This document shows positions 1 through 62,070 of a stretch of 62,070 nt of DNA, one piece after another. The stretch covers positions 1 through 62,070 of the forward strand of contig CAZDVO010000008.1 in NCBI GenBank assembly GCA_964508905.1. The letters are read 5' to 3'. Position numbers and translations under genes: made by a program. Under the pieces are notes generated by a model that saw only the letters and a list, made by a program, of their open reading frames with translations, did no database searches and had not been told where the DNA came from. Positions within the stretch are counted from its first letter, which is position 1. The number at the start of each line of letters is the position of its first letter. Source of the stretch: an uncultured bacterium (GTDB lineage: Bacteria; Omnitrophota; Omnitrophia; Omnitrophales; Aquincolibacteriaceae).

Positions 1-1
1 G

Positions 2-1360
2 GTGACTCTCTACACCTGCGGCCCCACTGTCTATAACTACGCGCATATCGTGAATTTCCGCACGTTCGTTTTTGAGGACCTTTTGCGCCGTTTCCTGGAA
101 TGTTCCTCCTTGAAGGTTCGGCATGTGATGAATGTTACGGATGTCGATGACAAGACGATCGCCGGATCGAACAAGGAAGGCAAGCTGCTCAATGAATTTA
201 CGGAAGTTTATACGCAGGCATTTAATGAGGATCTGAAGACGCTCGGGATCCTTCCGCCTACCATCCAGCCCCATGCGACGCATGAGATCCCGGCGATGAT
301 CGAGCTGATCGGTAAGCTGATCTCCAAGGGGATTGCCTATAAGGCGGATGACGGGTCCGTCTATTATCGTATCGCGGCGTTCCCTCATTACGGCAAGCTT
401 TCCGGGAAAAAACTGGAAGGGAATATCGTCGGCGCGCGCGTGGATCAGGACGAGTATGAAAAAGAAGAAGGCGCGGATTTTGTGCTCTGGAAAGCCGCGA
501 AGGAAGGCGAACCTTCCTGGGATTCTCCGTGGGGGAAAGGCCGGCCGGGTTGGCACATCGAGTGCTCGGCCATGTGCATGCGGCATCTTGGGGAGACGAT
601 CGATATCCATGCCGGGGGCGAGGACCTTGTTTTTCCGCACCACGAGAACGAGATCGCTCAGTCGGAAGCCGCGAGCGGCAAACCGTTTGCCCGGTTTTGG
701 CTTCACGCCAAGCACCTGCTTGTGAACGGGGAGAAGATGTCCAAGTCGAAGGGGAATTTCTTTACGCTGCGGGATCTCCTGGACAAAGGTTATGATCCGA
801 TGGCGATCCGCTACGCGTTGCTCTCAGTCCATTACCGGCACCAGCTCAATTTCACGTTCGAGAGCCTCAAAGAAGCCCGGGAAGTGATCGAGAAATTGGA
901 TAATTGCTATTTTCAATGCCTAAGCCGCCTGCAGTTGGGTTTTGCATCGGAGGTCTCTTCGGGGTACGAGTCGATCCCTGAGCAGGTATTGGAGAAGATG
1001 CAGGGCTATCTCGCTGATGATTTGAATGTCGCCGCGAGCTTGTCAGAGTTGATCAGTGGCGTGACGAAGATCAATGCTTGTCTTAATCAAATGAATGAAA
1101 AGGAACTTGAGAGCGCCCTGTCGTTTTTTGAGAAAGCGGACGCTCTTTTTGGTTTGGATATCGCCTTGATTCGAATGATTCCCGAAAATATCAAAGAGGC
1201 GTTAAAACAATATGTCGAGGCTCGGAAGGCCCGCGATTTTAAGACGTCGGATGAAATGCGCGCGAAGATCGTCGCTTTGGGCTGGCTTGTGAAGGACGGC
1301 CGCCCGGGCGAGCCTTCCACGGTGAAAAAGGTCCGCAGGGCCTGGGATGTGAAGAAATGA
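2..1360 (+). CDS. cysS: Cysteinyl-tRNA synthetase (5' end cut by the window edge)
   Basis: YTCGPTVY, GRPGWHIECSAM, DIHAGGEDLVFPHHENE and KMSKS motifs. The HIGH-equivalent reads HIVN. Confidence 0.97.
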   Translation: MTLYTCGPTVYNYAHIVNFRTFVFEDLLRRFLECSSLKVRHVMNVTDVDDKTIAGSNKEGKLLNEFTEVYTQAFNEDLKTLGILPPTIQPHATHEIPAMIELIGKLISKGIAYKADDGSVYYRIAAFPHYGKLSGKKLEGNIVGARVDQDEYEKEEGADFVLWKAAKEGEPSWDSPWGKGRPGWHIECSAMCMRHLGETIDIHAGGEDLVFPHHENEIAQSEAASGKPFARFWLHAKHLLVNGEKMSKSKGNFFTLRDLLDKGYDPMAIRYALLSVHYRHQLNFTFESLKEAREVIEKLDNCYFQCLSRLQLGFASEVSSGYESIPEQVLEKMQGYLADDLNVAASLSELISGVTKINACLNQMNEKELESALSFFEKADALFGLDIALIRMIPENIKEALKQYVEARKARDFKTSDEMRAKIVALGWLVKDGRPGEPSTVKKVRRAWDVKK

Positions 1361-1974
1361 AACAGGGCTATCTCATTACATTTGAAGGCGCGGAAGGAAG
1401 CGGGAAGAGCACTCAGATCCGCAATGCGACGGCCTTTCTGAAAAAGAAAGGACGCTCGGTCGTGATGCTTCGTGAGCCGGGCGGGACGCGTATTAGCGAG
1501 GCCATTCGGGAGATCTTGCTTGATAAACGGCTAACCGAGATGGCTCCCGTGACAGAACTGCTTCTTTATCTCGCGGCCCGCGCCCAGATCGTTCGGGAGA
1601 AGATCCTTCCGGCGCTCAATCAGGGGAAGGTGGTGATCTCGGATCGATTTGAAGACTCCACGCGGGCTTACCAGGGATTCGGTCGTCAGCTCTCGATGGA
1701 AGCGATCGAGCAAGCAAGCAAACTTGTTCGCGGGGTTCTGAAGCCGGACCTGACCTTTGTTTTGGATATTGACGTCGCCAAGGGCCTTAAGCGCGGCGGG
1801 CGGCATGACCGGATCGAACGAGAATCGCTCAAGTTCCATGAACGGGTCCGCCGTGGGTTCCTTGCTATTGCCAAAAAAGAACCCAAGCGCGTGATGGTGT
1901 TGGATGCGTCAAAGCCCGTCGATTTTGTCAGTCAAAAGATCCGCGAAAGGCTTGAACGTGTTTTTGGCAAATAA
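1357..1974 (+). CDS. tmk: Thymidylate kinase (dTMP kinase)
   Basis: ITFEGAEGSGKS P-loop, REPGG, DRF and PDLTFVLD motifs; ATGA overlap with cysS. Confidence 0.96.
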   Translation: MKQGYLITFEGAEGSGKSTQIRNATAFLKKKGRSVVMLREPGGTRISEAIREILLDKRLTEMAPVTELLLYLAARAQIVREKILPALNQGKVVISDRFEDSTRAYQGFGRQLSMEAIEQASKLVRGVLKPDLTFVLDIDVAKGLKRGGRHDRIERESLKFHERVRRGFLAIAKKEPKRVMVLDASKPVDFVSQKIRERLERVFGK

Positions 1975-2824
1975 TACGCAGAAACTGGCCGCGCGTATCC
2001 TCCAGTCGCATATCCAGGGGAACCGGGTCGCTTCCGCTTATATTTTTAGCGGCCAGGGGGAAAGTTCGGATAGCGCGGAGATGGCGGGGGAGCGCCACAG
2101 CGCGGACATCAAAGAGGAATTTGCGGTTGCGTTCGCCTACGCGCTTGAAAGCGGCGATCCCAAGCTTTTTCACGCGGCCGACGGAACGCTTTTACAGCGG
2201 ATCTGGAAGCGGGGTTATCCGGATGTCCGGTGGCTCGGCGACGATACGAGCGCGCGCTCGATCAAGATCGAGGCGGTCCGCGAGGTGATCCAATGGGCGT
2301 CGATGAAACCGTTCGAAGGTCCCTGGAAGGTTTGTATCGTGCTCAAGGCGGAGCGTCTGACGGAAGAAGCCGCGAATGCTTTTCTGAAAACACTGGAAGA
2401 GCCGCCCAAGAACACGGTGTTCTGCCTCCTCGTGGAGAATAAGAATAATCTCTTGGAGACGATCCAGTCCCGTTCGTTCGAGGTCCGGTTGATGGCGGCG
2501 GGGTTCCAGCCGGTCCCAATGGGGATCAGTTCCCTGGAGGCGTTGCCGGTCCGTGAGGTGTTTGAGACTTACGCGTCGCTTTCCCGGGAAGAAGTGAAGC
2601 GGAAACTGGACAATCTGATGGCTGTTTGCCGCGAGAAACTTTTTCAGATGGTCTCTCAGGAAGCGGCGGATACGACGGCCGTGAACGGATGGCTGGAGGC
2701 CATGGACCTCCTTTATGATTCGAAATCCGCTTTGGAAATGAACGTGAACCAGAAGTTGATGGCGACAAGGCTCGCGATAAGGCTCGCGCGCCTTTTCCCC
2801 TCACAGAAGGCCGTGACGCTATGA
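1958..2824 (+). CDS. holB: DNA polymerase III delta-prime subunit (probable GTG start at 1958)
   Basis: AANAFLKTLEEPP and LLETIQSR (SRC-like) motifs; the usual position after tmk. Confidence 0.88.
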   Translation: MFLANNTQKLAARILQSHIQGNRVASAYIFSGQGESSDSAEMAGERHSADIKEEFAVAFAYALESGDPKLFHAADGTLLQRIWKRGYPDVRWLGDDTSARSIKIEAVREVIQWASMKPFEGPWKVCIVLKAERLTEEAANAFLKTLEEPPKNTVFCLLVENKNNLLETIQSRSFEVRLMAAGFQPVPMGISSLEALPVREVFETYASLSREEVKRKLDNLMAVCREKLFQMVSQEAADTTAVNGWLEAMDLLYDSKSALEMNVNQKLMATRLAIRLARLFPSQKAVTL

Positions 2825-4383
2825 CGAAGAACTATTATCTGACGACCCCGATCTATTACGTGAACGGCAAGCCGCATATCGGCCACGCCTACACGAGCAT
2901 CCTCTGCGATACCTTCGCCCGTTATCACCGGATGCTGGGTGAGAATGTTTTTTATCTTACCGGCACGGACGAACACGGGATCAAGGTCCAAAAGGCGGCG
3001 GCGGAGCAGGGGAAAGATCCCAAAACCTTTGTGGACGAGATCGTCCCCCAGTTTAAAGAGCTCTGGAGCATTCTCGGGATCGAATACGATCACTTTATCC
3101 GGACGACGGATGATTATCACAAAACGGTCGTCCAGAAAGTGCTGAGCGAACTGGAGAAAAAAGGGGACATCTATAAAGCGTCGTACAAAGGATGGTATTG
3201 CACGCCTTGTGAATCGTTCTGGACCGAGCTTCAACTGAAGGAAGGTCGATGTCCCGACTGTAGCCGCGCGGTAGAAGAGCTTGAAGAGGAGAATTATTTT
3301 TTCAAACTGTCCAAGTATCAGGATTGGCTCATTCGCTATATCGGAGACAACCCGTCCTTTATTCAACCGGAATACCGCAAGAATGAAGTTCTTGGGTTTC
3401 TCAAAGAACCGCTTGAAGACCTGTGCATCACGCGACCCAAGGCCCGTTTGACCTGGGGGATCGAATACCCGGGGTCCAAGGACCATGTGATCTATGTCTG
3501 GTTTGATGCGCTGCTCAATTACCTGAGCGCGTCGGGGTATCTCCAGGATGAAAAGAGATGCAGATCCCTCTGGCCGGCGGACCTGCATCTCATTGGGAAA
3601 GATATCATCCGGCAGCACGCGATCTTTTGGCCGATCATGCTTCACGCGATGGGCGTTGAAATGCCGAAGCTGGTGTTCGCCCACGGCTGGTGGCGCATTG
3701 GCGGCGAGAAGATGTCGAAATCGCTGGGGAATGTGGTGGAACCGGCAGAGATCGTGAAGAAATATGGAAGCGATGTGTTCCGTTATTATTTGCTGAAGGA
3801 AGTAACGTTGGGTATGGACGGGACTTATTCCGAAGATCTCCTGATCGAGCGTTATTCGAGCGATCTGGCGAATGATCTCGGGAACCTTTGGCATCGTACG
3901 GCGTCCATGATCGAGAAATATTTCGCGGGCGTGATCCCGGCCCCTTCTCTGGAAGCGCTTCAAATGCCATTGGCGCAAAAAGCCTGGGGGCTTTGGATCG
4001 AAGTGGCCAAGACCATGTCGGTCTATGATGCCCGGGAATCCTTGAACCGGATGTGGGCGATCGTGGTCGGCGCCAATCAGCTGGTTGAGGAAAAGAAGCC
4101 CTGGGCGCTTGCCAAAGATCCGGCAAAAAAGCAGGAGCTTGCCGATACGCTCTACGTCCTGGCGGAATCCGTCGCGCATATCGCGGTCCTCCTCCAGGTG
4201 TTCATGCCTCAAACGGCCCTGAAGATCCTCGAAAGGCTCAAAATTCCGGGCGCCCGTAAAATTCAGAAAGCTCAGGATTTTGAGAAGCCGCTCCTCGCGG
4301 CCGGGACGGCCATCGAAAAGGGAGAGCCGCTTTTTCCGCGCCTTGACCCTTCGACAACATCCAGTGCTGAGGGGAAGGCATGA
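2821..4383 (+). CDS. metG: Methionyl-tRNA synthetase, short form without the C-terminal tRNA-binding domain
   Basis: YYVNGKPHIGH, TGTDEHG, zinc knuckle CTPC..CPDC, YVWFDAL and KMSKS motifs. Confidence 0.97.
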   Translation: MTKNYYLTTPIYYVNGKPHIGHAYTSILCDTFARYHRMLGENVFYLTGTDEHGIKVQKAAAEQGKDPKTFVDEIVPQFKELWSILGIEYDHFIRTTDDYHKTVVQKVLSELEKKGDIYKASYKGWYCTPCESFWTELQLKEGRCPDCSRAVEELEEENYFFKLSKYQDWLIRYIGDNPSFIQPEYRKNEVLGFLKEPLEDLCITRPKARLTWGIEYPGSKDHVIYVWFDALLNYLSASGYLQDEKRCRSLWPADLHLIGKDIIRQHAIFWPIMLHAMGVEMPKLVFAHGWWRIGGEKMSKSLGNVVEPAEIVKKYGSDVFRYYLLKEVTLGMDGTYSEDLLIERYSSDLANDLGNLWHRTASMIEKYFAGVIPAPSLEALQMPLAQKAWGLWIEVAKTMSVYDARESLNRMWAIVVGANQLVEEKKPWALAKDPAKKQELADTLYVLAESVAHIAVLLQVFMPQTALKILERLKIPGARKIQKAQDFEKPLLAAGTAIEKGEPLFPRLDPSTTSSAEGKA

Positions 4384-4450
4384 GGTGTGCTGCTCAGGGT
4401 CAACCCCGAGCAAGCTCTGGCTTTCGAGGAGGAGTGCGTCGAGGGGTTGA
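4343..4450. repeat. REP-like branched palindromic element overlapping the metG stop codon
   Basis: Outer arms TTGACCCTTCGAC (4343-4355) and GTCGAGGGGTTGA (4438-4450) pair over 13 bp with G-T wobbles. There is an inner hairpin GCTCAGGGTCAACCCCGAGC (4392-4411). Confidence 0.6.
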
Positions 4451-4462
4451 AGAGAAGGCGCA

Positions 4463-5245
4463 ATGAACCTGATCGATACGCATAGCCATCTGCATTTTCC
4501 GCAGTACGATATCGATCGTGAGGCCGTGATCCGCCGAGCGATCGCGGGGGGCGTCCGCTATCTGGTGAACGTCGGCACGGACCTTGAAGATTCCCGGAAG
4601 GCGCTTGAGGTGGCGGAAACTTATCCCGAGGTTTATGCGGCGATCGGGTATCATCCTCACGAGACCCAGCACGCCAACGCGCAGGATCTCGAAGCCCTGG
4701 AAAAGTTGTTATCCCATCCCAAAGTCGTCGCGCTCGGAGAAATAGGGCTGGATTATTTCCATGAACATTCGCCTCGCGATATCCAAAAGCAGCTTTTCGC
4801 TGCGTTCCTTGATTGGTATGACCGCCATGGGAAGCCGATCATGATCCACTGCCGCGATGCCTATGAAGACCTGCTGACGATCCTGAAAGATCATGGCCGG
4901 GCGCCGTACCGGGGAACGCTGCACTGCTATTCTTCGGATGCCGCGACCCTGCGACGATTCGTTGAACTGGGGTTTCATATTTCGTTCGGCGGGGCGCTCA
5001 CTTATAAGAAAAACGACCGGCTACGTGAGGCTTGTGCCGCCTGCCCGAAGGACCGTCTGCTGCTTGAAACGGACGCGCCGTATCTCGCGCCTCAATCCCG
5101 CCGCGGCGAACGCAATGAGCCCGCTTACATGGTCGAGACCGCGGAATGCGCGGCGACGCTTCATGGAATGAGCGCCGGGGAACTGGCGGAGCTGACCACG
5201 CGGAACGCGCAGACACTTTTTGGATTTTTGCCTCAACCCGCTTAG
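4463..5245 (+). CDS. tatD: TatD-family deoxyribonuclease
   Basis: IDTHSHL, AIGYHPH, GEIGLDY, IHCRDA, LHCYS and LLETDAPYL motifs; the usual position after metG. Confidence 0.93.
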   Translation: MNLIDTHSHLHFPQYDIDREAVIRRAIAGGVRYLVNVGTDLEDSRKALEVAETYPEVYAAIGYHPHETQHANAQDLEALEKLLSHPKVVALGEIGLDYFHEHSPRDIQKQLFAAFLDWYDRHGKPIMIHCRDAYEDLLTILKDHGRAPYRGTLHCYSSDAATLRRFVELGFHISFGGALTYKKNDRLREACAACPKDRLLLETDAPYLAPQSRRGERNEPAYMVETAECAATLHGMSAGELAELTTRNAQTLFGFLPQPA

Positions 5246-5254
5246 GAGATCTTT

Positions 5255-6316
5255 ATGACGAATTTGAATGTGCCTTTTTCGCCGATCCGGTTTTCCGGGA
5301 ACACGCTTTATCTTCTGGATCAGCGCAAGCTTCCGGTCCAGGAGCAATGGATCCCTTGCCGCGATTCCAAAGCGGTTTGGGCTGCGATCCGTACGATGGT
5401 GGTGCGCGGTGCTCCGGCTATTGGGATCGCGGCGGGTTACGGGCTTTATCTCGGTATTCGCTCCTTTCAGGGGACGCGGGACGCGTTCTTGAAGGAGCTC
5501 CGCAAGCAGGCCGCCTATTTGGATTCCTCCCGGCCTACGGCGCGCAATCTGGCCTATGCCGTGGAGCGGATCGTGCGCAAAGCCGTGGCGAGTCAGGAAA
5601 AGACCGTTTCAAAATTGATCTTACTGGTTCGTGAGGAAGCCAAGGCGATCCACACGGATGACATCCTTCTTTGCCGTTCGATCGGCCGGCATGGAGCCAA
5701 ACTTTTTAAGGCGGGTGCGCGCATCCTTACGCACTGTAATGCCGGGGGATTGGCCACGTCCGGGTATGGAACGGCGCTCGCGGTGTTCTACGCCATGAAA
5801 GAAAAGAAGGTCCCTTTTTTCGTTTATGCCGATGAGACGCGCCCGCTGTTGCAGGGAGCCCGGTTGACCGCGTGGGAGCTTTATAAAAGCAAGATCCCGG
5901 CGACGTTGATCTGCGACAATATGGCGGCGAGCCTGATGCGGGTCGGCAAGATCGACGGTGTGGTGGTGGGCGCTGATCGTATCGCGATGAACGGGGACAC
6001 GGCCAACAAGATCGGGACTTACGGGGTGGCGGTGCTCGCGCGTGTTCATAAGATCCCCTTCTATATTGCCGCGCCGAGCACGACCTTTGACCTGAAGGCG
6101 AAGACGGGGGAAGATATTCCGATCGAGGAACGTCCGCATGAGGAAGTTTCTGTGATGAACGGGAAACAACTGGCGCCGAAGGGGATGAAGATCTTTAACC
6201 CGTCGTTCGATGTGACGCCGGCCCAATATATTTCCGGTATTATTACCGAGGCGGGGGTCCTGAAGGCTCCTTTCAAACGATCGATACAAAAGATCCGGAA
6301 GCTCCTGGGCAAGTAA
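5255..6316 (+). CDS. mtnA: Methylthioribose-1-phosphate isomerase
   Basis: LDQRKLP, VRGAPAIG, SRPTARNL, LTHCNAGGLAT, DETRPLLQGARLTAWEL and NKIGTY motifs. Confidence 0.95.
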   Translation: MTNLNVPFSPIRFSGNTLYLLDQRKLPVQEQWIPCRDSKAVWAAIRTMVVRGAPAIGIAAGYGLYLGIRSFQGTRDAFLKELRKQAAYLDSSRPTARNLAYAVERIVRKAVASQEKTVSKLILLVREEAKAIHTDDILLCRSIGRHGAKLFKAGARILTHCNAGGLATSGYGTALAVFYAMKEKKVPFFVYADETRPLLQGARLTAWELYKSKIPATLICDNMAASLMRVGKIDGVVVGADRIAMNGDTANKIGTYGVAVLARVHKIPFYIAAPSTTFDLKAKTGEDIPIEERPHEEVSVMNGKQLAPKGMKIFNPSFDVTPAQYISGIITEAGVLKAPFKRSIQKIRKLLGK

Positions 6317-6340
6317 CGACGGATCTTACGAGGTGGCTTC

Positions 6341-7273
6341 ATGAGCGAGTTCTCTTTTATTAAATATCTGCGGAAAAGGGTCCCGGTTTCCGGCCGGGTG
6401 TGCGTCGGGATTGGCGATGACGCGGCTGTCCTGAAATCCGGGAGCGGCAAGCGGCTTGTCGTTTCTACCGATGTGATCGTGGAAGGGGTTGATTTTACGC
6501 TCAAGACCCTGAAGCCCGAACATGTCGGCCGTAAAGCGCTGGCCATCAATCTCAGCGATATGGCGGCGATGGGAGCAGTACCGACTGCGTTTGTGATCAG
6601 TGTGGGAAAGCCCCGCTATGTTTCCGATGCTTGGCTGAAACGTTTCTACGCGGGGTTATTGGCGTTAGCGAAGCAGTATGGTGTGGCGTGTGTGGGCGGT
6701 GATTTTTCTGCGGCGAAGGAATTCTTCGCGAGTGTGACGATCCTGGGCGAGGCCGCGGGGAAGGATATCGTTCAAAGGTCCGGAGCCAAGGCTGGGGATT
6801 GGATCGCCGTGACGGGGGCCTTGGGCGGTTCTCTTCAGCGTCATCATTATGATTTCACCCCGAGGATCCGAGAGGGGCTTTTTCTCGCGGCAGAACGAAT
6901 CCCGAACGCGATGATCGATATCTCGGACGGTCTTGCGCAAGACCTGACGCATATTCTGGAGGCCTCGAAGGCGGGTGCTGTGTTGGACACTGATAGTATC
7001 CCCATTTCCAAGGACGCGAAGCAACAATACGGCGGAAATATGGTTCGAGCTCTGGCTGCGGCGTTAGGGGATGGCGAGGATTTTGAACTTCTCTTCACCG
7101 TCGCTTCTGCCAAGAGGAAAACTCTCGAGAATCTCTGGAAAAAGAAATTTCCGAAAACGCGGCTCTCGTGGATCGGCAGAATCGAAAAAGGAAGTCCCCG
7201 TGTCCGATGGCAGGTGAAGGGGAGAAAACGGGTTTTGCCGAAAATCTTGAAAAAAGGTTATTCTCACTTTTGA
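6341..7273 (+). CDS. thiL: Thiamine-monophosphate kinase
   Basis: GIGDDAA, NLSDMAAMG, GGD, IDISDGL and GEDFELLFT motifs. Confidence 0.95.
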   Translation: MSEFSFIKYLRKRVPVSGRVCVGIGDDAAVLKSGSGKRLVVSTDVIVEGVDFTLKTLKPEHVGRKALAINLSDMAAMGAVPTAFVISVGKPRYVSDAWLKRFYAGLLALAKQYGVACVGGDFSAAKEFFASVTILGEAAGKDIVQRSGAKAGDWIAVTGALGGSLQRHHYDFTPRIREGLFLAAERIPNAMIDISDGLAQDLTHILEASKAGAVLDTDSIPISKDAKQQYGGNMVRALAAALGDGEDFELLFTVASAKRKTLENLWKKKFPKTRLSWIGRIEKGSPRVRWQVKGRKRVLPKILKKGYSHF

Positions 7274-7274
7274 T

Positions 7275-7700
7275 ATGAAAAAACAAACGGTTCTTACCAC
7301 GTCGGCCCAGGAAACGATCGCGTTCGCGAAGCGGTTAGCCAAGGAGGTCGTCCCCGGGACGGTCATCCGGCTCGAGGGTGAGCTCGGGAGCGGGAAGACG
7401 ACCTTTATCAAAGGGCTTGCTGAAGGGCTCGGGCTTAAGGATTCCCGGAAGGTCAAGAGCCCGACCTTTGTGCTGATGCACGTCTATGAGGCGAGGATGC
7501 CCCTCTATCATTTTGACTGCTACCGGCTCGATTCCCTTGAGGAGCTTGAGAATATCGGTTTTGTGGATTTTGTAAGCGACCCGGATGCCGTCGCCTGTGT
7601 TGAATGGGCTGAAAAAGCCGGGGACCTCATCCCGGCGCACGCCCGTGTCATTCATTTTGAGATCCTCAATAGTTCCAAGCGCCGCATCTCGATTGCCTGA
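7275..7700 (+). CDS. tsaE: tRNA threonylcarbamoyladenosine biosynthesis ATPase
   Basis: GELGSGKTT, VKSPTF, HFDCYRL and VEWAE motifs. Confidence 0.95.
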   Translation: MKKQTVLTTSAQETIAFAKRLAKEVVPGTVIRLEGELGSGKTTFIKGLAEGLGLKDSRKVKSPTFVLMHVYEARMPLYHFDCYRLDSLEELENIGFVDFVSDPDAVACVEWAEKAGDLIPAHARVIHFEILNSSKRRISIA

Positions 7701-7769
7701 TCCTGTTCGTTCCCGAAGCCTTTTTCCTAGCGCGAAGCCTATTTGCTATTGCGAATAATTAAAATAATA

Positions 7770-7798
7770 TTGATAAAAGACGAAAAAGCTGGTAATCT
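7770..7798 (+). promoter_or_regulatory. Sigma70-type promoter for the ORF6N gene, predicted leaderless transcript
   Basis: TTGATA (7770-7775), 17-nt spacer, TAATCT (7793-7798), then 6 nt to the ATG at 7805; no Shine-Dalgarno. Confidence 0.55.
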
Positions 7799-7804
7799 TT
7801 TCTC

Positions 7805-8334
7805 ATGAAAACTCAGGAACGTCAGCTGGCGAAGATCGCGGGGGCCATCTTTTGGGTCCGCCGGGCAAGGGTTATGCTCGATGTCGATCTCGCGGGTTTG
7901 TATGGGGTTGAGACTAAATATCTGAAGCGTCAGGTGAACCGCAACAGAGAGCGATTTCCCTCAGACTTTATGTTTACGCTTACGAGAAAAGAAGTGATCG
8001 GTATAAGGTGCCAAATTGGCACCTTAGACAAATGGGGACGCGGGCAACATTCCAAGTATCTTCCTTATGCTTTTACCGAGCATGGAATACTCATGCTCTC
8101 AAGTGTTCTTAACAGCTCCCGGGCCGTTCAAACCAATATTGCGATCATGCGGGCTTTTCTGCGGCTACGCGAGATGCTTTCCACGGATCGTGAACTGGCG
8201 CACAAATTTTGGAGCTCGAGCGGAAAGTAGCGGATCATGATGACGCTCTTCGAAAGATCCTGATCGCCATCCGGGAGATGTTAAGTCCTTCTGTGAAAAC
8301 GAGACCGAAAGGGCCGATAGGATTCCATCCTTAA
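7805..8334 (+). pseudogene. ORF6N-domain DNA-binding protein with a frameshift at T4 8207-8210 (or a sequencing indel)
   Basis: ORF6N motifs VMLDVDLAGLYGVETK, RNRERFPSDFMFTL and PYAFTEHG. The typical C-terminus LELERKVADHDD...KGPIGFHP* continues in the -1 frame from 8209 to the stop at 8332-8334. Confidence 0.85.
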
Positions 8335-8339
8335 AAATT

Positions 8340-9020
8340 ATGATCAAAAGTATTCGTGATTGGCCGGAAACGGAGCGTCCGCGGGAAAAGTTGCTCGCGC
8401 GGGGTGCTGACGCGTTGTCCGATGCCGAACTGTTGGCGGTGCTTTTTGGGCGGGGGCTGCGGGGGCAGGATGTGGTCAGTTTTTCGCGCGATCTTCTCCT
8501 GCAGTTTGGCGGACTGCGCGGGATCCTGAATCAGCCGCCCCAGGCCTTCAATGCCGTTCGCGGCTTTGGCGCTGCCAGGACCTGCATGGTCCTGGCCGTC
8601 CGGGAGATCGGTCTGCGCCAACTTCGCGAGAAAATGATCGGGCAGAATTTCGTCCGCAGCCCCCAGGCGGTGACGGATTACTTGATGGCCGCGCTCCGGG
8701 ACCAGAAACGCGAGATCTTCAAGGTCCTTTTTTTGGATAAAGGGCTTCGGATTATGGGGGAGAGGGATCTCTTCCACGGGACGGTCGATGAGGCTGCGGT
8801 ACATCCCCGCGAGATCGTGAAGGCCGCGCTAGAATTCCACGCGTCGAGTCTGGTCCTGGTCCACAATCATCCCTCCGGTAAGGTGGAGCCCAGCCGGGAG
8901 GATTACGAGATCACACAGAAGATCAAGGCGGCCTGCCAGACGGTCTCGGTCCGGATCCTTGATCACATCATTATCGGAGAAAATCAATACTTCAGCTTCT
9001 CCGAACGCAACTCACTCTAA
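8340..9020 (+). CDS. radC: RadC-family JAB-domain protein
   Basis: ERPREKL..G..ALSDAELLA, VHPREIVK, HNHPSG, PSRED and LDHIIIG motifs. Confidence 0.95.
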   Translation: MIKSIRDWPETERPREKLLARGADALSDAELLAVLFGRGLRGQDVVSFSRDLLLQFGGLRGILNQPPQAFNAVRGFGAARTCMVLAVREIGLRQLREKMIGQNFVRSPQAVTDYLMAALRDQKREIFKVLFLDKGLRIMGERDLFHGTVDEAAVHPREIVKAALEFHASSLVLVHNHPSGKVEPSREDYEITQKIKAACQTVSVRILDHIIIGENQYFSFSERNSL

Positions 9021-9025
9021 AACAC

Positions 9026-9048
9026 AAAAAGGGGATAGCCCCTTTATT
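9026..9048. terminator. Intrinsic terminator hairpin between convergent radC and HAD genes
   Basis: AAAGGGG-ATAG-CCCCTTT stem-loop. The A5 run at 9026-9030 gives a U tract on the - strand. Confidence 0.65.
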
Positions 9049-9727
9049 GGAGGCAGGCGAGGAAGGCGGGAATGTCGGTCAGGTCTTTCAGGATGTGGTC
9101 GGGGGGATCTTTTTCAAAACTCTGATGCGTTCGTCCATTCGTGAGGACCGCGATGCTGCGGACGCCGGCCTTTTTGGCCGCGGCGATGTCATATTCCGTG
9201 TCGCCGATCACGAAAATCTGGTCTTTGGCGAACTTTTGCTTCGCGAGTTCTTCCGCGTAGGCGATGGCGGCGAGGACGATCTTATGCCGTTCCTTGGCGT
9301 CATTGCCGAATCCGCCGGTGTGGAAGTAATGGTCGATCTTGCCCCGTTTGAGTTTCATGTGACCGGCCCCTTCAAAATTGCCGGTGGCGAGGGCGAGGAA
9401 AACCGTCGGATCCTGAGTGAGGTGTTCCAGGATCTCCACGACCCCCGGCATGAGTTCGAATTTGGGGGACTGCTGGATATGTGCCTCGAAAAGTTCCTCA
9501 TAAACTTCCATGAGGAGGTCCGATTCTCCCTCCGTCAGGAGTCTGCCGAGTTTTTGCTGGGCGACCTCGTCGAAAATAGCGGGGTCGGTTTTCCCGTGGG
9601 GGTCTAGGTTGCCCCAGGAATCGGGGATCTCGAAGAGCTCTTCAAAAGCTTGCTCGAAAGCGATCTTGCCCGCGCCGCCGGTCAGGAGGAGTGTTCCATC
9701 GATGTCGAAGAGAAGCAGTTTTTTCAT
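9044..9727 (-). CDS. HAD-superfamily hydrolase (phosphoglycolate phosphatase-like)
   Basis: LLFDIDGTLL motif I, ATGN motif II and VIGDTEYDI motif IV. Confidence 0.92.
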   Translation of the reverse strand: MKKLLLFDIDGTLLLTGGAGKIAFEQAFEELFEIPDSWGNLDPHGKTDPAIFDEVAQQKLGRLLTEGESDLLMEVYEELFEAHIQQSPKFELMPGVVEILEHLTQDPTVFLALATGNFEGAGHMKLKRGKIDHYFHTGGFGNDAKERHKIVLAAIAYAEELAKQKFAKDQIFVIGDTEYDIAAAKKAGVRSIAVLTNGRTHQSFEKDPPDHILKDLTDIPAFLACLQ

Positions 9728-9886
9728 GGATTAGAGTGTTCGTTCCGTTCCGCGGTTGAAAACAACGGCGCGAATTTTACCACAGGAGGCTTTCGGGGAA
9801 TATGATATATTACAAGCGATCTTTTATAGGAGTTTGCGGGAAGGTGCTCCGGGTGTTTTGGGTCATCCCGCTGAGACGGACAGGTT

Positions 9887-11587
9887 TTGGGATCGCAAAA
9901 GAGGAACGGCTTCTTGAACCTTAGATCGGTTATTTCCCTGCTTCTTTTTTTTCTGGCCGGCGTGTCGACGTGCTTCGCGGGGCAGAATGATTTCTTCTCA
10001 CGGACGGTTGTCCTTCCTTTGGTCACGGAACCCAAAACCTTCAATGTCCTCGTCGCTCAGGAAACTTCCAGCACCGAGGTGGCGCAGTACCTTTTCGAAG
10101 GATTGACGGCTTTTGATCCGCGGACTGGAGAGATACTCCCCAAGCTCGCGGCGACTTGGGAGCATTCCGCCGATGGCCTTGTCTGGACCTTTCACCTGAG
10201 AAACGGGGTCCGGTGGTCCGATGGCCGGCCGTTCACCTCGGGGGACGTTCTCTTTACGTTCGCGACCCTCTTTGATCCCGCGATCCCCAATAGCGCCCGG
10301 GATATCTTTATGATCCAGGGAAAACCGTTGCAGCTCCGCGCGCTTGATGAAACCACGGTGGAATTCCGTTTGCCCGCGCCCTTCGCGCCCTTTCTTCTCT
10401 CGCTTTCGCAGCCGATCCTTCCCAAGCATATGCTCGAACATGCCGTTCAGGACGGGACTTTTTCGAGCGCCTGGGGGCTAGGGGAAAGTCCGGAGCACAT
10501 TGTGGGGACGGGGCCGTTCCAACTCGCGAAAGTGCTGCCCGGCGAACGGGTGGAACTGATCCGGAACCCTTTCTACTGGCGGAAGGATGCCGCCGGGAAG
10601 CCGCTCCCGAAGCTCGACCGGATCGTGATGCCGATCGTGCCGAGTCCCGAAAATCAGTTGCTCCGCTTTCTGGATGGCGAGACAGATCTTCTTGTGATGC
10701 GCGGCACGGATTATCCGGTCCTGAAACCGCTGGAAAAGAAAAAGCGTTTCAGGATCTACCGGGCTGGGGCGTCGCTCGGGTCTTTTTTTGTGGCGGTGAA
10801 TCAGCAGGCGCGCGATTCCCAGAAAAGGCAGTGGTTTCAAAACCGTGATCTCCGGCGGGCGCTTTCCCATGCGATCGACCGCGCTTCCATGGCCGACATC
10901 GTCTTTAACCGGTTTGCCGTCAAACAATGCTCGCCCCTCAGCCCTTCGGTCCCGTTCTTTTATGACGATGAAGTGCCGTGTTATGACTATGCGCCAGGGA
11001 CGGCGAAGGACCTCCTGACCGAGGTCGTGGGTTTTCGGGACAAAGATAAAGATGGGATCCTGGAGGATGAGACGGGCCGTCCTCTGGAGATCGTCCTGGC
11101 GACCAATACGGAAGATCCCTCGCGGCTTCAGCTGGCGCAGATGATCCGCGAGGATTGGCGAAGGGTTGGGATCAAGGTGCATTTGCAGCCGATGGAGTTC
11201 AACGCGCTTGTGTCGAAACTGACCGTGACCCATGATTGGGACGCGGTGGTGATGGGGCTGACGGGTTCGGTCGACCCGCACTTTGGGGCGAATGTCTGGC
11301 TTTCTTCGGGGAATCTCCACTTCTGGAATCCGGGGGCGGGGAACGCGACCTACATCGAAGGCAAGGTGGACGCCCTTTTGGGAAAGGCCGCCGTAAGCCT
11401 CGACCGGGATCAGCGCAAAGCATATTACGATGAGTGGCAACGGATCGAAGCCGAAGAGTTACCGCTCATTCCCACGGTGCTGCCGGAAGTTCTTTATGCC
11501 GTGCGGGACCGTTTTGTCGCCGTGAATCCGACCGCGATCGCGGACCCGCTTTATCCGATCGAGGAGCTTGAGGTGAGGCCGTCATGA
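9887..11587 (+). CDS. Peptide/nickel ABC transporter substrate-binding protein (family 5); TTG start uncertain
   Basis: Signal-peptide-like N-terminus; EPKTFN, LFEGL, LRNGVRWSDGRPFTSGDV and VGTGPF motifs. Confidence 0.9.
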   Translation: MGSQKRNGFLNLRSVISLLLFFLAGVSTCFAGQNDFFSRTVVLPLVTEPKTFNVLVAQETSSTEVAQYLFEGLTAFDPRTGEILPKLAATWEHSADGLVWTFHLRNGVRWSDGRPFTSGDVLFTFATLFDPAIPNSARDIFMIQGKPLQLRALDETTVEFRLPAPFAPFLLSLSQPILPKHMLEHAVQDGTFSSAWGLGESPEHIVGTGPFQLAKVLPGERVELIRNPFYWRKDAAGKPLPKLDRIVMPIVPSPENQLLRFLDGETDLLVMRGTDYPVLKPLEKKKRFRIYRAGASLGSFFVAVNQQARDSQKRQWFQNRDLRRALSHAIDRASMADIVFNRFAVKQCSPLSPSVPFFYDDEVPCYDYAPGTAKDLLTEVVGFRDKDKDGILEDETGRPLEIVLATNTEDPSRLQLAQMIREDWRRVGIKVHLQPMEFNALVSKLTVTHDWDAVVMGLTGSVDPHFGANVWLSSGNLHFWNPGAGNATYIEGKVDALLGKAAVSLDRDQRKAYYDEWQRIEAEELPLIPTVLPEVLYAVRDRFVAVNPTAIADPLYPIEELEVRPS

Positions 11588-12570
11588 AACAGCGCCACTT
11601 TCTTTTTCAGCGATCCTTGATGGCGTTGCCGCTTTTGTTGCTCTTGCCGCTGTTGACCTTCTGGCTCATGCATCTGATGCCGGGGAACTATTTCGATCAA
11701 CTCCGGATGAATCCGCAGATCTCTCAGGCGACCGTCGCCCAATATGAGGCGCTCTATCACCTGAAGGAGCCGGTGCTCGTACAATATGGCTACTGGCTCA
11801 AGCAACTGGCCCGTCTCGACTTCGGCTATTCCTTCGCTTACAAACAACCCGTGCTCGATATCCTTCTTTCCCGTCTTGGCAATACGGTGCTCCTGACCGG
11901 CGTGTCGTTCGCCTGGGCTTGGTTGCTTGCGGCCCTCTTTGGGCTTCTCGCGGCTCGTTTTCCGCGGTCGCTGTTTCATAAAATCCTCGAAGGGATCGCG
12001 TGCGCGGCGCTTTCGATGCCGAATTTTTTCCTTTGTCTCTTGCTGTTACATGTCGCGGCGACCTGGGGCGGGCTTCCGCTTGGGGGGATGCGTTCGGTGG
12101 CCTATGAATCCTTTTCGGCCACAGAGAAGTGCCTGGATATACTGCGCCATTTGGTGATCCCTTCGTTCGTGCTGGGGCTAGGGGTTTTCGCGTTCCTTTT
12201 CCGGTTGATGCGCGTGCAGGCCGAGGAGGTCTTTGAAAAAGATTTCATTCTTTACCTCCGGGCCTGGCGAGTTCCAGGATATAAGATCCTTTTTAAACAC
12301 GTTCTGCGGAATGCCGTCAATCCGTTGATCACGCTTTTGGGGATGCAGTTGCCGGCCCTCGTGAGCGGGGCGGCACTCGTCGAGATCTTTACGGGGTGGC
12401 CGGGGCTGGGTTCTGTGATGCTTCAGGCCGTGCGCGCGCAGGATCAGTTCCTGGTGCTGGGGAATATGGTCATGATCTCGGCGCTGCTCGTCGTGGGGAA
12501 TCTGGCGTCGGATATCCTGCTCGTGATGGTCGATCCCCGGATCCGCCTCGGCGGGGGAGGCCGCTCATGA
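11584..12570 (+). CDS. Peptide ABC transporter permease (OppB/DppB-like)
   Basis: QYGYWL..LARLDFGYS, KHVLRNA and VEIFTGWPGLG motifs; several TM segments. Confidence 0.9.
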   Translation: MKQRHFLFQRSLMALPLLLLLPLLTFWLMHLMPGNYFDQLRMNPQISQATVAQYEALYHLKEPVLVQYGYWLKQLARLDFGYSFAYKQPVLDILLSRLGNTVLLTGVSFAWAWLLAALFGLLAARFPRSLFHKILEGIACAALSMPNFFLCLLLLHVAATWGGLPLGGMRSVAYESFSATEKCLDILRHLVIPSFVLGLGVFAFLFRLMRVQAEEVFEKDFILYLRAWRVPGYKILFKHVLRNAVNPLITLLGMQLPALVSGAALVEIFTGWPGLGSVMLQAVRAQDQFLVLGNMVMISALLVVGNLASDILLVMVDPRIRLGGGGRS

Positions 12571-13580
12571 GACGCGGACTTCTTATGGGGGTGGCGGTCC
12601 TCTTTCTGGGGGCCGTGGTCTTGGGGGCGTGCTTCGCGCATCGTCTCGCGCCGTACGATCCGAATTTTGAAGATCGCGCGCAGGCGCTGCATCCGCCGAC
12701 CGTGCTTCATTTCTTTGATGCCCAAGGGAAGTTCTGCAAACGGCCTTTTGTGCATCCGACCAAGATGGCCTTCGAAGCGAACATGATGCGGACCTACCAG
12801 GAAGTTACCAAGAAACGTTGTTTTCTCCGGAGGGGCAAGCACGCGCTCGTGGGGGTCCAGCCTCCCGCGCGGCTTTATCTGCTCGGAACGGATTCCCGGG
12901 GCCGGGATATTTTCTCCCGCATTCTCTACGGCGCCCGCGTGTCGCTCTCGATCGGGCTGCTTGGGGCCCTGCTGGCCGTCGTCTTCGGCTTCGCGGTCGG
13001 TGCGATCGCCGGATATTTCGGAGGATGGCTGGATCATCTTCTGATGCGTGTGGCCGAGTTCTTCATCATGATCCCGGCGCTCTATCTTCTTCTGGCGCTG
13101 CGGAGCGCGTTGCCGCCGACGCTCGATTCCTTTCAGGTCTATCTTCTGATCGTGGTGATCCTGAGCAGTATTGGCTGGGGCGGTATAGCCCGCGTGATCC
13201 GGGGGATGGTCCTGTCGCTGCGGGAACGGGAATTTGTCACGGCTGCGAAGGTGCTCGGGCGCAAAGCTCCGGCGATCCTGATGGGGCATGTCTTGCCGCA
13301 TACGTTCGGTTATCTGACCGTGATCCTCAGCATGTCCATTCCCGGTTACATCTTTGGCGAGGCGGTGCTGAGCGTCCTCGGTCTTGGGATCCAGGAACCG
13401 GCGATCAGCTGGGGGAATCTGTTGACGGAATCGCTTTCCTATTCAGTGGTGCGATTCCATCCCTGGGTGCTGTTCCCGGGGCTTGCGATCTTTCTCACCG
13501 CGCTTTGTTTTAACGTGATCGGGGACCAATTGAGGGCCGCGCGGGCGCCGGAAGACCGGCCGGAGGAACTTCCGTTATGA
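12567..13580 (+). CDS. Peptide ABC transporter permease (OppC/DppC-like); start at ATG 12567
   Basis: LGTDSRGRDIFSRILYGARVSL, LREREFVTAA, LGLGIQEP..SWG motifs; ATGA overlap. Confidence 0.9.
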   Translation: MRRGLLMGVAVLFLGAVVLGACFAHRLAPYDPNFEDRAQALHPPTVLHFFDAQGKFCKRPFVHPTKMAFEANMMRTYQEVTKKRCFLRRGKHALVGVQPPARLYLLGTDSRGRDIFSRILYGARVSLSIGLLGALLAVVFGFAVGAIAGYFGGWLDHLLMRVAEFFIMIPALYLLLALRSALPPTLDSFQVYLLIVVILSSIGWGGIARVIRGMVLSLREREFVTAAKVLGRKAPAILMGHVLPHTFGYLTVILSMSIPGYIFGEAVLSVLGLGIQEPAISWGNLLTESLSYSVVRFHPWVLFPGLAIFLTALCFNVIGDQLRAARAPEDRPEELPL

Positions 13581-14290
13581 GCGCGCTGATCGAGGTCCAG
13601 GACGTGGTGCTCGCTTATCCTCGCGGCCCGAAGTTTGGCCCGCTCAGTTTTGAGATTCGGGACGGGGAGGCGCTGGCCCTTGTCGGCGGGTCGGGCGCCG
13701 GGAAGAGTACCGTGGTGCTGGCGTTGATGGATGTTTTGAAATTCAGAGGCGGTCGGAAATTGAAAGGCAAGATCCGTCTCCACTGTTCAAAAAAGGAGAT
13801 CGCTTATGTGCCGCAGGACCCGGCCGCGGCGTTGGACCCGCTTTTTACGATCGGGAACCAGATCCGGGAATTAGGCTGCTCCGAGACCGCGATCCGGGAC
13901 GCGTTGGAGAAGGTGCATCTGCCTCTGACACAGCTTCAGCTGAAAAACTATCCGCATGAGTTGAGCGGAGGCATGTTGCAGCGCCTGCTGATCGCGATGG
14001 CGCTGGTGCGGCGGCCGAAGCTCTTGATCGCCGACGAACCCACCTCCTCGCTTGATGTGATCCATCAGGCGGAGATCATGAAATTTTTTCACGCGGTCCT
14101 CGCGGAAGGGATCTCGATTCTTTTTATTACGCATCATCTGCCGCTAGCCATGGACCTTTGCTCGCGCATGGCGGTGATGTGCCAAGGCCAGATCGTCGAG
14201 ATCGGAAGCCCCCGGTCGATCTACGAAGCGCCTCAACACGCGTTCACAAAGCGGCTTCTGGCCGCGGTGCCGACCTTGGAGGTTGTGTGA
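13577..14290 (+). CDS. Peptide ABC transporter ATPase (OppD/DppD-like)
   Basis: GGSGAGKS, YPHELSGGMLQR, LIADEPT and FITHHL motifs. Confidence 0.92.
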   Translation: MSALIEVQDVVLAYPRGPKFGPLSFEIRDGEALALVGGSGAGKSTVVLALMDVLKFRGGRKLKGKIRLHCSKKEIAYVPQDPAAALDPLFTIGNQIRELGCSETAIRDALEKVHLPLTQLQLKNYPHELSGGMLQRLLIAMALVRRPKLLIADEPTSSLDVIHQAEIMKFFHAVLAEGISILFITHHLPLAMDLCSRMAVMCQGQIVEIGSPRSIYEAPQHAFTKRLLAAVPTLEVV

Positions 14291-15072
14291 ATCGCGAGTG
14301 CATTTTTCAGATGAAACAGGTCTCCAGAACTTATGGGACCCCTTCGGGGCGCAAGTTCCAGGCCGTGGATGCCGTGAACCTCGAGTTGAAACGGGGCGGC
14401 GCCTACGCGCTTATCGGCGAAAGCGGCTCCGGGAAAACGACGCTTGGTCGCCTACTGACGGGAATGCTTCGGCCCACAGATGGAGAGGTCTTTTTTGAAG
14501 AGCGACGACTTTGTGATTGGTTGCGGCGTGATCGGACAGTCTTTTGCCGGAGAGTTCAGGTGATCTTTCAGAGCCCGTACCTTTCGCTCGACCCGAAATG
14601 GAATATCCGGAAGATCCTTGAGGAAGGGATGGGGCGGATGCGTGGGGGGGAGCGGCGCCGGAAGATCGAAGCGATGTTGGCCCTCGTCCACTTGCCGGTT
14701 ACGTGTCTCCGGAAAAAGCCGCACGCTTTGAGCGGGGGAGAACGGCAGCGGGTGGCGATCGCCCGGGCGCTTTTGGTGGAGCCCGAATTCCTGATCCTTG
14801 ATGAACCTACCTCCCAGCTCGACGTTGCCACTCAGGCGGAGATCGTGCAGTTGATGAAAGAGCTTCGCTCCCTTTTGACGGGTGGGTTCCTCTTCATCAC
14901 GCACGATATCTCCCTGGCCAGCCAGCTGGCGGAGGAGTTCATTATCATGAAGGAGGGTCGGATCGTCGAACAGGGTGCCAAGAAAGAGATCCTGATGTTG
15001 TCCCAGTCCCCCTATACCCAGGCGCTTCTGGCAGCCATTCCTGCTTGGCCGCCATGGTGCCCCCAAGCCTGA
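14287..15072 (+). CDS. Peptide ABC transporter ATPase (OppF/DppF-like); probable GTG start 14287
   Basis: GESGSGKT, PHALSGGERQR, ILDEPT and FITHD motifs. Confidence 0.92.
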   Translation: MNRECIFQMKQVSRTYGTPSGRKFQAVDAVNLELKRGGAYALIGESGSGKTTLGRLLTGMLRPTDGEVFFEERRLCDWLRRDRTVFCRRVQVIFQSPYLSLDPKWNIRKILEEGMGRMRGGERRRKIEAMLALVHLPVTCLRKKPHALSGGERQRVAIARALLVEPEFLILDEPTSQLDVATQAEIVQLMKELRSLLTGGFLFITHDISLASQLAEEFIIMKEGRIVEQGAKKEILMLSQSPYTQALLAAIPAWPPWCPQA

Positions 15073-15127
15073 AGGATCCGGGTTCCCGTTGATCCGTTCA
15101 AAGGCCTTCCGAAGCAGTTAAAACCGC

Positions 15128-15177
15128 TTTAAGGTTCGTGACCGTTTGGGTATACTACCCACCAAATTTATTAGGAG
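15128..15177 (+). promoter_or_regulatory. Sigma70-type promoter and RBS of mutS
   Basis: TTTAAG (15128-15133), 17-nt spacer, TATACT (15151-15156); AGGAG at 15173-15177, 6 nt before the TTG start. Confidence 0.55.
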
Positions 15178-15183
15178 CCACCC

Positions 15184-17853
15184 TTGACCCAAACGGATCC
15201 CCCGAGCCTTGATGCTCAGGTAAAACTCACGCCGATGATGGAGCAGTACCGCTCCATTAAAAAGACCCTGCCGACCGATACCATCCTCTTCTTTCGCCTG
15301 GGTGATTTCTTCGAAATGTTCTTTGAGGATGCCGTCCGGGCCTCCGATATCCTGAATATCACGCTCACCGGGCGCGAAGGCGGCGAGGCGGGGCGGGTTC
15401 CGATGTGCGGTTTCCCGCATCATGCCTTCCAAGGGTATGTCCGGACGCTGCTGGACGCCAATCTGAAGGTCGCGATCTGCGAGCAAATGGGCGACCCGGC
15501 GCTTGCCAAAGGCCTTGTCGAACGCAAAGTGACGCGCATCATCACGCCAGCGACGTATCTGGACGATGAGACGCCTGAGAAGAATCTCCAGTACATGGCG
15601 GCCATTCTTGCCGGCAAAGATTCGGCGGTGTTAGCCTATCTCGAACTGAGCACCGGGGAATTTTATGTGCGGGAGATCACCCAGGACCGGCTGATGGATG
15701 AGCTGACGCTTCTTTGGCCGCGCGAAGTCGTGATTCCCAAGACGCTGGCGTCTCGGGACGATCTTGCGGTTTTCATCAAAGAGAACCTGAGGGCGACACT
15801 GACCGTCTACGAGGACTGGATCTTCGAGGCGGAGGATTCGATGCGGCTGCTTCAGGAGATCTTCAAACTGGGTTCCGCGCAGGGGATCTCCTTTCACGAC
15901 CATCCGCTCGCGGTCGGAGCCTGCGGCGCCATTCTCTATTACCTCAAAGACCATTTCCACAGCGCGCTGGGCCATGTGCAGAAGCCGCGGCTTTTCAACG
16001 CTTCTCAATTCATGGTGCTCGACCGCCAGGCGCAGCGGAGTCTGGAGCTGGTCGCCTCGCAGAACGGGCGCAAGGATTGCGGCACGCTTCTTTCCGTGGT
16101 CGACCGCACGCTAACCGCCATGGGAGCGCGCCAACTTTATCATTGGCTGACGCACCCGCTTCTGGATATCGCCGGGATCCAGAAACGTCAGGATGCGGTG
16201 GCCGAGCTTATCAAGGAATTGCATCATGCCGAGCACATGGGCCGGCTCCTCAAGGGCGTGAAGGATATGGAGCGGACGCTGAGCCGCCTGAATTACGGTG
16301 TGGCCAATGCCCGGGACCTTGTGAACCTGAAAATGTTCCTCGATCGCGTGCCGGAGATGCGCAACGTGCTCGGGACCTTTGACGCGGACCTGATCCGCGA
16401 TCTTCAAAAACAGGTCCAGCCATTCCCGAAGCTGAGCGAACTCATCGCCCGGTCGATCGTAGAAGAACCGTCGCTTCTTGTGAAAGAGGGCGGGCTGATC
16501 CGGGAAGGTTATTCCGAGGAGTTGGATGATCTCCGCAATATCTCCCAGAAGGGGAAGCAATGGATCCTCGAGTTCCAGCAACGGGAGATCGAACGGACCG
16601 GGATCAAGTCGCTCAAGGTGAAGTATTCCGGCGTCTTCGGTTATACGCTGGAGGTCAGCCGTTCTTACCTGAGCCAGGTGCCGGAAAATTATATTCGTCG
16701 TCAGACCCTCGCCAACGCCGAGCGGTTCGTGGTTCCCGAGTTGAAAGAATGGGATGAGAAGATCTCCGGAGCCCAGGACAAGATCAAAAATCTGGAATAT
16801 CAGATCTTTCTCGAGATCCGCTCGAAAGTGTTGGAAGATCTCGCGCCGCTTCAATCGATGGCGAAGGCCATCGGGATCCTGGATGCCCTGATGTCGCTTT
16901 CGCGGGTCGCTCTGGAAAAGAAATGGGTGCGGCCGGAGGTGAGCGACGACCGGATGCTTTCGATCCAAGGCGGTCGGCATCCCGTGGTGGAGAGCATGCT
17001 GCCCGCCGGGAAGTTTGTCGAAAATGACGGACTTCTGGATAGCGGCAAACAACAGCTGGTAGTGCTGACGGGGCCCAATATGGCCGGTAAATCGACTTAT
17101 ATCCGTCAGATGGCGCATATCGTCCTGCTTGCGCAGACGGGGTCGTTCGTTCCCGCCAAAGCTGCGCATATCGGTCTGGTGGACCGGATCTTCACGCGGA
17201 TCGGCGCCTCCGATGATCTCTCCCGCGGCGAAAGTACGTTCATGGTGGAGATGCTCGAGACGGCGCATATTTTGCAGGAAGCGACGGAGCGAAGCCTTCT
17301 TATTCTCGATGAAGTTGGCCGGGGGACTTCAACCTTTGACGGAGTGAGCATCGCCTGGGCCATTTGCGAATATCTGGTGCAGGCCGCGGCGAAGCCCCGG
17401 ACGCTTTTCGCGACGCATTATCATGAATTGACGCAGCTCGAAGAGCATTTCCCGGGGATCAAGAATTATAAAATGACCGTGAAAGAAACTTCGGACGGGA
17501 TCGTTTTTTTGAGAAAGGTCGCGCGGGGTGCTTCCGAGCGCAGCTACGGGATCCACGTGGCCGGGTTGGCGGGGATCCCGAAGGCGGTGACGATTCGGGC
17601 GAGAGAGATCCTGACGATCCTCGAAAGCGAGAACACCGAAGCGACGCAGATCATCGAGGCCAAGACCTCGAAGCGGTCGAAGAAGGTCGCGGAGTCTGGT
17701 CCCACGCTTTTTGATGTTGCGGCCCGAAAGCCGAGCGAAGTGGAAGCGGAGCTTCAAGGGCTTGATACGGATCGCCTGACGCCGATCGAGGCTTTGCAGA
17801 AGATCGCGGCGTGGAAGAAGAAGCTGGCGGAAGGAGAGAAGTCCCATGGGTAA
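15184..17853 (+). CDS. mutS: DNA mismatch repair protein MutS
   Basis: TPMMEQY, FFRLGDFFEMF, GPNMAGKS, STFMVEM, DEVGRGTST, FATHYHEL and SYGIHVA motifs. Confidence 0.98.
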   Translation: MTQTDPPSLDAQVKLTPMMEQYRSIKKTLPTDTILFFRLGDFFEMFFEDAVRASDILNITLTGREGGEAGRVPMCGFPHHAFQGYVRTLLDANLKVAICEQMGDPALAKGLVERKVTRIITPATYLDDETPEKNLQYMAAILAGKDSAVLAYLELSTGEFYVREITQDRLMDELTLLWPREVVIPKTLASRDDLAVFIKENLRATLTVYEDWIFEAEDSMRLLQEIFKLGSAQGISFHDHPLAVGACGAILYYLKDHFHSALGHVQKPRLFNASQFMVLDRQAQRSLELVASQNGRKDCGTLLSVVDRTLTAMGARQLYHWLTHPLLDIAGIQKRQDAVAELIKELHHAEHMGRLLKGVKDMERTLSRLNYGVANARDLVNLKMFLDRVPEMRNVLGTFDADLIRDLQKQVQPFPKLSELIARSIVEEPSLLVKEGGLIREGYSEELDDLRNISQKGKQWILEFQQREIERTGIKSLKVKYSGVFGYTLEVSRSYLSQVPENYIRRQTLANAERFVVPELKEWDEKISGAQDKIKNLEYQIFLEIRSKVLEDLAPLQSMAKAIGILDALMSLSRVALEKKWVRPEVSDDRMLSIQGGRHPVVESMLPAGKFVENDGLLDSGKQQLVVLTGPNMAGKSTYIRQMAHIVLLAQTGSFVPAKAAHIGLVDRIFTRIGASDDLSRGESTFMVEMLETAHILQEATERSLLILDEVGRGTSTFDGVSIAWAICEYLVQAAAKPRTLFATHYHELTQLEEHFPGIKNYKMTVKETSDGIVFLRKVARGASERSYGIHVAGLAGIPKAVTIRAREILTILESENTEATQIIEAKTSKRSKKVAESGPTLFDVAARKPSEVEAELQGLDTDRLTPIEALQKIAAWKKKLAEGEKSHG

Positions 17854-19615
17854 AATACACGTTCTTTCCGAACACGTGGCCAACAAGATCGCGGCGGGGG
17901 AAGTGATCGACCGCCCCGCGTCGATCGTGAAAGAGCTGGTCGAGAATTCCCTGGATGCTGGAGCGGACCAGATCGAGATCGAGGTGAAACATGGCGGGAA
18001 GAGCCTGATCCGTGTCGCGGACAACGGCTCGGGGATGACCGCGGTGGATGCGCAGCTGGCGCTCCAGCGACATGCGACGAGCAAGATCGAAAAGACCGAG
18101 GACCTCGACACCATCATGAGCTTTGGCTTCCGCGGCGAAGCGCTTCCGAGCATTGCGGCGGTATCGCGCTTTACGCTCCAGACGCGGACCCCCGAGGGGG
18201 AAACCGGCACCGAGCTTGTGGTCGAGGGCGGAGCGCTTGTGAAAGCGAAGGAATGCCCCGCGGCCGTGGGGACCGTGATCGAAGTGCGCGATCTTTTTTT
18301 TAACACGCCGGCGCGTCGGAAATTCATGAAGCAGGACTCGACGGAGTTCGGGCATATTCTCGATGCCGTGACCTGTATCGCGCTTGCGAATCTTCAAGTT
18401 CGCTTCGTTCTTGTTTCCAACGGCGAAACGGTTCTGGATCTGGTGCCGACGCAGGACCTTGCCGTGCGTGCCGCGGCGGTGCTCGGAGAGGCTTGGTCGG
18501 AACAGACCCTTTCGATCCGGAACGAAATGCCACACATCAAACTTTCGGGGCTGATCGGGAAACCGTCCCTCGCGTCCGGTAACCGGGCGCAGCAATTCCT
18601 TTTTATCAATAAACGCTGGGTGAAGGCCTACGGGTTGAGTTACGGGCTTCAGGCGGGGTATCACGGGGTGCTGATGCAGCATCAATTCCCGGCGGCGATC
18701 CTTTTTTTAGAGCTGAACCCGCAGCATGTGGATGTGAATGTTCATCCGACGAAACAGCAAGTCCGCCTGTCTCACGAAGCGTTGATCAAGTCGCTGATCG
18801 AAAAGACCGTGGCGGCAGCGCTCAAGGAGAACGGGGATCTCGTGCCCTCGTTCCGTGAGAAGGCAGAGCGCCCCGCAGAGTCTGCGCGTTCCCGCTTCCA
18901 AGAACCCAGCTTCGGGTTTGAACAGCGTATGGCGACGCCGAATGCCCCGCTTAAAGTCGCCGAGGCCGTGGTCGCGGATGTGGTGACCCGGCAGGTAAAT
19001 GAGTTCCAGCCGCTCGCGATAGGGAAGGGCCTGAAGGTTACGAGAGTGCTCGGGCAGGTGCATCGGACTTATATCCTCGCGGAGACCGAGGAAGGGTATA
19101 TTGTGGTCGATCAGCACGCGGCGCATGAACGGGTGATGTTCGAGGCGTTGATGAAGAATTTTGAGTTGCAGCAGCCATCAAGCCAGGGGCTGCTGATGGA
19201 GGAAGTGTTGGAGCTTCACCCTCGCCAGGTCGAGGTTTTAAAGAAAAGTCTGAGCTTTCTTTCTAAGCTTGGCTTCGAGATCGAACCGTTTGGCGATAAA
19301 TCCTTTGTTGTGCGCGCGGTGCCGTCGATCCTTCGTGATGAAAATTCGCTTACGCTCATCAAACAATTTGTCGATGAAAAAGAAGCCGGAAAGTCACAGA
19401 CCCGGCTTAAAGGGGCCCAGGAAGATGTTGCGGCCATGGTTGCTTGCAAGCGCCGGTCGGTGAAGGCAGCGGACCCGCTGACGCTTCCGGCGATGCAGGG
19501 GCTTTTGGAACAGCTGGCTCGGTGTGAGAACCCTTTTAATTGTCCTCATGGCCGGCCGAGCATGATGAAATACTCTTTGGCGGATCTTGAGAAACAGTTC
19601 AAACGTAAGGTGTGA
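17846..19615 (+). CDS. mutL: DNA mismatch repair protein MutL with C-terminal endonuclease motif
   Basis: IAAGEVIDRPAS, ELVENSLDAG, HATSKI, GFRGEAL, DVNVHPTK, DQHAAHER and CPHGRP motifs. Confidence 0.98.
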   Translation: MGKIHVLSEHVANKIAAGEVIDRPASIVKELVENSLDAGADQIEIEVKHGGKSLIRVADNGSGMTAVDAQLALQRHATSKIEKTEDLDTIMSFGFRGEALPSIAAVSRFTLQTRTPEGETGTELVVEGGALVKAKECPAAVGTVIEVRDLFFNTPARRKFMKQDSTEFGHILDAVTCIALANLQVRFVLVSNGETVLDLVPTQDLAVRAAAVLGEAWSEQTLSIRNEMPHIKLSGLIGKPSLASGNRAQQFLFINKRWVKAYGLSYGLQAGYHGVLMQHQFPAAILFLELNPQHVDVNVHPTKQQVRLSHEALIKSLIEKTVAAALKENGDLVPSFREKAERPAESARSRFQEPSFGFEQRMATPNAPLKVAEAVVADVVTRQVNEFQPLAIGKGLKVTRVLGQVHRTYILAETEEGYIVVDQHAAHERVMFEALMKNFELQQPSSQGLLMEEVLELHPRQVEVLKKSLSFLSKLGFEIEPFGDKSFVVRAVPSILRDENSLTLIKQFVDEKEAGKSQTRLKGAQEDVAAMVACKRRSVKAADPLTLPAMQGLLEQLARCENPFNCPHGRPSMMKYSLADLEKQFKRKV

Positions 19616-19619
19616 TTCC

Positions 19620-19994
19620 GTGGCAAGAATACTGATCGCGGATGATGAACATGACGTAGGGATGATCGTGACGGAGCGGTTGCGTCGGAATGGTCATGAG
19701 GTTGCCTACGCCGAGGATGGCGACCAGGCGATCGCGAGCGTCGAGGCGAAAGCCTATGATCTCTTGATCCTTGATATCCATATGCCCGGGTATACCGGTT
19801 ATCAAGTTTGTCTTCACGCGAAGGGCTCGTCCAAGAACGCGGCAACACCTGTTTTATTGATCAGCGCTTTTCCGGAAGAGAGATCCAAATGGCAGCAAAG
19901 CAAGGCGGATGCTTTTTTGGCGAAGCCTTTTGAAACGGGAAAGTTGATGCTCGCGGTGGAGGCTCTTTTGAAAACGACAGGAGGGACGGCGTGA
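19620..19994 (+). CDS. Single-domain response regulator receiver (GTG start 19620)
   Basis: ILIADDE, LLILDIHMP and FLAKPF motifs; no output domain. Confidence 0.88.
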   Translation: MARILIADDEHDVGMIVTERLRRNGHEVAYAEDGDQAIASVEAKAYDLLILDIHMPGYTGYQVCLHAKGSSKNAATPVLLISAFPEERSKWQQSKADAFLAKPFETGKLMLAVEALLKTTGGTA

Positions 19995-20878
19995 CCAAGG
20001 AGGGGATGGAACAGTACATGGAGCAGGCTCGCCATGCGATCATCCTGTCCGTGGGCGTGGCGCTTTTGTTGACGGTCGTGAAATTTTCGGCGGGCCTTCT
20101 GACCCATTCCATGGCGATCATGGCTTCGGCCCTGGATTCCACACTGGATATGCTGATGTCGGCACTTAATTTTTTTGCGTTCCGGGAGGCCTCGAAACCG
20201 CCCGATGCGGAACACCCTTACGGTCATGGAAAGATCGAGAGCCTTGCGGGTCTTTTTCAAAGCCTTTTTATCGCTGCGAGCGGTTCGTTCGTCATCATTG
20301 AATCTGTCCGACGTCTCGTCCGGGGCAGTTTTGTTGCTGAGATCCCTCTCGGGATCGGAGTGATCGTTTTCTCCGGGATCGTGACCTTGCTGCTCTCTTG
20401 GCGGTTGAAAGTGCTCGCCCGGAAGAACAAGTCGCTGATTCTCGGGACGGAGAAGGCTCACTATGCGATGGATTTTGTCTCGTATGTGGGGGTGATCGTG
20501 GCTCTCGTCCTTGTTGCCCGGACCGGGAATGTTATTTGGGACTTGGTCGTGTCGATCCTGGTGGCGGGGTATATTTTAAAAGAAGCGATCCATATCCTGA
20601 GGCGAGCCGTCTCGGAACTTCTTGATCGGGGCCTTTCCAAGACAGAACTTGCAGCGGTTCGGTTGCTGATCCTGCAACATCATGTCTCGATCGTGGGGGT
20701 CCACAACCTTCGAAGCCGGGTGGTGGGCAATCTTTTGTTCCTCGATTTTCATATTGAGATCCGAGGGGAAGCCGATTTTAAGAAAGCGCATGAAATGACC
20801 GAGTCCCTGATCGACAAGATCAAGGCGCAACACCCGAACGCGGATGTGACGGTCCACTTTGACCCGGAAGGGGAATAG
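19991..20878 (+). CDS. Cation diffusion facilitator (FieF-like)
   Basis: ASALDSTLD, PPDAEHPYGHGKIE, HYAMD and C-terminal VTVHFDP motifs. Confidence 0.93.
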   Translation: MTKEGMEQYMEQARHAIILSVGVALLLTVVKFSAGLLTHSMAIMASALDSTLDMLMSALNFFAFREASKPPDAEHPYGHGKIESLAGLFQSLFIAASGSFVIIESVRRLVRGSFVAEIPLGIGVIVFSGIVTLLLSWRLKVLARKNKSLILGTEKAHYAMDFVSYVGVIVALVLVARTGNVIWDLVVSILVAGYILKEAIHILRRAVSELLDRGLSKTELAAVRLLILQHHVSIVGVHNLRSRVVGNLLFLDFHIEIRGEADFKKAHEMTESLIDKIKAQHPNADVTVHFDPEGE

Positions 20879-20886
20879 GAGCTCTT

Positions 20887-21561
20887 ATGAGAATATTGAT
20901 CATCGAAGACGAAAAGAAAATGGCGAGTTTCCTTGAACGGGGGCTTAAAGAGGAACATTACACCGTTGATATCGCCTACGATGGGGAAAAAGGCTGGGAA
21001 TATGCCATGACCAACGAGTACGATCTTTTGATCGTGGATTGGATGCTCCCCAAGATGAGCGGAGTCGAATTGTGCCATAAGTTCCGGCAAGAGGGGAAAA
21101 TCGTTCCCGTTCTTATCCTCACGGCGAAGGACTCCATCGAGGATAAGATCAAGGGATTGGACCAGGGGGCGGATGATTATCTGACAAAGCCCTTTAGTTT
21201 TGAAGAACTGCTGGCGCGTATCCGGGCGCTCTTGCGTCGCCCTGCCCACTTGACGGACAAGACCGTTCTGCAATGTGCCAATCTGAAACTGGACCTTATC
21301 AAACGTCAGGCTTGGGTCGGGGATCAGGAAGTCTCTCTTTCTCAGAAAGAATTTTCGTTGCTCGAATTTTTGATGCGCCATGCGGGCGAGGTTGTTTCGA
21401 GGACTGCGATCGCGGAACATGTGTGGGACCTTCACTTCGATCCTATGAGCAATACGATCGATGTTTATATCAATTTTCTCCGGAAAAAGATCGGGGAAAC
21501 ACCCTCTAAAAGCAAGATCGAGACCATTCGCGGGACGGGGTACCGGCTCGCTTGTCCATGA
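20887..21561 (+). CDS. OmpR-family response regulator (CusR/CzcR-like)
   Basis: ILIIEDE, DWMLP, GADDYLTKPF, LSQKEFSLLE and IETIRGTGY winged-helix motifs. Confidence 0.95.
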   Translation: MRILIIEDEKKMASFLERGLKEEHYTVDIAYDGEKGWEYAMTNEYDLLIVDWMLPKMSGVELCHKFRQEGKIVPVLILTAKDSIEDKIKGLDQGADDYLTKPFSFEELLARIRALLRRPAHLTDKTVLQCANLKLDLIKRQAWVGDQEVSLSQKEFSLLEFLMRHAGEVVSRTAIAEHVWDLHFDPMSNTIDVYINFLRKKIGETPSKSKIETIRGTGYRLACP

Positions 21562-23042
21562 TCCAACACCGATCTTTCAAGCTCCGTCTCACGCTTGGAT
21601 ACGCGTTCATGATGACGGTGTTCCTTGCCGGTTTTTCATTTCTGATGTATTCCGAACTTTCCCGCGCCCTCTACCGCGATGTTGAACGTAGCCTGTCCGG
21701 CGAGGTGCGGAACATCGAAGAGGGGATCCTGACGGCGTTTCACGACCGCAGGGATCCCCGATTCCTTGAAGTGCCTCCGGTTGAAAAGGGGACGCTGGCT
21801 TTTGCGCCGGATTACCAATTCGAAGTCAGTAAGGTGATCCGGGAATGGGAAAAAAAACAGCGGCGGGTCACGCGGAGCCTTTTTTTGGTGAGGGTGTTGG
21901 GTCTTGATCGTTCACTTATTGGCTCGAATCTCGGAGGCTGGGAACGGGATATCCTGTTCCCTGATTTCGAACGTGATTCAGTTTTTATGGAAAAGGGGGA
22001 GTCTTTTCAGACCATCCATTTTCAAAAGAGCCCGATCCAGCTCTACTATCACCTGGTTCGTTTTCGCGGACGCCCTTTCTTTGTCATTCAGGCGGCCAAA
22101 CCTTTGTATGAGATCGAAAAGACGCTCACGCGGCTCGGTCTTATTATCGCAGTCATCATCCCTCTGGGGGTGGCGCTTTCCTGTTTGGCGGGATGGTTCC
22201 TGGCCAAGCGTTTTCTGAGCCCTGTGGATCGGATGATCCAGCAGGCACGCAAGATCACGGCGGCTTATCTGAAGAGCCGCTTACCGCGAACTTTTACCCA
22301 AGATGAACTGGACCGCCTTGCTGAAACGCTGAACGAAATGATCGATCGCCTGGAATCTTCGACCCGGGCCGTCCAGGAATTCAGTTCGAACGTGTCTCAC
22401 GAATTCAAGACTCCTCTGGCGATCATCCGAGGGGAGATCGATCTCGCGCTTCGGAGAGCCCGTTCCCAGGAAGATCTCCAGAGGACAATCGGAGTGATCA
22501 GTGAAGAGGTGGACGGGCTGATCCGTTTGGTCGATGACCTTATGTTCCTGGTGCGAAGTGATGCCAAACAATTGAGTCTTCAGAAAAAGAACCTGATATT
22601 AGGTCCGATCATTGAACATGTGATCACCCTTTACCGGGAGCGTGCCCGCGAAGCTGGGATCGATCTCAGGTTCAATGCGTCGGCCGACGCGGAGGTCTAT
22701 GGTGATGTGGTCTATTTGAAGCGGCTTTTCACCAATCTGGTAGATAACGCGATCAAATTCACGGAACGGAACGGCAGAGTTTCCGCAACGATCTCTATCC
22801 TTCGTTCGGGTTGGATCACCGCGGTTGTCGAGGATACGGGGGCGGGTATTGATCCAAAGACCCTGGAAAATATCGGGACCCGGTTCTATCGATCGGATCA
22901 TGCTCGAGCAAAAGAGGGAGCCGGTCTTGGGCTCAGCATCGTAAAAGCGATCTGTGAGTCCCATCACGGGGTTCTTCGATTTGAAAGCGATTCGGGCAAG
23001 GGGACTCGCGTTTCCGTGGATTTACCGATAGCGCCACTGTAG
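21558..23042 (+). CDS. Membrane sensor histidine kinase (CusS/CzcS-like), two TM segments plus HAMP-HisKA-HATPase
   Basis: SHEFKTPL H-box, NLVDNAIKF, EDTGAGI and GAGLGLSI motifs; ATGA overlap with the regulator. Confidence 0.95.
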   Translation: MIQHRSFKLRLTLGYAFMMTVFLAGFSFLMYSELSRALYRDVERSLSGEVRNIEEGILTAFHDRRDPRFLEVPPVEKGTLAFAPDYQFEVSKVIREWEKKQRRVTRSLFLVRVLGLDRSLIGSNLGGWERDILFPDFERDSVFMEKGESFQTIHFQKSPIQLYYHLVRFRGRPFFVIQAAKPLYEIEKTLTRLGLIIAVIIPLGVALSCLAGWFLAKRFLSPVDRMIQQARKITAAYLKSRLPRTFTQDELDRLAETLNEMIDRLESSTRAVQEFSSNVSHEFKTPLAIIRGEIDLALRRARSQEDLQRTIGVISEEVDGLIRLVDDLMFLVRSDAKQLSLQKKNLILGPIIEHVITLYRERAREAGIDLRFNASADAEVYGDVVYLKRLFTNLVDNAIKFTERNGRVSATISILRSGWITAVVEDTGAGIDPKTLENIGTRFYRSDHARAKEGAGLGLSIVKAICESHHGVLRFESDSGKGTRVSVDLPIAPL

Positions 23043-23078
23043 GGCCTTTTGCGGGATCAGCGTAGGTCCGATAACCCA

Positions 23079-23137
23079 AATGTTAAAAAATATTTAACAT
23101 TCCTTTAATGCTTCTTTAATGTGATTCCTGCTAGTCT
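23079..23137 (+). promoter_or_regulatory. Promoter with three TTTAA repeats at an 11-bp period, a 9-bp inverted repeat and an extended -10
   Basis: TTTAA at 23093, 23104 and 23115; AATGTTAAA-N5-TTTAACATT (23079-23101); TG-c-TAGTCT (23129-23137). Confidence 0.6.
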
Positions 23138-23215
23138 ATGCACAAGGTCGATCCGGTTAAAAACAAAATAAATTGTGTCAGTTACCAACGTTGCGATTTT
23201 TAAAAGGATTTAAAA

Positions 23216-23560
23216 ATGGAAATCAGCGGACAGTTACTGAGACCTTTCATCGACAAAATGGAAGCGGAATGGCAGGACCTTTACAAGGAGGTTTCTGTTC
23301 ATCCAAGCGATGAGGCTGGCGAACTTCGTCCATCCATTGAGCAACGCATGCGTCAGCTAGAAAAATTCCGTCTTTCTGCTGTTTATTCCGAACAAGATGA
23401 TTCTGCTTTCAAAGAGTTTCCCAACTTGAGGGAAGCCCTTCGCTTTTTGAAGCTTGATCTACGTACGACCCGGCGTAAGTGGCGCCGGCATCTGGTATCG
23501 AAGATTCGTACCCAGAAGCGACAGGAGCGTGCGAACCATGGGCCATCACTTATTGCGTGA
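23216..23560 (+). CDS. Hypothetical protein, 114 aa, predicted helical with a basic C-terminus
   Basis: Open frame after AAGGA and the promoter, overlapping the next gene; no family recognised. Confidence 0.6.
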   Translation: MEISGQLLRPFIDKMEAEWQDLYKEVSVHPSDEAGELRPSIEQRMRQLEKFRLSAVYSEQDDSAFKEFPNLREALRFLKLDLRTTRRKWRRHLVSKIRTQKRQERANHGPSLIA

Positions 23561-24029
23561 GGAGAATATTGTCGCAGGGCTTGAGGCGCGGCATCATGAA
23601 GAGGCGCTTGAAAAGCTCCTCGATGCTTTGCCTCCCTGGGGGCTTCAGGGGATTGACCGCGAAAGGATCCTAAGGCTTCTATGTCTTCGTGAGCAGATCG
23701 GCACGACCGCGATCGGGCAGGGGATCGCACTCCCGCATTGTTGTTCTCCTGAAGTCCTTGAGCCAATCCTCGCTTTGGGCGTGAGCCCTCGAGGGATCCC
23801 TTTTCAATCCCTGGACGGAAAGCCGGTCCATTTTATCTTTCTTTTGATCCTGCCCCAGAACGAAGGTTCCGAGCGCTTGAAGCGGAAGATCTTGCAGAAC
23901 ATCAAGTGGGTCCTTTGTGATCGAGCGATGCAGGAGCGTCTCAAAGCCGCTTCGGATGCCGGCGAGATCTATCGATGTGTCTTTCGAGAGTCAGAACAGG
24001 TCGTGGTCGTTGAGGCTTTGAATACATAG
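23538..24029 (+). CDS. PTS sugar/nitrogen-type EIIA domain protein (PtsN-like)
   Basis: REQIGTTAIGQGIALPHC phospho-His motif, GIPFQSLDGKPV; CAGGAG RBS before ATG 23538. Confidence 0.9.
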   Translation: MGHHLLREENIVAGLEARHHEEALEKLLDALPPWGLQGIDRERILRLLCLREQIGTTAIGQGIALPHCCSPEVLEPILALGVSPRGIPFQSLDGKPVHFIFLLILPQNEGSERLKRKILQNIKWVLCDRAMQERLKAASDAGEIYRCVFRESEQVVVVEALNT

Positions 24030-24234
24030 AACGGATTTTGAAGTAGCAAATTGCCCTGGCATTAGAACGGTTGAAAGGCGGGGGGTCTGACAACTGGTCG
24101 TGCCGGGGCGTTTGTTTTTACCGCGGATAGACGGCGTTTTTGCTCCGATGAAGCGAAATTCCCATGCGAGGTCTGACGCCTTTATTTTGAGCGGATCAAA
24201 GAAAATTTTTTCATCCAAAACAAGATTTTCTTTC

Positions 24235-24262
24235 TTGCTTTCTCATTTGAAAAACGTAAGAT
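24235..24262 (+). promoter_or_regulatory. Possible sigma70 promoter of the ATPase-HIT-HD-GYP operon
   Basis: TTGCTT (24235-24240), 16-nt spacer, TAAGAT (24257-24262). Confidence 0.35.
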
Positions 24263-24433
24263 AGCGACAGCGTTTTACGCGGATTTTACACGGAAAAAAT
24301 TCCGGGCTTTTCGGGTCATGAGCAGGCTTTGGGGACGCAACAGTTCGTTTTAATCCATTATTCATAGTGCTCCAGAAGTCCTCTCTTTTGCTCTCCGCAG
24401 GCGTCCGGTGTTTATAGCGACGGGAATGAAAGC

Positions 24434-26134
24434 ATGCCTTATCTTATGCGAGAAGCCATCCAGGCGCGTTTGCAAAAACGATTGGATGACATGAGCCATG
24501 GCTATCGCCAGAATGTAGGGATCCTCGGTTCTTCGGGGGTCGGCAAGACGCAACTTCTTTGCGACTTTTTTCAGTCGATCTCACGCAATCCCAAGCTTCT
24601 TCCTGTTTACGTCAAAGCGGAAACCATCGATGGTCGGCAACTGATGGAACAGTGGATGGGAGCTGTTTTGAGCGCCGTGATGCTCGACCGAACCCTGAAT
24701 ATCCCGAAAACGCTTGTGGGCCTCACGCGTGAGGCCGAAGCGATCATTCCTAAAACCGTTGTCGCGGTCAAACATTTGGTGCGTTTGCTGCGTCAGGATA
24801 AAAATGCCCTTGCGGTTAAGGAACTTCTTATGCTCGGCGGTACCCTGGCTCGCGAGACGGGCAAACAGGTTGTTTTGATGTTCGATGAATTTCAAGCGCT
24901 TGAGAAACTGCCCGCTTCCGATCCGTTCCTTCTTCTCGGGAAACAGATGATGATCGACAAGGATGTTCTGTATGTCGTGACGAGTTCTGCTCTTGACCGG
25001 GCGAGGGAGATCTTCCGCGAGAAATTGTCGCTTCTTTTCGGCAATTTCGAAATCCTTGAGTTGGCCCCCTTTGGTTTTTTGGAGATGGAACAGTACCTTG
25101 CGACGAGGATGCCCGCCCATCGGTGGTCGATGGAGCTGAAGAAATTCTTGTTCCATATGACCGACGGCGAACCCCTTTATCTGGACCTCCTGTTGCAGCG
25201 TCTCGAGCAGGTGGAGATCCGCGAATTCCCTCAGGATGTCAGCGTTTCCGTGTTGCTGGATGCTTTTTGCCAGGAACTTTTTGACCGGCGCGGACGCATC
25301 GCGCTTCTTTTTGAAAAACGCCTTGAACAATGTTCACATCTTGCAAAATATCATGGAGCGTATGTTCGGGCCATCCTGGCTTTGAGCCATGGGCGCCATA
25401 AACTGATCCCGATCGCGGCTTACATCGAAGAAACGGTTGCTGAAACCCAGAAAGTTCTCAAACATCTCGTGGAAGACGGGTTGGTGGCCAAGAGCGGGAC
25501 GCTTTACCATATTCCGGATTTTTTGTGCCGGTTCTGGCTTCGGGAGGTGTTTCAGAAAAGATTGGGGCTCTTTCTCCCTGAAGAGCGCATTCTTCGAAAG
25601 CATTTGTTCGATGAGTTGAACCGTGTCATGGACCTATGCTCCAAACTGACCGAGGAAGACCTCGGGGCCCGGGTCGAGTCTCTCCTCAAAGAATTTCGTA
25701 ATGAAAATGTGGAGATCGACCAGAAGAAGGTCCTCTGCCCGCAGTTTTCAGAAGTGCTCCTAACGCGGCACCTGCAGCATTCGATCTTTTCGCTGACGGG
25801 GCGCGGAACGAAAGGTCGGTGGCTTTTTTATTTGAGCCAGGAGTGGCTTGGCGAGGCCGAAGCGGAAACAATCGTGGCGAGTGCCGGTCGCCTTCGCAAG
25901 ATCCAGAGAAAGATCCTGATCCCGCTGGGGGGGATCGATGAGAATGCCCGATTGATCGCCCAAGAGGCGAAGATGCAACTTTGGGATATCCGTCAACTGA
26001 ACGCGTTGCTCGACCTTTACGATCTTCCGAAGATCATTCTGCCGTCCCATCGAGGAAACCATGAACCTGAAGAGATCTATGCACAGAATGTGGGCCCCGT
26101 GGCGCAAGACCTACCTGCGCTCGAGCTCCGCTAA
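24434..26134 (+). CDS. P-loop ATPase (archaeal-ATPase/ATPase_2-like) with winged helix and a degenerate restriction-endonuclease-like C-terminal domain
   Basis: GSSGVGKT Walker A, VVLMFDEFQ Walker B, TDGEPLYL; C-terminal GGIDENARLIAQEAKMQLWDIRQL. Confidence 0.75.
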   Translation: MPYLMREAIQARLQKRLDDMSHGYRQNVGILGSSGVGKTQLLCDFFQSISRNPKLLPVYVKAETIDGRQLMEQWMGAVLSAVMLDRTLNIPKTLVGLTREAEAIIPKTVVAVKHLVRLLRQDKNALAVKELLMLGGTLARETGKQVVLMFDEFQALEKLPASDPFLLLGKQMMIDKDVLYVVTSSALDRAREIFREKLSLLFGNFEILELAPFGFLEMEQYLATRMPAHRWSMELKKFLFHMTDGEPLYLDLLLQRLEQVEIREFPQDVSVSVLLDAFCQELFDRRGRIALLFEKRLEQCSHLAKYHGAYVRAILALSHGRHKLIPIAAYIEETVAETQKVLKHLVEDGLVAKSGTLYHIPDFLCRFWLREVFQKRLGLFLPEERILRKHLFDELNRVMDLCSKLTEEDLGARVESLLKEFRNENVEIDQKKVLCPQFSEVLLTRHLQHSIFSLTGRGTKGRWLFYLSQEWLGEAEAETIVASAGRLRKIQRKILIPLGGIDENARLIAQEAKMQLWDIRQLNALLDLYDLPKIILPSHRGNHEPEEIYAQNVGPVAQDLPALELR

Positions 26135-26603
26135 GCGATCCGGCTGCCTTTTTTGTTCGCTCCTTCGCGACAAAAAAGACAAACGCAACCTCGTCCTCTT
26201 TCGCACTTCCCATCACGCCGTGATCCTGAACCGTTACCCCTACAACAACGGTCATCTGATGATCGTTCCACGCCGGCACATTGCTTGCCTTTCTCAATTG
26301 AATGAGGCTGAAAAAAGGGAGTTCTTTGATGTGCTTGAGACCGTGCGTAAGGCGCTTGTGGCGGCCATGAAGCCTCAAGGGTTTAATTTGGGAATGAACA
26401 TCGCCGATGTGGCGGGGGCTGGCGTGCCGGATCATTTGCATTGGCATATCGTTCCGCGATGGAAGGGGGATGTGAATTTTATGCCGGTTCTGAATGGAAC
26501 GAAAGTAATCTCCGAATCCCTGGATTCGGCGTATGATGTGCTGACGGCCGCGTTGGCCGGAAAGATCCAAAAGCGTTCCCGAAAAGTCTCAAGGAAAAAA
26601 TGA
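26079..26603 (+). CDS. HIT-family hydrolase (Ap4A phosphorylase-like); probable start MHRMWAPWR
   Basis: MWAPWR, CLFC, LNRYPYNNGHLMIVP, AGAGVPDHLHWHIVPRW motifs. Confidence 0.93.
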   Translation: MHRMWAPWRKTYLRSSSAKRSGCLFCSLLRDKKDKRNLVLFRTSHHAVILNRYPYNNGHLMIVPRRHIACLSQLNEAEKREFFDVLETVRKALVAAMKPQGFNLGMNIADVAGAGVPDHLHWHIVPRWKGDVNFMPVLNGTKVISESLDSAYDVLTAALAGKIQKRSRKVSRKK

Positions 26604-28198
26604 CGTCGATGGGGAGTGCCTCAGAAAATAAAGCCTCGAAATTGCCAAAGCGGGTCCTCACCCCGCTCGAGCGATTCCTGCTGCCGAATCCGCAGTGGCA
26701 AGAAGGCTATGAATCTTTTTCCGAGATATTTGGGAAGCCCGTCGGTTGGATCGTCCTTTGCGAGGAAAGCGGAAAACAACGTCTGATCCGTTTGGACCGC
26801 AAGCAGAATTGCCCTTTTTTTGCGAAGTCCGCCGAGCACCAGCGCGAATGTGATGCGTTCCTGGCCAAGTTTACGGGGCAACTGGCGCAGAACGCGGCGA
26901 CCGCCGAGCGCCTGCCTCTTTTCTATCGCTGTGCTTTTGGAAAAAGCTGCATCGTTTACCCGCTCCGGTATCTTGGCGCCTTGAAAGGATTTTTGATCTT
27001 CTGCTGCGTAAAGCGTTCCGAACGCGAGATCCGGCCGCTGATGGCGCCCTTCGGTTATTTTCTCGCCAGCCAGGTCGAACTGGCCTTTAAGAATTTTGAA
27101 CTGAATAATTTTTACGAGACCGTGCATCCCCGGGCGCTTGCGCTTTCTACGATGCATTCGGTCCACCGGGTCATTAATTCATCATTGCGTTTGAAAGAGT
27201 TACTTCCGCGCATAGGACGGCTCAGCGCCCAGATCCTCAAGGCACAGGGATGTTCGATCATGTTGACCGATCCTGAACGGCAATACCTGAATCCGTTCTT
27301 TTCGGTCGGGCATCATGTCAAATTCGTGCACAAACAGCGTGTGAGGTTCGGCCGGGGGCTTGAGGGCCACATTGCGGAAACGGGGGAGTTCTGCCTTGAG
27401 AATCGTTATATCGCCGTGCCGTTCATCGAGGATGATGTGGTGGGTGTCATGACGCTTTGGGGGAAGGCGGACCACCAGAACTTTACGCGAACGGATCTGG
27501 AGATCCTGAAGTCCCTTTCAGAACAGGCCGTTGTGGCGATCAAGAATGCGCAACTTTTTGAACGCACCGAAGAACTGACCTTGGGCAGCATCAAGACCAT
27601 CAATGAGCTGATGAAGCGGCATTTTGGTGAGAAACAGTCCAATCTCGACATTATCGGCGAAATGGTGATTGCGGTCGGGAAGCAGATGGAATTGCCGGGA
27701 GGAGAATTGGTGCATTTGGAGCGGGCGATCCTTCTGCTTGATACCGGTCAGCTTGCGTTCCCGGAACGTGCATGGCAGAAAAAAGAAAAATTGACCCGGA
27801 AGGAATTAGAAGAGATCCGGAGTATTCCGATCCGCGGAGCGAATCTCTTGCGTTCGATCAGCTCCTTGAAACCGGTGCTTCCGATCGTGATGTACCGCCA
27901 TGAACGCTATGACGGGAAAGGGTATCCGCAGGGTCTTAAGGGGGAAGAGATCCCCATGGGCGCCCGGATCGTGGCTGTAGCAGATTCTTTTATGGCGATG
28001 ATCTCCCACAGGCACTATCGTCAGCAATTGACGGTTAAGGAAGCGTTGGAAGAGATCCTGAAACATAAAGGGACGCAATTCGACCCGGGAGTCGTGGATG
28101 CGTTCTTAAAGGTCATGAAGGACCGCGATCTTTTGGCAAAAGTAGAACTTTCCGTTAAAAATGACAGGCAGGACGAAAAGAACGCATCGGAGGTTTGA
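26600..28198 (+). CDS. PocR-like/GAF/HD-GYP signalling protein with degenerate metal ligands
   Basis: N-terminal Cys-containing PocR-like region, a GAF segment (LKSLSEQAVVAIKNAQLFE), HERYDGKGYP and ARIVAVADSF; the HD site reads LD. Confidence 0.85.
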   Translation: MTSMGSASENKASKLPKRVLTPLERFLLPNPQWQEGYESFSEIFGKPVGWIVLCEESGKQRLIRLDRKQNCPFFAKSAEHQRECDAFLAKFTGQLAQNAATAERLPLFYRCAFGKSCIVYPLRYLGALKGFLIFCCVKRSEREIRPLMAPFGYFLASQVELAFKNFELNNFYETVHPRALALSTMHSVHRVINSSLRLKELLPRIGRLSAQILKAQGCSIMLTDPERQYLNPFFSVGHHVKFVHKQRVRFGRGLEGHIAETGEFCLENRYIAVPFIEDDVVGVMTLWGKADHQNFTRTDLEILKSLSEQAVVAIKNAQLFERTEELTLGSIKTINELMKRHFGEKQSNLDIIGEMVIAVGKQMELPGGELVHLERAILLLDTGQLAFPERAWQKKEKLTRKELEEIRSIPIRGANLLRSISSLKPVLPIVMYRHERYDGKGYPQGLKGEEIPMGARIVAVADSFMAMISHRHYRQQLTVKEALEEILKHKGTQFDPGVVDAFLKVMKDRDLLAKVELSVKNDRQDEKNASEV

Positions 28199-28200
28199 TC

Positions 28201-28383
28201 GTGTCAAAAATCAAGATTGAAATTCGAAAGCCTCAATATCTCGGCGAGCAGGGGTCGGGAGTTGCACCCAAGGCTGGCGGCCAGGGGGGCGAGACCCCCT
28301 TTTTCTTCCGTCTGCTGCTCGTGGCGTCCTACGCGCTGTCGGGCCTGGCGATCTGGTACGTCTTTCAGAGATTTGCTAACTGA
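28201..28383 (+). CDS. Small single-pass membrane protein (about 60 aa)
   Basis: GGAGG RBS at 28189-28193 before GTG 28201; a hydrophobic C-terminal helix; fills the gap between two genes. Confidence 0.5.
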   Translation: MSKIKIEIRKPQYLGEQGSGVAPKAGGQGGETPFFFRLLLVASYALSGLAIWYVFQRFAN

Positions 28384-28415
28384 TTTCTAAAAGAGTCTGT
28401 TCGAAGGAGTTGTTC

Positions 28416-29081
28416 GTGAAGGGGTTGATCCGGGGGATTTGTTTTTTTATCGCCGCCTATTTGTTGATGACGGGTTGCGTGTCCGCCGCCGACCGAGTGG
28501 GGGACTCTCTCTCCCGCCAGCAAAGCGCCACCATCGAAAGTCTCAATAAAGAGCTTCTCCGATTGAACGAAGAACTGGACGAAGTGGCGGGCCTTCGCGA
28601 AGTCCTTCGACAGGAGAAACCGAGGATCGAGAAGCTTCTTTCGGATCCGATCGCTCGGCGCGATGCATCCGTGGTTCTCGATCAGCGCGGGCTTGTCGTA
28701 TCGGTCCTCGATCATGCGCTTTTTGATCCAGATGAAACGCAATTCACATCATCGGGCGAGGAGCTTTTGGCCCAACTTGCCGCGTTGCTTGCCTCCGGGG
28801 ATCTTTCGAAAAATCGGATTGTTCTTGAAGGTCATACCGATAACGAGCCGATCGAAGGGGCTGAGGGCGTTACGAATTGGGAGTATTCCATCGGTCGTGC
28901 GGTTGCCGTATTGCATTATTTGATCGATGTTCGGTCTCTGGCGCCTGCCCGGTTTTCCGTGACAGGCTATGCCGAATACCGGCCGAAGGCTTCAAACTCG
29001 ACCGAGGAAGGCCGCGTTCAGAATCGCCGTGTTGAGATCGTGATTCTGCCGCAGAAAGTCTCCGATGGCTCGCCCCGCTAA
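28416..29081 (+). CDS. OmpA/MotB-family peptidoglycan-binding protein, probable lipoprotein
   Basis: AAGGAG RBS; signal with LMTGC lipobox; VLEGHTDNEPI, TNWEYSIGRA and NRRVEIVIL motifs. Confidence 0.85.
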   Translation: MKGLIRGICFFIAAYLLMTGCVSAADRVGDSLSRQQSATIESLNKELLRLNEELDEVAGLREVLRQEKPRIEKLLSDPIARRDASVVLDQRGLVVSVLDHALFDPDETQFTSSGEELLAQLAALLASGDLSKNRIVLEGHTDNEPIEGAEGVTNWEYSIGRAVAVLHYLIDVRSLAPARFSVTGYAEYRPKASNSTEEGRVQNRRVEIVILPQKVSDGSPR

Positions 29082-29580
29082 GCGTTCTTTGGGAAGGGCC
29101 CTCAAAAGCATTGCTTGGTTCGTTGTTGCCGCGCTCTTTTTGAGCGCGCTCTCTCTTGGGCTCAATTTCTGGGTATACCGGGAACTTCAAGCGCGTCTCA
29201 AGATCCAGTTGTCGGGGAATTATATCCCTTCGCTTTTTATTCCTTCCTTTGAAGTGCGGCAAGGGTCCTTTATCTGGGACGATCGTGTTCATCTGGTGGA
29301 CGGGAACTTCAAGGTGACTTTTGACCCTTTGACGCTCATCTCTCAGCGGGGGATACGCGTGATCCTCAAAAGCCGGGCGAGCAAGATCCGGTTCCTTGGG
29401 AGTTGGGCCCTGCAACAGGGGCTTGAAGCGGCGACGGTCGATTCTCTTATCGCCGATATCATTCTGGGGCGCCGCGGCCTCGCCGCGGTCAATGAGGTTG
29501 AAGTGAAGTCGCAAACTTTTCAGTTTTCGTTGAAGAATGTCGATAAAAAAACAACCCAGGAACCATCGAGGTCTCTCTGA
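29065..29580 (+). CDS. Hypothetical membrane-anchored protein (N-terminal TM, beta-rich remainder)
   Basis: 171-aa ORF overlapping the upstream gene and ending 3 nt before murE. Confidence 0.65.
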   Translation: MARPAKRSLGRALKSIAWFVVAALFLSALSLGLNFWVYRELQARLKIQLSGNYIPSLFIPSFEVRQGSFIWDDRVHLVDGNFKVTFDPLTLISQRGIRVILKSRASKIRFLGSWALQQGLEAATVDSLIADIILGRRGLAAVNEVEVKSQTFQFSLKNVDKKTTQEPSRSL

Positions 29581-29583
29581 TCC

Positions 29584-31074
29584 ATGCGCAAACGTCTTGA
29601 TGATCTGTTCAAAGGCATTCCGATCCTCGAAAAATACCACTGGGACCCCAAGCGCATTTTTAATAAGGTTACTTCCGATTCCCGTGCCGTTGAGTCAGGG
29701 GATATCTTTGTCGCCTGCCCGGGGAGCCGCATGGATGGGCATGATTTTCTGGGGCAGGCGATTTACGCGAAAGCGTCTGTCGTCGTTTTTGAGAAAGACC
29801 CTGAGATCACCCTCCCGTCGCATGTGACGGGCGTCCGCGTTCGCGATGCCCGGTCCGCGCTTGCGGTGCTGCTTAACCGCTTCTACGATTGTCCCGACCA
29901 GAAGATGAAGTTGATCGGGGTGACCGGCACGAACGGGAAGACGACGACGACGTATCTTATGCACCGGCTCCTTCGTGAAAAAACGCCGTCCGCCTATCTT
30001 GGAACGTTGTGGTACGAGTTGCCTTCCGGAAAAGTGCCCGCCATGAATACGACGCCGGGGCCTGAAGTGCTGATCCCGATGTTCCATCAGATGGAGCAGG
30101 AGGGCGTGAAGCATTGCGTCATGGAAGTGTCCTCGCATGCGATCTCCCAGAAGCGCGTTCATGGCCTTGAATTTGAACTGGGGGTCTTTACCCAGCTGAC
30201 CCAGGACCATCTCGATTTTCATCACAGCATGGAAGAATATTTTCAGGCGAAGCGGAGTTTTTTTTCGGGGCCCCTCGCTCCTCAGAAGATGTTGTTCAAT
30301 AAGGACTGCCCGTACGGTCGCCGTCTGCTGGAAGAATTTCCCCAGGCCAAGAGTTTTAGCGTTCTCGGGGAAGCGGATTATTACGCGAAGGATCTCCAGA
30401 TGAGCTTTCAGGGAAGTCGTTTCGTGATGTGTTATCGCGGTAAGGAGCTGCCGTTCCAGATCCGCCTGCCCATGCGCTACAACATTTCTAACGCGTTGGC
30501 GGTGCTGAGTTCGATCCATTTGCTGGGGTTCGATCTGAATGATTTCCGGGGCGCACTGGAAGAGATCCCCGCGATCCCCGGGCGCATGGAACGGATCGGT
30601 GCGGCGACGGATTATACGGTCTTTGTTGATTACGCCCATACGCCCGATGCCCTTGAACAGGTGCTCCATGATGCGAAACAGATGAAGCCGCATCGCATTA
30701 TCTCCGTTTTTGGCTGCGGGGGCGATCGGGATCGAGGTAAACGTCCGCTAATGACCCGTGCCGTGTGCCGGTACTCGGATGTGGTGATCATGACGTCCGA
30801 CAATCCTCGCTCCGAGGATCCGGAAGAGATCCTGCGTGATATGCGTACCGGGCTTCCGCAGCCGGTGCCGCAGTCGGGATCCATCTATGAGATCCTGGAT
30901 CGTCAGGAAGCCATCGAAAAATCCGTTGCGCTTGCCAAACCCGGCGATGTCGTTTTTGTCCTCGGGAAAGGGCATGAGGATTATCAGATCCTTGGCGACG
31001 GGAAGATCCCTTTTAGCGATCGTGAAGTGATCGATGCCGCATTGAAAAGACGCAGCCGTGTTTTCCTTTCCTGA
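29584..31074 (+). CDS. murE: UDP-MurNAc-dipeptide:meso-DAP ligase
   Basis: GVTGTNGKTTT, MEVSSH, DYAHTPD, FGCGGDRD, SDNPR (mDAP specificity motif) and GKGHE. Confidence 0.96.
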   Translation: MRKRLDDLFKGIPILEKYHWDPKRIFNKVTSDSRAVESGDIFVACPGSRMDGHDFLGQAIYAKASVVVFEKDPEITLPSHVTGVRVRDARSALAVLLNRFYDCPDQKMKLIGVTGTNGKTTTTYLMHRLLREKTPSAYLGTLWYELPSGKVPAMNTTPGPEVLIPMFHQMEQEGVKHCVMEVSSHAISQKRVHGLEFELGVFTQLTQDHLDFHHSMEEYFQAKRSFFSGPLAPQKMLFNKDCPYGRRLLEEFPQAKSFSVLGEADYYAKDLQMSFQGSRFVMCYRGKELPFQIRLPMRYNISNALAVLSSIHLLGFDLNDFRGALEEIPAIPGRMERIGAATDYTVFVDYAHTPDALEQVLHDAKQMKPHRIISVFGCGGDRDRGKRPLMTRAVCRYSDVVIMTSDNPRSEDPEEILRDMRTGLPQPVPQSGSIYEILDRQEAIEKSVALAKPGDVVFVLGKGHEDYQILGDGKIPFSDREVIDAALKRRSRVFLS

Positions 31075-32455
31075 TATCAGCCGTCTTCTGGATGTCCGTC
31101 CGGAATTCCATGACCCTCAGCTGAAGTCGCGAAGTCTGTCCATCGATACGAGGACCCTAAAGCCGGGCGACCTGTTCGTCGCTTTTAAGGGGGAACAGAC
31201 CGATGGACATGATTTTTTGTCGGACGCTTTCGAGAAGGGCGCCTCCGGCGCCTTGATCGATGCGGTCCGGAAAGAATCGGTTTTAGCGCGGCTCGCCGCC
31301 TCGAAGAAACCGGTTCGGAATGTGTTTCCGGTGGCCGACCCTCAGGCCGCGATGACTCTCCTCGCGGAGGCCTGGCGAAAAACGCTTTCAGTCCGGGTGA
31401 TCGGTATTACCGGCAGCGTGGGAAAGACCACGACCAAAGAATTCCTTTTCTATTTGCTTCGCCAGAAGGCCTCCGTGCTTGCAACCGCAGGGAATCTGAA
31501 CAATCATTTAGGCGTTCCCATCATGATCTCGAGGCTTGAGCCCTCGCATCACTATTGTGTGATGGAAATGGGGGCCAGCCATCCGGGGGAGATCCGGTAT
31601 CTTGCCGGATTGGCGCGTCCTTCGGCCGGGATATTGACTCCGATCGGTTCGGCCCACCTGGAAGGGTTCGGAAGTCTGGAGAATGTTTATACGACCAAGT
31701 TGGAGCTTGCGGATTTTTTAGATCCCCAGGATCCTTTGGTGGTACGTGCCGATGATCCGGATCTTCTTGCCCGATTGAAAAAGAGCGGACGGCGGGCGGT
31801 CACGGTCGGTTATGACGAAAACGCGGACTATCGGATCGAGGATGTTAGGGCCGATTCGGGGATGATTACTTTTAGGTTGCAGGGCGCAGGCCCTTTCTCT
31901 TTTCCCGGACAAGCGCCCTTCCTGGCCTTGAATGCGGGGCTTGCGATCGCGATGGCGCGAAGCCTGGGGATCGCCTGGGCGGAGATCCCTCGCAACTGGG
32001 AGGATGTGGGCTTTGCTTCGGGAAGATTTCGTGAGACAATGCTGTCCAACGGGATTCGCGTGATCGACGACAGCTATAACGCGAATCCCGTTTCCTTCGA
32101 GAACGCCTTGAACGCGTTCCAGACGCTCCCGGTGTCCGGCAAAAAGATCGTTGTGTTCGCGGATATGCGGGAGTTGGGCCCTGAGGAAGTACGCTTTCAC
32201 AAAGAACTTGGCGCGCGGATCCTGGTGTCTGGTGTGGATCTTGCTCTCGCGTACGGGGCCCTGGCATCGTACAGTATTGTGGCGGCCCAAAAGGGTATGG
32301 ACGCGCGTCATTTCAAGGATAGCGGCGGGGCTCTCGAAGCATTGCGGGCTGCGCTTCAGCCGGGGGACGCGGTGCTCTTTAAAGGTTCGCGCAGTATGCA
32401 TGTCGAGAAAGTTCTGGAAGGGATTCGCTCCGTTTCTTTTTCACCAAGATCATAA
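31058..32455 (+). CDS. murF: UDP-MurNAc-tripeptide:D-Ala-D-Ala ligase
   Basis: ITGSVGKTTTKE, GNLNNHLG, EMGASHPGEI, DDSYNANP and KGSR motifs. Confidence 0.95.
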   Translation: MFSFPDISRLLDVRPEFHDPQLKSRSLSIDTRTLKPGDLFVAFKGEQTDGHDFLSDAFEKGASGALIDAVRKESVLARLAASKKPVRNVFPVADPQAAMTLLAEAWRKTLSVRVIGITGSVGKTTTKEFLFYLLRQKASVLATAGNLNNHLGVPIMISRLEPSHHYCVMEMGASHPGEIRYLAGLARPSAGILTPIGSAHLEGFGSLENVYTTKLELADFLDPQDPLVVRADDPDLLARLKKSGRRAVTVGYDENADYRIEDVRADSGMITFRLQGAGPFSFPGQAPFLALNAGLAIAMARSLGIAWAEIPRNWEDVGFASGRFRETMLSNGIRVIDDSYNANPVSFENALNAFQTLPVSGKKIVVFADMRELGPEEVRFHKELGARILVSGVDLALAYGALASYSIVAAQKGMDARHFKDSGGALEALRAALQPGDAVLFKGSRSMHVEKVLEGIRSVSFSPRS

Positions 32456-32476
32456 TCATCGGGCCGAAACTGAACC

Positions 32477-33562
32477 ATGTTTTATTTTTTACATCATCTC
32501 GCAGATCAATCGATCATTTTTAACATCTTCCGCTACATTACGTTCCGTTCCGCGGCAGCGAGCATTACGGCGTTCTTTCTGTCCTTATGGCTCGGGCCTC
32601 GCTGCATCGCGTGGTTGAAACAACTTCGGGCGGTGACCAATCAGGAACGTGCGCACGCCGATGCCATCCATGAGCATTTCAAGCATAAGAAGGATGTTCC
32701 CATGATGGGGGGCGTCCTCATTGTGGCGAGCGTGGTGATCGCCTCGCTCTTGTGGGGGAATCTGACGAACCGTTTTATGGGGATGATGATCGGGGTCATG
32801 CTCTGGTTCGGTTTCGTCGGCTTTCTGGATGATTGGCTCAAGATGCGATCAAAAAGCTCGGACGGGTTGAGTTCTCTGACCAAATTATTGGGGCAGGTAT
32901 TCATGGGGCTCGCGATCGGGGTCTATCTTTATTGTGATCCCGGTTTTGATAAATGGCTGTATGTGCCTCTTTTGAAAAAAGGGGCCTTCTATCTCGGCAT
33001 CTTCTTCATCCCCTTCGTGGTGTTGGTTCTAACGGGGACTTCGAATGCGCTCAATCTGACCGATGGTTTGGACGGGCTTGCGATCGGCTGCACCATGTTC
33101 GCCGCGACGACCTTTGCCTTGATCACTTATGTGACCGGTCACTTTGATTTTGCCGCGTATCTCGCCATTCCGCATATCCCCGAGGCGGGGGAAGTGACCG
33201 TGTTTTGCGCGGCGCTAGCCGGAGCGAGCGCGGGATTTCTTTGGTTCAACTCTTATCCGGCCGAGGTCTTTATGGGCGATACCGGTTCGCTCTCACTCGG
33301 CGGGGCGCTGGGCGCGATCGCGGTGTTGACCAAAAAAGAGCTGGTCCTTGTGATCGTCGGCGGCATCTTTGTGTGGGAAGCCCTTTCCGTCATTCTCCAG
33401 GTCACGAGTTTCAAGCTTCGCAAGAAGCGGATCTTTCTGATGTCCCCCTTTCATCATCATCTTCAGCGCAAAGGGTGGCCGGAGTCCAAGATCACGACCC
33501 GGCTTTGGATCATTGCCTTTATTCTCGCGATCGTCGGTCTCAGCACACTGAAGGTTCGGTGA
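32477..33562 (+). CDS. mraY: Phospho-N-acetylmuramoyl-pentapeptide transferase
   Basis: PMMGG, GFLDD, NALNLTDGLDGLA, FMGDTGS and PFHHH motifs. Confidence 0.97.
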   Translation: MFYFLHHLADQSIIFNIFRYITFRSAAASITAFFLSLWLGPRCIAWLKQLRAVTNQERAHADAIHEHFKHKKDVPMMGGVLIVASVVIASLLWGNLTNRFMGMMIGVMLWFGFVGFLDDWLKMRSKSSDGLSSLTKLLGQVFMGLAIGVYLYCDPGFDKWLYVPLLKKGAFYLGIFFIPFVVLVLTGTSNALNLTDGLDGLAIGCTMFAATTFALITYVTGHFDFAAYLAIPHIPEAGEVTVFCAALAGASAGFLWFNSYPAEVFMGDTGSLSLGGALGAIAVLTKKELVLVIVGGIFVWEALSVILQVTSFKLRKKRIFLMSPFHHHLQRKGWPESKITTRLWIIAFILAIVGLSTLKVR

Positions 33563-33563
33563 T

Positions 33564-34844
33564 ATGAAGCCTGCCGCTGGGACCAAAGTCGCGATCCTAG
33601 GATTGCGGGATACCGGTTTTTTGAGCGCCCTTTTTCTCCATGAGAACGGCTATCGTGTTTTCGTCTCCGATCTGGCTGATTCTCCGGAAGTGCGGGGGAA
33701 TGTGGCCAAGCTTGTGGAACGAGGGATCCGGGCGGAGAGCGGACAGCACTCCTTTGAGGAGATCCTTTCCGCGGATTGGGTTTTGATCTCTCCGGGGATC
33801 CCTCCCGGGGCGAAGATATATCAGGCGCTTCTCGCCGCAAAAAAGCCGATCTATAGCGAGATCGAGGTCGCGAGTTGGTTCTCGAGGGCGAAGACCGTCG
33901 TGGCGGTTACCGGGTCCTGCGGTAAGACCACGACGGCAACACTCATCGCCAAGATCGTCGAAGCGAACGACCGGCCGGCGGTCCTCTGCGGGAATATTGG
34001 GAATCCTTGGATCGGCGAACTTGGCAAGATCACCCCGGAAACGGTCGTGGTGCTCGAGGTCAGCTCCTTTCAATTGATGCATTGCGTGAATTTTGCCCCG
34101 TCCATTGGGCTGCTTTTGAATGTTTTTCCAAATCACATGGATTGGCACGTGGACATGAAGGAATATTCCCGGGCCAAGCTTAATATTTTCCGTTCCATGG
34201 ATGAGTCTGGCGTTATGATCTGCCAAAAAGCGGAAGAACTCGCGCTATTTCCCGATTTTGAATCCCGGGCCCGGCGCGTTTATTTCGATGAACGGTTGGC
34301 GTCCAACCCGAACGAGGCCGCACTGTTGTGCGCGGCGGAGGCGCTGGGGTGTTCCGCGGCCTCGGTCCGACAGGCGTTGGAGTCCTTCCAGGGGCTTGAG
34401 CATCGGATGGAAAAATTCGCGGAGCAGGACGGCGTTTCATTCGTCAATGACTCCAAAGCTACGACGACAGCCTCGTTGGCCTGGGCGCTCGAGAAATGCC
34501 GCGACGGGGCGGTGGTGTTGATCTGCGGCGGGAAATACAAAACTGACGTCCGTGATTTCAGGACCCTGCGGGATCTCGTGGCCCAGAAGGTTCGCTGTGC
34601 GATCCTGATCGGGGTTGCGCGGCCCCTGCTTCGGGAAGCTTGGCAGGGCGCGGTGGAGATGGTTGAGGCGGAGACGCTGGATGAAGCTTGCCGCTTGAGT
34701 CTCGAGAAGGCTCGGGGTGGGGATACGGTGCTTTTGTCGCCGGCGTGTGCGAGTTTTGATATGTTCAAGCATTATCAAGAACGCGGGAAGTTTTTTAAAG
34801 AGTTGATCCTGAAACGTTTGGGATCCTCGGCGGTTCGGGGGTAA
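33564..34844 (+). CDS. murD: UDP-MurNAc-L-Ala:D-Glu ligase
   Basis: SPGIP, TGSCGKTTT, LEVSSFQL, HRME, NDSKAT and LSPACASFD motifs. Confidence 0.96.
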   Translation: MKPAAGTKVAILGLRDTGFLSALFLHENGYRVFVSDLADSPEVRGNVAKLVERGIRAESGQHSFEEILSADWVLISPGIPPGAKIYQALLAAKKPIYSEIEVASWFSRAKTVVAVTGSCGKTTTATLIAKIVEANDRPAVLCGNIGNPWIGELGKITPETVVVLEVSSFQLMHCVNFAPSIGLLLNVFPNHMDWHVDMKEYSRAKLNIFRSMDESGVMICQKAEELALFPDFESRARRVYFDERLASNPNEAALLCAAEALGCSAASVRQALESFQGLEHRMEKFAEQDGVSFVNDSKATTTASLAWALEKCRDGAVVLICGGKYKTDVRDFRTLRDLVAQKVRCAILIGVARPLLREAWQGAVEMVEAETLDEACRLSLEKARGGDTVLLSPACASFDMFKHYQERGKFFKELILKRLGSSAVRG

Positions 34845-34846
34845 TC

Positions 34847-35947
34847 ATGTCCAAAGAAGCGCGTCTTTTGTTCATCGTGACCTACTGCTTGGTGGGGATC
34901 GGGATCGTGATGATCTATAGCGCCAGCGCGGTCCTCGCGCACGACTGGCACGGGGATGAGATGTTCTTTTTGCTCCGTCAGGTCGTTTATGTGGTCCTCG
35001 GGACGATCGGATTTTTTATCGCCGCGGCGTTGCCGATTAAGTTCTATCAGCACAATGCCCGGGCGTTCATGCTGCTTGCGATCATGCTGTTGATCGGCGT
35101 CTATCTTCCCGTGATCGGCCACTCGGCGGGGGGCGCGCGCCGATGGCTGCATTTCGGGGCGTTCCAGTTCCAGCCCGTGGAGTTTGCGAAACTTGCCTGT
35201 TGCATCTATCTGGCGGATTACATTGGCCGTAAGATCGCGTGGGTGCAGAAGGGGGATATCCTTGTTTTTGTTCCGCCGCTCATTCTTGTGGGGCTGGTTT
35301 GCGGCTTGACCCTCATGGAGCCGGATCTGGGGTCGGTGGCCTTTATCGTGATGATGACGTCGATCATCTTTTTTGTTTCGGGCCTTCGCCTTCGCTATGT
35401 GTTCGGGGCTATCGGGGTACTCTTGCCGGCGCTCTATTTCTTGATCATCCGCGTTCCGTACCGCCTGAGCCGTCTTGAAGCCTACCTGAATCCCTGGGAG
35501 GATCCGCTCGGCTCTGGGTTCCAGATCATCCAGTCCTTTCTAGCCTTTGCTTCGGGGGGGATCCATGGCGTTGGTCTCGGGCAGAGCACGCAGAAGCTTT
35601 TTTATCTTCCCTCGAGCCACAACGATTTTATTCTGGCGGTGATTGGCGAAGAACTTGGGATGATCGGGATCCTGGTCGTGATCGCCCTGTATATTCTTTT
35701 TTTTCTTTGCTGTATCCGCATGGCCCGCAAGATCGATCAGGCTTTTGAGAAATTGTTGGTCACCTCGATCACGATGCTCATCATTCTTCAGACTGTGTTC
35801 CACATGATGGTTGCGACGGGGCTTGTTCCGACTAAAGGGTTGCCGCTTCCGTTCATCAGCTACGGAGGAAGCTCCATCCTGATCAACTTGATCGCGGTAG
35901 GGATTCTGATGGCGGTCGACCGGCGTCACAAAAGCCGCAACAGTTGA
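34847..35947 (+). CDS. ftsW: SEDS peptidoglycan polymerase FtsW
   Basis: GARRW, FQPVEFAK, EPDLG, HNDFI, EELG, PTKGLPLPFISYGGSS motifs; located in the dcw cluster. Confidence 0.95.
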   Translation: MSKEARLLFIVTYCLVGIGIVMIYSASAVLAHDWHGDEMFFLLRQVVYVVLGTIGFFIAAALPIKFYQHNARAFMLLAIMLLIGVYLPVIGHSAGGARRWLHFGAFQFQPVEFAKLACCIYLADYIGRKIAWVQKGDILVFVPPLILVGLVCGLTLMEPDLGSVAFIVMMTSIIFFVSGLRLRYVFGAIGVLLPALYFLIIRVPYRLSRLEAYLNPWEDPLGSGFQIIQSFLAFASGGIHGVGLGQSTQKLFYLPSSHNDFILAVIGEELGMIGILVVIALYILFFLCCIRMARKIDQAFEKLLVTSITMLIILQTVFHMMVATGLVPTKGLPLPFISYGGSSILINLIAVGILMAVDRRHKSRNS

Positions 35948-35948
35948 T

Positions 35949-37097
35949 ATGGAACAGTCCCTTTCTTCGGCCGCACCCCAGGCCATGTCCCTTGTTGTTT
36001 ATGCCGGCCCGACGGGGGGGCATGTTTTTCCGGCCCAGTCTTTCAGCGAGGGATTTCGCAGACATTTTCCGGGGGCTGCGATCCATTTGGTGACGTGCCA
36101 TCGGGCTAAAAGGCTGGTCGATAAGATGCCTCCCGGGATCTTCCTCTCCGTTTGTTATTTGCCGGAGTTCGGTTTTCCGACCGGGTTTTCGCTCAAAACC
36201 TTGAAGCCTTTTTTTATTTTCCCGTATCTTTTGATCCAGGCCTTCTTTTTTCTGCGGCGGATCCGGCCTGAGCTCTGCGTGGGGTTCGGAAGCTTTGTTT
36301 CCTATCCGGGGATGATGATGGCCTCCTGGCTCAAGATCCCCACGATGATCCACGAGCAGAATAAGGTCCCGGGGAAGGCGACCCACTGGCTTTTGCCCCA
36401 TATGGATGTTGTTGCCGAAAGTTTTGAAGGAACGCGATTTTTACGTAAGCCGAAGAGTCTTTACACCGTGGGTCTTCCGCTGAGGTCGCGTATGGCGGCT
36501 GCTTTGGCCGAGACGAGGCCGGATGGAACGCCTCGTCCTTTCACGATCCTGGTCGTGGGCGGCTCTCAAGGTGCGAGAGGGTTGAACGCGATCGTGGTCG
36601 ATGTGATGGCTTCTCTGTCGGATGAAGAAAGGTCCAGAATAGCCGTTATTCATATTACCGGAGAGCGGGACCGTGGTTGGGTGACGGAACGCTATGCGGA
36701 GTTGGCTTTATCGAGTGAAGTTCATCCGTTCTATGAGGTGATGGAACAGCTTTTTCAAAGGATCGATCTTGCTGTGACGAGGGCCGGGGCCAACACGCTT
36801 TTTGAATTGGCGGCGTTCGGGATCCCGTCGCTTGTGATCCCTTATCCTCATGCCGGCGGGCATCAAAAGTATAATGCGGAAGGATTTGCGGAAAAGGGCG
36901 GGTTGCTTTTTCACGAAGAATCTCAGGAGGCCAAGCCGTGGTTGCTGGCCCATCTCAAAAGTTTCATCGAAACGCCGGGACATCTTGATCCTATTGCTGC
37001 GGCGATGAAAAAATTGGCGAAGCCCGGTGCCACGGATGCATTGATCGAAATAGCGAGAAAGTTGATCAAAGAACATGAAGAAGGTCATAAGCGATAA
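35949..37097 (+). CDS. murG: Undecaprenyl-PP-MurNAc-pentapeptide GlcNAc transferase
   Basis: TGGHVFPA, HEQN..PG, GGSQGA, RAGA and HQKYNA motifs. Confidence 0.93.
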   Translation: MEQSLSSAAPQAMSLVVYAGPTGGHVFPAQSFSEGFRRHFPGAAIHLVTCHRAKRLVDKMPPGIFLSVCYLPEFGFPTGFSLKTLKPFFIFPYLLIQAFFFLRRIRPELCVGFGSFVSYPGMMMASWLKIPTMIHEQNKVPGKATHWLLPHMDVVAESFEGTRFLRKPKSLYTVGLPLRSRMAAALAETRPDGTPRPFTILVVGGSQGARGLNAIVVDVMASLSDEERSRIAVIHITGERDRGWVTERYAELALSSEVHPFYEVMEQLFQRIDLAVTRAGANTLFELAAFGIPSLVIPYPHAGGHQKYNAEGFAEKGGLLFHEESQEAKPWLLAHLKSFIETPGHLDPIAAAMKKLAKPGATDALIEIARKLIKEHEEGHKR

Positions 37098-38478
37098 TCT
37101 TATTCGGGACAGCCACGAAGCCTATCTGATCGGGATCGGTGGAGCGGGGATGAGTGGTCTTGCCCGTATTTTAAAACACCTCGGGCTTTCGGTTTTTGGA
37201 TCGGATTATAAAGAGACGCGGGTCACGCAAAGCCTCCGACGTGCGGGGATCCCGGTCCATATCGGCCAGAAGACCATCGGATTCGGCGAAGCGGACCTGA
37301 TCATTTATTCCACCGCGATCCACAAAGATCACCTGGAACTCAAAGAGGCCCGCCGTCTAGGGCGGAAGGTTCTCCATCGCGCGGAGGTGCTTGCCTCGCT
37401 GCTGAATCACGCGGAAACTTCGATCGGCGTTCTGGGGACCCATGGCAAAACCACGACATCGGCGATGGTTTCGCACGTCCTGTCGCAGATCGGCGCTAAT
37501 CCGACCTGTTTTGTTGGCAGTGATATGTTGAATTACGACACGAATTTTATGGCGGGGACTCCGGATTATTGGGTGAGCGAAGTGGATGAGAGCGACGCCT
37601 CCCACGAGCTTTATGCTCCGCATTATTCGATCATCACGAACCTGGAACCGGAGCACCTGGACCATTATAAAACGTGGGAGAACCTGACCGCGTCCTTTCG
37701 CCGGTTTTTGAGCCAGGTCCATGACCCGGGGCTCGTTTCATACTGGGGCGATGACCCGAATCTCACGATGCTTGTGAAAGAAAGCGGGAGACCTTCGGTC
37801 AACTTTGGTTTTTCCGAGGAGTGCGCGTACTCGGCTCAAAATATCCGCCTCCATGCTTTTGGCTCAGAATTCGATCTTTATGAGTCCGGTTTTTTTAGCA
37901 GGCATATGAAGCTGGGGGTGCCTGGACGTCATAATATTGCGAACGCGCTTGCGACGCTATCGGTGATGCTCCATCTCGGGTTTGATCTCGAACTTGTAGC
38001 GGAAGCGCTCGCGACGTTCAAGGGGACTCGTCGTCGCATGGAATTGAAAGGGCAAACGCCGCAATTTCTGGTGTTGGACGATTATGCGCATCATCCGACT
38101 GAAGTGAAGGCGGTGCTTCGCGCGCTTCACGAGGCGGGAAAATATGTCCGGGTTGTTTTTCAGCCACATCGATACAGCCGGACGAAGAACCTTTGTAAGG
38201 AGTTCGGTCACGCATTTGATGACGCCGAAGAGGTCGTGCTGACGGATATCTATGGCGCGGGGGAGTCGAACCCGGAAGGCGTGGCGATCGATCATGTGTA
38301 TGAAGAGGTTATGAGCGCAGGGCATCCGCACGTCCGGGTGGTGCGCCGGGAGGCTATTCTGTCGTATCTTTTGGACCATCCGCTGGAAAAAGGTGTGATG
38401 ATCTTTATGGGGGCGGGGGATATCGGGGAGATCGCCGGCGAGTTTGTCGGGCGTCTTGCCCCTTGTGCGACCGCGTGA
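37075..38478 (+). CDS. murC: UDP-MurNAc:L-Ala ligase
   Basis: IGIGGAGMSGLA, GTHGKTTT, EVDESD, DDYAHHPTE, FQPHRYSR and MGAGDI motifs. Confidence 0.96.
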   Translation: MKKVISDNLIRDSHEAYLIGIGGAGMSGLARILKHLGLSVFGSDYKETRVTQSLRRAGIPVHIGQKTIGFGEADLIIYSTAIHKDHLELKEARRLGRKVLHRAEVLASLLNHAETSIGVLGTHGKTTTSAMVSHVLSQIGANPTCFVGSDMLNYDTNFMAGTPDYWVSEVDESDASHELYAPHYSIITNLEPEHLDHYKTWENLTASFRRFLSQVHDPGLVSYWGDDPNLTMLVKESGRPSVNFGFSEECAYSAQNIRLHAFGSEFDLYESGFFSRHMKLGVPGRHNIANALATLSVMLHLGFDLELVAEALATFKGTRRRMELKGQTPQFLVLDDYAHHPTEVKAVLRALHEAGKYVRVVFQPHRYSRTKNLCKEFGHAFDDAEEVVLTDIYGAGESNPEGVAIDHVYEEVMSAGHPHVRVVRREAILSYLLDHPLEKGVMIFMGAGDIGEIAGEFVGRLAPCATA

Positions 38479-38553
38479 TTTTTCTCTTTTGAGGGCAGGC
38501 CCCGAAGGAGAGGAGTCTCGTGGCTTTTTTTATTCACAGAGAGAAAGGTTTTT

Positions 38554-39519
38554 ATGCCTCAAGAATTACTAGCAGATCCTAAGTTCGCTTTTTTGAAAAA
38601 GATGCGCGTGGGGGTGGTCCGGGGTGGTATTTCCGCGGAGCGCCGCATCTCGCTTCGTTCCGGCCGCGCCGTGATCCGCGCGCTTCGCCGTGTCGGTGTT
38701 CGCGTTTTTCCGGTGGATCCGGCGGACAAAAAACACTTTTGGGGTAAAGTCTCCCAGGCTGATATCCTTTTTATCGCATTGCACGGGATGGGGGGGGAGG
38801 ATGGCTCTTTTCAACGGATGTTGGAGAAAAAGAAAGTTCTGTTCGCGGGATCACCTTCAGCGGCCTGCCGGAAGAGTTTCGATAAGGAAACCAGTAAACA
38901 TTATTTTGTGAAGCTTGGGGTCCCGACTCCGGACTATGCGATGCTCGATCGGAAAAACTGGAAACGCGTCGCAGCCGCGTTCCCGACACCGTATTTCGTG
39001 AAGCCTCTTGATGGTGGTTCGAGCCAAGGTGTCTTCCTCGTTGAAGATTTTCGCGGATCGGCCGACAAATTAAGACGGTCTCTTTTGCGGTTCGGGCGGC
39101 TTTTGATCGAGAAAAGGATCGTGGGGCGTGAATTGACCGCCGGACTTCTTGGAGAATGCAAACTTCCCGTTGTGGAAGTGAAGCCCTCGCGGCCCTTTTA
39201 CGATTATAAGGCCAAGTATACGAAAGGGATGACGATCTATGAAGTACCGGCGACGATCCCCGCCGCGGTCGCACGGAAGATCCAGAACATCGCTTACCGG
39301 GTTTACCGGGGGTTGGGGCTTCGCGGGTTTTCTCGGGTGGATGTGATGCTCGACCGACGGAACCGTCCGTATGTGTTAGAAGTCAATAGCATTCCCGGTT
39401 TGACCGAATTCAGCCTGCTGCCCAAGGCGGCTCGTGCGATCGGGATCAGTTTCGAGCAATTATGTTTGGAAGTGCTTCGCGAAGCTTATGAACGTAAACG
39501 AAAGCGGAACGCCTCATGA
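38554..39519 (+). CDS. ddl: D-alanine--D-alanine ligase
   Basis: GGISAER.ISL.SG, LHGMGGEDG, DKETSK, VKP..GGSS, FYDYKAKY and LEVNSIPG motifs. Confidence 0.95.
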   Translation: MPQELLADPKFAFLKKMRVGVVRGGISAERRISLRSGRAVIRALRRVGVRVFPVDPADKKHFWGKVSQADILFIALHGMGGEDGSFQRMLEKKKVLFAGSPSAACRKSFDKETSKHYFVKLGVPTPDYAMLDRKNWKRVAAAFPTPYFVKPLDGGSSQGVFLVEDFRGSADKLRRSLLRFGRLLIEKRIVGRELTAGLLGECKLPVVEVKPSRPFYDYKAKYTKGMTIYEVPATIPAAVARKIQNIAYRVYRGLGLRGFSRVDVMLDRRNRPYVLEVNSIPGLTEFSLLPKAARAIGISFEQLCLEVLREAYERKRKRNAS

Positions 39520-40331
39520 GTAAGAAGAAGAATAAGGGTGGAAAAAAAAGAGGGTTTTTTTCTTGGCTAGGAGCGCTATGCCTCGGGTTTGTGTGGCTAC
39601 TCTGGAAGCTTTTGCCGTGGATACTTGTCGCGGGAGCCATCGCCTATGGCGGTTGGGTCGTTCGAAAAGCGTTGTATCAAGATCCGCGGCTGAAAGTCCA
39701 GGAGATCCGGATCGTTCCTCCGGATGTATTGTCGCCGCAAAGCGCTCGGACGCTCGAAGATAAGATCCTCGGGAAAAACATCCTGTTGCTCGATCTTCAC
39801 AAGATTGAAAAGACCATCGAGCTCGGGCCCGGCGCTCAGAGCGTTCGCATCGTTCGTGAAATGCCTTCAACGGTTCGAATTGAGATCCAGAAACGCCGGC
39901 CGATCGCGAACGTTCAACTGCGGCCGAACGGCCCTTATGCCGTCACCGCGGAAGACGGGTTCATCATTGAAGTGCGCCCCGAACTGGATCCTGCTTGGAT
40001 CCTGATCGAGGATTTTAGTGAGCCCCTCAAAGAACCGAGGGTTGGGACGCGGCTTCAGAATAAAGGTTTTCCGGAAGCGTTGCGCTTCATGAAGTCGTTT
40101 CGCCGTCATGAGCTGGCGCGCCGGGAATCGGTGACCCGGATCAGTCTGGACCCCTACGGGAACGTAACCGTGAGACTTGGGGAAGGGCCCGATTTTCAGA
40201 TGGGCCGCAAAGCCTCCGAGCGTCTTTCGTTCCTGACAAAAGCCGTTTATCTTTTTAAGACCGAGCCCCGCGAAACGATCGAATATATGGACCTGCAATA
40301 TGACCGCGTTGCTGTGAAAAGGAAATCATGA
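39516..40331 (+). CDS. ftsQ: Cell division protein FtsQ/DivIB
   Basis: Basic N-terminus, one TM segment, POTRA-like segment (VREMPSTVRIEIQKRRP), C-terminal EYMDLQY; position between ddl and ftsA. Confidence 0.82.
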   Translation: MSKKKNKGGKKRGFFSWLGALCLGFVWLLWKLLPWILVAGAIAYGGWVVRKALYQDPRLKVQEIRIVPPDVLSPQSARTLEDKILGKNILLLDLHKIEKTIELGPGAQSVRIVREMPSTVRIEIQKRRPIANVQLRPNGPYAVTAEDGFIIEVRPELDPAWILIEDFSEPLKEPRVGTRLQNKGFPEALRFMKSFRRHELARRESVTRISLDPYGNVTVRLGEGPDFQMGRKASERLSFLTKAVYLFKTEPRETIEYMDLQYDRVAVKRKS

Positions 40332-41578
40332 CCGCTCCTGTTGATCTGAAGAATAAATGTGTTGTGGTCTATGTCGGAACTCGCAAGTTGATGGTCATGC
40401 TTGGGGATATCGGGACCGCCAATCCTCACGTGCTTCGCAGCGAGGAGGTTCTGTTCCCGGACGGTTTTGAAAAAGGGTTGGTGTCCAATCTTCAAAACGC
40501 GAGTTCCTCGCTCGAGAAGCTGATGAACGCGATCCTGCCTCCCGAGGCGTGGGATCAGGTGCCGGTCTACGTGGTGTTGGGGAATAGCCGGTTCAAAATG
40601 TACCGGTTCTCCAGTTGCGAATATTTCACTCCGGAGCGCCGGACGATCACGACCCATGAAGTGCAGTCCGTGGTCCAGCAGACCCGGAATGTCGCGACCT
40701 TACCGCTGACCGAATCGATCCTCCAGGCGATCCCGGAATCATTCCTGGTGAATGATATGCCCGCGGTGCGGAATCCGGTCGGACTTGAAGCGGAACGTTT
40801 GGGTGTGACCCTTCAGATCTATACCATGGAATTCCAATCCTTCCGCAATATCGCGAAGGTTTTCGAAACGCTGGACCTCGAAGTTGAAGGCTATTTCCCC
40901 AAGATCCTTCCTCTTTCGGAAGCGGTTTTAAGTGACGCGGAAAAACAGGAGGGGGTCATGATCCTGGATATCGCCGACGATGCGACGCAATTGGTCCTTT
41001 GGAAGAACGGCCTTTTGGCAGGACTTCGGACGCTTCCGATGGGCGGTCACTTTCTCACGCAGTGTCTGGCCAAGGACTGGAACATCGAGGAACGGGATGC
41101 CGAGAAGGTCAAAGAGAAATTCGCGACGTTGGATGCCACGGAGCAGGAAAGCGAAGAACTGGTGCCGCTGGTGACCCGTAACGACAAAGTGCAGCAGTCG
41201 ATCCCGCGTAAGGAGTTTCTGGAGAAATTCTTCAAGCACGCGCACGGCTGGATGAACAACATCCTCGAATCCTCGGACGTTTTCATGCAGGAGGAGAAGA
41301 TCCGCTACCCGCATGTTCTTTTTACCGGGGGAGCCGTGATGACCGAAGGGTTCTTGGAGTGGGCCCAGAAAGAATTCTCCCGGGACGGAAAGATCGGGAT
41401 ATCCCGCCAGGTCGAGGCCGCTCAGGAACTTGTCCGCGATCCTTCGATGGCTCCGGCTCTCGGCATGTTCCGCTGGGCGATGAACTACAAGCGGGCGCAG
41501 GAAGCGCTTTTTGCTCCCCGCGGCTTTTTTGCGCGTATCGCGGCTTCCGCGAGGGCCTGGTTCACGAATTATTTCTAG
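40328..41578 (+). CDS. ftsA: Divergent FtsA-like protein
   Basis: FtsA hallmarks (VRNPVGLEAERL, EKVKEKF, TGG, C-terminal amphipathic helix) and position after ftsQ. The nucleotide-binding motifs are altered. Confidence 0.8.
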   Translation: MTAPVDLKNKCVVVYVGTRKLMVMLGDIGTANPHVLRSEEVLFPDGFEKGLVSNLQNASSSLEKLMNAILPPEAWDQVPVYVVLGNSRFKMYRFSSCEYFTPERRTITTHEVQSVVQQTRNVATLPLTESILQAIPESFLVNDMPAVRNPVGLEAERLGVTLQIYTMEFQSFRNIAKVFETLDLEVEGYFPKILPLSEAVLSDAEKQEGVMILDIADDATQLVLWKNGLLAGLRTLPMGGHFLTQCLAKDWNIEERDAEKVKEKFATLDATEQESEELVPLVTRNDKVQQSIPRKEFLEKFFKHAHGWMNNILESSDVFMQEEKIRYPHVLFTGGAVMTEGFLEWAQKEFSRDGKIGISRQVEAAQELVRDPSMAPALGMFRWAMNYKRAQEALFAPRGFFARIAASARAWFTNYF

Positions 41579-41705
41579 GCGCTAGGTCAGGGGAGCCTAC
41601 TGTCTTCAACTACTTTGCTTTTTATGCGAAATTCGCCTTTCTTTTTCCTTCCCGAAATCTTATAATCGCCCATCCGTTTTCTTATTAACCCGATTTTTAT
41701 TCTTT

Positions 41706-42803
41706 ATGGCCATGACTTTGGAAACACAACCGACTCAGCTTCCGCTTCACGACGAACATCTTCGCAAAGGTGCCCGCATGGGCGATTTCGGGGGATGGCT
41801 TGTCCCACTCTACTACACCAGTATCATGGAAGAGCATGCCGCGATCCGGACGAAGCTCGGGATCTTCGATATTTCTCATATGGGGGAATTCATGGTGGAA
41901 GGCCCCCGCGCGGTGGCTTATCTCGAAGCGATCCTGCCTCGTCGCGTGACTCCGGTGAAATTGAGCCAAGCGATCTATATGCCGCTCGTGAATGATCAGG
42001 GCGGGATGGTGGACGATATTATCGTCTATCGCATGGAAGAGCAGAAATTTTTGATCGTTGTGAATGCTGGGAATATCGCAAAGGATTTTGCCTGGTTCAA
42101 GGCCCGCTTGACCGAGAGTGTGACGCTTACCGATCTGAGCGAGGAGATGGGGCTTTTGGCGCTTCAAGGCCCTCTGAGCCAAACCGTTCTTCTCGAATGT
42201 TTTGGCGCGTTCTATAAGGATCTCCGTCGGTTTCACTATAAGGATTTCGAAGGGGGCATGATCGCCCGGACCGGATACACCGGGGAAGACGGCTACGAGA
42301 TCATGGTCCCGAAGTCCAAGCTCAAGCAGGTTTGGGATGTTCTTTTTCGTGTGGGGGAGAAGCATGGCCTTTTGCCGATCGGTTTTGGAGCTCGCGATAC
42401 GCTGCGTCTTGAAGCCGCGATGCCTCTTTATGGCCACGAGCTGAACGACGAGTTGACGCCGCTTGAGGCGGATCTTGGATGGGCGATCGATCTGACGAAG
42501 GATCGTTTCCCCGGCAGCGACATCCTCAAAGAGCAGCAGCGGACAGGGATCCGGAAAAAAAGGATCGGATTTGAAATGACCGAGCGAGGGATCCCGCGTC
42601 AAGGTTTTGAGATCCAAAAAGATGGAAAGGCCGTTGGGACAGTGACAAGCGGCAGTTTTATTCCTACGACCGGAAAAAATATTGGCATGGCTTATGTCGC
42701 AGCGGCGGAAGCGCAGCCCGGCAATGTGCTAGATGTAATGATCCGCGGCAAAGCGGTCAAGGCCACTGTGGTTTCGCTACCTTTTTATAAGAGAAAAGGG
42801 TAA
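41706..42803 (+). CDS. gcvT: Glycine cleavage system T protein (start 41706 or 41712)
   Basis: FGGW.VP..Y, FDISHMG, DDIIVY, ALQGP, ARTGYTGEDGYE and GARDTLRLEA motifs. Confidence 0.97.
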   Translation: MAMTLETQPTQLPLHDEHLRKGARMGDFGGWLVPLYYTSIMEEHAAIRTKLGIFDISHMGEFMVEGPRAVAYLEAILPRRVTPVKLSQAIYMPLVNDQGGMVDDIIVYRMEEQKFLIVVNAGNIAKDFAWFKARLTESVTLTDLSEEMGLLALQGPLSQTVLLECFGAFYKDLRRFHYKDFEGGMIARTGYTGEDGYEIMVPKSKLKQVWDVLFRVGEKHGLLPIGFGARDTLRLEAAMPLYGHELNDELTPLEADLGWAIDLTKDRFPGSDILKEQQRTGIRKKRIGFEMTERGIPRQGFEIQKDGKAVGTVTSGSFIPTTGKNIGMAYVAAAEAQPGNVLDVMIRGKAVKATVVSLPFYKRKG

Positions 42804-42854
42804 AATGCCCGCCATTCTCTTCAGTATTCTTCTCGATCTTTAACGGAGGCAATC

Positions 42855-43247
42855 ATGAATTTCCCTGAGACGTTACGTTATACCAAAACCCATGAATGGA
42901 TCGTCGCGACCGGCGCCAAGGCGAAGGTGGGCGTGACCGAATACGCGCAAAAAGAGATCTCGGATGTGGTGTTCGTCGAGTTGCCGAAGGCGGGGCAGGC
43001 TGTCCAGCAGGCCAAGACGGCGGCGGTTGTGGAATCCGTGAAGGCCGCGTTCGATATTTACGCTCCCGTCTCCGGAAAGATCTCGGACGCCAATAAGGCG
43101 CTCGAATCGAATCCCGCGCTGATCAATCAGAGCCCTTATGCCGATGGCTGGCTTTTCGAGATCGAACTCTCGAACCCTTCGGAGATCAACACCCTCTTGA
43201 CCCCGGCGCAGTATGCGGACATGATCGCTCAAGCGCCGAAGCACTGA
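42855..43247 (+). CDS. gcvH: Glycine cleavage system H protein
   Basis: YTKTHEW, VESVKAA (lipoyl Lys) and NQSPYADGW motifs; GGAGG RBS. Confidence 0.97.
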   Translation: MNFPETLRYTKTHEWIVATGAKAKVGVTEYAQKEISDVVFVELPKAGQAVQQAKTAAVVESVKAAFDIYAPVSGKISDANKALESNPALINQSPYADGWLFEIELSNPSEINTLLTPAQYADMIAQAPKH

Positions 43248-43261
43248 TCTGAAAGAACCTC

Positions 43262-44599
43262 ATGCCTTACCTCTCCCTTACGGATCAGGAAAAAAGAGAT
43301 ATTCTCTCTGAGATCGGCGTTCATTCTTTCAACGACCTGATCCGTGATATTCCCGTCTCGCTACGCGACCCCAAGATGGCCTTGCCCTCTTCCTTAAGCG
43401 AGTTGGAGGTCCAAGATCTCATGACAAAACTCGGGCGCAAGAACACCTCGACGAAGGATGCGCTCTCCTTTCTGGGGGCGGGGAGCTATGAACATTTCAT
43501 CCCTGCGGCGGCGCTCGAGATCATCGGACGCCAGGAATTCTTGACCGCCTACACGCCTTATCAGCCCGAAGCTTCTCAGGGGACTCTCCAGGCGATCTAT
43601 GAGTATCAGAGCCTGATGACCGAGCTGACGGGGCTCGATGTTTCGAATGCCTCCCATTACGATGGCGCGACGGCGCTTGCCGAAGCCGCGCTTGTGGCTC
43701 TCCGGCATACCGATCGGACGAAGCTTCTTGTGGCTCGTTCCCTTCATCCTCACTATCGTGAAACGATCAAGACGTATCTTGCCGGAACCCCCTATGGGAT
43801 CGAAGAATTGGGTTTTGATGCTAAGGGGAATTTTGACAAGGAAGCCTTGACCCGCAAGCTGGACGGAACGGTCGCCGGCGTGATCTTTCAGACGCCGAAC
43901 TTTTTTGGCAATATCGAGGACCTTGAAGGGGTGAGTGAAAAGATCCGTGCGAATGGATCGCTGCTGATCCTTACAGGAGATCCTCTTTCCTTCAGTTTGT
44001 TCCGGTCCCCCGGTGAATGGGGCGCCGATATCGTCGCGGGAGAAGGGCAGCCTCTTGGGATGCCGATGGAATTCGGCGGGCCTTATCTGGGTTATTTTGT
44101 GACCACGCAGGCTTTGATGCGCCGTATCCCCGGAAGGTTGGCAGGGCTGACGCAGGATGCGGACGGGAAGCGGGCGTTCTGTCTCACGCTTCAGGCCCGG
44201 GAACAGCATATCCGTCGCGAACGCGCCGCGTCGAATATTTGCAGCAATCAGGCCCTTTGCGCTTTGGCCGCTTGCGTGACGATGACGCTACTTGGCAAAC
44301 AAGGGATCCGGGAACTGGCCGAGGTGAACTGGGACCGTGCTTCCTACCTGCGCGAGAAGATCTCGAAACTCAAGAATTTTGAAGTGGATATGGACCAGAC
44401 GATCTTTAATGAATTCCGCGTGAGATCCCGTAAGCCCTTCTCAAAAGTCGAAGAAAAATTGGCGGGGCAAGGGATATTCCCCGGGGTGGCGCTCGAGCCG
44501 TTCTATCCGGAGCTGAAGGACCAGTTCCTTGTCTGCGCGACCGAAACGAAATCGAAAGAGGACCTTGATCGGTTCGTGGAGGCACTGTCCCAATGCTGA
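43262..44599 (+). CDS. gcvPA: Glycine dehydrogenase subunit 1
   Basis: FLGAGSY, TAYTPYQPE.SQG, SHYDGATA, GGPYLG and TLQAREQHIRRERA.SNICSNQ motifs. Confidence 0.96.
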   Translation: MPYLSLTDQEKRDILSEIGVHSFNDLIRDIPVSLRDPKMALPSSLSELEVQDLMTKLGRKNTSTKDALSFLGAGSYEHFIPAAALEIIGRQEFLTAYTPYQPEASQGTLQAIYEYQSLMTELTGLDVSNASHYDGATALAEAALVALRHTDRTKLLVARSLHPHYRETIKTYLAGTPYGIEELGFDAKGNFDKEALTRKLDGTVAGVIFQTPNFFGNIEDLEGVSEKIRANGSLLILTGDPLSFSLFRSPGEWGADIVAGEGQPLGMPMEFGGPYLGYFVTTQALMRRIPGRLAGLTQDADGKRAFCLTLQAREQHIRRERAASNICSNQALCALAACVTMTLLGKQGIRELAEVNWDRASYLREKISKLKNFEVDMDQTIFNEFRVRSRKPFSKVEEKLAGQGIFPGVALEPFYPELKDQFLVCATETKSKEDLDRFVEALSQC

Positions 44600-46092
44600 T
44601 CTCCCAGGATGACCGTCTTAGTTTTGAAAAGAGCAAGCCCGGACGCCGTGCCGTCCGTTTGCCTGAGTCGCGTTTCTTTTCATCGCCCCCCCCACGGAGC
44701 GTTCCGCCGGGGCTTTTGCGCCAGACTTCGCTCGGATTTCCTGAGCTGAGCGAGCCGGATATCGTTCGCCATTTTATCAACCTTTCCAGGAAGAACTATT
44801 CAGTCGATACCCATTTCTATCCGCTTGGCAGCTGTACGATGAAATACAATCCCAAGGTCAATGAATGGGCCGCGCGCCAGGACAAGTTCACGGCGCTCCA
44901 TCCGTTCCAGAAGGACGCAACGGCTCAGGGGATGATCGAGATCCTATGGGAACTCGAAGAAGGTTTGAAAGAGATCACCGGGATGGACCGGTTTACGCTG
45001 CAGCCCGCGGCGGGGGCTCATGGCGAGCTGACCGGGATGATGTTGGTGAGGGCCTATCACGCTTCCCGCGGCGATCGTCAACGTACCAAGGTGCTGGTTC
45101 CCGATTCCAGCCACGGGACGAATCCCGCGAGCGCGGCGCTTTTGGGCTTCCATGTAGTGGAGGTCAAATCGGACAGCCATGGCCGCGTGGATATGGCCGA
45201 TCTTAAGCAGCATCTTGATGCACAGGTTGCGTGTCTCATGTTGACGAACCCGAACACGCTGGGCCTTTTTGATACGAATATCCTTGAGATCGCCAAGCTT
45301 GTGCACGCGCAGGGAGGTCTTCTCTATTACGACGGCGCGAACCTGAACCCGCTGCTTGGGATAGCCCGCCCGGGGGATATGGGCTTTGATATCATCCATG
45401 TGAATTTGCATAAGACGTTCTCGACCCCTCACGGCGGCGGCGGGCCCGGCTCGGGTCCTGTCGGCGTTAAAAAACACCTGGCGGAATTTCTCCCGGGCCC
45501 CCTTGTCCAAAAGACCTCAAAAGGGTTCGGCTGGGCGGCTCAGGGGGCGAGATCCATCGGGCGCGTGAAATTGTTCCATGGCAATGTCGGGGTCATGATC
45601 CGCGCGTACGTTTACCTCAAGATCCTCGGTAAGGAAGGCCTTCGGAAAGTGAGCGAGGCTGCGATCTTGAATGCGAATTACATGAAGGAAAAGTTGAAGG
45701 ATGTCTATAAGGTCGCGACGGAAGGGCCGTGTATGCACGAGTTCGTTTTGTCGCTGAAACCTTTCGCGGTCCACGGGGTCCACGCCGGCGATGTTGGGAA
45801 GCGTCTCTTGGATTACGGTTTTCATGCCCCGACCGTCCATTTTCCGTTGGTCGTTCCCGAGGCTCTGATGATCGAGCCGACGGAGACCGAAGCGAGTGAA
45901 ACGATGGACCAATTCATTGAAGTCATGAAGACGATCGCTCAAGAGATCTTGACGGACCCTGAGTTGGTGAAGACCGCGCCGCATACGTTGCCGGTGCGTC
46001 GTCCGAATGATGTGCTTGCCGCGCGTAAACCGATCCTGTCCTATCGGGATCAATTGCGCGAGAAAGTTCTGCTGGCTGAAGCCACCGCATGA
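44593..46092 (+). CDS. gcvPB: Glycine dehydrogenase subunit 2
   Basis: PLGSCTMKYNP, QPAAGAHGE, SHGTNPAS, YYDGAN, NLHKTFSTPHGGGGPG and EPTETE motifs. Confidence 0.96.
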   Translation: MLISQDDRLSFEKSKPGRRAVRLPESRFFSSPPPRSVPPGLLRQTSLGFPELSEPDIVRHFINLSRKNYSVDTHFYPLGSCTMKYNPKVNEWAARQDKFTALHPFQKDATAQGMIEILWELEEGLKEITGMDRFTLQPAAGAHGELTGMMLVRAYHASRGDRQRTKVLVPDSSHGTNPASAALLGFHVVEVKSDSHGRVDMADLKQHLDAQVACLMLTNPNTLGLFDTNILEIAKLVHAQGGLLYYDGANLNPLLGIARPGDMGFDIIHVNLHKTFSTPHGGGGPGSGPVGVKKHLAEFLPGPLVQKTSKGFGWAAQGARSIGRVKLFHGNVGVMIRAYVYLKILGKEGLRKVSEAAILNANYMKEKLKDVYKVATEGPCMHEFVLSLKPFAVHGVHAGDVGKRLLDYGFHAPTVHFPLVVPEALMIEPTETEASETMDQFIEVMKTIAQEILTDPELVKTAPHTLPVRRPNDVLAARKPILSYRDQLREKVLLAEATA

Positions 46093-46781
46093 ACTGGAGG
46101 CTGTTGCCGACGATCAGTGCGCCGATGCCGCTCCAAATGGCGCTTGATGAGACCCTGTTCCTAGCCCACAAACAAATCCCCCAGGAAGCCCAGCTGCGTT
46201 TTTACGTTTCACAAGGGCCCTGGATCAGTGTGGGGTATTCCTTTTGTGGCGACGAAGAACTTTCAAAGTCGGAGCTGGTGCGCCAGAATCCCGGGGTGCC
46301 TCTCTGCCGGCGCGTGACGGGCGGAGGATGCGTGCTCCACGGGGACGATCTGATCTTTTCGCTTGTGGCGCACTATGACGTTGAGCCGATGCGTACCGCG
46401 TTGGGTGCTGTGAAGGCGAGTTACGCCAAGATCCACGAAGCGGTTCGTGTGGGGCTTCAGTCGTGTGGCCTTGATCCGAGGTTCTATCAAGCCGAAGAGG
46501 GGCTTCCCAAAGGAAGCGACTGTTTTGATTTTCCCGTCGAAAGCGACCTTTCCTGGAGAGGCGTTAAGATCGCCGGAGGGGCTCAGAAACGTTCCGAGGG
46601 AGTGTTGCTGCACCATGAATCGATCGCGCTGCCGAAGGGTGTTGGAAGGGAACAGCTGATCGCGGCGATAACTCGCGGTATGGAAACGGTTTTCGGTATA
46701 ACCTTTGCCAAGACGGATCTTGATCCTGAAATTTATTTCCAAGCGGCAAATAAAGGACTACAGCCGATAGCCTATAGCTGA
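46089..46781 (+). CDS. Lipoate-protein ligase / octanoyltransferase (LipM/LplA-like)
   Basis: QMALDE, RRVTGGGCVLH, KIAGGAQKR motifs; follows the gcv genes. Confidence 0.88.
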   Translation: MNWRLLPTISAPMPLQMALDETLFLAHKQIPQEAQLRFYVSQGPWISVGYSFCGDEELSKSELVRQNPGVPLCRRVTGGGCVLHGDDLIFSLVAHYDVEPMRTALGAVKASYAKIHEAVRVGLQSCGLDPRFYQAEEGLPKGSDCFDFPVESDLSWRGVKIAGGAQKRSEGVLLHHESIALPKGVGREQLIAAITRGMETVFGITFAKTDLDPEIYFQAANKGLQPIAYS

Positions 46782-46838
46782 TAGCTAAAGCGGAAGCTGT
46801 GATTTTTTTCGCTAGAGGCTATTAGCCATGAGCTTTAG
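46758..46838. repeat. Heptamer-arm palindrome, family A (NNATAGC / GCTATNN)
   Basis: Left arm CTACAGC CGATAGC CTATAGC TGATAGC (46758-46785); right arm GCTAGAG GCTATTA GCCATGA GCTTTAG (46811-46838). Confidence 0.7.
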
Positions 46839-46850
46839 TCTGGTGAAACC

Positions 46851-47225
46851 ATGGAAGAATCCGGTAATTATCTTAAAAAGCTCAGCGACCTTGTCGCACG
46901 GGACCCGAGATATAAGCTTGAGGCCTATACATTCGTACTCGCGGCGCTTCACGACACCGTGACGAAACTGGAGAAACCCCGGCACGTCACGGGCCAGGAA
47001 TTGGCCTGGGGGATGCGCCGCTACGCGCTCGATCAATTCGGTCCCATGGCGAAAACCGTTCTCCAGCACTGGGGGATCCGCCAGACCCTGGATCTGGGAA
47101 AGATCGTCTTTGCCCTGATCGACGTGAAGCTGTTGAGCAAGCAGGATCAGGACAAGCTTGAGGATTTTGATAAGGTCTACGAATTTGAAAAATCTTTCTC
47201 TGAATACACGATCAGTGATGAATAA
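46851..47225 (+). CDS. Minf_1886-family (Planctomycete/Verrucomicrobia-restricted) conserved hypothetical protein
   Basis: DPRY..EAY.FV..AL, RHVTGQEL, FGPMA.TVL.HWGI and DLGKIVF.L motifs. Confidence 0.85.
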   Translation: MEESGNYLKKLSDLVARDPRYKLEAYTFVLAALHDTVTKLEKPRHVTGQELAWGMRRYALDQFGPMAKTVLQHWGIRQTLDLGKIVFALIDVKLLSKQDQDKLEDFDKVYEFEKSFSEYTISDE

Positions 47226-47229
47226 ATCG

Positions 47230-47291
47230 GGCAATGCTCAACGGTCAACGCGCAACGAAGCGCTCATTTGCGTTGTGCGTTGCGCGTTGCG
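47230..47291. repeat. Heptamer-arm palindrome, family B (NNCAACG / CGTTGNN)
   Basis: Left arm GGCAATG CTCAACG GTCAACG CGCAACG (47230-47257); right arm CATTTG CGTTGTG CGTTGCG CGTTGCG (47265-47291). Confidence 0.75.
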
Positions 47292-47306
47292 CTTGGAGTG
47301 AGAAAT

Positions 47307-49454
47307 ATGGCTCAAGACCTTCTCGCCGGCCTGAACCCGGCACAAAAGGAAGCCGTGACCTGGTCCCCGGTCCGTCCGTTGCTGATCCTGGCCGGCGCGG
47401 GGAGTGGCAAGACGCGCATCCTCACGCACCGGATCGCGTGGCTGATCGAACACGGAGTGCCCGCTTTTAACATCCTCGGGGTCACCTTCACCAATAAGGC
47501 CGCAGCCGAAATGCGGAACCGTATTGAGCGGCTCGTTTCACAGCGCGTCTGGGTGAGCACCTTCCACTCCACGTGTCTTCGTATCTTGCGCCAGGATGGT
47601 CCCGCGATGGATCTCGACAGGAATTTCATTATCTACGACGAGTACGACCAGCTCCAGGTCATCAAGGAATGTATCGCGGAGCTCAAATTGAGCGAGAAGG
47701 ATGTTAACCCCAAGGCGGTTCGGGAAGAGATCCAGAGGTCGAAAGATTTTCTGATCATGCCGGACCAGTATGCCGCCAAGGCGATGGAGCTTTTTCAGGA
47801 TCGCGTCGGAAAAGTCTATAAGCTGTATGAGAGTAAGATGCTGCGGCTTAAGGCTTGCGACTTTGGCGATCTGATCATGAAGACCGTACTTCTTTTTGAC
47901 CGGCATCCCGAGGTTCTGAGATCATGGCAGGATCGCTTTCAGCATGTCCTGATCGACGAATACCAGGACACGAACCACGCTCAATACCGGCTTGTGAAGT
48001 GCCTGGCCGCGGCCCGTCGCCAGATCACCGTGGTCGGCGACCCGGACCAGTCGATCTATGCCTGGCGCGGGGCCGATATCAAGAATATCCTGAACTTTGA
48101 GGCGGATTATCCCGACGCCGGGGCGATTCGCATGGAGCAGAACTACCGGTCGACGCCGGTGATCCTGAATGCGGCCAATCATCTGATCAAGAATAATCAA
48201 ATGCGTCGTCCCAAGGCCCTTTGGACCGAACAAAAGGGCGGGGCGAAGATCGAGCTCTACAATGCCGAAGACGAGATCTCTGAGGCGAAGTATGTGGTCG
48301 GGACCATCTTGAAGAATAGGGCTATGGGAAGGACTTTCGCCGAGCAGGTCGTTTTTTACAGGGTTCACGCGCAGTCGCGCGTGATGGAAGAGGAACTGAT
48401 GCGTTCGAATATCCCGTACAAGATCGTGGGCGGGACGCGTTTTTATGACCGCAAGGAGATCAAGGACATTATCGCGTACCTAAGGATCGTGGCCTACCCG
48501 CACGATGAGGTGAGCCTGAAGCGTGTCATCAATGTGCCGCCGCGAGGGATCGGCAAGAAAGCGCTCGAGACGCTTGATGGCGCAACGCGAAAAAGCCAGG
48601 ATGACGGAGGGCGGATGGCGGATGACGTAAAAGTCGAAGCTCCATCCTCCAGCCTCCATCCTCCACCCGGAACGTGGGATTCTGTGCTGTCCAATGTCGA
48701 GACGATCGAGGGGCTCACGCCGCGCGTCAAAAAGAGCCTTTCTGCGTTCTACGCCTGGCTGACGAAGCTTCGCCGGAAACAGCATGAAATGACGATTCAC
48801 GAGATCCTTGAAAGGATCCTGGAAGATACCGGTTACGTGACGGCGCTTGAGTCGGAGCGGACGCCCGAGGCGCAGGCCCGGCTTGAGAATATCGAGGAAT
48901 TCTACAGCGTGATCGAGAATTTTAATGAAAAGCTGGATGGAGGATGGAGGATGGAGGATGGCGATAAGCCAGGGACTGCGTCCTCCGCCCTCCACCCTCC
49001 GCCATCCGTTCTTATGGCGTTCCTGGATTCGATCGAGCTGGTGACCGATCTGGATGCGTGGGACCAGGGAACGAACGTGCTGACACTGATGACGCTCCAC
49101 ACCGCCAAAGGTTTGGAGTTCCCGATCGTTTATATGGTGGGGTTGGAAGAGGGGATCTTCCCGCATGTGAATTCCTTCGCAGGTTCTTCTGATGAGATCG
49201 AGGAAGAGCGGCGTCTGGCTTATGTGGGCATCACGCGGGCTCGCGAACGGCTCCATTTTTCCTACGCGACCGAACGGCGCATGTATGGCGCCACACATCA
49301 TAATCTTCCGTCCCGGTTCTTGACGGAGATCCCGTCCAACCTTTTGGACGCGCGTGTGTCCTTTTCCCGCAACAGTTTTCGCGATGAAGATGAGAACCAG
49401 GACCGCTACGGCTCCGTTCACGATCCCGATCCTCTCATCGAATTCGACGACTGA
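47307..49454 (+). CDS. pcrA: SF1 DNA helicase PcrA/UvrD (start ATG 47307)
   Basis: LNPAQ, AGAGSGKT, TFTNKAA, DEYQDTN, VGDPDQSIY, EQNYRS, MTLHTAKGLEF and EERRLAYVGITRA motifs; GGAG RBS at 47295. Confidence 0.96.
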   Translation: MAQDLLAGLNPAQKEAVTWSPVRPLLILAGAGSGKTRILTHRIAWLIEHGVPAFNILGVTFTNKAAAEMRNRIERLVSQRVWVSTFHSTCLRILRQDGPAMDLDRNFIIYDEYDQLQVIKECIAELKLSEKDVNPKAVREEIQRSKDFLIMPDQYAAKAMELFQDRVGKVYKLYESKMLRLKACDFGDLIMKTVLLFDRHPEVLRSWQDRFQHVLIDEYQDTNHAQYRLVKCLAAARRQITVVGDPDQSIYAWRGADIKNILNFEADYPDAGAIRMEQNYRSTPVILNAANHLIKNNQMRRPKALWTEQKGGAKIELYNAEDEISEAKYVVGTILKNRAMGRTFAEQVVFYRVHAQSRVMEEELMRSNIPYKIVGGTRFYDRKEIKDIIAYLRIVAYPHDEVSLKRVINVPPRGIGKKALETLDGATRKSQDDGGRMADDVKVEAPSSSLHPPPGTWDSVLSNVETIEGLTPRVKKSLSAFYAWLTKLRRKQHEMTIHEILERILEDTGYVTALESERTPEAQARLENIEEFYSVIENFNEKLDGGWRMEDGDKPGTASSALHPPPSVLMAFLDSIELVTDLDAWDQGTNVLTLMTLHTAKGLEFPIVYMVGLEEGIFPHVNSFAGSSDEIEEERRLAYVGITRARERLHFSYATERRMYGATHHNLPSRFLTEIPSNLLDARVSFSRNSFRDEDENQDRYGSVHDPDPLIEFDD
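48599..48668 (+). repeat. Heptamer-arm palindrome, family C (GGATGGA / TCCATCC), in frame inside pcrA
   Basis: GGATGAC GGAGGGC GGATGGC GGATGAC, 14-nt spacer, TCCATCC TCCAGCC TCCATCC TCCACCC. Confidence 0.8.
48935..49007 (+). repeat. Heptamer-arm palindrome, family C, second in-frame copy inside pcrA
   Basis: GGATGGA x3 GGATGGC (48935-48962), spacer, TCCTCCGCCCTCCACCCTCCGCCATCC (48981-49007). Confidence 0.82.
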
Positions 49455-49629
49455 TCGGCCTTTTTCGTTCCTTTCTCGCGGCCCCGCCCGTTCTGTCCCG
49501 TTCTTGAAATGGAACAGTATTTCCAAGGATCGATCGACTTCTACTTCATAATTCTTCAAAATAATCCCCCGATAGCTATATCTCTTTTGAAATGAATGGG
49601 TTACGAACCAAGCTGTTTTTGCCGTAGGC

Positions 49630-49658
49630 TTGAAATATATTAGAACTTAATGTATCTT
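49630..49658 (+). promoter_or_regulatory. Sigma70-type promoter of the giant-protein gene, in an AT-rich intergenic tract
   Basis: TTGAAA (49630-49635), 17-nt spacer, TATCTT (49653-49658). Confidence 0.5.
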
Positions 49659-49711
49659 TTTAATAAGGAGAGATAAATAAAATCATATATAACTGTAAAA
49701 CATAGCAATCT

Positions 49712-52700
49712 ATGACAAACACAGCTAAAAAAATCATAAGCTTGGTGGTGCTCGTCTGCTTTGCGATGACGCAAACGGTGTCCGCAAATCCCGGGGCGAG
49801 TATTGAGATCGCGACGCGTTATGAAACGCCCTCGTTCCTCCAGATCGATATCCCGGCAGAACTCGCGACGCTTGACGGGCTTTTTGAAGCGCCTCCGCGC
49901 CCTGATCCGCGTCTGGTGCTTCATGTTCAGAACGCGCACGCGAATTACGGCGCGCAGATGAAGATCAAAGAGCTGCTCCAATACCTGCACAAGACGTATG
50001 GTTTCAAAACGATCTTCGTCGAAGGCGCTTCCGAAGACCTGAATCCCGATTACCTCCGCATGTTCCCGGACAGGGAACGGAACATGAAACTCGCCGACTT
50101 TCTCATGCAACAGGGGGAATTGACGGGCGCGGAACTTTTCATCCTGGAGCAGGATGGCGGAGGGCGGAGGGCGGAGGGCGCAAAAAATCAGGATGACCGG
50201 GGGGAGAAAGCTGATGGCGTATATGCCGAGACCCCATCCTCCATCCTCCATCCTCTATCCGAGCCCAGTGTTCGGGCTCACGGGATCGAAAATGCGGAGC
50301 TCTATCGCGAGAACTACGACGCGCTCAAAAAAGTTTTCGGTTCGGGAAAGACCGTTACGCGTTATCTCGGAGGCTATGAGTCGCGGCTCGATGGCTTGGC
50401 CTCCAAAGTTTTTTCGCCGGAACTCCGTAAACTCCTGGGCGATTGGAAAAAATTCGAAAAAGGACAGCGCGAATTCATGCCCTATGTTCACGCGCTCACG
50501 GGGAATGCCAAAAAGATCCTGGGCGTTGACCTTGAGAGTTTGCTCGCGCAGGTCGAATGGCCGCAGATCTCGCGTCTTTTGCAGCTTCAGGTGATGGAAA
50601 AGGAACTTCAGACCGAGAAGGCTCTCGCTGAGAAAGATAAGCTGATCACGTTCCTGACGGCGAAACGGGTGACGCCGGAGCTGCTGGCGGCCATCAAGGA
50701 TTTTCAGGGGCAGCGGGTGAGCGTGCTCCGCGGGAAGTCGGATGCCGTTCCGGCCGGCCTGCAACCCCGGGACCTAATGGAAAAACTGGTCCTTGAAGCC
50801 GGCCCGAAGGGATTCCGCTTTCAGGATTATCCGGCATTTAGTATCTACGCGGGGTATCTCATCCTCAAGAACGAACTTGATCCGAAGCGGCTTTTTGAGG
50901 AGATCCGCACTGTCTTTGCCCGTATGTTGGATACCCTAGCCAAGACGCCTCGCCAGCGGGAACTTCTTGCGATCTATCGTGACGAAGAACTTGTTCGTAA
51001 ATTGCTCAACCTTGAACTGCCGCGCCGGGAATGGCGCGAGGCGGTGGCGAAACAGCAGGAGTTGGGAATGGATGTGATGGTCGAGCGGCTGAAGACGATC
51101 GGCGCACTCGTTAGCAAAGAATCCAATCTGCCGCTTTCCAGTTTTGAGACGAAAAAAGTGAGCGAGGCGTTCCGCCAGGAAGTTATGGGGATCCAAGCCG
51201 CCGCGTTCGGGTTCTACGATGCCGCACGGCGTCGTGAAGATGTGTTCTACCAGAAGATCGAGGAAGTGATGACCCGCAACGCGGAGTCGAAGGCCGTGCT
51301 CGTCACCGGCGGTTTTCACACGGACGGCATCACCGATCTTCTTCGTGAGCATCAGGTGAGCTATGGGATCCTCACCCCGCGCCTTCTCGAAAAATCCGAC
51401 GAGAATCTCTATCGCTCCGTCATGTTGCAGAACAAACAAAGCACGTTTGAACTGTCTTATCTGGAGGCTGTTTCGCGATTGCAGGGATATCTCGCCCAAG
51501 GGGGGCAAGTCGGGGAGGTGGAGGTGGTGGCTAGTTTGGAGGCCGTGCTTCGAGCGATCGGTCACGCCGGCGATTTGGGGAATATTGCGGACGCCATCAA
51601 GATCTTCAATGAGTCCTCTTACGCGATCAATGGGAAAATCCAGATCGATCCGAATCCGATCAGCAATGATGAAAAGGGCCGTCCCGTCTACCAAGTCCTC
51701 CATCGGTCGGAAGCGAGACGTGATGATCTCCACGGTGTAGCGATGCCCTGGTATTCCCACGCGGTTGAGACGGGCATGCGTCTTTCCGGTAATCTTTTTT
51801 TTGATCGGGGTGTGGGGATGATGAATGATCTTTTAAGACGAACGGATCTGACGCCGGAGATCCTGGAACGGGCTTTTTGGGGGTGGCATCAGGTCATGGA
51901 TGTGGCTCAAGGACAGAAAGATATTTATCGTGTTCAACCGGAAGCGATTCAGCAGCTTTTTGCGAAAGTCCTGTTCGATGCATCCCAGCCGGTGACTCGT
52001 GAAAATGTGTATGAGAAAGTGGCGGAGCTTTACTATGAATTGCACCGGATGCAGCCTTTTGTTGAAGGCAACCACCGTGCGATAAGCCTGCTCGTGAACT
52101 TTGTCTTTCTGAAGGTTGGGGTTCCGGCCTTTTATCTGAACCAGCGGAATACTCCGAATTACGACGAGATGCGAAAGCTGATCCGTCTGCCAGTCCAGAC
52201 ACGACGGAATGCTGACTGGGGGAAGGTGTCGAGCGATCGTTTAAGAGCGGCATTCAAAAATGCCGGGATGGAACTTCCCGTGAGGCCGGTTCGAGAGACG
52301 TCGGCTTTGAACGATGATAATCTCAAGAAGGTCATAGCCTCCTTCTTTATGATCGAAGCTGCAACGATCCGCTCGGAATCGCGGACGGGGGAGGTCTTAA
52401 CGGAGTCGCGTGTGCAATCCGCCGCGGACTCGTTGGAACTCCAAATAGAGGCGGTTCGTCGCGAAAACGTAGGTAAGCCGACTTGGATGAGAGCCCCCAA
52501 TAGTAGCGTCACGAATCTCAGCGAGCGTCATTGGCTTTTAGTGCGCACCCCTCAATTTAAGAGCTTTTTCGGTGACTGGGAGCATGACCCCCAAAATGCT
52601 TCCAAGGTTTTAGATGAAAATGGAGAGCCGCTCTTAGTCTGGCACGGCTCGCAAGCGGCGGCGGCATTCGATGCGTTTGACCCCGAAGCAAAACGCATTA

Positions 52701-55700
52701 CAGATATCGGAGATCTCGGATGGGGCAGTTATTTTACGGGCTCTCGCGAAACGGCGGAAGTTTTTACCTGGCGGCTCAACGCCACACAAGGACCGTTGGT
52801 GAGTGCGTTTTTAAACATTCGAAATCCTGCGAGCGTTGAGACGGTCCAGAAGAATGGCGGGAATGGTAAGAGCCGTACTCCAGAAGCGGCGAAGTCGCTG
52901 GTCCAGACACTTACAAATTTGGGACATGACGGCGCCTTTCGCACACCCTTGGAAGTGGTGTTCGGCAAGCCAGTTACCGAATGGGTGGTCTATGACAATG
53001 CCAATATTTTTATGGTCTCACCCGATGTTCTTTCAGAAGAGACTCCCACTATCGACCGTCAGAATGTTCCCGCTCGTGTGGAGATGCGGACGATCGAGCA
53101 GACAAAGTTATCCCTCGATGGAGGGACGCTGCAGGTTCCTTCCATTGCTCCTGGGGCCGGGATTCAGATGGTCGTCGGGAAAGATGCTGAGTTCCAGAAA
53201 GCCCGCTTGGAATCGCGGCAAAAGACGGTTTCGAAGCGTGAGAAGCTCCTGCAAACGGTGGCGGTTGCGGGTTTCTTTGCGTTCTGGGCTGGTTTCCCCG
53301 ATCTTTCCCTGGCGCGTGAGAAGACGGCCTATGTTCCCTATGTCGCCCGACAAGAAAAAGCTCCATCCGAACCCTCTCGCGTGGCCCCGGGGGTAGAGCT
53401 GTTGGATTTCACGAAGTTGTGGGCCGCTGTCATGTCACAAGGTGTTTTGCGAGGGGTTACCGAGGAAGATCTTAGACAGTCGATTGACTATTCAAACCGT
53501 CCAGATATCCGTGCGCAGGTTCAAGCCGCTTATGCGATGCTTATTCGTGATGGATTGCTGCCGGAAGGGACCAAGTTTCCTGTGGTTTTACTCAAAGGGA
53601 TTGATGAATCCCTTTTTAGCAAGCTTGGCATATCGGCGGATAGCTTTGCTGTTGCCCCGAGGGGAAGTGGCGTTGTCTTTGTCCCCCGGGTTGCTTGGGA
53701 TCGACTGGATCCCGATGTGTCAAAAGCAGCCTGGCTCTTGGTGAAGGCCGGGCATGAGGCGCGGCACCATATGGATCTTCTTAATGATCCGAACATCTCT
53801 ACGCTGCGTACGGAAGCCAACGCGTACGCGGTTACGGCTCGCTCGATGGAGTTGGCGGGTTATCCGGAGGAGCAATTGATCTTGCAGAGACAGGTGGCAT
53901 CGGCGTTCAAAGTCTTGGCGGATAGCGAAGAGGCGGTCTCGCGGATCTTTGGAAAAGGAACCCTTTTTCGAAATATTAATTACGGAAATATAGCCGTCGA
54001 CGGAAGTGGCTTTGTCCGTGTTGAGCTTTTGGATGAGGTTAACGGAAAGAAAATAATGATCGGCGTCGATCTTAACGCTCCGTTGGGCAAGCAGATATTC
54101 GAGCTTGTTGCAAAACCGGCAGAACAATCATCAAATGCAGAGACTCAGACTCATGCGGTCTATGCCTCTCGAGAGAGTCTTGGAGGAGTGCTTACTCCGC
54201 TGACGGATATTCCCTCAAGTATGGTTTTGGCCGTTCTGGGGCTTATGGCCGCCGTTCCTCGTCGGGGGACGCGCGCCGGTCAAACAAGTGCCGCGCCCTC
54301 TAAATCGCAGGAGACGAAAAAGAAGTTGGCGGCCGTGCGATCCGAGTCGAGGGCCCAGGCTGCTGCGGAGGGGGAGGAGCTTACGTTGGATCAGGTCCGC
54401 AAGGAGTTTGCGGCGACCTTCAGGCACGAATTCGCGGATGATTTGACGGTACTTGCCGGTTTGCCCCAGTTGTTAATTCAGCCGGAGCTTTTTCCCGAGG
54501 CCCGTCGCACAAGCATAGATCTTGGGCGCAAGTCTCTTAAAGCTCTTCGCGCACAGGTGGAGCGACTCCGCCAGGAACAGGGTGAGAATTTTGTGCGAGC
54601 GCCTAACCATGGGGCTACCGACGGGTCCTTTTTGCTGGTGGATTCCCACACGCAAAGTTATGGGAACAACTATCATCAGCTGAGCCAACAGTGGCACCAG
54701 TATGCCCGCATGGAAGTTCTAGCTCTTGTGAACCATAAGCAGTTAGCGGCCAATTTAGAGATGGTTATTGATAAAGCCGAGGAGTGGTTGAATAAGGTGG
54801 CGGCGAAGCTTGCTCAAGGTGAAAAACTTGCCGATGCTGATCTGAAGGATGGGGACGATTTCGGGGAAACGTTCCTTTATGTACTTGATCAGCTGGGGCG
54901 AGGGGAATTCGAGTCCTGGGTCGGCGAGCCCCAGAGTGAGGGCGGTTCGCTGCAGGTGAACGAGGTCGGGACGCCTGCGCTACCGATGGTGTCGGAAAAC
55001 CATGGCTACTGGGTTGATGCGATCACGAATCTGGCGAGGCAGTACGGGCGGACTTTGAGAAGGCGGACTTTGAGCGAGGAGCGTCTGACGGTCGTGGAGA
55101 TCCCGGGCAGGGACCGTTATTTACCTGGAGCGTTCCATTTGTTGAATGCCGAAGGAAAGGTCATCGGTGTCAGCCTAGTGGAAGATATCATTTTCCGGGC
55201 CGTTGATCCTAAAACGGGTGAGCCGATTGATGACGAGGTGATCAAACGAGCTGATGGTGAATCCATGAGAGATGAGCTGAATGCCACCTGGGCGCTCGAG
55301 GAAGCCTGGGCGCTCAAGGAAGCCGACAAATATGGGTATCTGCGCGCGTGGGAAGCGGGTGTGATGGCGAATGGACAAGGTTTTTGGGCGCGGCTCAAAG
55401 GCCCGAAAAAAGGCCAAGATCTTAGCCAGGCAAATCCACGGCTTTCGGTCATAGATCTTTTTAAAGGCTTAGCTGGCGCGGGCGAGAGGTTTGTCCAACT
55501 ACATCAAGCAGGCCTTATCCATGGAGATATTAAGCCCGGGAACATTCTTCTTGGGGAAGATCCGAAAGGAGCCCTAGACGTTTCAAATTCATACGTGATC
55601 GATCTCACAGGGGTTCAGCAATTGGGGGCTAACCCGGACGCGGAAACAGTGTTGGGAACGACGTGGATGAACCCCCTTATAAAAATGGAGGGACGTCCGG

Positions 55701-57460
55701 TGTTGCTGCAAGGGTGGTTGCGGACCCAAGAGGCTGATAACTTTCAATTTGCTATGACGATCGTGAGTCTCCTTCACCAGAAAGCGCGTCTTCCCGGGGC
55801 GAATGCCCTTTCGCCGGACGAGGCTGCTCGTTTGGAGACGAAATACCTTGGACGGATCTTTACCCGCTTTCCCGGCCAGAGTGCTCGCCGTATGTTCATT
55901 CAAAATAAAGACATGGAAAATTTTGCCTATGATATTTATTTTCAACATCCCGAGATATTTGGCGTCAGACCGATGTCTGAGATCCCCACGATGGCCCAAC
56001 TGACCCAAATGCTCAAGGAAGATCTTGCCGCGATGGAGGCCTCGGCGGCGGGGCGCTCCGAATCCCGTGCGGAAACGCGGACGGAGGGAACGACGGCGGA
56101 GGATTTTGACGAATTTGTTCAGGGGTATTGGCGGGAGAATGATTTGGGCAGTGAGGAGGATCGCTTGGCTGCCGCGAAGTTCTATTATTCGAGCGATTCG
56201 GGCAGGGCGATTCAAAAGGGAGGCATCACGGCTTCGATGTTTTCTGTATTTATAAGGGCCATGGGATTCAGAGGAAAGGACAGCGCAGCCAAGACTTTCG
56301 CAGCCATGAGTGCGCTTCGGAAACTTCGGCCTCTCTATCCTGAGGTGAAATTGTCGACAGCCATCGACATGCTTTCCAAGGGCGAATTTGATTTTAATAA
56401 ACTTGGGAATAGTGGCGAGGTTGCGCTTGCAAGCTTTCTGCCAGCGGTCAGGACTATTTTTTTGAGGAACGGGATCAAGGCGCAGGTTCTGAAAGTTGGT
56501 GTTGATGCGGCGGCCAAGGCAGCAGAAACCAAGACTGCCGCTGAGCTGGAGGCGGAATTTGTTGAAGCGATGCAGGCTCGAATGCCGGCGGCGGAGACGG
56601 CGATCGATCTCAGAAGTGTTCTAAAGGAACTTTCGTCTGAGGAACAAAAGTCTCTGGAATTCAAAGTGGCTGAGGTGAGGAACCGCTTGGGATTGGCAGA
56701 AGTATCGGATGAGGTGGTTCGTGTGGCGCTTTTGGTGGGTGGGATCCTGGATCTGAGCAAAGCGGATTTGCCTGAAGCTAAACGGCGGATGATGCTTCTG
56801 GCGGCCACGATCGGCGGGCAGGCGACGGTGGCTTTACGAGATGCCTTCAAGAAAGCTTATGAAGGTCAGAATATTCAATTGCCTGTGAGCGATGCGGTGG
56901 GGTTGGTGGTGGATATCCTTGATGCGATGCCCTCGTCCAAGAAGGTCGAGGCGGTGAAGGGGATGCTGGCCTTGAATCCGAACGCGCATTTTGCCTGGAT
57001 CGTTCCTGCCGGGGTGGATGTGTCGGAAACGGTTCAGAAGATTACCGAATGGGGGAACCGTAATGATGTGAAAGTTGAGGGGCGCCTTCTTGTGAGCGGG
57101 GTCGGAGCCAGTCTTGCGAACAGCATCAACAGCGTGAAAAAGAGGATCAAACGTATCTACGCGTTTGTTGTTATCGGGCGCTCGGAAGATCTGGCTGACC
57201 TGAATGTGGAACAGGCGGAACTGATTGAGCGGGGGAACGAGATCCCTCAAGACGTTGCGGATGTGGCGGGGATAGTGGTGTCCGTCGAGCGGTCCCAGGA
57301 ACTTGTCTATGGGGGCGAGAAATTTGGTGAGAAAACCGCTCAGGCCATCAATGCGAAAAAAGGGAAACGTTTTTCTTTCAACCTTAACGGACTTCTCAAT
57401 ATTGCCAAGAGCCTCGCAGCCCAACTTCAGGGCCTCCTGAGCCTCGAAAAATCCGCTTAG
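49712..57460 (+). CDS. Giant (2582 aa) secreted multidomain protein: TIKI/ChaN-like N-terminal domain, Fic, polyvalent-type ART, HExxH peptidase, Ser/Thr kinase and an unknown C-terminal module
   Basis: Single open frame; Sec-type signal (KKIISLVVLVCFAMTQTVSA); motifs QNAH/VEG/TGGFH, QPFVEGNHR, VLDENGEPLLVWHG/GSYFT, HEARH..E and HGDIKPGN. Confidence 0.9.
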   Translation: MTNTAKKIISLVVLVCFAMTQTVSANPGASIEIATRYETPSFLQIDIPAELATLDGLFEAPPRPDPRLVLHVQNAHANYGAQMKIKELLQYLHKTYGFKTIFVEGASEDLNPDYLRMFPDRERNMKLADFLMQQGELTGAELFILEQDGGGRRAEGAKNQDDRGEKADGVYAETPSSILHPLSEPSVRAHGIENAELYRENYDALKKVFGSGKTVTRYLGGYESRLDGLASKVFSPELRKLLGDWKKFEKGQREFMPYVHALTGNAKKILGVDLESLLAQVEWPQISRLLQLQVMEKELQTEKALAEKDKLITFLTAKRVTPELLAAIKDFQGQRVSVLRGKSDAVPAGLQPRDLMEKLVLEAGPKGFRFQDYPAFSIYAGYLILKNELDPKRLFEEIRTVFARMLDTLAKTPRQRELLAIYRDEELVRKLLNLELPRREWREAVAKQQELGMDVMVERLKTIGALVSKESNLPLSSFETKKVSEAFRQEVMGIQAAAFGFYDAARRREDVFYQKIEEVMTRNAESKAVLVTGGFHTDGITDLLREHQVSYGILTPRLLEKSDENLYRSVMLQNKQSTFELSYLEAVSRLQGYLAQGGQVGEVEVVASLEAVLRAIGHAGDLGNIADAIKIFNESSYAINGKIQIDPNPISNDEKGRPVYQVLHRSEARRDDLHGVAMPWYSHAVETGMRLSGNLFFDRGVGMMNDLLRRTDLTPEILERAFWGWHQVMDVAQGQKDIYRVQPEAIQQLFAKVLFDASQPVTRENVYEKVAELYYELHRMQPFVEGNHRAISLLVNFVFLKVGVPAFYLNQRNTPNYDEMRKLIRLPVQTRRNADWGKVSSDRLRAAFKNAGMELPVRPVRETSALNDDNLKKVIASFFMIEAATIRSESRTGEVLTESRVQSAADSLELQIEAVRRENVGKPTWMRAPNSSVTNLSERHWLLVRTPQFKSFFGDWEHDPQNASKVLDENGEPLLVWHGSQAAAAFDAFDPEAKRITDIGDLGWGSYFTGSRETAEVFTWRLNATQGPLVSAFLNIRNPASVETVQKNGGNGKSRTPEAAKSLVQTLTNLGHDGAFRTPLEVVFGKPVTEWVVYDNANIFMVSPDVLSEETPTIDRQNVPARVEMRTIEQTKLSLDGGTLQVPSIAPGAGIQMVVGKDAEFQKARLESRQKTVSKREKLLQTVAVAGFFAFWAGFPDLSLAREKTAYVPYVARQEKAPSEPSRVAPGVELLDFTKLWAAVMSQGVLRGVTEEDLRQSIDYSNRPDIRAQVQAAYAMLIRDGLLPEGTKFPVVLLKGIDESLFSKLGISADSFAVAPRGSGVVFVPRVAWDRLDPDVSKAAWLLVKAGHEARHHMDLLNDPNISTLRTEANAYAVTARSMELAGYPEEQLILQRQVASAFKVLADSEEAVSRIFGKGTLFRNINYGNIAVDGSGFVRVELLDEVNGKKIMIGVDLNAPLGKQIFELVAKPAEQSSNAETQTHAVYASRESLGGVLTPLTDIPSSMVLAVLGLMAAVPRRGTRAGQTSAAPSKSQETKKKLAAVRSESRAQAAAEGEELTLDQVRKEFAATFRHEFADDLTVLAGLPQLLIQPELFPEARRTSIDLGRKSLKALRAQVERLRQEQGENFVRAPNHGATDGSFLLVDSHTQSYGNNYHQLSQQWHQYARMEVLALVNHKQLAANLEMVIDKAEEWLNKVAAKLAQGEKLADADLKDGDDFGETFLYVLDQLGRGEFESWVGEPQSEGGSLQVNEVGTPALPMVSENHGYWVDAITNLARQYGRTLRRRTLSEERLTVVEIPGRDRYLPGAFHLLNAEGKVIGVSLVEDIIFRAVDPKTGEPIDDEVIKRADGESMRDELNATWALEEAWALKEADKYGYLRAWEAGVMANGQGFWARLKGPKKGQDLSQANPRLSVIDLFKGLAGAGERFVQLHQAGLIHGDIKPGNILLGEDPKGALDVSNSYVIDLTGVQQLGANPDAETVLGTTWMNPLIKMEGRPVLLQGWLRTQEADNFQFAMTIVSLLHQKARLPGANALSPDEAARLETKYLGRIFTRFPGQSARRMFIQNKDMENFAYDIYFQHPEIFGVRPMSEIPTMAQLTQMLKEDLAAMEASAAGRSESRAETRTEGTTAEDFDEFVQGYWRENDLGSEEDRLAAAKFYYSSDSGRAIQKGGITASMFSVFIRAMGFRGKDSAAKTFAAMSALRKLRPLYPEVKLSTAIDMLSKGEFDFNKLGNSGEVALASFLPAVRTIFLRNGIKAQVLKVGVDAAAKAAETKTAAELEAEFVEAMQARMPAAETAIDLRSVLKELSSEEQKSLEFKVAEVRNRLGLAEVSDEVVRVALLVGGILDLSKADLPEAKRRMMLLAATIGGQATVALRDAFKKAYEGQNIQLPVSDAVGLVVDILDAMPSSKKVEAVKGMLALNPNAHFAWIVPAGVDVSETVQKITEWGNRNDVKVEGRLLVSGVGASLANSINSVKKRIKRIYAFVVIGRSEDLADLNVEQAELIERGNEIPQDVADVAGIVVSVERSQELVYGGEKFGEKTAQAINAKKGKRFSFNLNGLLNIAKSLAAQLQGLLSLEKSA
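50152..50260 (+). repeat. Heptamer-arm palindrome, family C, in frame inside the giant-protein gene
   Basis: GGATGGC GGAGGGC x3 (50152-50179), 54-nt spacer, CCATCCT x3 CTATCC (50234-50260). Confidence 0.82.
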
Positions 57461-57481
57461 TCATTATCCCGGCACACTTTG

Positions 57482-57510
57482 TGGACTTTTGATTACTTGC
57501 CCGCTAAAAT
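57482..57510 (+). promoter_or_regulatory. Sigma70-type promoter of plsC, predicted leaderless transcript
   Basis: TGGACT (57482-57487), 17-nt spacer, TAAAAT (57505-57510), then 6 nt to ATG 57517; no Shine-Dalgarno. Confidence 0.55.
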
Positions 57511-57516
57511 GCCCGC

Positions 57517-58311
57517 ATGAAGATCCTCAAAGAGCGCGTGTTCAGTCCCGGAGAAAGTCTTTTTTATTCCACCGTCTTGTGGGCCGCGACGGTTTTCCTC
57601 ACTCTTTTTTCCGCTTGTCTTGATCTTTTCGTGGTGTATCCGATCTCGCTGATCGTGGATCGTAAGGCTCGGAGGCTTTTGCACACGGTTTCCGCCGATT
57701 GGGGAAGAACCATTATTCGGTGGAGTTCGATCTGGCGGCTTGTGGTGACGGGGAAGGAGCATCTTGAAAAGGGGAAGCACTACATCGTGATCGCCAATCA
57801 TCAGAGCATGCTGGATATCCTCGCCGTTTGCGCCGGGGTCCCCATTAATTTTAAGTTTCTCGCCAAGCGCGAGCTCTTTCAGATCCCGTTCATGGGATGG
57901 GCCATGGCCGCTGCCGGTTACATTCCCGTGGACCGCGCGAGCCATAAAAGCGGGCGCGAAGCGATGCACCGCATTACCCGGGTTCTGGATAAAGGGGTGA
58001 GCGTGCTCCTTTTCCCGGAGGGGACGCGAAGCCCCGACGGTAAGATCCATGCCTTTAAGATGGGCGCTTTCAAATTGGCACGCGATAATAAAGTGGAGAT
58101 CCTTCCGGTGGTGGTGGACGGAACGGGACAGGCGCTTCCCAAGAGATCCTGGCTGATCAAAAAGAAAAGCGCGTTCATCGTTTCGATCGGGAAGCCGGTC
58201 TCGCTCGATGATTTTGCTGATGCCTCGATGGAAGAGGCGAAAGAGAAGATTCGCCACGAAATGATCGGGCGATTGGAACATATCCGCCACGGCAAGTGTG
58301 AGGCCGCGTGA
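57517..58311 (+). CDS. plsC: 1-acyl-sn-glycerol-3-phosphate acyltransferase
   Basis: ANHQSMLD, KFLAKREL, FPEGTRS, FKMGAF and ILPVVV motifs. Confidence 0.9.
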   Translation: MKILKERVFSPGESLFYSTVLWAATVFLTLFSACLDLFVVYPISLIVDRKARRLLHTVSADWGRTIIRWSSIWRLVVTGKEHLEKGKHYIVIANHQSMLDILAVCAGVPINFKFLAKRELFQIPFMGWAMAAAGYIPVDRASHKSGREAMHRITRVLDKGVSVLLFPEGTRSPDGKIHAFKMGAFKLARDNKVEILPVVVDGTGQALPKRSWLIKKKSAFIVSIGKPVSLDDFADASMEEAKEKIRHEMIGRLEHIRHGKCEAA

Positions 58312-59045
58312 AGATACTGACATTAAATACGTGGCAAGAGCGCGGGCCCTGGCGCGAACGTTGGGAACTCATCCTGAAGGGCCTCCGAGAGTACGATGCT
58401 GATATCGTTGCTTTTCAGGAAGTGTTCAATATGGACTGGGCTGAAGAAGTCCACCGCCGAAGCGGGTACCCCTACCTGGCTGTGAGCGGGGAACACTCAG
58501 GGCTTATTTTTCTTTCAAAATTCAAACCGGTCGAGCAGGAATGCTTGGTGATGGAGACGCGGTCGCCGACCGAGGATTATCATCGGTATGCTTTTTATCT
58601 CCGGGTGGATGTCGAGGGTCAGGACGTCGCGCTGTTTAATACGCATCTTTCATGGAAGGCGGGCGAGAATGAAGTGCGGATGAAGCAGACGCTTGAACTG
58701 GAAGCTTTTGCTACCCGGAAAGCCTCCACGCTTCCGGTGGCATTGATGGGAGACTTGAACGGCGCGTCGAATACGCCGCCGGTCGTGTATCTCCGGGAAA
58801 TACGGAAATGGATCGACACGTTCTGGGTGAAGAATCCCGGCGTGCCTGGGTTGACCTGGGACTATCGGAATCCCTACGCGGAAGCAGAGCGGGATAAAAT
58901 GGCGGAACGGCGCATCGATTATATTTTTATTCGAGAGAGGACGGGCCCCTTGGAGGCGATCAGGTCTTCGCGCGTTGTTTTTGACCAGCCCTCCGCTGCG
59001 GGGGTCTTTCCGTCGGATCATTTTGGGGTGCTTACCGAATTTTAA
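58308..59045 (+). CDS. Endonuclease/exonuclease/phosphatase-family protein
   Basis: LTLNTW, DIVAFQEV, NTHLS, MGDLN, RIDYIF and SDHFGV motifs. Confidence 0.92.
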   Translation: MKILTLNTWQERGPWRERWELILKGLREYDADIVAFQEVFNMDWAEEVHRRSGYPYLAVSGEHSGLIFLSKFKPVEQECLVMETRSPTEDYHRYAFYLRVDVEGQDVALFNTHLSWKAGENEVRMKQTLELEAFATRKASTLPVALMGDLNGASNTPPVVYLREIRKWIDTFWVKNPGVPGLTWDYRNPYAEAERDKMAERRIDYIFIRERTGPLEAIRSSRVVFDQPSAAGVFPSDHFGVLTEF

Positions 59046-59048
59046 TAG

Positions 59049-59115
59049 CGCAACGCACAACGCGCAAAGTTTAACGCAACGCTTTTCCGTCGAGCGTTGC
59101 CCGTTGCGCATTGAG
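59049..59115. repeat. Heptamer-arm palindrome, family B, second copy
   Basis: Left arm CGCAACG CACAACG CGCAAAG TTTAACG (59049-59076); right arm CGTCGAG CGTTGCC CGTTGCG CATTGAG (59088-59115). Confidence 0.75.
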
Positions 59116-59131
59116 CTGGAAAATGGATAAC

Positions 59132-60259
59132 ATGGTGCAACAAACCCGAAAAATGGATCAGGCGGTTGACTATCAAAAGATCCGCCGCCGGCTTTCGCTC
59201 TTTCAGCTGTTTTTGACGCCGGCGCTGCTAGGCATTCTGCTCGCGAGCGGGTGGACGTTCGGAATGCGCCAGAATGCGGCGCTTCTGGCCGGGCCGAATG
59301 AATGGGCGATCGTGGCCGTCTATTTTGTTCTCTTCTCTCTTTTTTTTCTTATCTTCGATCTGCCGCTTTCTTTTTATTCCGGGTTCATGCTGGAGCATCG
59401 ATTCGGGCTCTCGAATCAGAACTTCGGACAGTGGCTAGGCGATCTCGCCAAGAAAACGCTGCTATCCTTTGGCTTTTCGCTCGTTCTTCTTGAATTTCTT
59501 TATCTGATCATCCGGCACTGCCCCGGGACCTGGTGGCTCTGGGCCTGGGTGGCCTACGCCTTCGTAAGTTATGTGATCGGGAAAGTCTTTCCGGTGCTGA
59601 TCGTTCCGCTTTTCTATAAGTATGGGAAGTTGGAAGATAAGGAACTCGAGACTAAGGTCCTGGCTCTTGCCGCCCGGTACGGGATGCCGGTCGAGAATGT
59701 TTATGCGCTCAATCTGAGCAAAACGACCAAGAAGGCGAACGCGGCCTTTATGGGGATCGGTAGAACGAAACGGGTGGTCTTAAGCGACACGCTTATTCAG
59801 AATTTTTCACACGCGGAGGTGGAAGTCGTGGTGGCGCATGAGCTCGGGCATTACAAACACCACGATGTGTGGCGTTTGCTGGCCTTCGGGCTTGCCGCAT
59901 CGCTTGTTGCTTTCGCAGCCGGGTTCTGGGGCATGGAGGCTTCGGCCCGAAGCGTGTCGCTCGATTCGACCGCCGATGTGGCGGGACTGCCGCTTTTTTT
60001 TCTGATCTTTTATGCCGTGAACCTGATCCTTATGCCCATGATGAACGGTTATTCCCGGCGGCGGGAGCGGGCCGCGGATCGTTTTGCCCTCAAGGCGTTG
60101 CCTACTCCGGACGTCTTTATCTCATGTATGAAGAAGCTTGGGACGCAGAATCTCGCGGATCCCGAGCCCCCCGGGTGGTACGAATGGTTCTTTTACGATC
60201 ATCCTTCGATCCGAAAGCGTGTCGCGATGGCGGAAGCACAGGCCGCCGTCTTGAAATGA
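59132..60259 (+). CDS. M48-family (Ste24-like) membrane zinc metallopeptidase; start uncertain (59123, 59132 or 59153)
   Basis: SKTTKKANAAFMG, VVAHELGH, RERAADRFA and YDHPSI..R motifs; several TM helices. Confidence 0.93.
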   Translation: MVQQTRKMDQAVDYQKIRRRLSLFQLFLTPALLGILLASGWTFGMRQNAALLAGPNEWAIVAVYFVLFSLFFLIFDLPLSFYSGFMLEHRFGLSNQNFGQWLGDLAKKTLLSFGFSLVLLEFLYLIIRHCPGTWWLWAWVAYAFVSYVIGKVFPVLIVPLFYKYGKLEDKELETKVLALAARYGMPVENVYALNLSKTTKKANAAFMGIGRTKRVVLSDTLIQNFSHAEVEVVVAHELGHYKHHDVWRLLAFGLAASLVAFAAGFWGMEASARSVSLDSTADVAGLPLFFLIFYAVNLILMPMMNGYSRRRERAADRFALKALPTPDVFISCMKKLGTQNLADPEPPGWYEWFFYDHPSIRKRVAMAEAQAAVLK

Positions 60260-60266
60260 GAGGCTG

Positions 60267-61385
60267 ATGAACATGAAAATGATGATGCGTTGCGTGATGG
60301 CCGTGATCTTGGCGGGGGCTTTTTACGGGAGCGCGCAGGCCGAGAACGATCCGGATGACCGCGGCAAGGATTCTGTGGAGCGTCGCCAGAAGATCGAGAT
60401 CGAGCAATTCTTTTCGGAGAAGGGCGGCGCCATGCCGATGACGCCGATGGCGATCAGTTTCTACAATGATGGCGTGAAGTTCTTTGAAAAGAACGAGTTC
60501 GATCTCGCGAGGGAGGCGCTAAACCAGTCGCTGGCGTTGGAGCCCCGGAATGCCATGGCGCTGGAACTGCTGGGGGAGATCGAGAACCTGCAACAGAATT
60601 TTGAGAAGGCGGAATATTATTACAAACAAAGTTATCTCATTCATTCTTCCGTCCGGTTGCGCCAGAAGATCGAAAAGATCCAGAAGGAGCATGTCGTCGA
60701 AAAGGACCTCGACACCTATGATGAGGAGCATTTCATCATCAAGTACCGGAAAGGGGAGCAGGGTTATGAGGGCTATTTGCTCCGGGACCTTCTTCGGGAT
60801 GCCTATCGCCAGATCTCCCAGGATTTCAGTTATTACTTTAATCACAAGACGACCGTGCTTTTTTATAGCGGCACGGAGTTCCACGATGTGACCGGCCAGG
60901 CGGCTTGGGTCGGGGGGCTTTATGACGGCAAGATCCGTTTACCGCCGTATCGGCAGGGTTTTAACGAGCTGTCCCTGCGCGCCGCCACGACGCACGAAAT
61001 GACGCACGCGTTCGTGACCGCGCTGAGCGGTGGGCGGGCCCCGGCCTGGATCCAGGAAGGGTTGGCCCAATATGAGCAGAATCAGGTGGAAACGGTGAAC
61101 ACGCTTGTGTTCGATACGGCCGTTCGGATCAACACACTCCTGCCGCTCGATCGCCTGCTATCTGAAGATCTGAAAATGGATAAGATGGATCCTCTCGAAG
61201 TGTCCCTTTTTTATCAGCAGGCCTATCGGCTGGTGCGATACATGGTGGAACGCTATCAGATGTACCGCGTCAAGGAGATGCTCGTGAAGTTCAAGGAAGG
61301 GAAGCCCGCTGAGCAGGCGATCGAGGAATCTCTGGGCATTTCCTTCGCGCAGCTCGAGAAGGAATGGCTCGCCTCCCTCAAATGA
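60267..61385 (+). CDS. Exported TPR protein with a peptidase MA-like domain
   Basis: Signal peptide; TPR-like helices; THEMTHA and PAWIQEGLAQY motifs. Confidence 0.85.
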   Translation: MNMKMMMRCVMAVILAGAFYGSAQAENDPDDRGKDSVERRQKIEIEQFFSEKGGAMPMTPMAISFYNDGVKFFEKNEFDLAREALNQSLALEPRNAMALELLGEIENLQQNFEKAEYYYKQSYLIHSSVRLRQKIEKIQKEHVVEKDLDTYDEEHFIIKYRKGEQGYEGYLLRDLLRDAYRQISQDFSYYFNHKTTVLFYSGTEFHDVTGQAAWVGGLYDGKIRLPPYRQGFNELSLRAATTHEMTHAFVTALSGGRAPAWIQEGLAQYEQNQVETVNTLVFDTAVRINTLLPLDRLLSEDLKMDKMDPLEVSLFYQQAYRLVRYMVERYQMYRVKEMLVKFKEGKPAEQAIEESLGISFAQLEKEWLASLK

Positions 61386-62070
61386 AAGTTTCTTCCCCAA
61401 AATATTCCCCCGGGATGCTCTTGGCTGACTCCAGAACGTTAGAAACGGGCGGGCCTTTTCGCTATCGCTACCGTTTGGAAGACGCGGGACTTGAGGCTTC
61501 GATCCGTCAGTTCGGGATCCTAATGCCGATCCTCGTGGCCCCGGGGAAGCGCCCGAAGGTGATTGCCGGGCACAGGAGGCTTGGGGCGGCAAGGGCTCTT
61601 AAGATCAAAAAAGTCCCGGTGAGGGTGATGGATCCTGTTCGTCCTCGTGACGCTTTTCTTCTGGCGCTGGCCTCGAACTGGCGCCAGGAAGTTTCCGAGA
61701 TGGATAGCGCGCGGGCATTGGGGATGGCTTCGCGGACTTTCGGTTTTTCAGAGCACGAGATCCTGACCGGCATCATGCCGATGCTAGGGCTTCCTCAGGA
61801 GCGGGCCCTCTTGCCCCATTATCTTGCGGCCGACGCTTTCCCCGTGGCGTTAAAGGAGCTTGTGGAAGACGGGCGCGTTCCCTTTCGCGGCATCCTTCCT
61901 TTGCTGAAGTTCTCAAAAAAAGATCAGCTCTTTTTTTCGACGATCGCCGCCAAGGCGAAATTCACGAGTTCCCAGATGCTCCAGGTCTCCGAATGGCTCG
62001 GGGACCTGATAAAACGTTCGGGCCAAGGTCTCCAGTCGTTGTGCCGGGGACACAAGCTCTTGGCGATGCT
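61382..62070 (+). CDS. ParB/Srx N-terminal-domain protein (3' end cut by the window edge; absent from the ORF track)
   Basis: My translation from ATG 61382 (ATGA overlap) gives ...LEASIRQFGILMPILV...VIAGHRRLGAA...; the frame stays open to the window end. Confidence 0.82.
   Translation, partial: MKVSSPKYSPGMLLADSRTLETGGPFRYRYRLEDAGLEASIRQFGILMPILVAPGKRPKVIAGHRRLGAARALKIKKVPVRVMDPVRPRDAFLLALASNWRQEVSEMDSARALGMASRTFGFSEHEILTGIMPMLGLPQERALLPHYLAADAFPVALKELVEDGRVPFRGILPLLKFSKKDQLFFSTIAAKAKFTSSQMLQVSEWLGDLIKRSGQGLQSLCRGHKLLAM

Follow-up and report, generated by a model that had tools for sequence, protein, structure and literature searches.

The best-understood task of FtsA is the tethering of FtsZ to the membrane, and the related actin-like protein PilM, a static cytoplasmic scaffold, binds ATP but has no clear part in hydrolysing it. 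In E. coli FtsA the phosphate-1 motif reads LEIGTAK, with Glu rather than Asp, and this residue (E14) contacts Mg2+. Its replacement in the E14R mutant leaves the Km for ATP unchanged, slows hydrolysis by 60% and abolishes polymerisation and FtsZ recruitment. The Gly-rich turn of phosphate-2 (DxGGGT) is not a universal feature of FtsA, as the proteins of S. aureus (IDIGEDVTQ) and T. maritima (VNLGYNFTG), both solved with ATP, lack the GGGT.

Within the PVC group, to which Omnitrophota also belong, Chlamydiota and Planctomycetota keep peptidoglycan-synthesis genes and lack FtsZ. For Omnitrophota themselves, published HMM surveys in which absences were checked by tblastn found FtsA present and FtsZ absent in all four genuine genomes, RIFOXYB12_FULL_50_7 among them. 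OLB16, the sole 'Omnitrophica' genome with FtsZ, was later reported as misclassified. A survey of the PVC group from 2025 describes the dcw genes as 'highly conserved' in Ca. Omnitrophota, with ftsZ not itemised there.

The locus described here lies in a 62-kb window, by which the whole stretch of DNA analysed is meant, and the organism is an uncultured Candidatus Omnitrophota (PVC group) of wastewater or digester habitats. All named relatives of the window FtsA are labelled Omnitrophota or Omnitrophica, except one labelled Verrucomicrobiae, which bears out the PVC affiliation given in the preliminary description of this DNA; the related genomes are all MAGs, and the FtsA of RIFOXYB12_FULL_50_7 is 87% identical to that of the window. 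The features of the locus are collected in Table 1. The start of ftsA agrees with the range first assigned to it (40328-41705), and the end does not, since that range takes in the spacer before gcvT.

Table 1. Position of ftsA, its sequence features and its neighbours in the 62-kb window.
Feature	Position	Strand	Remarks
dcw block murE-murF-mraY-murD-ftsW-murG-murC-ddl	29584..39519	+	NCBIfam and Pfam; no murB, no ftsI
ftsQ (POTRA)	39516..40331	+	Pfam POTRA_1; overlaps ftsA start by ATGA
ftsA, Omnitrophota-type ('Tyr-type') FtsA	40328..41578	+	ATG start, 416 aa
Phosphate-1 hairpin VYVGTRK	40367..40387	+	Residues 14-20; Tyr15 codon 40370-40372 in place of Mg2+-contacting Asp/Glu
Subdomain 1C (SHS2 insert), FtsA/PilM hallmark	40637..40825	+	Pfam PF02491, residues 104-166; pLDDT 84-92
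Phosphate-2 loop LDIADDATQ	40964..40990	+	Residues 213-221; Asp214 and Thr220 kept, Gly-rich turn replaced by Ala-Asp-Asp
His304, at E. coli Arg300 position, subdomain 2B helix	41237..41239	+	R in 76% of 110 canonical, 0% of 25 Tyr-type representatives
Adenosine motif Thr-Gly-Gly, kept	41324..41332	+	G334 invariant, G335 in 89/106 family members
C-terminal hydrophobic/aromatic helix, putative membrane anchor, ending W-F-x-N-Y-F	41522..41575	+	GFFARIAASARAWFTNYF, residues 399-416
127-nt AT-rich spacer (60% A+T)	41579..41705	+	TATAAT at 41661-41666; site where ftsZ normally comes
gcvT-gcvH-gcvPA-gcvPB, conserved downstream neighbours instead of ftsZ	41706..46092	+	Pfam

The product of ftsA is about 15-21% identical to canonical FtsA. 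It is matched above cut-off by the Pfam models FtsA (45.3 bits, cut-off 31.8) and SHS2_FTSA (40.1 bits, cut-off 25.4), and it falls under the cut-offs of the equivalog model TIGR01174 (157.6 against 175.85) and of NF007009 (89 against 409). On this profile evidence the ORF belongs to a divergent FtsA subfamily and is no standard equivalog. A profile of the Tyr-type family matched FtsA structures over their full length at E = 1e-44. The AlphaFold (AF2) model of the 416-aa protein has a pLDDT of 90.2, and the top 19 Foldseek matches to it are all FtsA chains (TM 0.74-0.84), ranking above PilM and MreB. Pfam, AF2 and Foldseek all place in the Tyr-type protein an actin/ASKHA fold in which actin subdomain 1B is replaced by the 1C (SHS2) insert, and the subfamily appears to retain the full FtsA architecture: the actin-like core, the 1C insert, the 2B subdomain and, as predicted, a C-terminal membrane helix. 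The names now given to Tyr-type proteins are inconsistent and include hypothetical protein, PilM and FtsA domain-containing protein.

The C-terminal segment had been described as a conserved amphipathic helix. A helix is indeed predicted by AF2 (residues 400-415, preceded by a low-confidence linker with a pLDDT of ~60), and the W-F-x-N-Y-F tail (W-x-x-N-Y-F) is conserved across at least 50 species. The amphipathicity is only modest, with a hydrophobic moment of 0.33-0.40, not above shuffled sequences, compared with 0.57 in E. coli and 0.80 in T. maritima. The segment would be better termed a hydrophobic, aromatic helix of membrane type and a putative anchor.

At the nucleotide site, the two motifs read VYVGTRK and LDIADDATQ as initially described, and the canonical forms with which they had been compared were too narrow, given the Glu of E. 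coli and the loops without GGGT of S. aureus and T. maritima. An exhaustive HMM search separated the Tyr-type proteins (at least 206 bits) cleanly from the Asp-type canonical FtsAs. Motif mapping, which had been proposed as a check, found Tyr at the phosphate-1 acid position in 100 of the 106 Tyr-type family members and Asp or Glu in none, whereas Asp occupies it in 97% of 110 canonical representatives; the motif changes are for this reason not chance deviations. The Gly that comes before the adenosine strand in 93% of canonical FtsAs (E. coli G331) is replaced by His in the Tyr-type proteins, and the window FtsA has DIADDAT in place of the Gly-rich phosphate-2 turn; there are also Tyr-type lineages that retain the Gly. 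At the same time G17, T18, K20, D214 (104/106), T220 and the TGG adenosine motif are kept, and across the family these positions, with T or S at 18 and K or R at 20, are nearly invariant although the mean column identity is only 56%. The phosphate-2 deviation was rejected as proof of ATP loss, because the S. aureus and T. maritima proteins deviate equally. The proposal of an ATP-independent FtsA was accordingly not upheld: besides these ATP-crystallised relatives, most pocket residues are kept here, and E14R retains its Km for ATP. The Mg2+-contacting acid is the only established loss at the nucleotide site. The sites that appear remodelled in Tyr-type FtsA are the phosphate-1 acid, now a fixed Tyr, the phosphate-2 Gly turn, now Ala-Asp-Asp, and the 2B surface, from which the canonical Arg has gone; in canonical FtsA this Arg (E. 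coli Arg300) has a role in binding the FtsZ tail.

The gene closes the dcw cluster at its 3' end, immediately behind ftsQ, as expected of FtsA, and the order is the same in all relatives examined; ftsQ is the conserved upstream neighbour of Tyr-type ftsA in 65 loci. ATGA overlaps join ddl to ftsQ as well as ftsQ to ftsA, and a coupled ddl-ftsQ-ftsA unit therefore ends with ftsA. No murB was found anywhere in the 62-kb window. Downstream, gcvT (41706-42803, Pfam GCV_T 1.5e-84) and not ftsZ comes next, in line with the preliminary description, which had also placed gcvT behind a TATAAT of its own. The hexamer is present; an independent promoter was not supported, as a promoter scan of the ftsA-gcvT spacer returned no full -35/-10 site, no -35 partner for the TATAAT and no terminator.

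The absence of ftsZ after ftsA extends to every relative examined. In the window itself, tblastn with the E. coli and B. subtilis FtsZ queries found no FtsZ (best E = 1.8). Among Tyr-type loci with at least 2 kb of downstream sequence, representing 45 species, the usual position of ftsZ is empty in all, and gcvT follows as the next gene within 1.5 kb in 33; the order gcvT-gcvH-gcvPA-gcvPB recurs downstream of ftsA in loci L007, L008, L010 and L011. A search of the flanks (+/-10 kb) of 72 related loci, amounting to ~1.06 Mb, found no ftsZ apart from that of L009, which served as the positive control. The nearest Asp-type FtsA lineage (P0141/P0261) also has no downstream ftsZ, on contigs of at most 5 kb. 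A conserved Tyr-type FtsA that never stands beside ftsZ fits earlier hints that the phylum retains FtsA and divides without FtsZ.

The gene itself is well preserved. Between the window ftsA and a relative with 86% identity, dN is 0.083 and dS ~2.5, and the resulting dN/dS, the second check that had been proposed, is ~0.03. Amino-acid identity to the same relative is higher for FtsA (86%) than for FtsW (83%), MurC (82%), FtsQ (76%) and Ddl (75%), and across more than 100 clusters Tyr-type FtsA has an intact frame and keeps a constant length of ~415 aa. These values indicate a working gene under strong purifying selection. Four runs labelled as metatranscriptomes contain short contigs identical to ftsA, at minimal depth and with DNA carry-over possible. 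The ftsA-gcvT junction and the Tyr variant are common to loci whose FtsAs are only 36-88% identical to that of the window, and because of this span and the low dN/dS the Tyr-type state without a neighbouring ftsZ is old, settled, fixed and common to this FtsA family in Omnitrophota. The suggestion that the lineage is partway through losing FtsZ did not survive this comparison, and a transitional state was ruled out by the shared gene order and Tyr.

The explanation that we consider probable is that the protein is the Omnitrophota orthologue of FtsA, remodelled at three sites, in a lineage free of FtsZ, where it serves as a membrane-anchored scaffold with FtsQ and FtsW and its pocket is probably occupied by a nucleotide. 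If the lineage is without FtsZ, FtsA would thereby be rid of its Z-ring tethering role. It would then act, probably through self-assembly, as a membrane-anchored scaffold that links FtsQ to the peptidoglycan synthase FtsW where these very small cells divide. The conservation of most contacts makes it probable that the pocket is still occupied, and Mg2+-dependent hydrolysis or switching has likely become weaker or given way to a state stabilised by the Tyr. The nucleotide binding, polymerisation and partners of this FtsA are what we infer here. A bolder version, which we put forward tentatively as less probable, is that Omnitrophota with Tyr-type FtsA are peptidoglycan-walled nanobacteria with an FtsA-centred, FtsZ-free divisome, in which FtsA forms a Tyr-locked, hydrolysis-independent membrane polymer positioning FtsQ and FtsW, its 2B surface re-purposed for a new partner.

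The other readings differ from this account either in what FtsA does or in what the protein is. A true pseudo-ATPase, binding no nucleotide and acting purely as a structural membrane anchor, seems somewhat doubtful: three features of the nucleotide cleft (phosphate-1 acid to Tyr, phosphate-2 Gly turn to Ala-Asp-Asp, G331 to His) have changed together, and the bulky Tyr could occupy the Mg2+/gamma-phosphate site, but pocket residues that are nearly invariant in so variable a family are hard to explain with an empty pocket, and ATP is bound both by FtsAs with similar phosphate-2 loops (GEDVT in S. aureus, GYNFT in T. maritima) and, with unchanged Km, by E. coli E14R. Ordinary Z-ring division, with ftsZ moved elsewhere in the chromosome, FtsA tethering FtsZ and using ATP normally, and the motif changes due to neutral drift, is unlikely. 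The view taken here covers 62 kb of one genome and +/-10 kb in relatives whose MAGs may be incomplete, working FtsAs differ widely in their phosphate-2 loops, and the 2025 survey sets Omnitrophota among the FtsZ-using phyla for dcw conservation; against this stand the four out of four genuine genomes lacking FtsZ by HMM and tblastn, one of them encoding the 87% identical FtsA, the misclassification of the exceptional OLB16, and the 45 of 45 species loci with no ftsZ after ftsA. Moreover, the phosphate-1 acid is never present (0/106) and the canonical 2B Arg is always lost (0/25 Tyr-type representatives), which argues for a fixed change and not for drift.

That the protein is instead PilM-like, or another actin-like paralogue adjoining dcw genes by chance and no division protein, is highly improbable. 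PilM (2YCH/5EOU) does have an FtsA-like fold with a 1C-type insert, the Pfam model PilM_2 gives a weak match (29.0 bits, cut-off 27, over 67 residues), and one NCBI record calls a relative 'pilus assembly protein PilM'; the structural match to PilM is nevertheless lower (TM 0.56-0.61) than that to FtsA chains, and the TIGR01175 pilM model gives 20.7, where its cut-off is 133, results by which a PilM identity was excluded. PilM also lacks a C-terminal membrane helix and is encoded in pilMNOPQ operons, whereas an FtsA-like membrane helix is predicted here and the neighbours are ftsQ and gcvT, with no pilNOPQ, and ftsA always follows ftsQ, to which its start is coupled. That the loss of FtsZ left ftsA behind as a decaying relic is scarcely credible. 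The ~20% identity to canonical FtsA and the score under the TIGR01174 cut-off would suit it, but the frame is intact at a constant length, the fold is predicted confidently, the contigs in metatranscriptome runs point weakly the other way, and the dN/dS, together with conservation above that of most neighbouring essential genes, ruled out a pseudogene.

Set beside canonical FtsA (E. coli 7Q6D, Vibrio 7Q6F, T. maritima 1E4G/4A2A, S. aureus 3WQU), the Tyr-type protein has the same domain order, 1A-1C-1A-2A-2B-2A, and resembles it in the SHS2 1C insert, the adenosine T-G-G, the phosphate-2 Asp, the predicted C-terminal membrane helix and the place of its gene, which closes the dcw cluster behind ftsQ. 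It differs in the Tyr that replaces the Mg2+-contacting Asp or Glu, in Ala-Asp-Asp for the Gly turn, in the missing Arg at the R300 position and in the lack of a downstream ftsZ. The E. coli laboratory mutant FtsA(E14R) is substituted at the same acidic residue of phosphate-1, but there the change is harmful (rings and polymers do not form, and FtsZ is recruited poorly), whereas in the Tyr-type family purifying selection maintains a wild type in which a non-acidic residue is fixed; the loss of the acid is presumably offset by other changes. A fixed Asp-to-Tyr change at a residue whose mutation cripples E. coli FtsA offers a concrete, testable handle, and the Tyr-type clade, if the proposed account is true, would be a natural experiment on the purpose of the FtsA nucleotide site. 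A clade with FtsA and no FtsZ would likewise isolate the FtsZ-independent functions of FtsA, namely its self-assembly, the remodelling of membranes and the recruitment of the septal synthase. In Chlamydiota and Planctomycetota FtsA disappeared together with FtsZ, whereas Omnitrophota retain FtsA, FtsQ and FtsW, and their dcw block is intact and coupled; with an FtsA-centred, FtsZ-free division they would be the sole known lineage to have retained FtsA after the loss of FtsZ.

The ftsA gene of the window is a functional, lineage-specific variant found in Omnitrophota. The three peptides quoted in the preliminary description were all located in the translation of the 416-aa ORF, which scores above the cut-off for Pfam FtsA and SHS2_FTSA and below that of the NCBIfam equivalog TIGR01174 (157.6 vs 175.85). 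Its 111 cluster-level relatives (38-95% identity) are nearly all about 415 aa long, and their source names are all Candidatus Omnitrophota/Omnitrophica except one (Verrucomicrobiae); canonical FtsAs are matched only at about 22% identity. Moreover, scanning GTDB with one genome for each species provided 56 loci, every named one of which is Omnitrophota. The locus was also found in metagenome runs from wastewater, digester, landfill and manure.

Features of the ftsA region in the window and genes 3' of ftsA in related loci (L numbers)
Feature	Position	Strand	Description
ftsA	40328-41578	+	ORF, 416 aa
FtsA phosphate 1	residues 14-20		VYVGTRK
FtsA phosphate 2	residues 213-221		LDIADDATQ
FtsA C-terminal peptide	residues 399-416		GFFARIAASARAWFTNYF
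TATAAT hexamer	41661-41666		in ftsA-gcvT spacer
3' of ftsA in L007, L008, L010, L011			gcvTHP-lplA-uvrD
3' of ftsA in L004-L006			giant ORF
3' of ftsA in L068			T2SSE ATPase and radical-SAM gene

Public names of the relatives are inconsistent, ranging across "hypothetical protein", "cell division FtsA domain-containing protein" and "pilus assembly protein PilM" (proteins P0024, P0030, P0062, P0081, P0093), and one MAG is labelled Verrucomicrobiae. In four runs with a metatranscriptomic label, ftsA (40348-41548) is matched by short contigs at 99% identity or more, a weak hint of expression in situ, which DNA carry-over could also explain.

The motif deviations first described are real and non-random. 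Of the 106 family members, 100 have Tyr and 3 have Phe at the acidic position of phosphate 1, and none has Asp or Glu; the phosphate-2 turn consists of Ala/Ser followed by two acidic residues. Other positions are retained in most of the same 106 sequences: G17 (104), T/S18 (89), K/R20 (102), D214 (104), T220 (80), G334 (106) and G335 (89). Against an 86%-identical orthologue, ftsA has a dN of 0.083 and a saturated dS of about 2.5 (ratio about 0.03), and FtsA is more conserved (86% amino-acid identity) than the products of ftsW (83%), murC (82%), gcvT (79%), ftsQ (76%) and ddl (75%). AlphaFold2 with the family alignment gave a model with pLDDT 90.2 and pTM 0.86, for which Foldseek ranked 19 FtsA chains at the top (TM 0.74-0.84), followed by PilM (0.56-0.61) and then MreB. 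Furthermore, full-length alignments of the family profile were obtained with the FtsAs of E. coli, Vibrio and Xenorhabdus (E about 1e-44). The Tyr-type variant is thus fixed, without decay, and, since this state is old and stable, the proposal of a lineage partway through losing FtsZ-based division is wrong.

An exhaustive HMM search over 1.84 billion representatives returned 9375 matches, and the best 150 of these, once aligned, split cleanly by score at phosphate 1. At 206 bits or more the residue is Tyr, rarely Phe, His, Leu or Ser, and this group includes more distant lineages keeping the Gly-Gly phosphate-2 turn; at 196 bits or less, the matches are canonical FtsAs with Asp. Asp is present in 97% of 110 full-length canonical representatives, whereas none of 25 Tyr-type sequences has Asp or Glu. 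Likewise, the 2B-helix Arg that is residue 300 in E. coli occurs in 76% of the 110 and 0% of the 25 (His304 in the window FtsA), and the Gly preceding the adenosine strand (G331 in E. coli), found in 93% of canonical sequences, is His in the family. This Arg reportedly contacts the FtsZ C-terminal peptide; a tie between its loss and that contact is a lead and not a result. No mention of the Tyr-type subfamily was found in the literature searched.

The motifs taken as canonical come from E. coli and B. subtilis; E. coli phosphate 1 itself carries Glu (LEIGTAK). The phosphate-2 loops of S. aureus (IDIGEDVTQ) and T. maritima FtsA (VNLGYNFTG; sequence checked as identical to 1E4F) also deviate, and since both structures were solved with ATP or analogues, the phosphate-2 change says little, leaving an ATP-independent FtsA unproven; the real anomaly is at phosphate 1. 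There, Glu14 of E. coli FtsA contacts Mg2+, and in the E14R mutant polymerisation, vesicle remodelling and FtsZ recruitment all fail. E14R slows ATP hydrolysis by 60% with Km unchanged, and ATP binding with no detectable hydrolysis is known from several FtsAs. We therefore propose for the window FtsA a remodelled site that would probably still hold nucleotide, with the Mg2+-acid chemistry abandoned; complete loss of nucleotide binding is less likely.

According to Pfam and NCBIfam, the gene order 5' of ftsA is murE, murF, mraY, murD, ftsW, murG, murC, ddl and ftsQ, and ATGA overlaps at the ddl/ftsQ and ftsQ/ftsA junctions make ftsA the final gene of a translationally coupled unit. The dcw block begins at murE. 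Upstream of it (28410-29583), a gene of the OmpA family and a 171-aa ORF that matches no Pfam entry stand in place of mraZ, rsmH, ftsL and ftsI; no ftsI (PBP3) gene was found in the window. Similarly, murB was found neither within the 62 kb nor in the murC-ddl gap (38479-38553), where it is present in 37 of 49 related loci and missing in 12, and may have been relocated or lost in a sub-lineage retaining the rest of the peptidoglycan pathway.

Downstream, a 127-nt AT-rich spacer separates ftsA from gcvT-gcvH-gcvPA-gcvPB. The TATAAT hexamer attributed to gcvT is present, but a promoter scan of the spacer called no complete promoter. Two starts are possible for gcvT: the longest ORF begins at 41706 (365 aa), and the gene call on the identical contig L001 begins 72 nt later, at 41778 (341 aa), which would extend the spacer to about 200 nt. 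Further on, a 2582-aa ORF (49712-57460, + strand) between uvrD and an acyltransferase gene bears, besides a weak Fic match, an ART-PolyVal ADP-ribosyltransferase domain at aa 968-1054. As those two genes adjoin in L010 and L011 (FtsA 86% identical), it has the appearance of an inserted segment of about 8 kb coding for a polyvalent toxin-like giant protein. Several relatives have giant ORFs (>2000-3900 aa, extending past the ends of the loci) immediately 3' of the dcw/gcv region (L004 11549-21248; L008 19011-21287), fitting those reported for Omnitrophota.

The absence of ftsZ after ftsA holds well beyond the window, in which FtsZ of E. coli and B. subtilis gave no tblastn match. Across 72 loci (about 1.06 Mb), three FtsZ queries in tblastn matched only the positive control L009, a canonical ftsA-ftsZ pair. 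In all inspected relatives the block ends in ftsQ-ftsA followed by some gene other than ftsZ; gcvT lies within 1.5 kb in 33 of the 45 species loci that extend 2 kb or more past ftsA, and no ftsZ is present in any of the 45. With the search covering the window and 72 loci, ftsZ is likely to be absent from the whole genome. In the nearest Asp-type lineage (P0141, P0260-P0262), both phosphate motifs are canonical, and ftsA is followed on short contigs (L072 1-5035) by a radical-SAM gene, yggS, proC and yggT, without ftsZ; the radical-SAM protein is 48% identical to one 3' of a Tyr-type FtsA keeping the Gly turn (L068 5406-9107). This tentatively suggests, short contigs permitting, that ftsZ left the cluster first, followed by the Asp to Tyr change and then loss of the Gly turn, and the P0141/P0261 lineage may represent an intermediate stage.

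The literature agrees in part. A 2025 PVC survey, in which ftsZ is not itemised, counts against FtsZ absence, reporting well-conserved dcw genes in phyla including Omnitrophota. The sole "Omnitrophica" genome with FtsZ, OLB16, belongs to a lineage described as misclassified (Seymour et al. 2023). The idea that Omnitrophota retain FtsA yet divide without FtsZ is plausible, and published tables already hint at it: FtsZ is given as NA for Omnitrophus magneticus, GWA2_41_15, RIFOXYB12_FULL_50_7 and SM23_29, with FtsA present in three of these four genomes and absences checked by tblastn (Pende et al. 2021). RIFOXYB12_FULL_50_7 is our locus L013, whose FtsA is 87% identical to that of the window. 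According to Pende et al. 2021, Planctomycetes, Omnitrophica and Chlamydiae are all without FtsZ, and only in Planctomycetes and Chlamydiae is FtsA missing as well.

Follow-up and report, generated by a model that had tools for sequence, protein, structure and literature searches.

Six palindromic elements in 62 kb of Candidatus Omnitrophota DNA (the window, i.e. the whole stretch analysed) are best read as miniature, gene-less members of one class of selfish insertion elements, a reading to which we assign a probability of roughly 70%. In its full-length form such an element measures about 400-700 bp and consists of 4-5 tandem heptamers, a gene of about 120 aa for a four-helix-bundle (FHB) protein of the family PF05635/TIGR02436 ("S23p", Avd-like), and the same 4-5 heptamers inverted. 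The class is classically represented by the intervening sequences (IVS) of 23S rRNA. Each element lineage has its own heptamer, which changes with the FHB protein, and this would account for three unrelated sequences sharing one geometry. The window copies are filed as gene-less derivatives rather than full members, because a PF05635 reading frame is missing here and present in relatives (L087 and the P0002 contig).

Heptamer palindromes in the window

Period-7 arrays were called where a self-comparison at lag 7 matched at 11 or more of 14 positions, and each array was then paired with a reverse-complement array within 120 nt. The detector found 11 arrays, every one within the six elements, and five array/inverted-array pairs. 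For the element at 46758 the right arm was too degenerate for the detector, yet it is visible by eye. Tandem Repeats Finder reported period-7 arrays at 46762-85, 47270-92, 48599-624/48640-65, 48935-61/48982-9008 and 50152-80/50234-60. Across 100 dinucleotide-preserving shuffles, arrays averaged 2.2 and never exceeded 7, and no shuffle contained a pair (mean 0.00), so that the five pairs are far above what shuffled sequence yields, the comparison on which the first-pass annotation had staked the elements. The control periods 5, 6 and 8-11 gave 0-1 pairs in the window; period 7 alone was enriched, its tandem 7-nt units exceeding chance. Natural DNA served as a further control: 77 pcrA loci from outside the Omnitrophota (1.44 Mb) contained four trivial overlapping GC-rich "pairs" and no real one.

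Reading of the sequence confirmed all six elements and upheld the earlier description of a single architecture built from unrelated units. The spacers indeed vary in length, between roughly 7 and roughly 50 nt, and a stretch of 3.5 kb contains five of the six elements. All six end in inverted repeats that can fold into a stem, with 3-5 units per arm and the purine-richer arm on the 5' side (6/6). The ATAGC and GGATGG types contain AG, which is missing from the CAACG type. The predicted RNA hairpins have short helices that are broken at the variable unit positions, and their predicted stability exceeds that of shuffles only modestly (z between -0.6 and -3.4).

Three elements (46758, 47230 and 59049) fill junctions from stop codon to start codon; here and below all coordinates refer to the forward strand. 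Element 1 (ATAGC type, 46755..46842) fills the lipB-orf124 junction. Its left arm (46758-46788) reads CTACAGC CGATAGC CTATAGC TGATAGC and includes the lipB stop codon (46779-81), its loop contains a T7 run, and its degenerate right arm (approximately 46812-46841) reads GCTAGAG GCTATTA GCCATGA GCTTTAG. Element 2 (CAACG type, 47232..47298) fills the orf124-pcrA junction with the arms CAATGCT CAACGGT CAACGCG CAACGAA and GCGTTGT GCGTTGC GCGTTGC; the GGAG ahead of the pcrA ATG (47307) comes from its outer right arm. Element 3 (CAACG type, 59047..59116) lies between an endonuclease/exonuclease/phosphatase-family gene, whose stop codon (59043-45) just precedes it, and an M48 peptidase gene. An intrinsic terminator was rejected as a class for these palindromes, since A/T runs lie in loops rather than after stems and three copies are inside ORFs.

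In-frame copies and nesting

The other three elements, all of the GGATGG type, lie in frame within genes. Two of them (48599 and 48935) belong to the pcrA/uvrD helicase gene (47307..49454), which was characterized by Pfam, an alignment of 21 orthologues and DNA comparison. It contains two hypervariable insertion "nests", site A after ...GIGKKALETL... and site B after ...SVIExFxE. Element 4 (48599..48669) occupies site A and encodes DDGGRMADDVKVEAPSSSLHPPP. Element 5 (48933..49010) occupies site B and encodes DGGWRMEDGDKPGTASSALHPPPS; its left arm is (GGATGGA)x3 followed by GGATGGC and its right arm GTCCTCC GCCCTCC ACCCTCC GCCATCC. Element 6 (50150..50262) lies in a 2582-aa ORF (copy at 50152), with GGATGGC (GGAGGGC)x3 on the left, a loop of about 50 nt and (CCATCCT)x3 CTATCC on the right.

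At site A, the relatives L085, L086 and L088 have no insertion. Directly 5' of element 4 we found a CAACG-type unit with an A-run (GCGCAACGCGAAAAAG, 48580..48595). The same remnant occurs in L083, and at these codons L084 carries a complete (GCGCAAC)x3.5 array. Judging from these sequences, the remnant is the mark of an older CAACG-type copy in which element 4 is nested. At site B, an orthologous copy of element 5 is found in L081 and L086, a nested TACGG-type element in L083 and L085, and L088 is short or empty. Copies thus nest in the loops of older copies. The GGATGG copies at different sites have a loop motif in common, GTAAAAG..GATCTGTC, which in protein reads K[AT]DLSPS.

Hairpins within coding sequence account for 13 of 34. 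Stop-free units were found in 12 of these 13 genic hairpins and stop-containing units in 17 of the 21 intergenic ones (p = 4.5e-5). Selection acts here as a filter: inside genes, the survivors are copies with stop-free units only.

Turnover at orthologous junctions

The window and six relatives together contain 32 gene-less hairpins in 191 kb, approximately one per 6 kb. At orthologous junctions of close relatives the heptamers differ; at that of element 3, for example, a CGTAGGT-type hairpin is found in L081 and a TAGGTNG-type hairpin in L087. The junction of element 2 is occupied by a 123-aa PF05635 gene in a relative (P0002 contig). The window also contains empty sites. At 46089..46092 the gcvPB stop and the lipB start overlap (ATGA), and L081, L083 and L087 carry a heptamer hairpin of 85-100 nt at this junction. 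At 58308..58311 an acyltransferase stop overlaps with the start of the next gene (GTGA); here L081 has a gene-less GTAAGTG hairpin and L087 the same arms around a 129-aa FHB gene (PF05635 139 bits, TIGR02436 132 bits), which is enclosed by inverted TAAG-type arrays. The L081 hairpin aligns with both ends of the full-length L087 element (37/46 and 34/39 nt). One orthologous junction therefore shows the full-length and the gene-less form with the same arms; the two may be linked through loss of the gene by a full element or through its gain by a hairpin. In the outgroup (L088-90) no hairpins were found and the genes are tightly joined. Overall, orthologous junctions show presence, absence and unit turnover.

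The comparison of occupied and empty sites, which the first-pass annotation had proposed, was thus borne out with respect to presence and absence, but the target duplications for which it had suggested looking were not found. Direct repeats flanking 36 full-length elements whose outer stem was clean were 0 nt long in 26, 1 nt in nine and 2 nt in one, which corresponds to chance level. Since the relatives are only about 75% identical in DNA, no insertion event was caught with exact boundaries.

The intergenic positions raise the alternative that the palindromes are host regulatory or structural sites under selection, for instance tandem binding sites for nucleoid or ribbon-helix-helix type proteins, or intercistronic hairpins for mRNA processing or stability. 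The exact fit between stop and start codons and the Shine-Dalgarno-like GGAG that element 2 supplies to pcrA would suit such a role, and the pairs in Geobacter were read as global-regulator sites by Aklujkar et al. (PMC2700814). However, host sites account poorly for the 13 of 34 copies inside coding sequence, for orthologous junctions with unrelated units or nothing, and for the many unit types within one small genome. In addition, no T-run follows the stem and the folding z-scores are weak. We consider host sites very unlikely.

Association with the four-helix-bundle gene

Among the partners listed in the first-pass annotation, the FHB gene is the one that co-occurs with the arrays. We analysed 65 metagenomic FHB homologues that had 200 nt or more of sequence on each side. 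Period-7 arrays flanked both sides in 39 of the 65, and in 37 of these 39 the arrays were inverted with matching units; in the remaining approximately 40% of homologues arrays were not seen on both sides. Shifted positions (1.2-3 kb) as control gave 0-2 of 23-36 loci. Around the homologues, periods 5, 6, 9 and 10 gave 0-1 cases, and period-8 arrays were present at 6/65. None of 80 metagenomic FHB loci lay within 23S rRNA. The association extends to isolates: in Nostoc punctiforme, Trichormus variabilis, Picosynechococcus and Calothrix an FHB gene lies between inverted heptamer arrays, and the 23S rRNA gene of Azospirillum lipoferum holds an FHB ORF, with IVS termini carrying CAGAGGA/CGGATGA x5.

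The unit of element 1 (CCGATAGCCTATAGC) also flanks FHB genes in three metagenome loci (L114, L100 and L134). As the sample yielded no FHB gene between arrays of the CAACG or GGATGG type, a cognate partner is shown solely for the ATAGC type. A tblastn search of the 62-kb window found no FHB gene, and the loops of the window elements span 7-50 nt.

One could alternatively regard the palindromes as REP/REPIN- or MITE-like elements that are moved by an enzyme encoded elsewhere (RAYT or IS200-type HUH, DDE, or a reverse transcriptase, RT), with FHB as cargo or accessory. Intergenic palindromes at operon junctions with a density of about one per 6 kb are REP-like, and the missing target duplication is compatible with HUH "peel and paste" transposition. 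Furthermore, Avd homologues act with an RT in diversity-generating retroelements (NF033474 match, 46 bits), and in Geobacter the distance between inserted ISGme8/9 and the paired sites is constant. Nevertheless, transposase, RAYT and RT are absent from the window and from the gene lists of eight related 18-22-kb loci, the REP head tetranucleotides (GTAG/CGTC) are absent, and the FHB gene is the only one repeatedly enclosed by the arms. We regard a conventional enzyme as unlikely.

Specific classes of this kind were rejected individually. A REP/REPIN with RAYT was dismissed because the six sequences lack GTAG/CGTC heads and the window and related loci lack an HUH/Y1 transposase, and a DDE-transposase MITE because the 36 full-length elements show no fixed-length target-site duplication. 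For a diversity-generating retroelement, the 46 bits of FHB compare with an 80-bit cutoff of the Avd equivalog model, an RT was found in no neighbourhood, and the variable unit positions are not the adenine positions.

Arm design and covariation with the protein

The number of units per arm peaked at 4 (39 arms) and 5 (17 arms) in full-length elements, and likewise at 4 (14) and 5 (12) in gene-less hairpins. In full-length elements the left arms contain AG in 41/43 and CT in 7/43 cases, and purines make up a fraction of 0.66 of the left arms and 0.36 of the right arms. The same polarity holds for 32/32 gene-less hairpins, and CAACG and TACGG units lack the AG core. The arms thus have a fixed polarity, the purine-rich, AG-containing strand running 5'->3' inward from both ends. 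The units also follow the protein: for FHB protein pairs at least 80% identical the units agreed within one mismatch in 11/11 cases, while below 50% identity they differed at a mean of 3.3 of 7 positions. This covariation could arise from common descent alone.

These data modify the earlier idea of a process that works on geometry rather than sequence. The shared architecture with unrelated units stands, but 41/43 full-length elements keep AG and the fixed purine polarity, and the unit sequence follows that of the associated protein. Recognition specific to each lineage is therefore favoured over a sequence-blind process.

A rival reading is growth in place: a 7-nt unit would be multiplied by replication slippage, the other arm would be made from it by hairpin-templated repair or by template switching, and FHB genes would merely land there, with no mobile element or dedicated protein taking part. 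Arrays do expand, with up to 52 units in L099, eight perfect units in L083 (9868-10001) and variation between Coxiella strains. Target duplication is not seen, in keeping with such growth, and a slippage origin of heptamer repeats was suggested by Mrazek, as cited in PMC4679880. Against it, both arms have a sharp length peak at 4-5 units, and the variable unit positions of the two arms are not complementary, which indicates that the arms were not copied from each other. Neither the loop sequence common to GGATGG copies at unrelated sites, nor the purine polarity with AG core in 41/43 full-length elements (fixed polarity and AG being counted for all 32 gene-less hairpins), nor the 39/65 FHB genes between period-7 arrays, 37 of them matched, would be expected. 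In-place growth thus appears quite unlikely.

Returning to selfish elements with an FHB gene, the arrays may serve as a binding platform for a pentameric FHB ring with one heptamer per protomer; the homologous structures 2GSC and 2RLD have five chains each. About five positions of the heptamer would be recognised and about two would be free, resembling by analogy the reading of spaced triplets by TRAP. If FHB binds the arrays, protein made elsewhere in the genome would act in trans on gene-less copies. The purine-rich 5' arm may double as the ribosome-binding site of the FHB gene. In transcripts the arms would pair, and in mRNA the imperfect stems may be tolerated or serve as processing or stability sites. 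In rRNA, as published, RNase III removes the stem. We know of no catalytic function for the FHB family; new copies might arise if sequence is copied into the loops of hairpins or if arrays exchange cassettes.

Tentatively, and as a possibility somewhat short of even odds, this can be generalized. FHB "S23p" proteins (Avd-like pentamers) may sequence-specifically read tandem heptamers and, with the inverted arrays, form a widespread mobile class without transposase or RT. Its gene-less progeny would be the heptanucleotide repeats familiar from many phyla, namely STRRs, the Xanthomonas GGGAATC arrays, the Geobacter sites and rRNA IVS, and in Omnitrophota it would also supply essential proteins with inserted peptides.

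Significance

Among the long simple repeats of bacteria, none are more over-represented than heptanucleotide tandem repeats, and cyanobacterial STRRs have been in use for fingerprinting since 1990. To our knowledge, neither origin nor function of heptanucleotide repeats is established. The IVS of 23S rRNA are called selfish, and we know of no account of their movement or of the role of the S23p ORF. Similarly, we are aware of no function assigned to the numerous TIGR02436 four-helix-bundle proteins, of which one is solved (2GSC). These three loose ends may share one explanation, and the association of FHB genes with arrays makes all three experimentally testable. The FHB link may explain why heptamer repeats are common in bacteria. 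The elements also show how peptides come to be inserted in frame into essential proteins such as PcrA and into giant proteins of surface type. For annotation they matter because the hairpins shift stop codons, account for hypervariable loops of orthologues and can pass for regulatory sites. Even if the association turns out to be known already or no more than circumstantial, the elements of the window remain a clear case of a REP-like repeat class in an uncultivated phylum.

Comparison with known systems

Cyanobacterial STRRs, reportedly described by Mazel in 1990, resemble the elements in their 7-nt tandem units and are abundant in the taxa that dominate the plasmid FHB matches (Nostoc, Calothrix, Trichormus), but most descriptions are of direct arrays that vary in length and lack an inverted partner. 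REP/BIME-REPIN elements share the short palindromes in operon junctions, the high copy number and the rare full-length partner gene; here, however, HUH/RAYT gene and GTAG/CGTC head are both absent, and the partner gene encodes a four-helix-bundle protein in which no catalytic motif is known. Rickettsia palindromic elements are likewise tolerated in frame within essential genes, but are conserved sequences of 100-150 bp without heptamer periodicity.

The first-pass annotation could name no described family of this design, but comparable arrangements are on record, with inverted heptamer array pairs in Xanthomonas (PMC4692102), three paired tandem-repeat site classes with different units in Geobacter metallireducens (PMC2700814), and heptamers in the termini of a Coxiella 23S rRNA IVS that carries an S23p gene (PMC4990558). 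A further heptanucleotide repeat, TAACTGA, was reported by MacGregor (2015, PMC4679880).

IVS with S23p are found in Leptospira, Coxiella burnetii, Brucella and Xanthomonas (Warrier et al. 2016, PMC4990558). In Coxiella, tandem GACAGAT heptamers (x2-3) lie in the inverted termini before the S23p start codon, and their copy number varies between strains (PMC4990558). The likeness comprises stem-forming terminal inverted repeats, heptamers just before the PF05635 ORF, an overall length of about 430-480 bp and the regard as selfish. The window copies differ in that they lack the ORF, have several co-existing unit types and are sited at mRNA junctions or within protein genes rather than at rRNA helices 25 or 45; Rfam found no rRNA in the window, so this location does not apply. 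Also, excision by RNase III rescues fragmented rRNA, whereas mRNA cannot be rescued in this way.

The GGGAATC arrays of Xanthomonas mostly have four heptamers, with 70-75 cases per genome of two close arrays on opposite strands (Rehm et al. 2015, PMC4692102). Their purine-rich strand reads inward as well, and the genus also encodes the solved FHB protein Xcc0516 (2GSC). In contrast to our elements they comprise a single unit type and lie mostly between genes; they were presented as G-quadruplex motifs, and no protein gene was linked to them (PMC4692102).

In Geobacter metallireducens, classes 1-3 of "global regulator binding sites" and 4x GGACCGG elements were described (Aklujkar et al. 2009, PMC2700814). 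They were read as sites of IHF/HU-type proteins, class 2 units are 8-9 nt long, and no associated gene was noted (PMC2700814). As in the window and its relatives, there are several unit classes per genome, mostly as opposite-strand pairs at variable distance, and some are intragenic (PMC2700814). On the opposite strand, the class 3 unit (MTYCTGA) reads TCAGRAK, the unit seen on the flanks of FHB genes in Nostoc.

Results

The window covers a housekeeping region from a Candidatus Omnitrophota genome, assigned to this phylum by the names of pcrA homologues. Its genes include cysS, tmk, holB, metG, an opp transporter, mutS, mutL and the mur/ddl/fts cluster as well as gcvTHP, lipB, an ORF of the Minf_1886 family, pcrA, a 2582-aa ORF and genes for an acyltransferase, an endonuclease/exonuclease/phosphatase-family protein (EEP) and an M48 peptidase. 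Between a tsaE-like gene and radC, in otherwise housekeeping surroundings, lies a 141-aa ORF (7805-8230). No transposase, reverse transcriptase (RT) or HUH enzyme was found among the window genes, and the window contains no Rfam family and no tRNA (ARAGORN).

The first-pass annotation had described six palindromes of tandem heptamers, and the sequences at 46758 (element 1, ATAGC type), 47230 and 59049 (elements 2 and 3, CAACG type) and 48599, 48935 and 50152 (elements 4, 5 and 6, GGATGG type) match this description. Tandem Repeats Finder reported period-7 arrays in five of the six. In a self-similarity scan of the window (lags 4-12) runs of at least three units occurred at period 7 alone. For counting we used a custom detector that called an array when 11 or more of 14 positions matched at lag 7, and arrays were paired if a reverse-complement array lay within 120 nt and the consensus units differed at no more than 2 positions. 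This yielded 11 arrays in 62 kb, all 11 within the six elements, and 5 pairs. Dinucleotide-preserving shuffles (n = 100) contained 2.2 arrays on average and not a single pair. The palindromes are confirmed and lie far above chance. Periods other than 7 gave 0-1 pairs in the window. An unplanned negative control came from a PcrA-only contig scan: 77 pcrA loci from unrelated phyla among the matches listed (1.44 Mb) gave just 4 hits, which were trivial, overlapping and GC-rich.

In most heptamer units 4-5 positions are constant and 2-3 vary, in fixed phase. Between the arms the varying positions are non-complementary, so that the predicted stems are short helices broken there. Predicted hairpin stability exceeded that of shuffles modestly (z from -0.6 to -3.4), and we therefore rejected strong selection for a hairpin. 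DGR-like adenine mutagenesis as source of the variable positions was also rejected, since adenines occur among the constant positions and the surroundings lack an RT.

Elements 1, 2 and 3 fill the space from stop codon to start codon at the lipB/orf124, orf124/pcrA and EEP/M48 junctions, respectively; the left arm of element 1 contains the lipB stop. pcrA carries elements 4 and 5 in frame, and the giant 2582-aa ORF carries element 6, likewise in frame. The 124-aa ORF between elements 1 and 2 (46851-47225) belongs to the Minf_1886 family (TIGR04138, 145 bits); it is kept at this place in all relatives including the array-free outgroup and is thus a resident gene rather than part of an element. 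The giant ORF (49712-57460) encodes an ART-PolyVal ADP-ribosyltransferase domain and also matches Fic weakly. Its slot 3' of pcrA is hypervariable among relatives: giant ORFs of 1382 to more than 7000 aa with other domains are present in loci L083 and L084 and contigs P0002 and P0011, and nothing is present in L081 and L085-L088.

DNA was retrieved for seven relatives with PcrA 77-82% identical. At a DNA identity of only about 75%, exact insertion boundaries are out of reach. The close relatives and the window together contain 32 hairpins of this kind in 191 kb, i.e. about one per 6 kb. No hairpin was found in the outgroup (L088-L090, PcrA 71% identical), where the genes concerned abut or overlap, or in three more distant Omnitrophota loci. 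Individual junctions differ in occupancy and unit type. At gcvPB/lipB the window has no hairpin (ATGA overlap), L081 and L087 hold GACYAGA-type units, and L083 holds CGACYAA-type units. The window has the CAACG type both at the EEP/M48 junction, where L081 carries CGTAGGT and L087 TAGGTNG, and at the orf124/pcrA junction, where L081 carries AAAGANN and L083 a run of eight perfect CGACTAA units. In a further relative (L085, 8756-8996), lipB is called at just 149 aa after a 240-nt gap 3' of gcvPB; an insertion at the gcvPB/lipB junction may have disrupted the lipB start.

In 12 of 13 genic hairpins the units are stop-free in every frame, whereas TAA, TAG or TGA occurs within the units of 17 of 21 intergenic hairpins (p = 4.5e-5). 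Selection is visible in this difference.

Alignment of 21 PcrA orthologues was good except at two sites (A and B) that vary widely in length and sequence and have no insert in basal members. Both sites are nests of copies. At site A the window has a remnant CAACG unit immediately 5' of a GGATGG element, L084 a full CAACG array, and L087 a GAC-type element with a second palindrome in its loop; at site B, L083 and L085 carry TACGG-type arrays inside older copies. The empty state is seen at site A in L085, L086 and L088 and at site B in L088. A loop motif is common to GGATGG copies at separate sites, so these copies form a dispersed family instead of local growths.

At the acyltransferase/EEP junction, empty in the window, L087 contains a gene for a 129-aa protein between inverted arrays (left GATAAGC AGTAAGT GGTAAGG GATAAGG, right CCTTATC CCTTACC GCTTATC ACTTATC). 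At the same junction L081 has a gene-less GTAAGTG hairpin that can be aligned with the L087 element at either end (37/46 and 34/39 nt). The L087 protein is assigned to PF05635 ("23S rRNA-intervening sequence protein") with 139 bits and to TIGR02436 ("four helix bundle protein", FHB) with 132 bits; its match to the DGR Avd model is weak (46 bits, cutoff 80). A solved homologue is Xanthomonas Xcc0516 (entry 2GSC, five chains). In another relative (P0002 contig) an FHB gene occupies the orf124/pcrA junction, where the window has element 2. The 62-kb window itself contains no FHB gene.

The four-helix-bundle gene had been listed among candidate partners of the palindromes, and here the association holds. 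We collected 80 metagenomic loci with homologues of the L087 protein (43-100% identity), 65 of which have at least 200 nt on each side. Period-7 arrays lie within 200 nt on both sides in 39 of the 65, and in 37 of these 39 they are inverted with matching units; 13 further loci have a one-sided array. About 40% of the homologues are without detectable arrays on both sides. The same test gave 0-1 loci for periods 5, 6, 9 and 10, and 0-2 of 23-36 at positions shifted by 1.2-3 kb. Six of the 65 genes have inverted flanking arrays of period 8, not 7. None of the 80 loci is in a 23S rRNA gene, and viral contigs scanned with the FHB protein gave no match.

A looser flank rule (at least 150 nt) provided 43 elements with inverted, matched arrays on both sides for further analysis. 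Full-length elements measure 397-693 bp (median 476 bp), and a search for target-site duplications found none. Most arms are built of 4 (n = 39) or 5 (n = 17) units, a distribution also seen in gene-less hairpins. In three loci (L099, 1-363; L104, 3161-3343; L147, 645-715) one arm has grown to 10-50 heptamers and the other stays at 4-5, indicating that arrays can grow by slippage after insertion. The units vary between loci. The ATAGC type of the window recurs beside FHB genes in L114, L100 and L134; for the CAACG and GGATGG types no FHB partner was found among the sampled loci. Protein pairs at least 80% identical have units no more than 1 mismatch apart in 11 of 11 cases, and for pairs below 50% identity the units differ at a mean of 3.3 of 7 positions. 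The units thus track the FHB protein sequence.

The arms also have a polarity. On the gene sense strand, left arms carry a well-conserved AG in 41 of 43 elements and CT in 7 of 43, and the purine fraction falls from 0.66 in left arms to 0.36 in right arms. In gene-less hairpins the purine-richer arm comes first in 32 of 32. An orientation bias relative to transcription was rejected as explanation, since the property is the same on the flipped strand; the polarity is intrinsic to the element. The sole exceptions seen are loop-nested palindromes in L083 (13641-13765) and L087 (about 11320-11365), CCCTCAC CTCAACC CTCTCCC ... GGGAGAG GGCAGGG TGAGGGG, with the pyrimidine-rich arm first. Polarity and symmetry would both result automatically if a telomerase-like activity added heptamers to the two 3' ends of a double-strand break. 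Nothing supports an RT, however, and such an activity leaves the enclosed FHB gene unexplained. Among candidate copying enzymes, neither a transposase nor an RT was found near the elements.

Beyond metagenomes, tblastn on 72,556 plasmids gave 34 FHB records, mostly from Nostoc, Calothrix, Trichormus and other cyanobacteria, groups in which heptamer STRR repeats are known. On Nostoc punctiforme pNPUN02 five tandem TCAGRAG-type heptamers (mostly TCAGGAG) precede an annotated "four helix bundle protein", whose ATG follows a few bases past the last heptamer and whose stop codon is overlapped by the inverted array. Within its first 50 kb this plasmid additionally has a gene-less AATTCGC pair and an unpaired TCAGGAG array. 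The arrangement on Trichormus variabilis plasmid C is similar. On a Picosynechococcus sp. PCC 7003 plasmid (NZ_CP016476.1, 126543-126899) the FHB gene is part of a type III-B CRISPR operon, with cas10/cmr2 on one side and cmr3 on the other; it is co-oriented and has short inverted GGAGATA-type repeats and spacers of about 36 nt. In Azospirillum lipoferum 4B an FHB homologue is located inside a 23S rRNA gene (Rfam LSU model) with five inverted heptamers of CAGAGGA/CGGATGA at the insert termini; this insert is a classical intervening sequence.

Discussion

The six palindromes most plausibly represent gene-less derivatives of a class of elements in which an FHB gene lies between inverted heptamer arrays. 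The interpretation of the first-pass annotation is thus supported in part. One geometry with unrelated units is retained and would follow from many element lineages with one unit each; a sequence-independent mechanism is less likely, given that the units follow the protein. The same reading accounts for the turnover between relatives, for stop-free units in genes versus other units between genes, and for clustering at tolerated sites, namely operon junctions, two PcrA loops, giant proteins and the loops of older copies.

Mechanistically, the protomers of a pentameric FHB ring could each bind one of the 4-5 heptamers, recognising about five of its positions and ignoring about two. The protein would act in trans on gene-less copies. 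The purine-rich arm may serve as ribosome-binding site of the FHB gene, and the hairpins are presumably processed or tolerated in mRNAs.

Parts of this picture have been described separately. The Coxiella intervening sequence, 428 nt long, ends in a 28-bp stem that RNase III cleaves and contains an S23p ORF, with two or three strain-variable GACAGAT heptamers 5' of the start codon (Warrier et al. 2016, PMC4990558). rRNA intervening sequences are best read as a special case of the element class that was noticed historically. In Xanthomonas, GGGAATC arrays number about 185 per genome; most have four units, and 70-75 pairs are convergent (Rehm et al. 2015, PMC4692102). Geobacter metallireducens has tandem-repeat sites that are paired on opposite strands and fall into three classes, as well as 49 4x GGACCGG elements located between and within genes (Aklujkar et al. 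2009, PMC2700814). Its class MTYCTGA x5 is the reverse complement of the FHB-flanking unit of Nostoc, and its class 2 sites, TCTCCGTS[Y], are 8-9 nt long, comparable to the period-8 FHB arrays. Heptamer repeats and the slippage idea were reviewed by MacGregor (2015, PMC4679880). In the open-access literature we found no paper with a general link of heptamer repeats to PF05635/TIGR02436 genes, and the link is apparently new; several old questions become testable through it. Compared with these systems, the elements of the window are a gene-less, multi-unit Omnitrophota variant, partly in frame within genes, of a known, poorly understood kind.

Follow-up and report, generated by a model that had tools for sequence, protein, structure and literature searches.

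Three short hairpin-forming repeats lie in frame inside two protein-coding genes of an uncultured bacterium, which raises the question of whether they are inserted DNA that adds new segments to proteins, and by what process they came to be there. A first-pass annotation of the window, i.e. the whole 62,070-nt stretch of DNA analyzed (GCA_964508905.1 CAZDVO010000008.1:1-62070), had proposed that a process like that of Rickettsia palindromic elements (RPEs) is creating new protein segments in this lineage. Two of the elements, E1 and E2, are hosted by pcrA (47307-49454, + strand), which encodes a UvrD/PcrA-type SF1 helicase of 715 aa from an ATG at 47307. The protein matches the Pfam families UvrD-helicase (1.2e-87) and UvrD_C (6.5e-72), its best solved relative is Geobacillus stearothermophilus PcrA (1PJR, E = 7e-176), and its orthologues carry the name Candidatus Omnitrophota. 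The third element, E3, lies in a gene (49712-57460, + strand) for a giant protein of 2582 aa with a hydrophobic N-terminal stretch, a conserved N-terminal domain of ~420 aa, and Fic-like and ART-PolyVal regions; 4549 homologues of this N-terminal domain pass E <= 1e-3, and the proteins that carry them reach 7498 aa.

All three elements follow a common plan, in which a G-rich arm of ~4 GGATGGN heptamers is followed by a loop and a C-rich arm; they range from 70 to 109 nt and start with (C)GGATG. E1 (48599-48668, + strand) consists of a left arm (48599-48626, with units GGATGAC, GGAGGGC, GGATGGC and GGATGAC), a loop (48627-48639) and a right arm (48640-48668), and occupies PcrA residues 432-454 (DDGGRMADDVKVEAPSSSLHPPP). 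E2 (48935-49007, + strand; left arm 48935-48961, i.e. (GGATGGA)x3.9, loop 48962-48981, right arm 48982-49007) occupies PcrA residues 544-567 (DGGWRMEDGDKPGTASSALHPPPS). E3 (50152-50260, + strand; left arm 50152-50180, right arm 50234-50260) has a long loop (50181-50233) and occupies residues 148-183 of the giant protein. TRF reported a period of 7 with 3.7-4.1 copies in 6/6 arms. The elements lie at the places given by the annotation. A degenerate two-heptamer pattern matched 19 times in the window, 18 of them inside E1-E3, against 1.64 matches expected in shuffles; none of 100 shuffles reached 19. The inverted arms are 73-96% complementary between copies. Left and right arms carry different heptamer variants (GGATGGA versus the complement of GGAGGGC), so that only ~5/7 positions pair. 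RNA folding compared with dinucleotide shuffles gave z = -2.1 (E1), -3.4 (E2) and -0.8 (E3), and as RNA these coding copies are moderate hairpins only. No known RNA family in Rfam, group I and group II introns included, matched the elements.

As judged from alignments with homologues, E1-E3 are inserts. Of 120 PcrA orthologues, most have nothing at site 1, so that ..AAHGK is followed directly by TW..; the site is filled only throughout one clade and in scattered others. Most orthologues lack the E1 and E2 segments, as do solved PcrA/UvrD proteins. Likewise, among 66 aligned homologues of the N-terminal domain of the giant protein, most have nothing at the E3 site, and for most of the 150 tabulated giant-protein homologues the alignment is in two parts, interrupted at query residues ~147 and ~186, without the segment. 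Copies orthologous to E2, with identical boundaries, occur in two related loci (L002 and L003). A further relative, L001, has a GGCGTAC-type element at the E2 site and a GGAGTAC-type element at the E3 site, together with two extra copies (G2 and G3) where the window has none. The contrast between filled and empty forms is clean at four sites, and orthologous copies at the same codons are found in independent assemblies (JGI, NCBI and ENA).

Among close relatives, the same protein sites carry different heptamer types, with nesting. Directly 5' of E1 lies a one-unit remnant of a GCGCAAC-type element (GGCGCAACGCGAAAAA). In L001 as in the window, this one-unit remnant plus the start of its loop immediately precedes the GGATGGN element, and in L204 and L205 a complete GCGCAAC-type element is present at the same codon as the remnant. 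Palindromes of the PSPxPSPxGRGxGEG type are found inside loops in L001 and L206, and site 2 of L205 combines a diverged left arm with a right arm of perfect (CGAGTCC)x4.3 repeats. Sites thus stay filled as one heptamer type gives way to another, and their arms remain far more alike than neutral sites; a simple one-off insertion predicts neither. The earlier reading of the segments as insertions therefore stands with respect to orthologues but is incomplete, since filled sites change heptamer type and acquire nested elements.

The first G of each of the three elements falls on codon position 3 and both host reading frames stay open, as annotated, and the translations match the peptides DDGGRMADD..APSSSLHPPP, DGGWRMEDG..ASSALHPPPS and DGGGRRAEG..TPSSILHPLS. 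The annotation had also held that the arms translate alike because of this common phase. The phase is real but is not the cause: a 7-nt array encodes the same cyclic heptapeptide in every frame, so that the arms translate alike whatever the phase. Depending on frame, (GGATGGA)n reads GWRMEDG, DGGWRME or MEDGGWR, and its complement reads as cyclic SSILHPP. Consensus heptamers are stop-free in 37 of 40 coding arrays, whereas only 5 of 16 intergenic arrays are stop-free on both strands (coding versus intergenic, Fisher p = 8e-6). In L205, the sole right-arm unit that would give an in-frame TGA is the mutated one. Of 17 coding loops, 15 have their A-run on the sense strand, and no genic copy shifts the reading frame by its length. 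These data show that genic copies pass a stop-codon filter. We infer that the E1-E3 segments are translated, and they are presumably tolerated rather than useful.

The two PcrA inserts lie between conserved blocks, at the positions originally described: one follows PRGIGKKALETL and the other separates ENIEEF..NEK from LMAFLDSIEL. They map to residues ~426-445 and ~524-535 of 1PJR, which, going by published domain limits, fall in domain 2B. This domain of UvrD/PcrA regulates helicase activity. Mapping onto an AlphaFold model, which the annotation had suggested, places both inserts as low-confidence coil in the part aligning to domain 2B, flanked by more confidently modelled helices; mean pLDDT over 10-residue blocks is 53-66 for E1 and 44-55 for E2. 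The PcrA inserts are thus predicted to be disordered loops, at positions that the modelled fold appears to tolerate.

E1-E3 appear, from comparison of related loci, to represent a single variant within a wide class of heptamer-arm hairpins whose period is strictly 7. In the close clade, 40 period-7 runs were found in 163 kb and none at periods 4-6 or 8-11; the density is 24.6 per 100 kb, compared with 0.8 per 100 kb in a sample of 1.44 Mb of PcrA loci from other phyla. Of 56 scored heptamer runs, 40 lie within genes. Many heptamer types occur both in genes and between them, including types without G-runs (e.g. ACGACTA, GCGCAAC and CCAAGTA), and types next to each other differ by single bases (e.g. 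GGCGGAT versus GGCAGAT). The window itself contains an intergenic hairpin of GCGCAAC/GCGTTGC heptamers with the same architecture (47237-47298; fold -33.8 kcal/mol, z = -2.85), which ends 9 nt before the pcrA ATG and overlaps a GGAG Shine-Dalgarno-like stretch, and a second one of the GCGCAAC type (59048-59109; z = -2.08). An intergenic AGCCGAT/AGCTGAT run with a partial inverted partner (46758-46830; z = -1.7) is the weakest of the window's heptamer elements. None of these three intergenic elements is assigned a strand.

In other metagenomes, a GGATGGN hairpin is found in frame in a Ser/Thr kinase, histidine kinases, a PIG-L enzyme, an Lhr helicase and Verrucomicrobiota RecG, the kinases with this kind of insert being from soil metagenomes; in further host proteins on other contigs, a Pfam domain spans both sides of the insert. 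In Verrucomicrobiota RecG the insert is present in 120 of 120 orthologues, at one codon and with near-constant length but many heptamer types; being always filled, this site looks more like in-place turnover than repeated insertion. The sequence matches thus indicate that the class is not confined to this Omnitrophota lineage. Of the proposal that new segments are arising in this lineage, the repeat-derived in-frame inserts hold up, and the lineage specificity does not, given RecG and the soil-metagenome kinases.

Copying between sites is best seen in L001, where G2 and G3 have in common a composite unit of ~123 nt that includes a nested second palindrome. The inner ~95 nt are nearly identical (3 mismatches) and the right arms are less alike; the flanks are unrelated, with identity falling sharply at CGGATG...CATCC. 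On this comparison, a composite unit has been copied. The motif GTAAAAG..GATCTGTC is likewise common to the loops of copies at different sites. GGATGGN hairpins of other metagenomes have loops unrelated to each other, and conservation of the unit may therefore be confined to its arms. At the boundaries of E1-E3 and of L001 G2 and G3, no direct repeat was evident, in a comparison limited by divergence between filled and empty sites, and no transposase was listed among precomputed Pfam labels of related loci (<=22 kb); nor did these comparisons reveal any other sign of mobility. At PcrA site 2, arms are 75-96% identical between genomes (left 85-96%, right 75-89%) and conserved at all three codon positions, whereas fourfold-degenerate sites in the same comparison are only 44-54% identical. 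Arm identity so far above that of fourfold sites points to constraint or continuing homogenization at the nucleotide level, and such conservation is not explained by a passive "tolerated junk" model.

We consider it probable that E1-E3 represent copies of a dispersed non-coding repeat with hairpin-forming capacity, which spread, was filtered in genes and was then turned over by slippage. The canonical repeat would be ~75 nt long, with ~4 GGATGGN heptamers, an A-rich loop and ~4 complementary heptamers. It would reach new places by copy-and-paste or ectopic conversion, with existing hairpin loops preferred, and presumably has a mobilizing machinery. Selection would keep those genic copies that fall in a permissive surface loop, are a multiple of 3 nt long and carry stop-free heptamers on the sense strand, and whose loop reads as hydrophilic residues (A-run to Lys). 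Surviving copies would form disordered, low-complexity loops that read as cyclic GWRMEDG, then a K-rich part, then cyclic SSILHPP. The arms would subsequently be altered by 7-nt slippage and homogenization, so that a site stays filled while its heptamer type turns over.

It is less likely, although a credible alternative, that the elements arose and turned over in place with no transposition. Replication slippage in steps of 7 nt would create a heptamer microsatellite in weakly constrained linker-coding DNA, a partner in inverted orientation would then appear and be kept complementary by intramolecular template switching (quasipalindrome correction), and the "families" would be drifting states of one resident structure. 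That only period 7 recurs fits the proposal, cited in PMC4679880, of 7 nt as a preferred slippage unit, and always-filled sites of constant length with changing heptamers (RecG, 120/120; PcrA site 1 in one clade), the separate homogenization of arms within one element (L205 site 2) and the single-base steps between heptamer types (GGCGGAT, GGCAGAT) point the same way. However, the full-versus-empty contrasts are clean at four sites, several unlinked sites of one genome have heptamer type and loop motif in common, a composite unit with a nested palindrome occurs at two sites with unrelated flanks, and the same types are found intergenically. Unbiased homogenization would in addition predict neutral drift of the consensus, whereas arms are 75-96% identical against ~45% for fourfold sites. 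A function that keeps the elements, which would be compatible with a mobile origin, has a smaller chance of being the explanation. It could act through RNA, as a hairpin or two-tetrad G-quadruplex with effects on mRNA stability, on pausing during translation or on folding of the nascent protein, through a nucleic-acid binding site for a protein that recognizes heptamer arrays, or through a flexible protein loop tuning the regulatory 2B domain. Arm conservation at all codon positions far above fourfold sites, the placement of both PcrA inserts in the regulatory domain 2B, and the location of intergenic copies (between genes, and a short way 5' of the pcrA ribosome-binding site) would suit such a function, as would the ~4 units per arm, a number also seen in G4-forming GGGNATC heptamer repeats (PMC4692102). 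Against it, close orthologues lack the inserts or have unrelated heptamers at the same place, many heptamer types have no G-runs (ACGACTA, GCGCAAC, CCAAGTA), coding copies are mediocre hairpins (E3, z = -0.8), the peptides are modelled as low-confidence coil, and the same insert occurs in very different host proteins.

Two further explanations are much less probable. Removal of the segments before the mature protein is made, as with an intron or intein, would leave no new peptide; it is very improbable, as no evidence was found in its support, neither group I or group II introns nor any other Rfam family matched, the elements (70-110 nt) are far below the size of self-splicing introns or inteins, and frame-keeping lengths and stop-free heptamers would be needless if the segments were removed. 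Chance low-complexity sequence or an assembly artefact has a negligible probability: assembly errors at repeats are possible in a metagenome-type contig such as the window, but there are 19 pattern matches against 1.64 expected, orthologous copies recur at the same codons in the independent assemblies, and both reading frames are intact.

A dispersed repeat of this kind invites comparison with RPEs, which are ~105-146 bp palindromes of Rickettsia found between genes and in frame in unrelated housekeeping genes (Ogata et al. 2000, summarized in PMC10969869 and PMC3184786). The likeness is extensive: hairpin-capable palindromes in frame in unrelated genes that stay open, intergenic copies too, a recognizable peptide per family, several families in one genome, and inserts that orthologues mostly lack, at positions compatible with the protein fold. 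In contrast, the present elements are ~70-110 nt long, occur in Omnitrophota and Verrucomicrobiota, have arms that are strict 7-nt arrays with a frame-independent peptide, and show nesting and heptamer turnover at their sites. RPEs are not known to be built from tandem heptamers. The RPE analogy thus survives as a description of how the elements work, in frame and as disordered loops; membership in the RPE families was rejected on host phylum, size and heptamer-array arms, which set E1-E3 apart by description.

Non-autonomous MITEs and small genic repeats of ~50-400 bp (ERIC, BOX, Anabaena MITEs, Nezha) are similar in having inverted repeats and possible in-frame fusions. A MITE is recognized by target-site duplications and by ends whose inverted repeats match those of a parent IS (PMC10969869, PMC2229807), neither of which was evident in the loci compared. 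Here the whole arm is a heptamer microsatellite, and the two arms are not short ends but account for the greater part of the element. REP/REPIN sequences (20-40 nt, extragenic, with a GTAG or CGTC tag and RAYT transposases; PMC3116915, PMC3733652) are likewise short, imperfect, dispersed palindromes of high copy number, and by analogy a REP-like, hairpin-dependent mobilization by a Y1 transposase could plausibly spread the present elements. E1-E3 themselves were rejected as REP/REPIN, being 70-109 nt long, intragenic, beginning with (C)GGATG and lacking the GTAG/CGTC tag; among the genome fragments covered, no RAYT gene was seen. Heptanucleotide SSRs, such as cyanobacterial STRR, GGGNATC in Xanthomonas and Nostoc (PMC4692102) and TAACTGA in Beggiatoaceae and cyanobacteria (PMC4679880, and Mrazek's survey as cited there), typically have 2-6 copies with ~4 favoured, and 7-nt slippage has been proposed as their cause. 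They resemble the present arrays in their tandem 7-nt units, many heptamers per genome and patchy phylogenetic distribution. However, SSRs are direct arrays, mostly intergenic and under-represented in genes, whereas the present arrays are inverted pairs around a loop, frequent in genes and in frame. Compared with G4-forming GGGNATC-type repeats, GGATGGA x4 has GG tracts only and could form at best a two-tetrad G4. The nesting of small repeats within repeats is reminiscent of the Nostoc SDRs of Elhai and colleagues (2008), reportedly intergenic cyanobacterial repeats of 21-27 nt that are said to be mobile and to insert in other repeats, heptameric ones included, giving nested structures.

E1-E3 would add floppy loops to the helicase and the giant protein, an example of how DNA that is selfish or prone to slippage can reshape proteins, essential ones included.

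The GGATGGN-type hairpins described in the first-pass annotation were recovered at exactly the positions given there. E1 (48599-48668) and E2 (48935-49007) lie in pcrA and E3 (50152-50260) in the gene for a 2582-aa giant protein, and each consists of a G-rich heptamer arm, a loop (13, 20 and 53 nt, respectively) and a C-rich arm. The G-rich arms hold 3.7-4.1 tandem GGA[T/G]GG[A/C] heptamers and the C-rich arms about four complementary ones. A two-heptamer pattern is matched 19 times across the window, against 1.64 matches expected, and 18 of these 19 fall within E1-E3. Both genes are uninterrupted across the elements, translation reproduces the peptides that had been quoted, and the first G of every element occupies codon position 3. 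Predicted tryptic peptides from these segments of the host proteins include SQDDGGR, MADDVK, VEAPSSSLHPPPGTWDSVLSNVETIEGLTPR and LDGGWR. The annotation had further proposed that the arms translate alike by virtue of this phase. The phase is indeed common to the copies, but the likeness of the peptides is automatic for any 7-nt array: since three units make 21 nt, an array runs through all three frames and yields one cyclic heptapeptide in each ((GGATGGA)n reads GWRMEDG, DGGWRME or MEDGGWR, and its complement the cyclic SSILHPP). Similar peptides therefore carry no evidential value.

The phase is identical in 8/8 readable GGATGGN copies from the window and three loci of relatives (L001-L003). 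These copies come from five sites that count as independent, namely PcrA sites 1 and 2, holding E1 and E2, and giant-protein sites G1 (the E3 position), G2 and G3. Stops close frame +0 in all eight copies, but some of the copies leave frame +2 and several reverse frames open. Stop codons were rejected as the sole cause of the shared phase, the other alternative frames being only sometimes closed; they account for only part of the bias. The element is quasi-palindromic, with a G-arm then C-arm order on both strands. Inversion of E2 relative to E1 and E3, suggested by 94-96% arm cross-complementarity, was rejected, since the loop motifs GTAAAAG, GATAAG and GCAAAAAA are all sense-oriented and the copies differ only in how the GGATGGA and GGAGGGC variants are distributed over the two arms. 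The same hairpin in other metagenomes is in frame, but in other phases. In our reading, phase and orientation are shared because the encoded peptide is subject to a survival filter and because new copies derive from ones that were already 'translatable'. As a separate observation, the left arm of E2 is 96% complementary to the right arm of E3, and its right arm 94% to the left arm of E3; this is better than the pairing between the own arms of either, and the two elements, ~1.2 kb apart in neighbouring genes, could by their sequence pair at long range or recombine.

Alignment of orthologues defined the insert ends and revealed mostly empty sites at PcrA site 1 and at E3. At site 1, most of 120 aligned PcrA orthologues read ..EAEARGKTW.. 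and 25 contain extra sequence; in L003 the site is empty at the DNA level. Site 2 is a variable linker, in which the window, L002 and L003 share a 73-nt element with identical boundaries. The N-terminal domain of the giant protein has 4549 homologues, and most of those listed align in two stretches with a break at residues ~147 and 186, which corresponds exactly to E3; the aligned homologues mostly read ..YLMDAP-KDVKAIGIE.. across this site. The L001 orthologue carries two more copies, G2 and G3, where the window sites are empty. The PcrA inserts map to positions ~426-445 (directly after the RGIG motif) and ~524-535 of Geobacillus stearothermophilus PcrA 1PJR, both of which we take, from published domain limits, to belong to domain 2B. 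An AlphaFold2 model of PcrA (mean pLDDT 80) predicts coil for both (residues 435-456 and 544-567), with mean pLDDT of 44-66 in 10-residue blocks over the inserts and more confidently modelled helices on their flanks. In four more distant Omnitrophota PcrAs (P0058, P0078, P0092 and P0104) both sites hold repeat-like peptides of other kinds (..NLDSRFRGNDN.., ..VIARSEATKQS.. and ..RPEGPKNLKRDPSP..), which resemble translated hairpin repeats widespread in uncultured bacteria. These two PcrA loops seem to accept any small palindrome.

The giant protein itself (49712-57460) combines a hydrophobic stretch at the N-terminus with an ART-PolyVal ADP-ribosyltransferase domain and a region resembling Fic (22.5 bits, slightly below the Pfam threshold). 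Its ~420-aa N-terminal domain stands at the head of thousands of proteins, which reach up to 7498 aa. The protein is of the polyvalent, toxin-like giant kind. Omnitrophota have been reported to carry giant genes of such a kind.

The window is of Omnitrophota origin: the best relatives of its UvrD/PcrA helicase are named Candidatus Omnitrophota. Syntenic loci of close relatives are rich in such hairpins, with many heptamer types (ACGACTA, CCAAGTA, GGCGTAC, GACCACA, GACTAGA, CGAGTCC and others). This close clade contains 40 period-7 runs in 163 kb (24.6 per 100 kb) and zero runs of periods 4-6 and 8-11. A scan of genome contigs for PcrA, dominated by the universal DEYQDTNH motif, supplied three more distant Omnitrophota-type loci (25 kb, 0 runs, 0 per 100 kb) and 77 loci of other phyla, which served as a negative control (1.44 Mb, 11 runs, 0.8 per 100 kb). 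In most loops an A-run directly follows the left arm regardless of the heptamer, which suggests a single backbone with fast-changing arms. Intergenic hairpins built in the same way are found in the window as well, of the GCGCAAC type at 47237-47298 and 59048-59109 and of the AGCYGAT type at 46758-46830. The first of these stops 9 nt short of the pcrA start codon (ATG at 47307), overlapping a GGAG Shine-Dalgarno-like stretch. The TTG at 47268 that mechanical ORF calling assigns as the pcrA start falls within this hairpin and is probably spurious; the homologous collection protein starts at 47307 (715 aa).

Two further features were noted in related genomes. Directly upstream of pcrA in a close relative (the P0002 contig) lies a 123-aa gene with 23S_rRNA_IVP and bAvd Pfam matches; Avd-like proteins accompany diversity-generating retroelements. 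A direct ATCTCAA/TCAAATT triple within the glycine-cleavage P-protein gene is conserved in four genomes (L001 6941-6962, L002 2885-2907, L003 7049-7071 and L204 6990-7014) and lacks an evident inverted partner; it may represent a genic array that became fixed long ago.

Sites G2 and G3 of L001 share a composite unit of ~123 nt, in which GGATGGA arms enclose a loop that itself contains a second palindrome. The inner ~95 nt differ by 3 mismatches and the right arms are more divergent; the flanks are unrelated, identity dropping sharply beyond CGGATG...CATCC. Nesting is also seen at PcrA site 1. The related loci L204 and L205 contain a complete GCGCAAC-type element there; the window and L001 retain one unit of it with its loop start (GGCGCAACGCGAAAAA), followed directly by the GGATGGN element, and in L002 the same remnant precedes the right arm of a GACCACA-type element. 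The later elements therefore sit within the loop of an earlier one. Occupants change as well: one PcrA clade of nine sequences has site 1 always filled, with three heptamer types interleaved in a neighbour-joining ordering; close homologues of the giant protein show at least four types at site G1; and PcrA site 2 and site G1 are of the GGCGTAC/GGAGTAC type in L001 versus GGATGGN in the window. No target-site duplication was evident at the boundaries of E1-E3 and L001 G2 and G3, and no transposase was listed among the precomputed Pfam labels of the related loci. The nested palindrome, CCCTCACCYCAACCCTCTCCC-nnn-GGGAGAGGGCAGGGTGAGGGGG, is unrelated to the heptamer arms and encodes ..PSPQPSPxGRGQGEG..; it occurs in heptamer-hairpin loops at L001 13670-13735 and 13952-14018 and at L206 ~2920-2990. 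The PcrAs P0017, P0039 and P0062 contain the similar peptides SPGERVGEGD and PSPIPLPQGEDKGEG in their site-1 inserts.

Copies within genes bear signs of selection. Consensus heptamers are stop-free in 37/40 genic arrays (random expectation 0.74 at 55% GC), whereas 5/16 intergenic arrays are stop-free on both strands (random expectation 0.58 at 55% GC; Fisher p = 8e-6 for the contrast). The loop A-run, which encodes Lys, is on the sense strand in 15/17 genic hairpins of all types, and intergenic copies are without such bias. In the in-frame right arm (CGTTGAG)n at L205 2758-2783, the sole altered unit (to CGTAGCA) is the one whose phase would read CGT TGA G, which looks like selection removing an in-frame stop. 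The arms are also conserved as DNA. Fourfold-degenerate pcrA sites are only 44-54% identical among the window and L001-L003; comparison of the window with L002 and L003 at PcrA site 2, and of these two with each other, gives identities of 85-96% for the left arm (23-26 of 27 positions), 75-89% for the right arm (21-25 of 28) and 33-78% for the loop. Because arm identity extends to all codon positions, selection at the peptide level is insufficient as an account, and unbiased homogenisation should not act as a brake on drift of the consensus. Nucleic-acid constraint, repeated re-conversion from other copies and recent replacement remain as readings.

The first-pass annotation had placed the process in this lineage, a restriction that did not hold. 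An exact-pattern scan of metagenome contigs for GGATGGN hairpins gave at least 120 contigs, and the 80 loci fetched range from 45 to 72% GC and have unrelated loops. Six hosts were confirmed as real genes (a Ser/Thr kinase, two histidine kinases, a PIG-L deacetylase, RecG and an Lhr-type helicase with three copies between domains), and in five of the six one Pfam domain spans both sides of the insert. In verrucomicrobial RecG, a heptamer-derived insert of ~25 aa lies at one codon, between QTGSRK and IFVGTHAL, in 120/120 orthologues of at least 80% identity, with many heptamer types and a nearly constant length. Three verrucomicrobial loci reach a density of 25 period-7 runs per 100 kb. No GGATGGN hairpin was matched in viral contigs, and Rfam returned only sub-threshold generic hairpin (miRNA) matches. 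One 22-kb verrucomicrobial locus, L207, has a second in-frame RecG hairpin, (GTTGCAA)4 ... (AACCTTC)4 at 10576-10665, upstream of the universally occupied site, and more hairpins with ATTTACG, AAATGAA and AGGGTCG units. Occupied sites are not always hairpins: in one RecG orthologue (L208 8147-8230), (AACATYC)5 and (CAACAAT)3 are not mutually complementary, and a small separate palindrome lies between them. A consensus-insert peptide search of a 5.8-billion-protein collection found only 13 small ORFs and missed the PcrA orthologues themselves, and is useless as a census of host proteins. These 13 'hypothetical proteins' of 37-76 aa (P0121-P0133, e.g. MEDGGWRMEDGGWR... and MEDGGWRMEDGGWRMEDGGWR...SSILHPPSSILYP) are almost certainly spurious ORFs from the ATG in GGATGGA, called over what appear to be further hairpin copies outside real genes.

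We consider a four-step account probable. A dispersed heptamer-arm hairpin repeat would spread by copying, with a preference for the loops of existing hairpins; within genes, the survivors would be copies in permissive loops with frame-neutral length, stop-free heptamers and hydrophilic loops; these would be translated as disordered loops; and 7-nt slippage together with arm-to-arm homogenisation would remodel them in place. A purely in-place origin and turnover is favoured by the RecG site, which is always occupied, and appears unlikely overall. That the elements are kept because they serve a function, be it as a structure in RNA or DNA or as a loop of the protein, is compatible with a mobile origin; as the explanation of the elements we think this less likely still. 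A G-quadruplex was rejected as a general explanation, as most sister heptamers lack G-runs. Removal of the segments before the mature protein is very improbable, and an artefact even more so.

Rickettsia has so far offered the best-documented case of palindromic repeats colonising housekeeping genes in frame (PMC10969869). The Rickettsia palindromic elements (RPE) are the closest known parallel in their way of working (PMC10969869, PMC3184786), and in this respect the RPE-like process first proposed for the window stands; its elements are not, however, members of the RPE family. They combine in-frame palindromic repeats with heptanucleotide microsatellites of the STRR, GGGNATC and TAACTGA kind (PMC4692102, PMC4679880). 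No description of inverted heptamer arrays colonising genes was found in the literature searched, a coverage that excludes Elhai 2008, nor any match there to the element sequences themselves or to Omnitrophota heptamer repeats. Tentatively, these 7-nt-array-armed hairpins may form a repeat class not described in that literature, with ~25 arrays per 100 kb in both Omnitrophota and Verrucomicrobiota, where it would be common. The class would insert preferentially into the loops of its own kind, be maintained at the nucleotide level (arms far more conserved than synonymous sites) and continually rewrite particular surface loops of essential proteins such as PcrA, RecG and kinases, one heptamer type replacing another at sites that remain occupied.

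The heptamer architecture explains why the inserts are tolerated: arrays read alike in all frames, three units span 21 nt, and the heptamers of genic copies are stop-free. With many heptamers stop-free on both strands and the array frame-independent, such an architecture would be pre-adapted to survive in genes. A Rickettsia-like outcome is now seen in PVC-group bacteria that are uncultured and free-living, and the architecture of the repeats there is another one and very regular. Gene calling and alignment benefit when the repeat segments are recognised; small spurious ORFs have been annotated from putative intergenic copies, and the segments also mark permissive insertion sites in PcrA, RecG and kinases. 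If arm maintenance reflects a dedicated enzyme or a mechanism of synthesis in 7-nt steps, it would be new biology. The elements offer a system for asking how non-coding repeats give birth to new protein loops, why bacterial microsatellites prefer a 7-nt unit, and what keeps repeats homogeneous while synonymous sites saturate.
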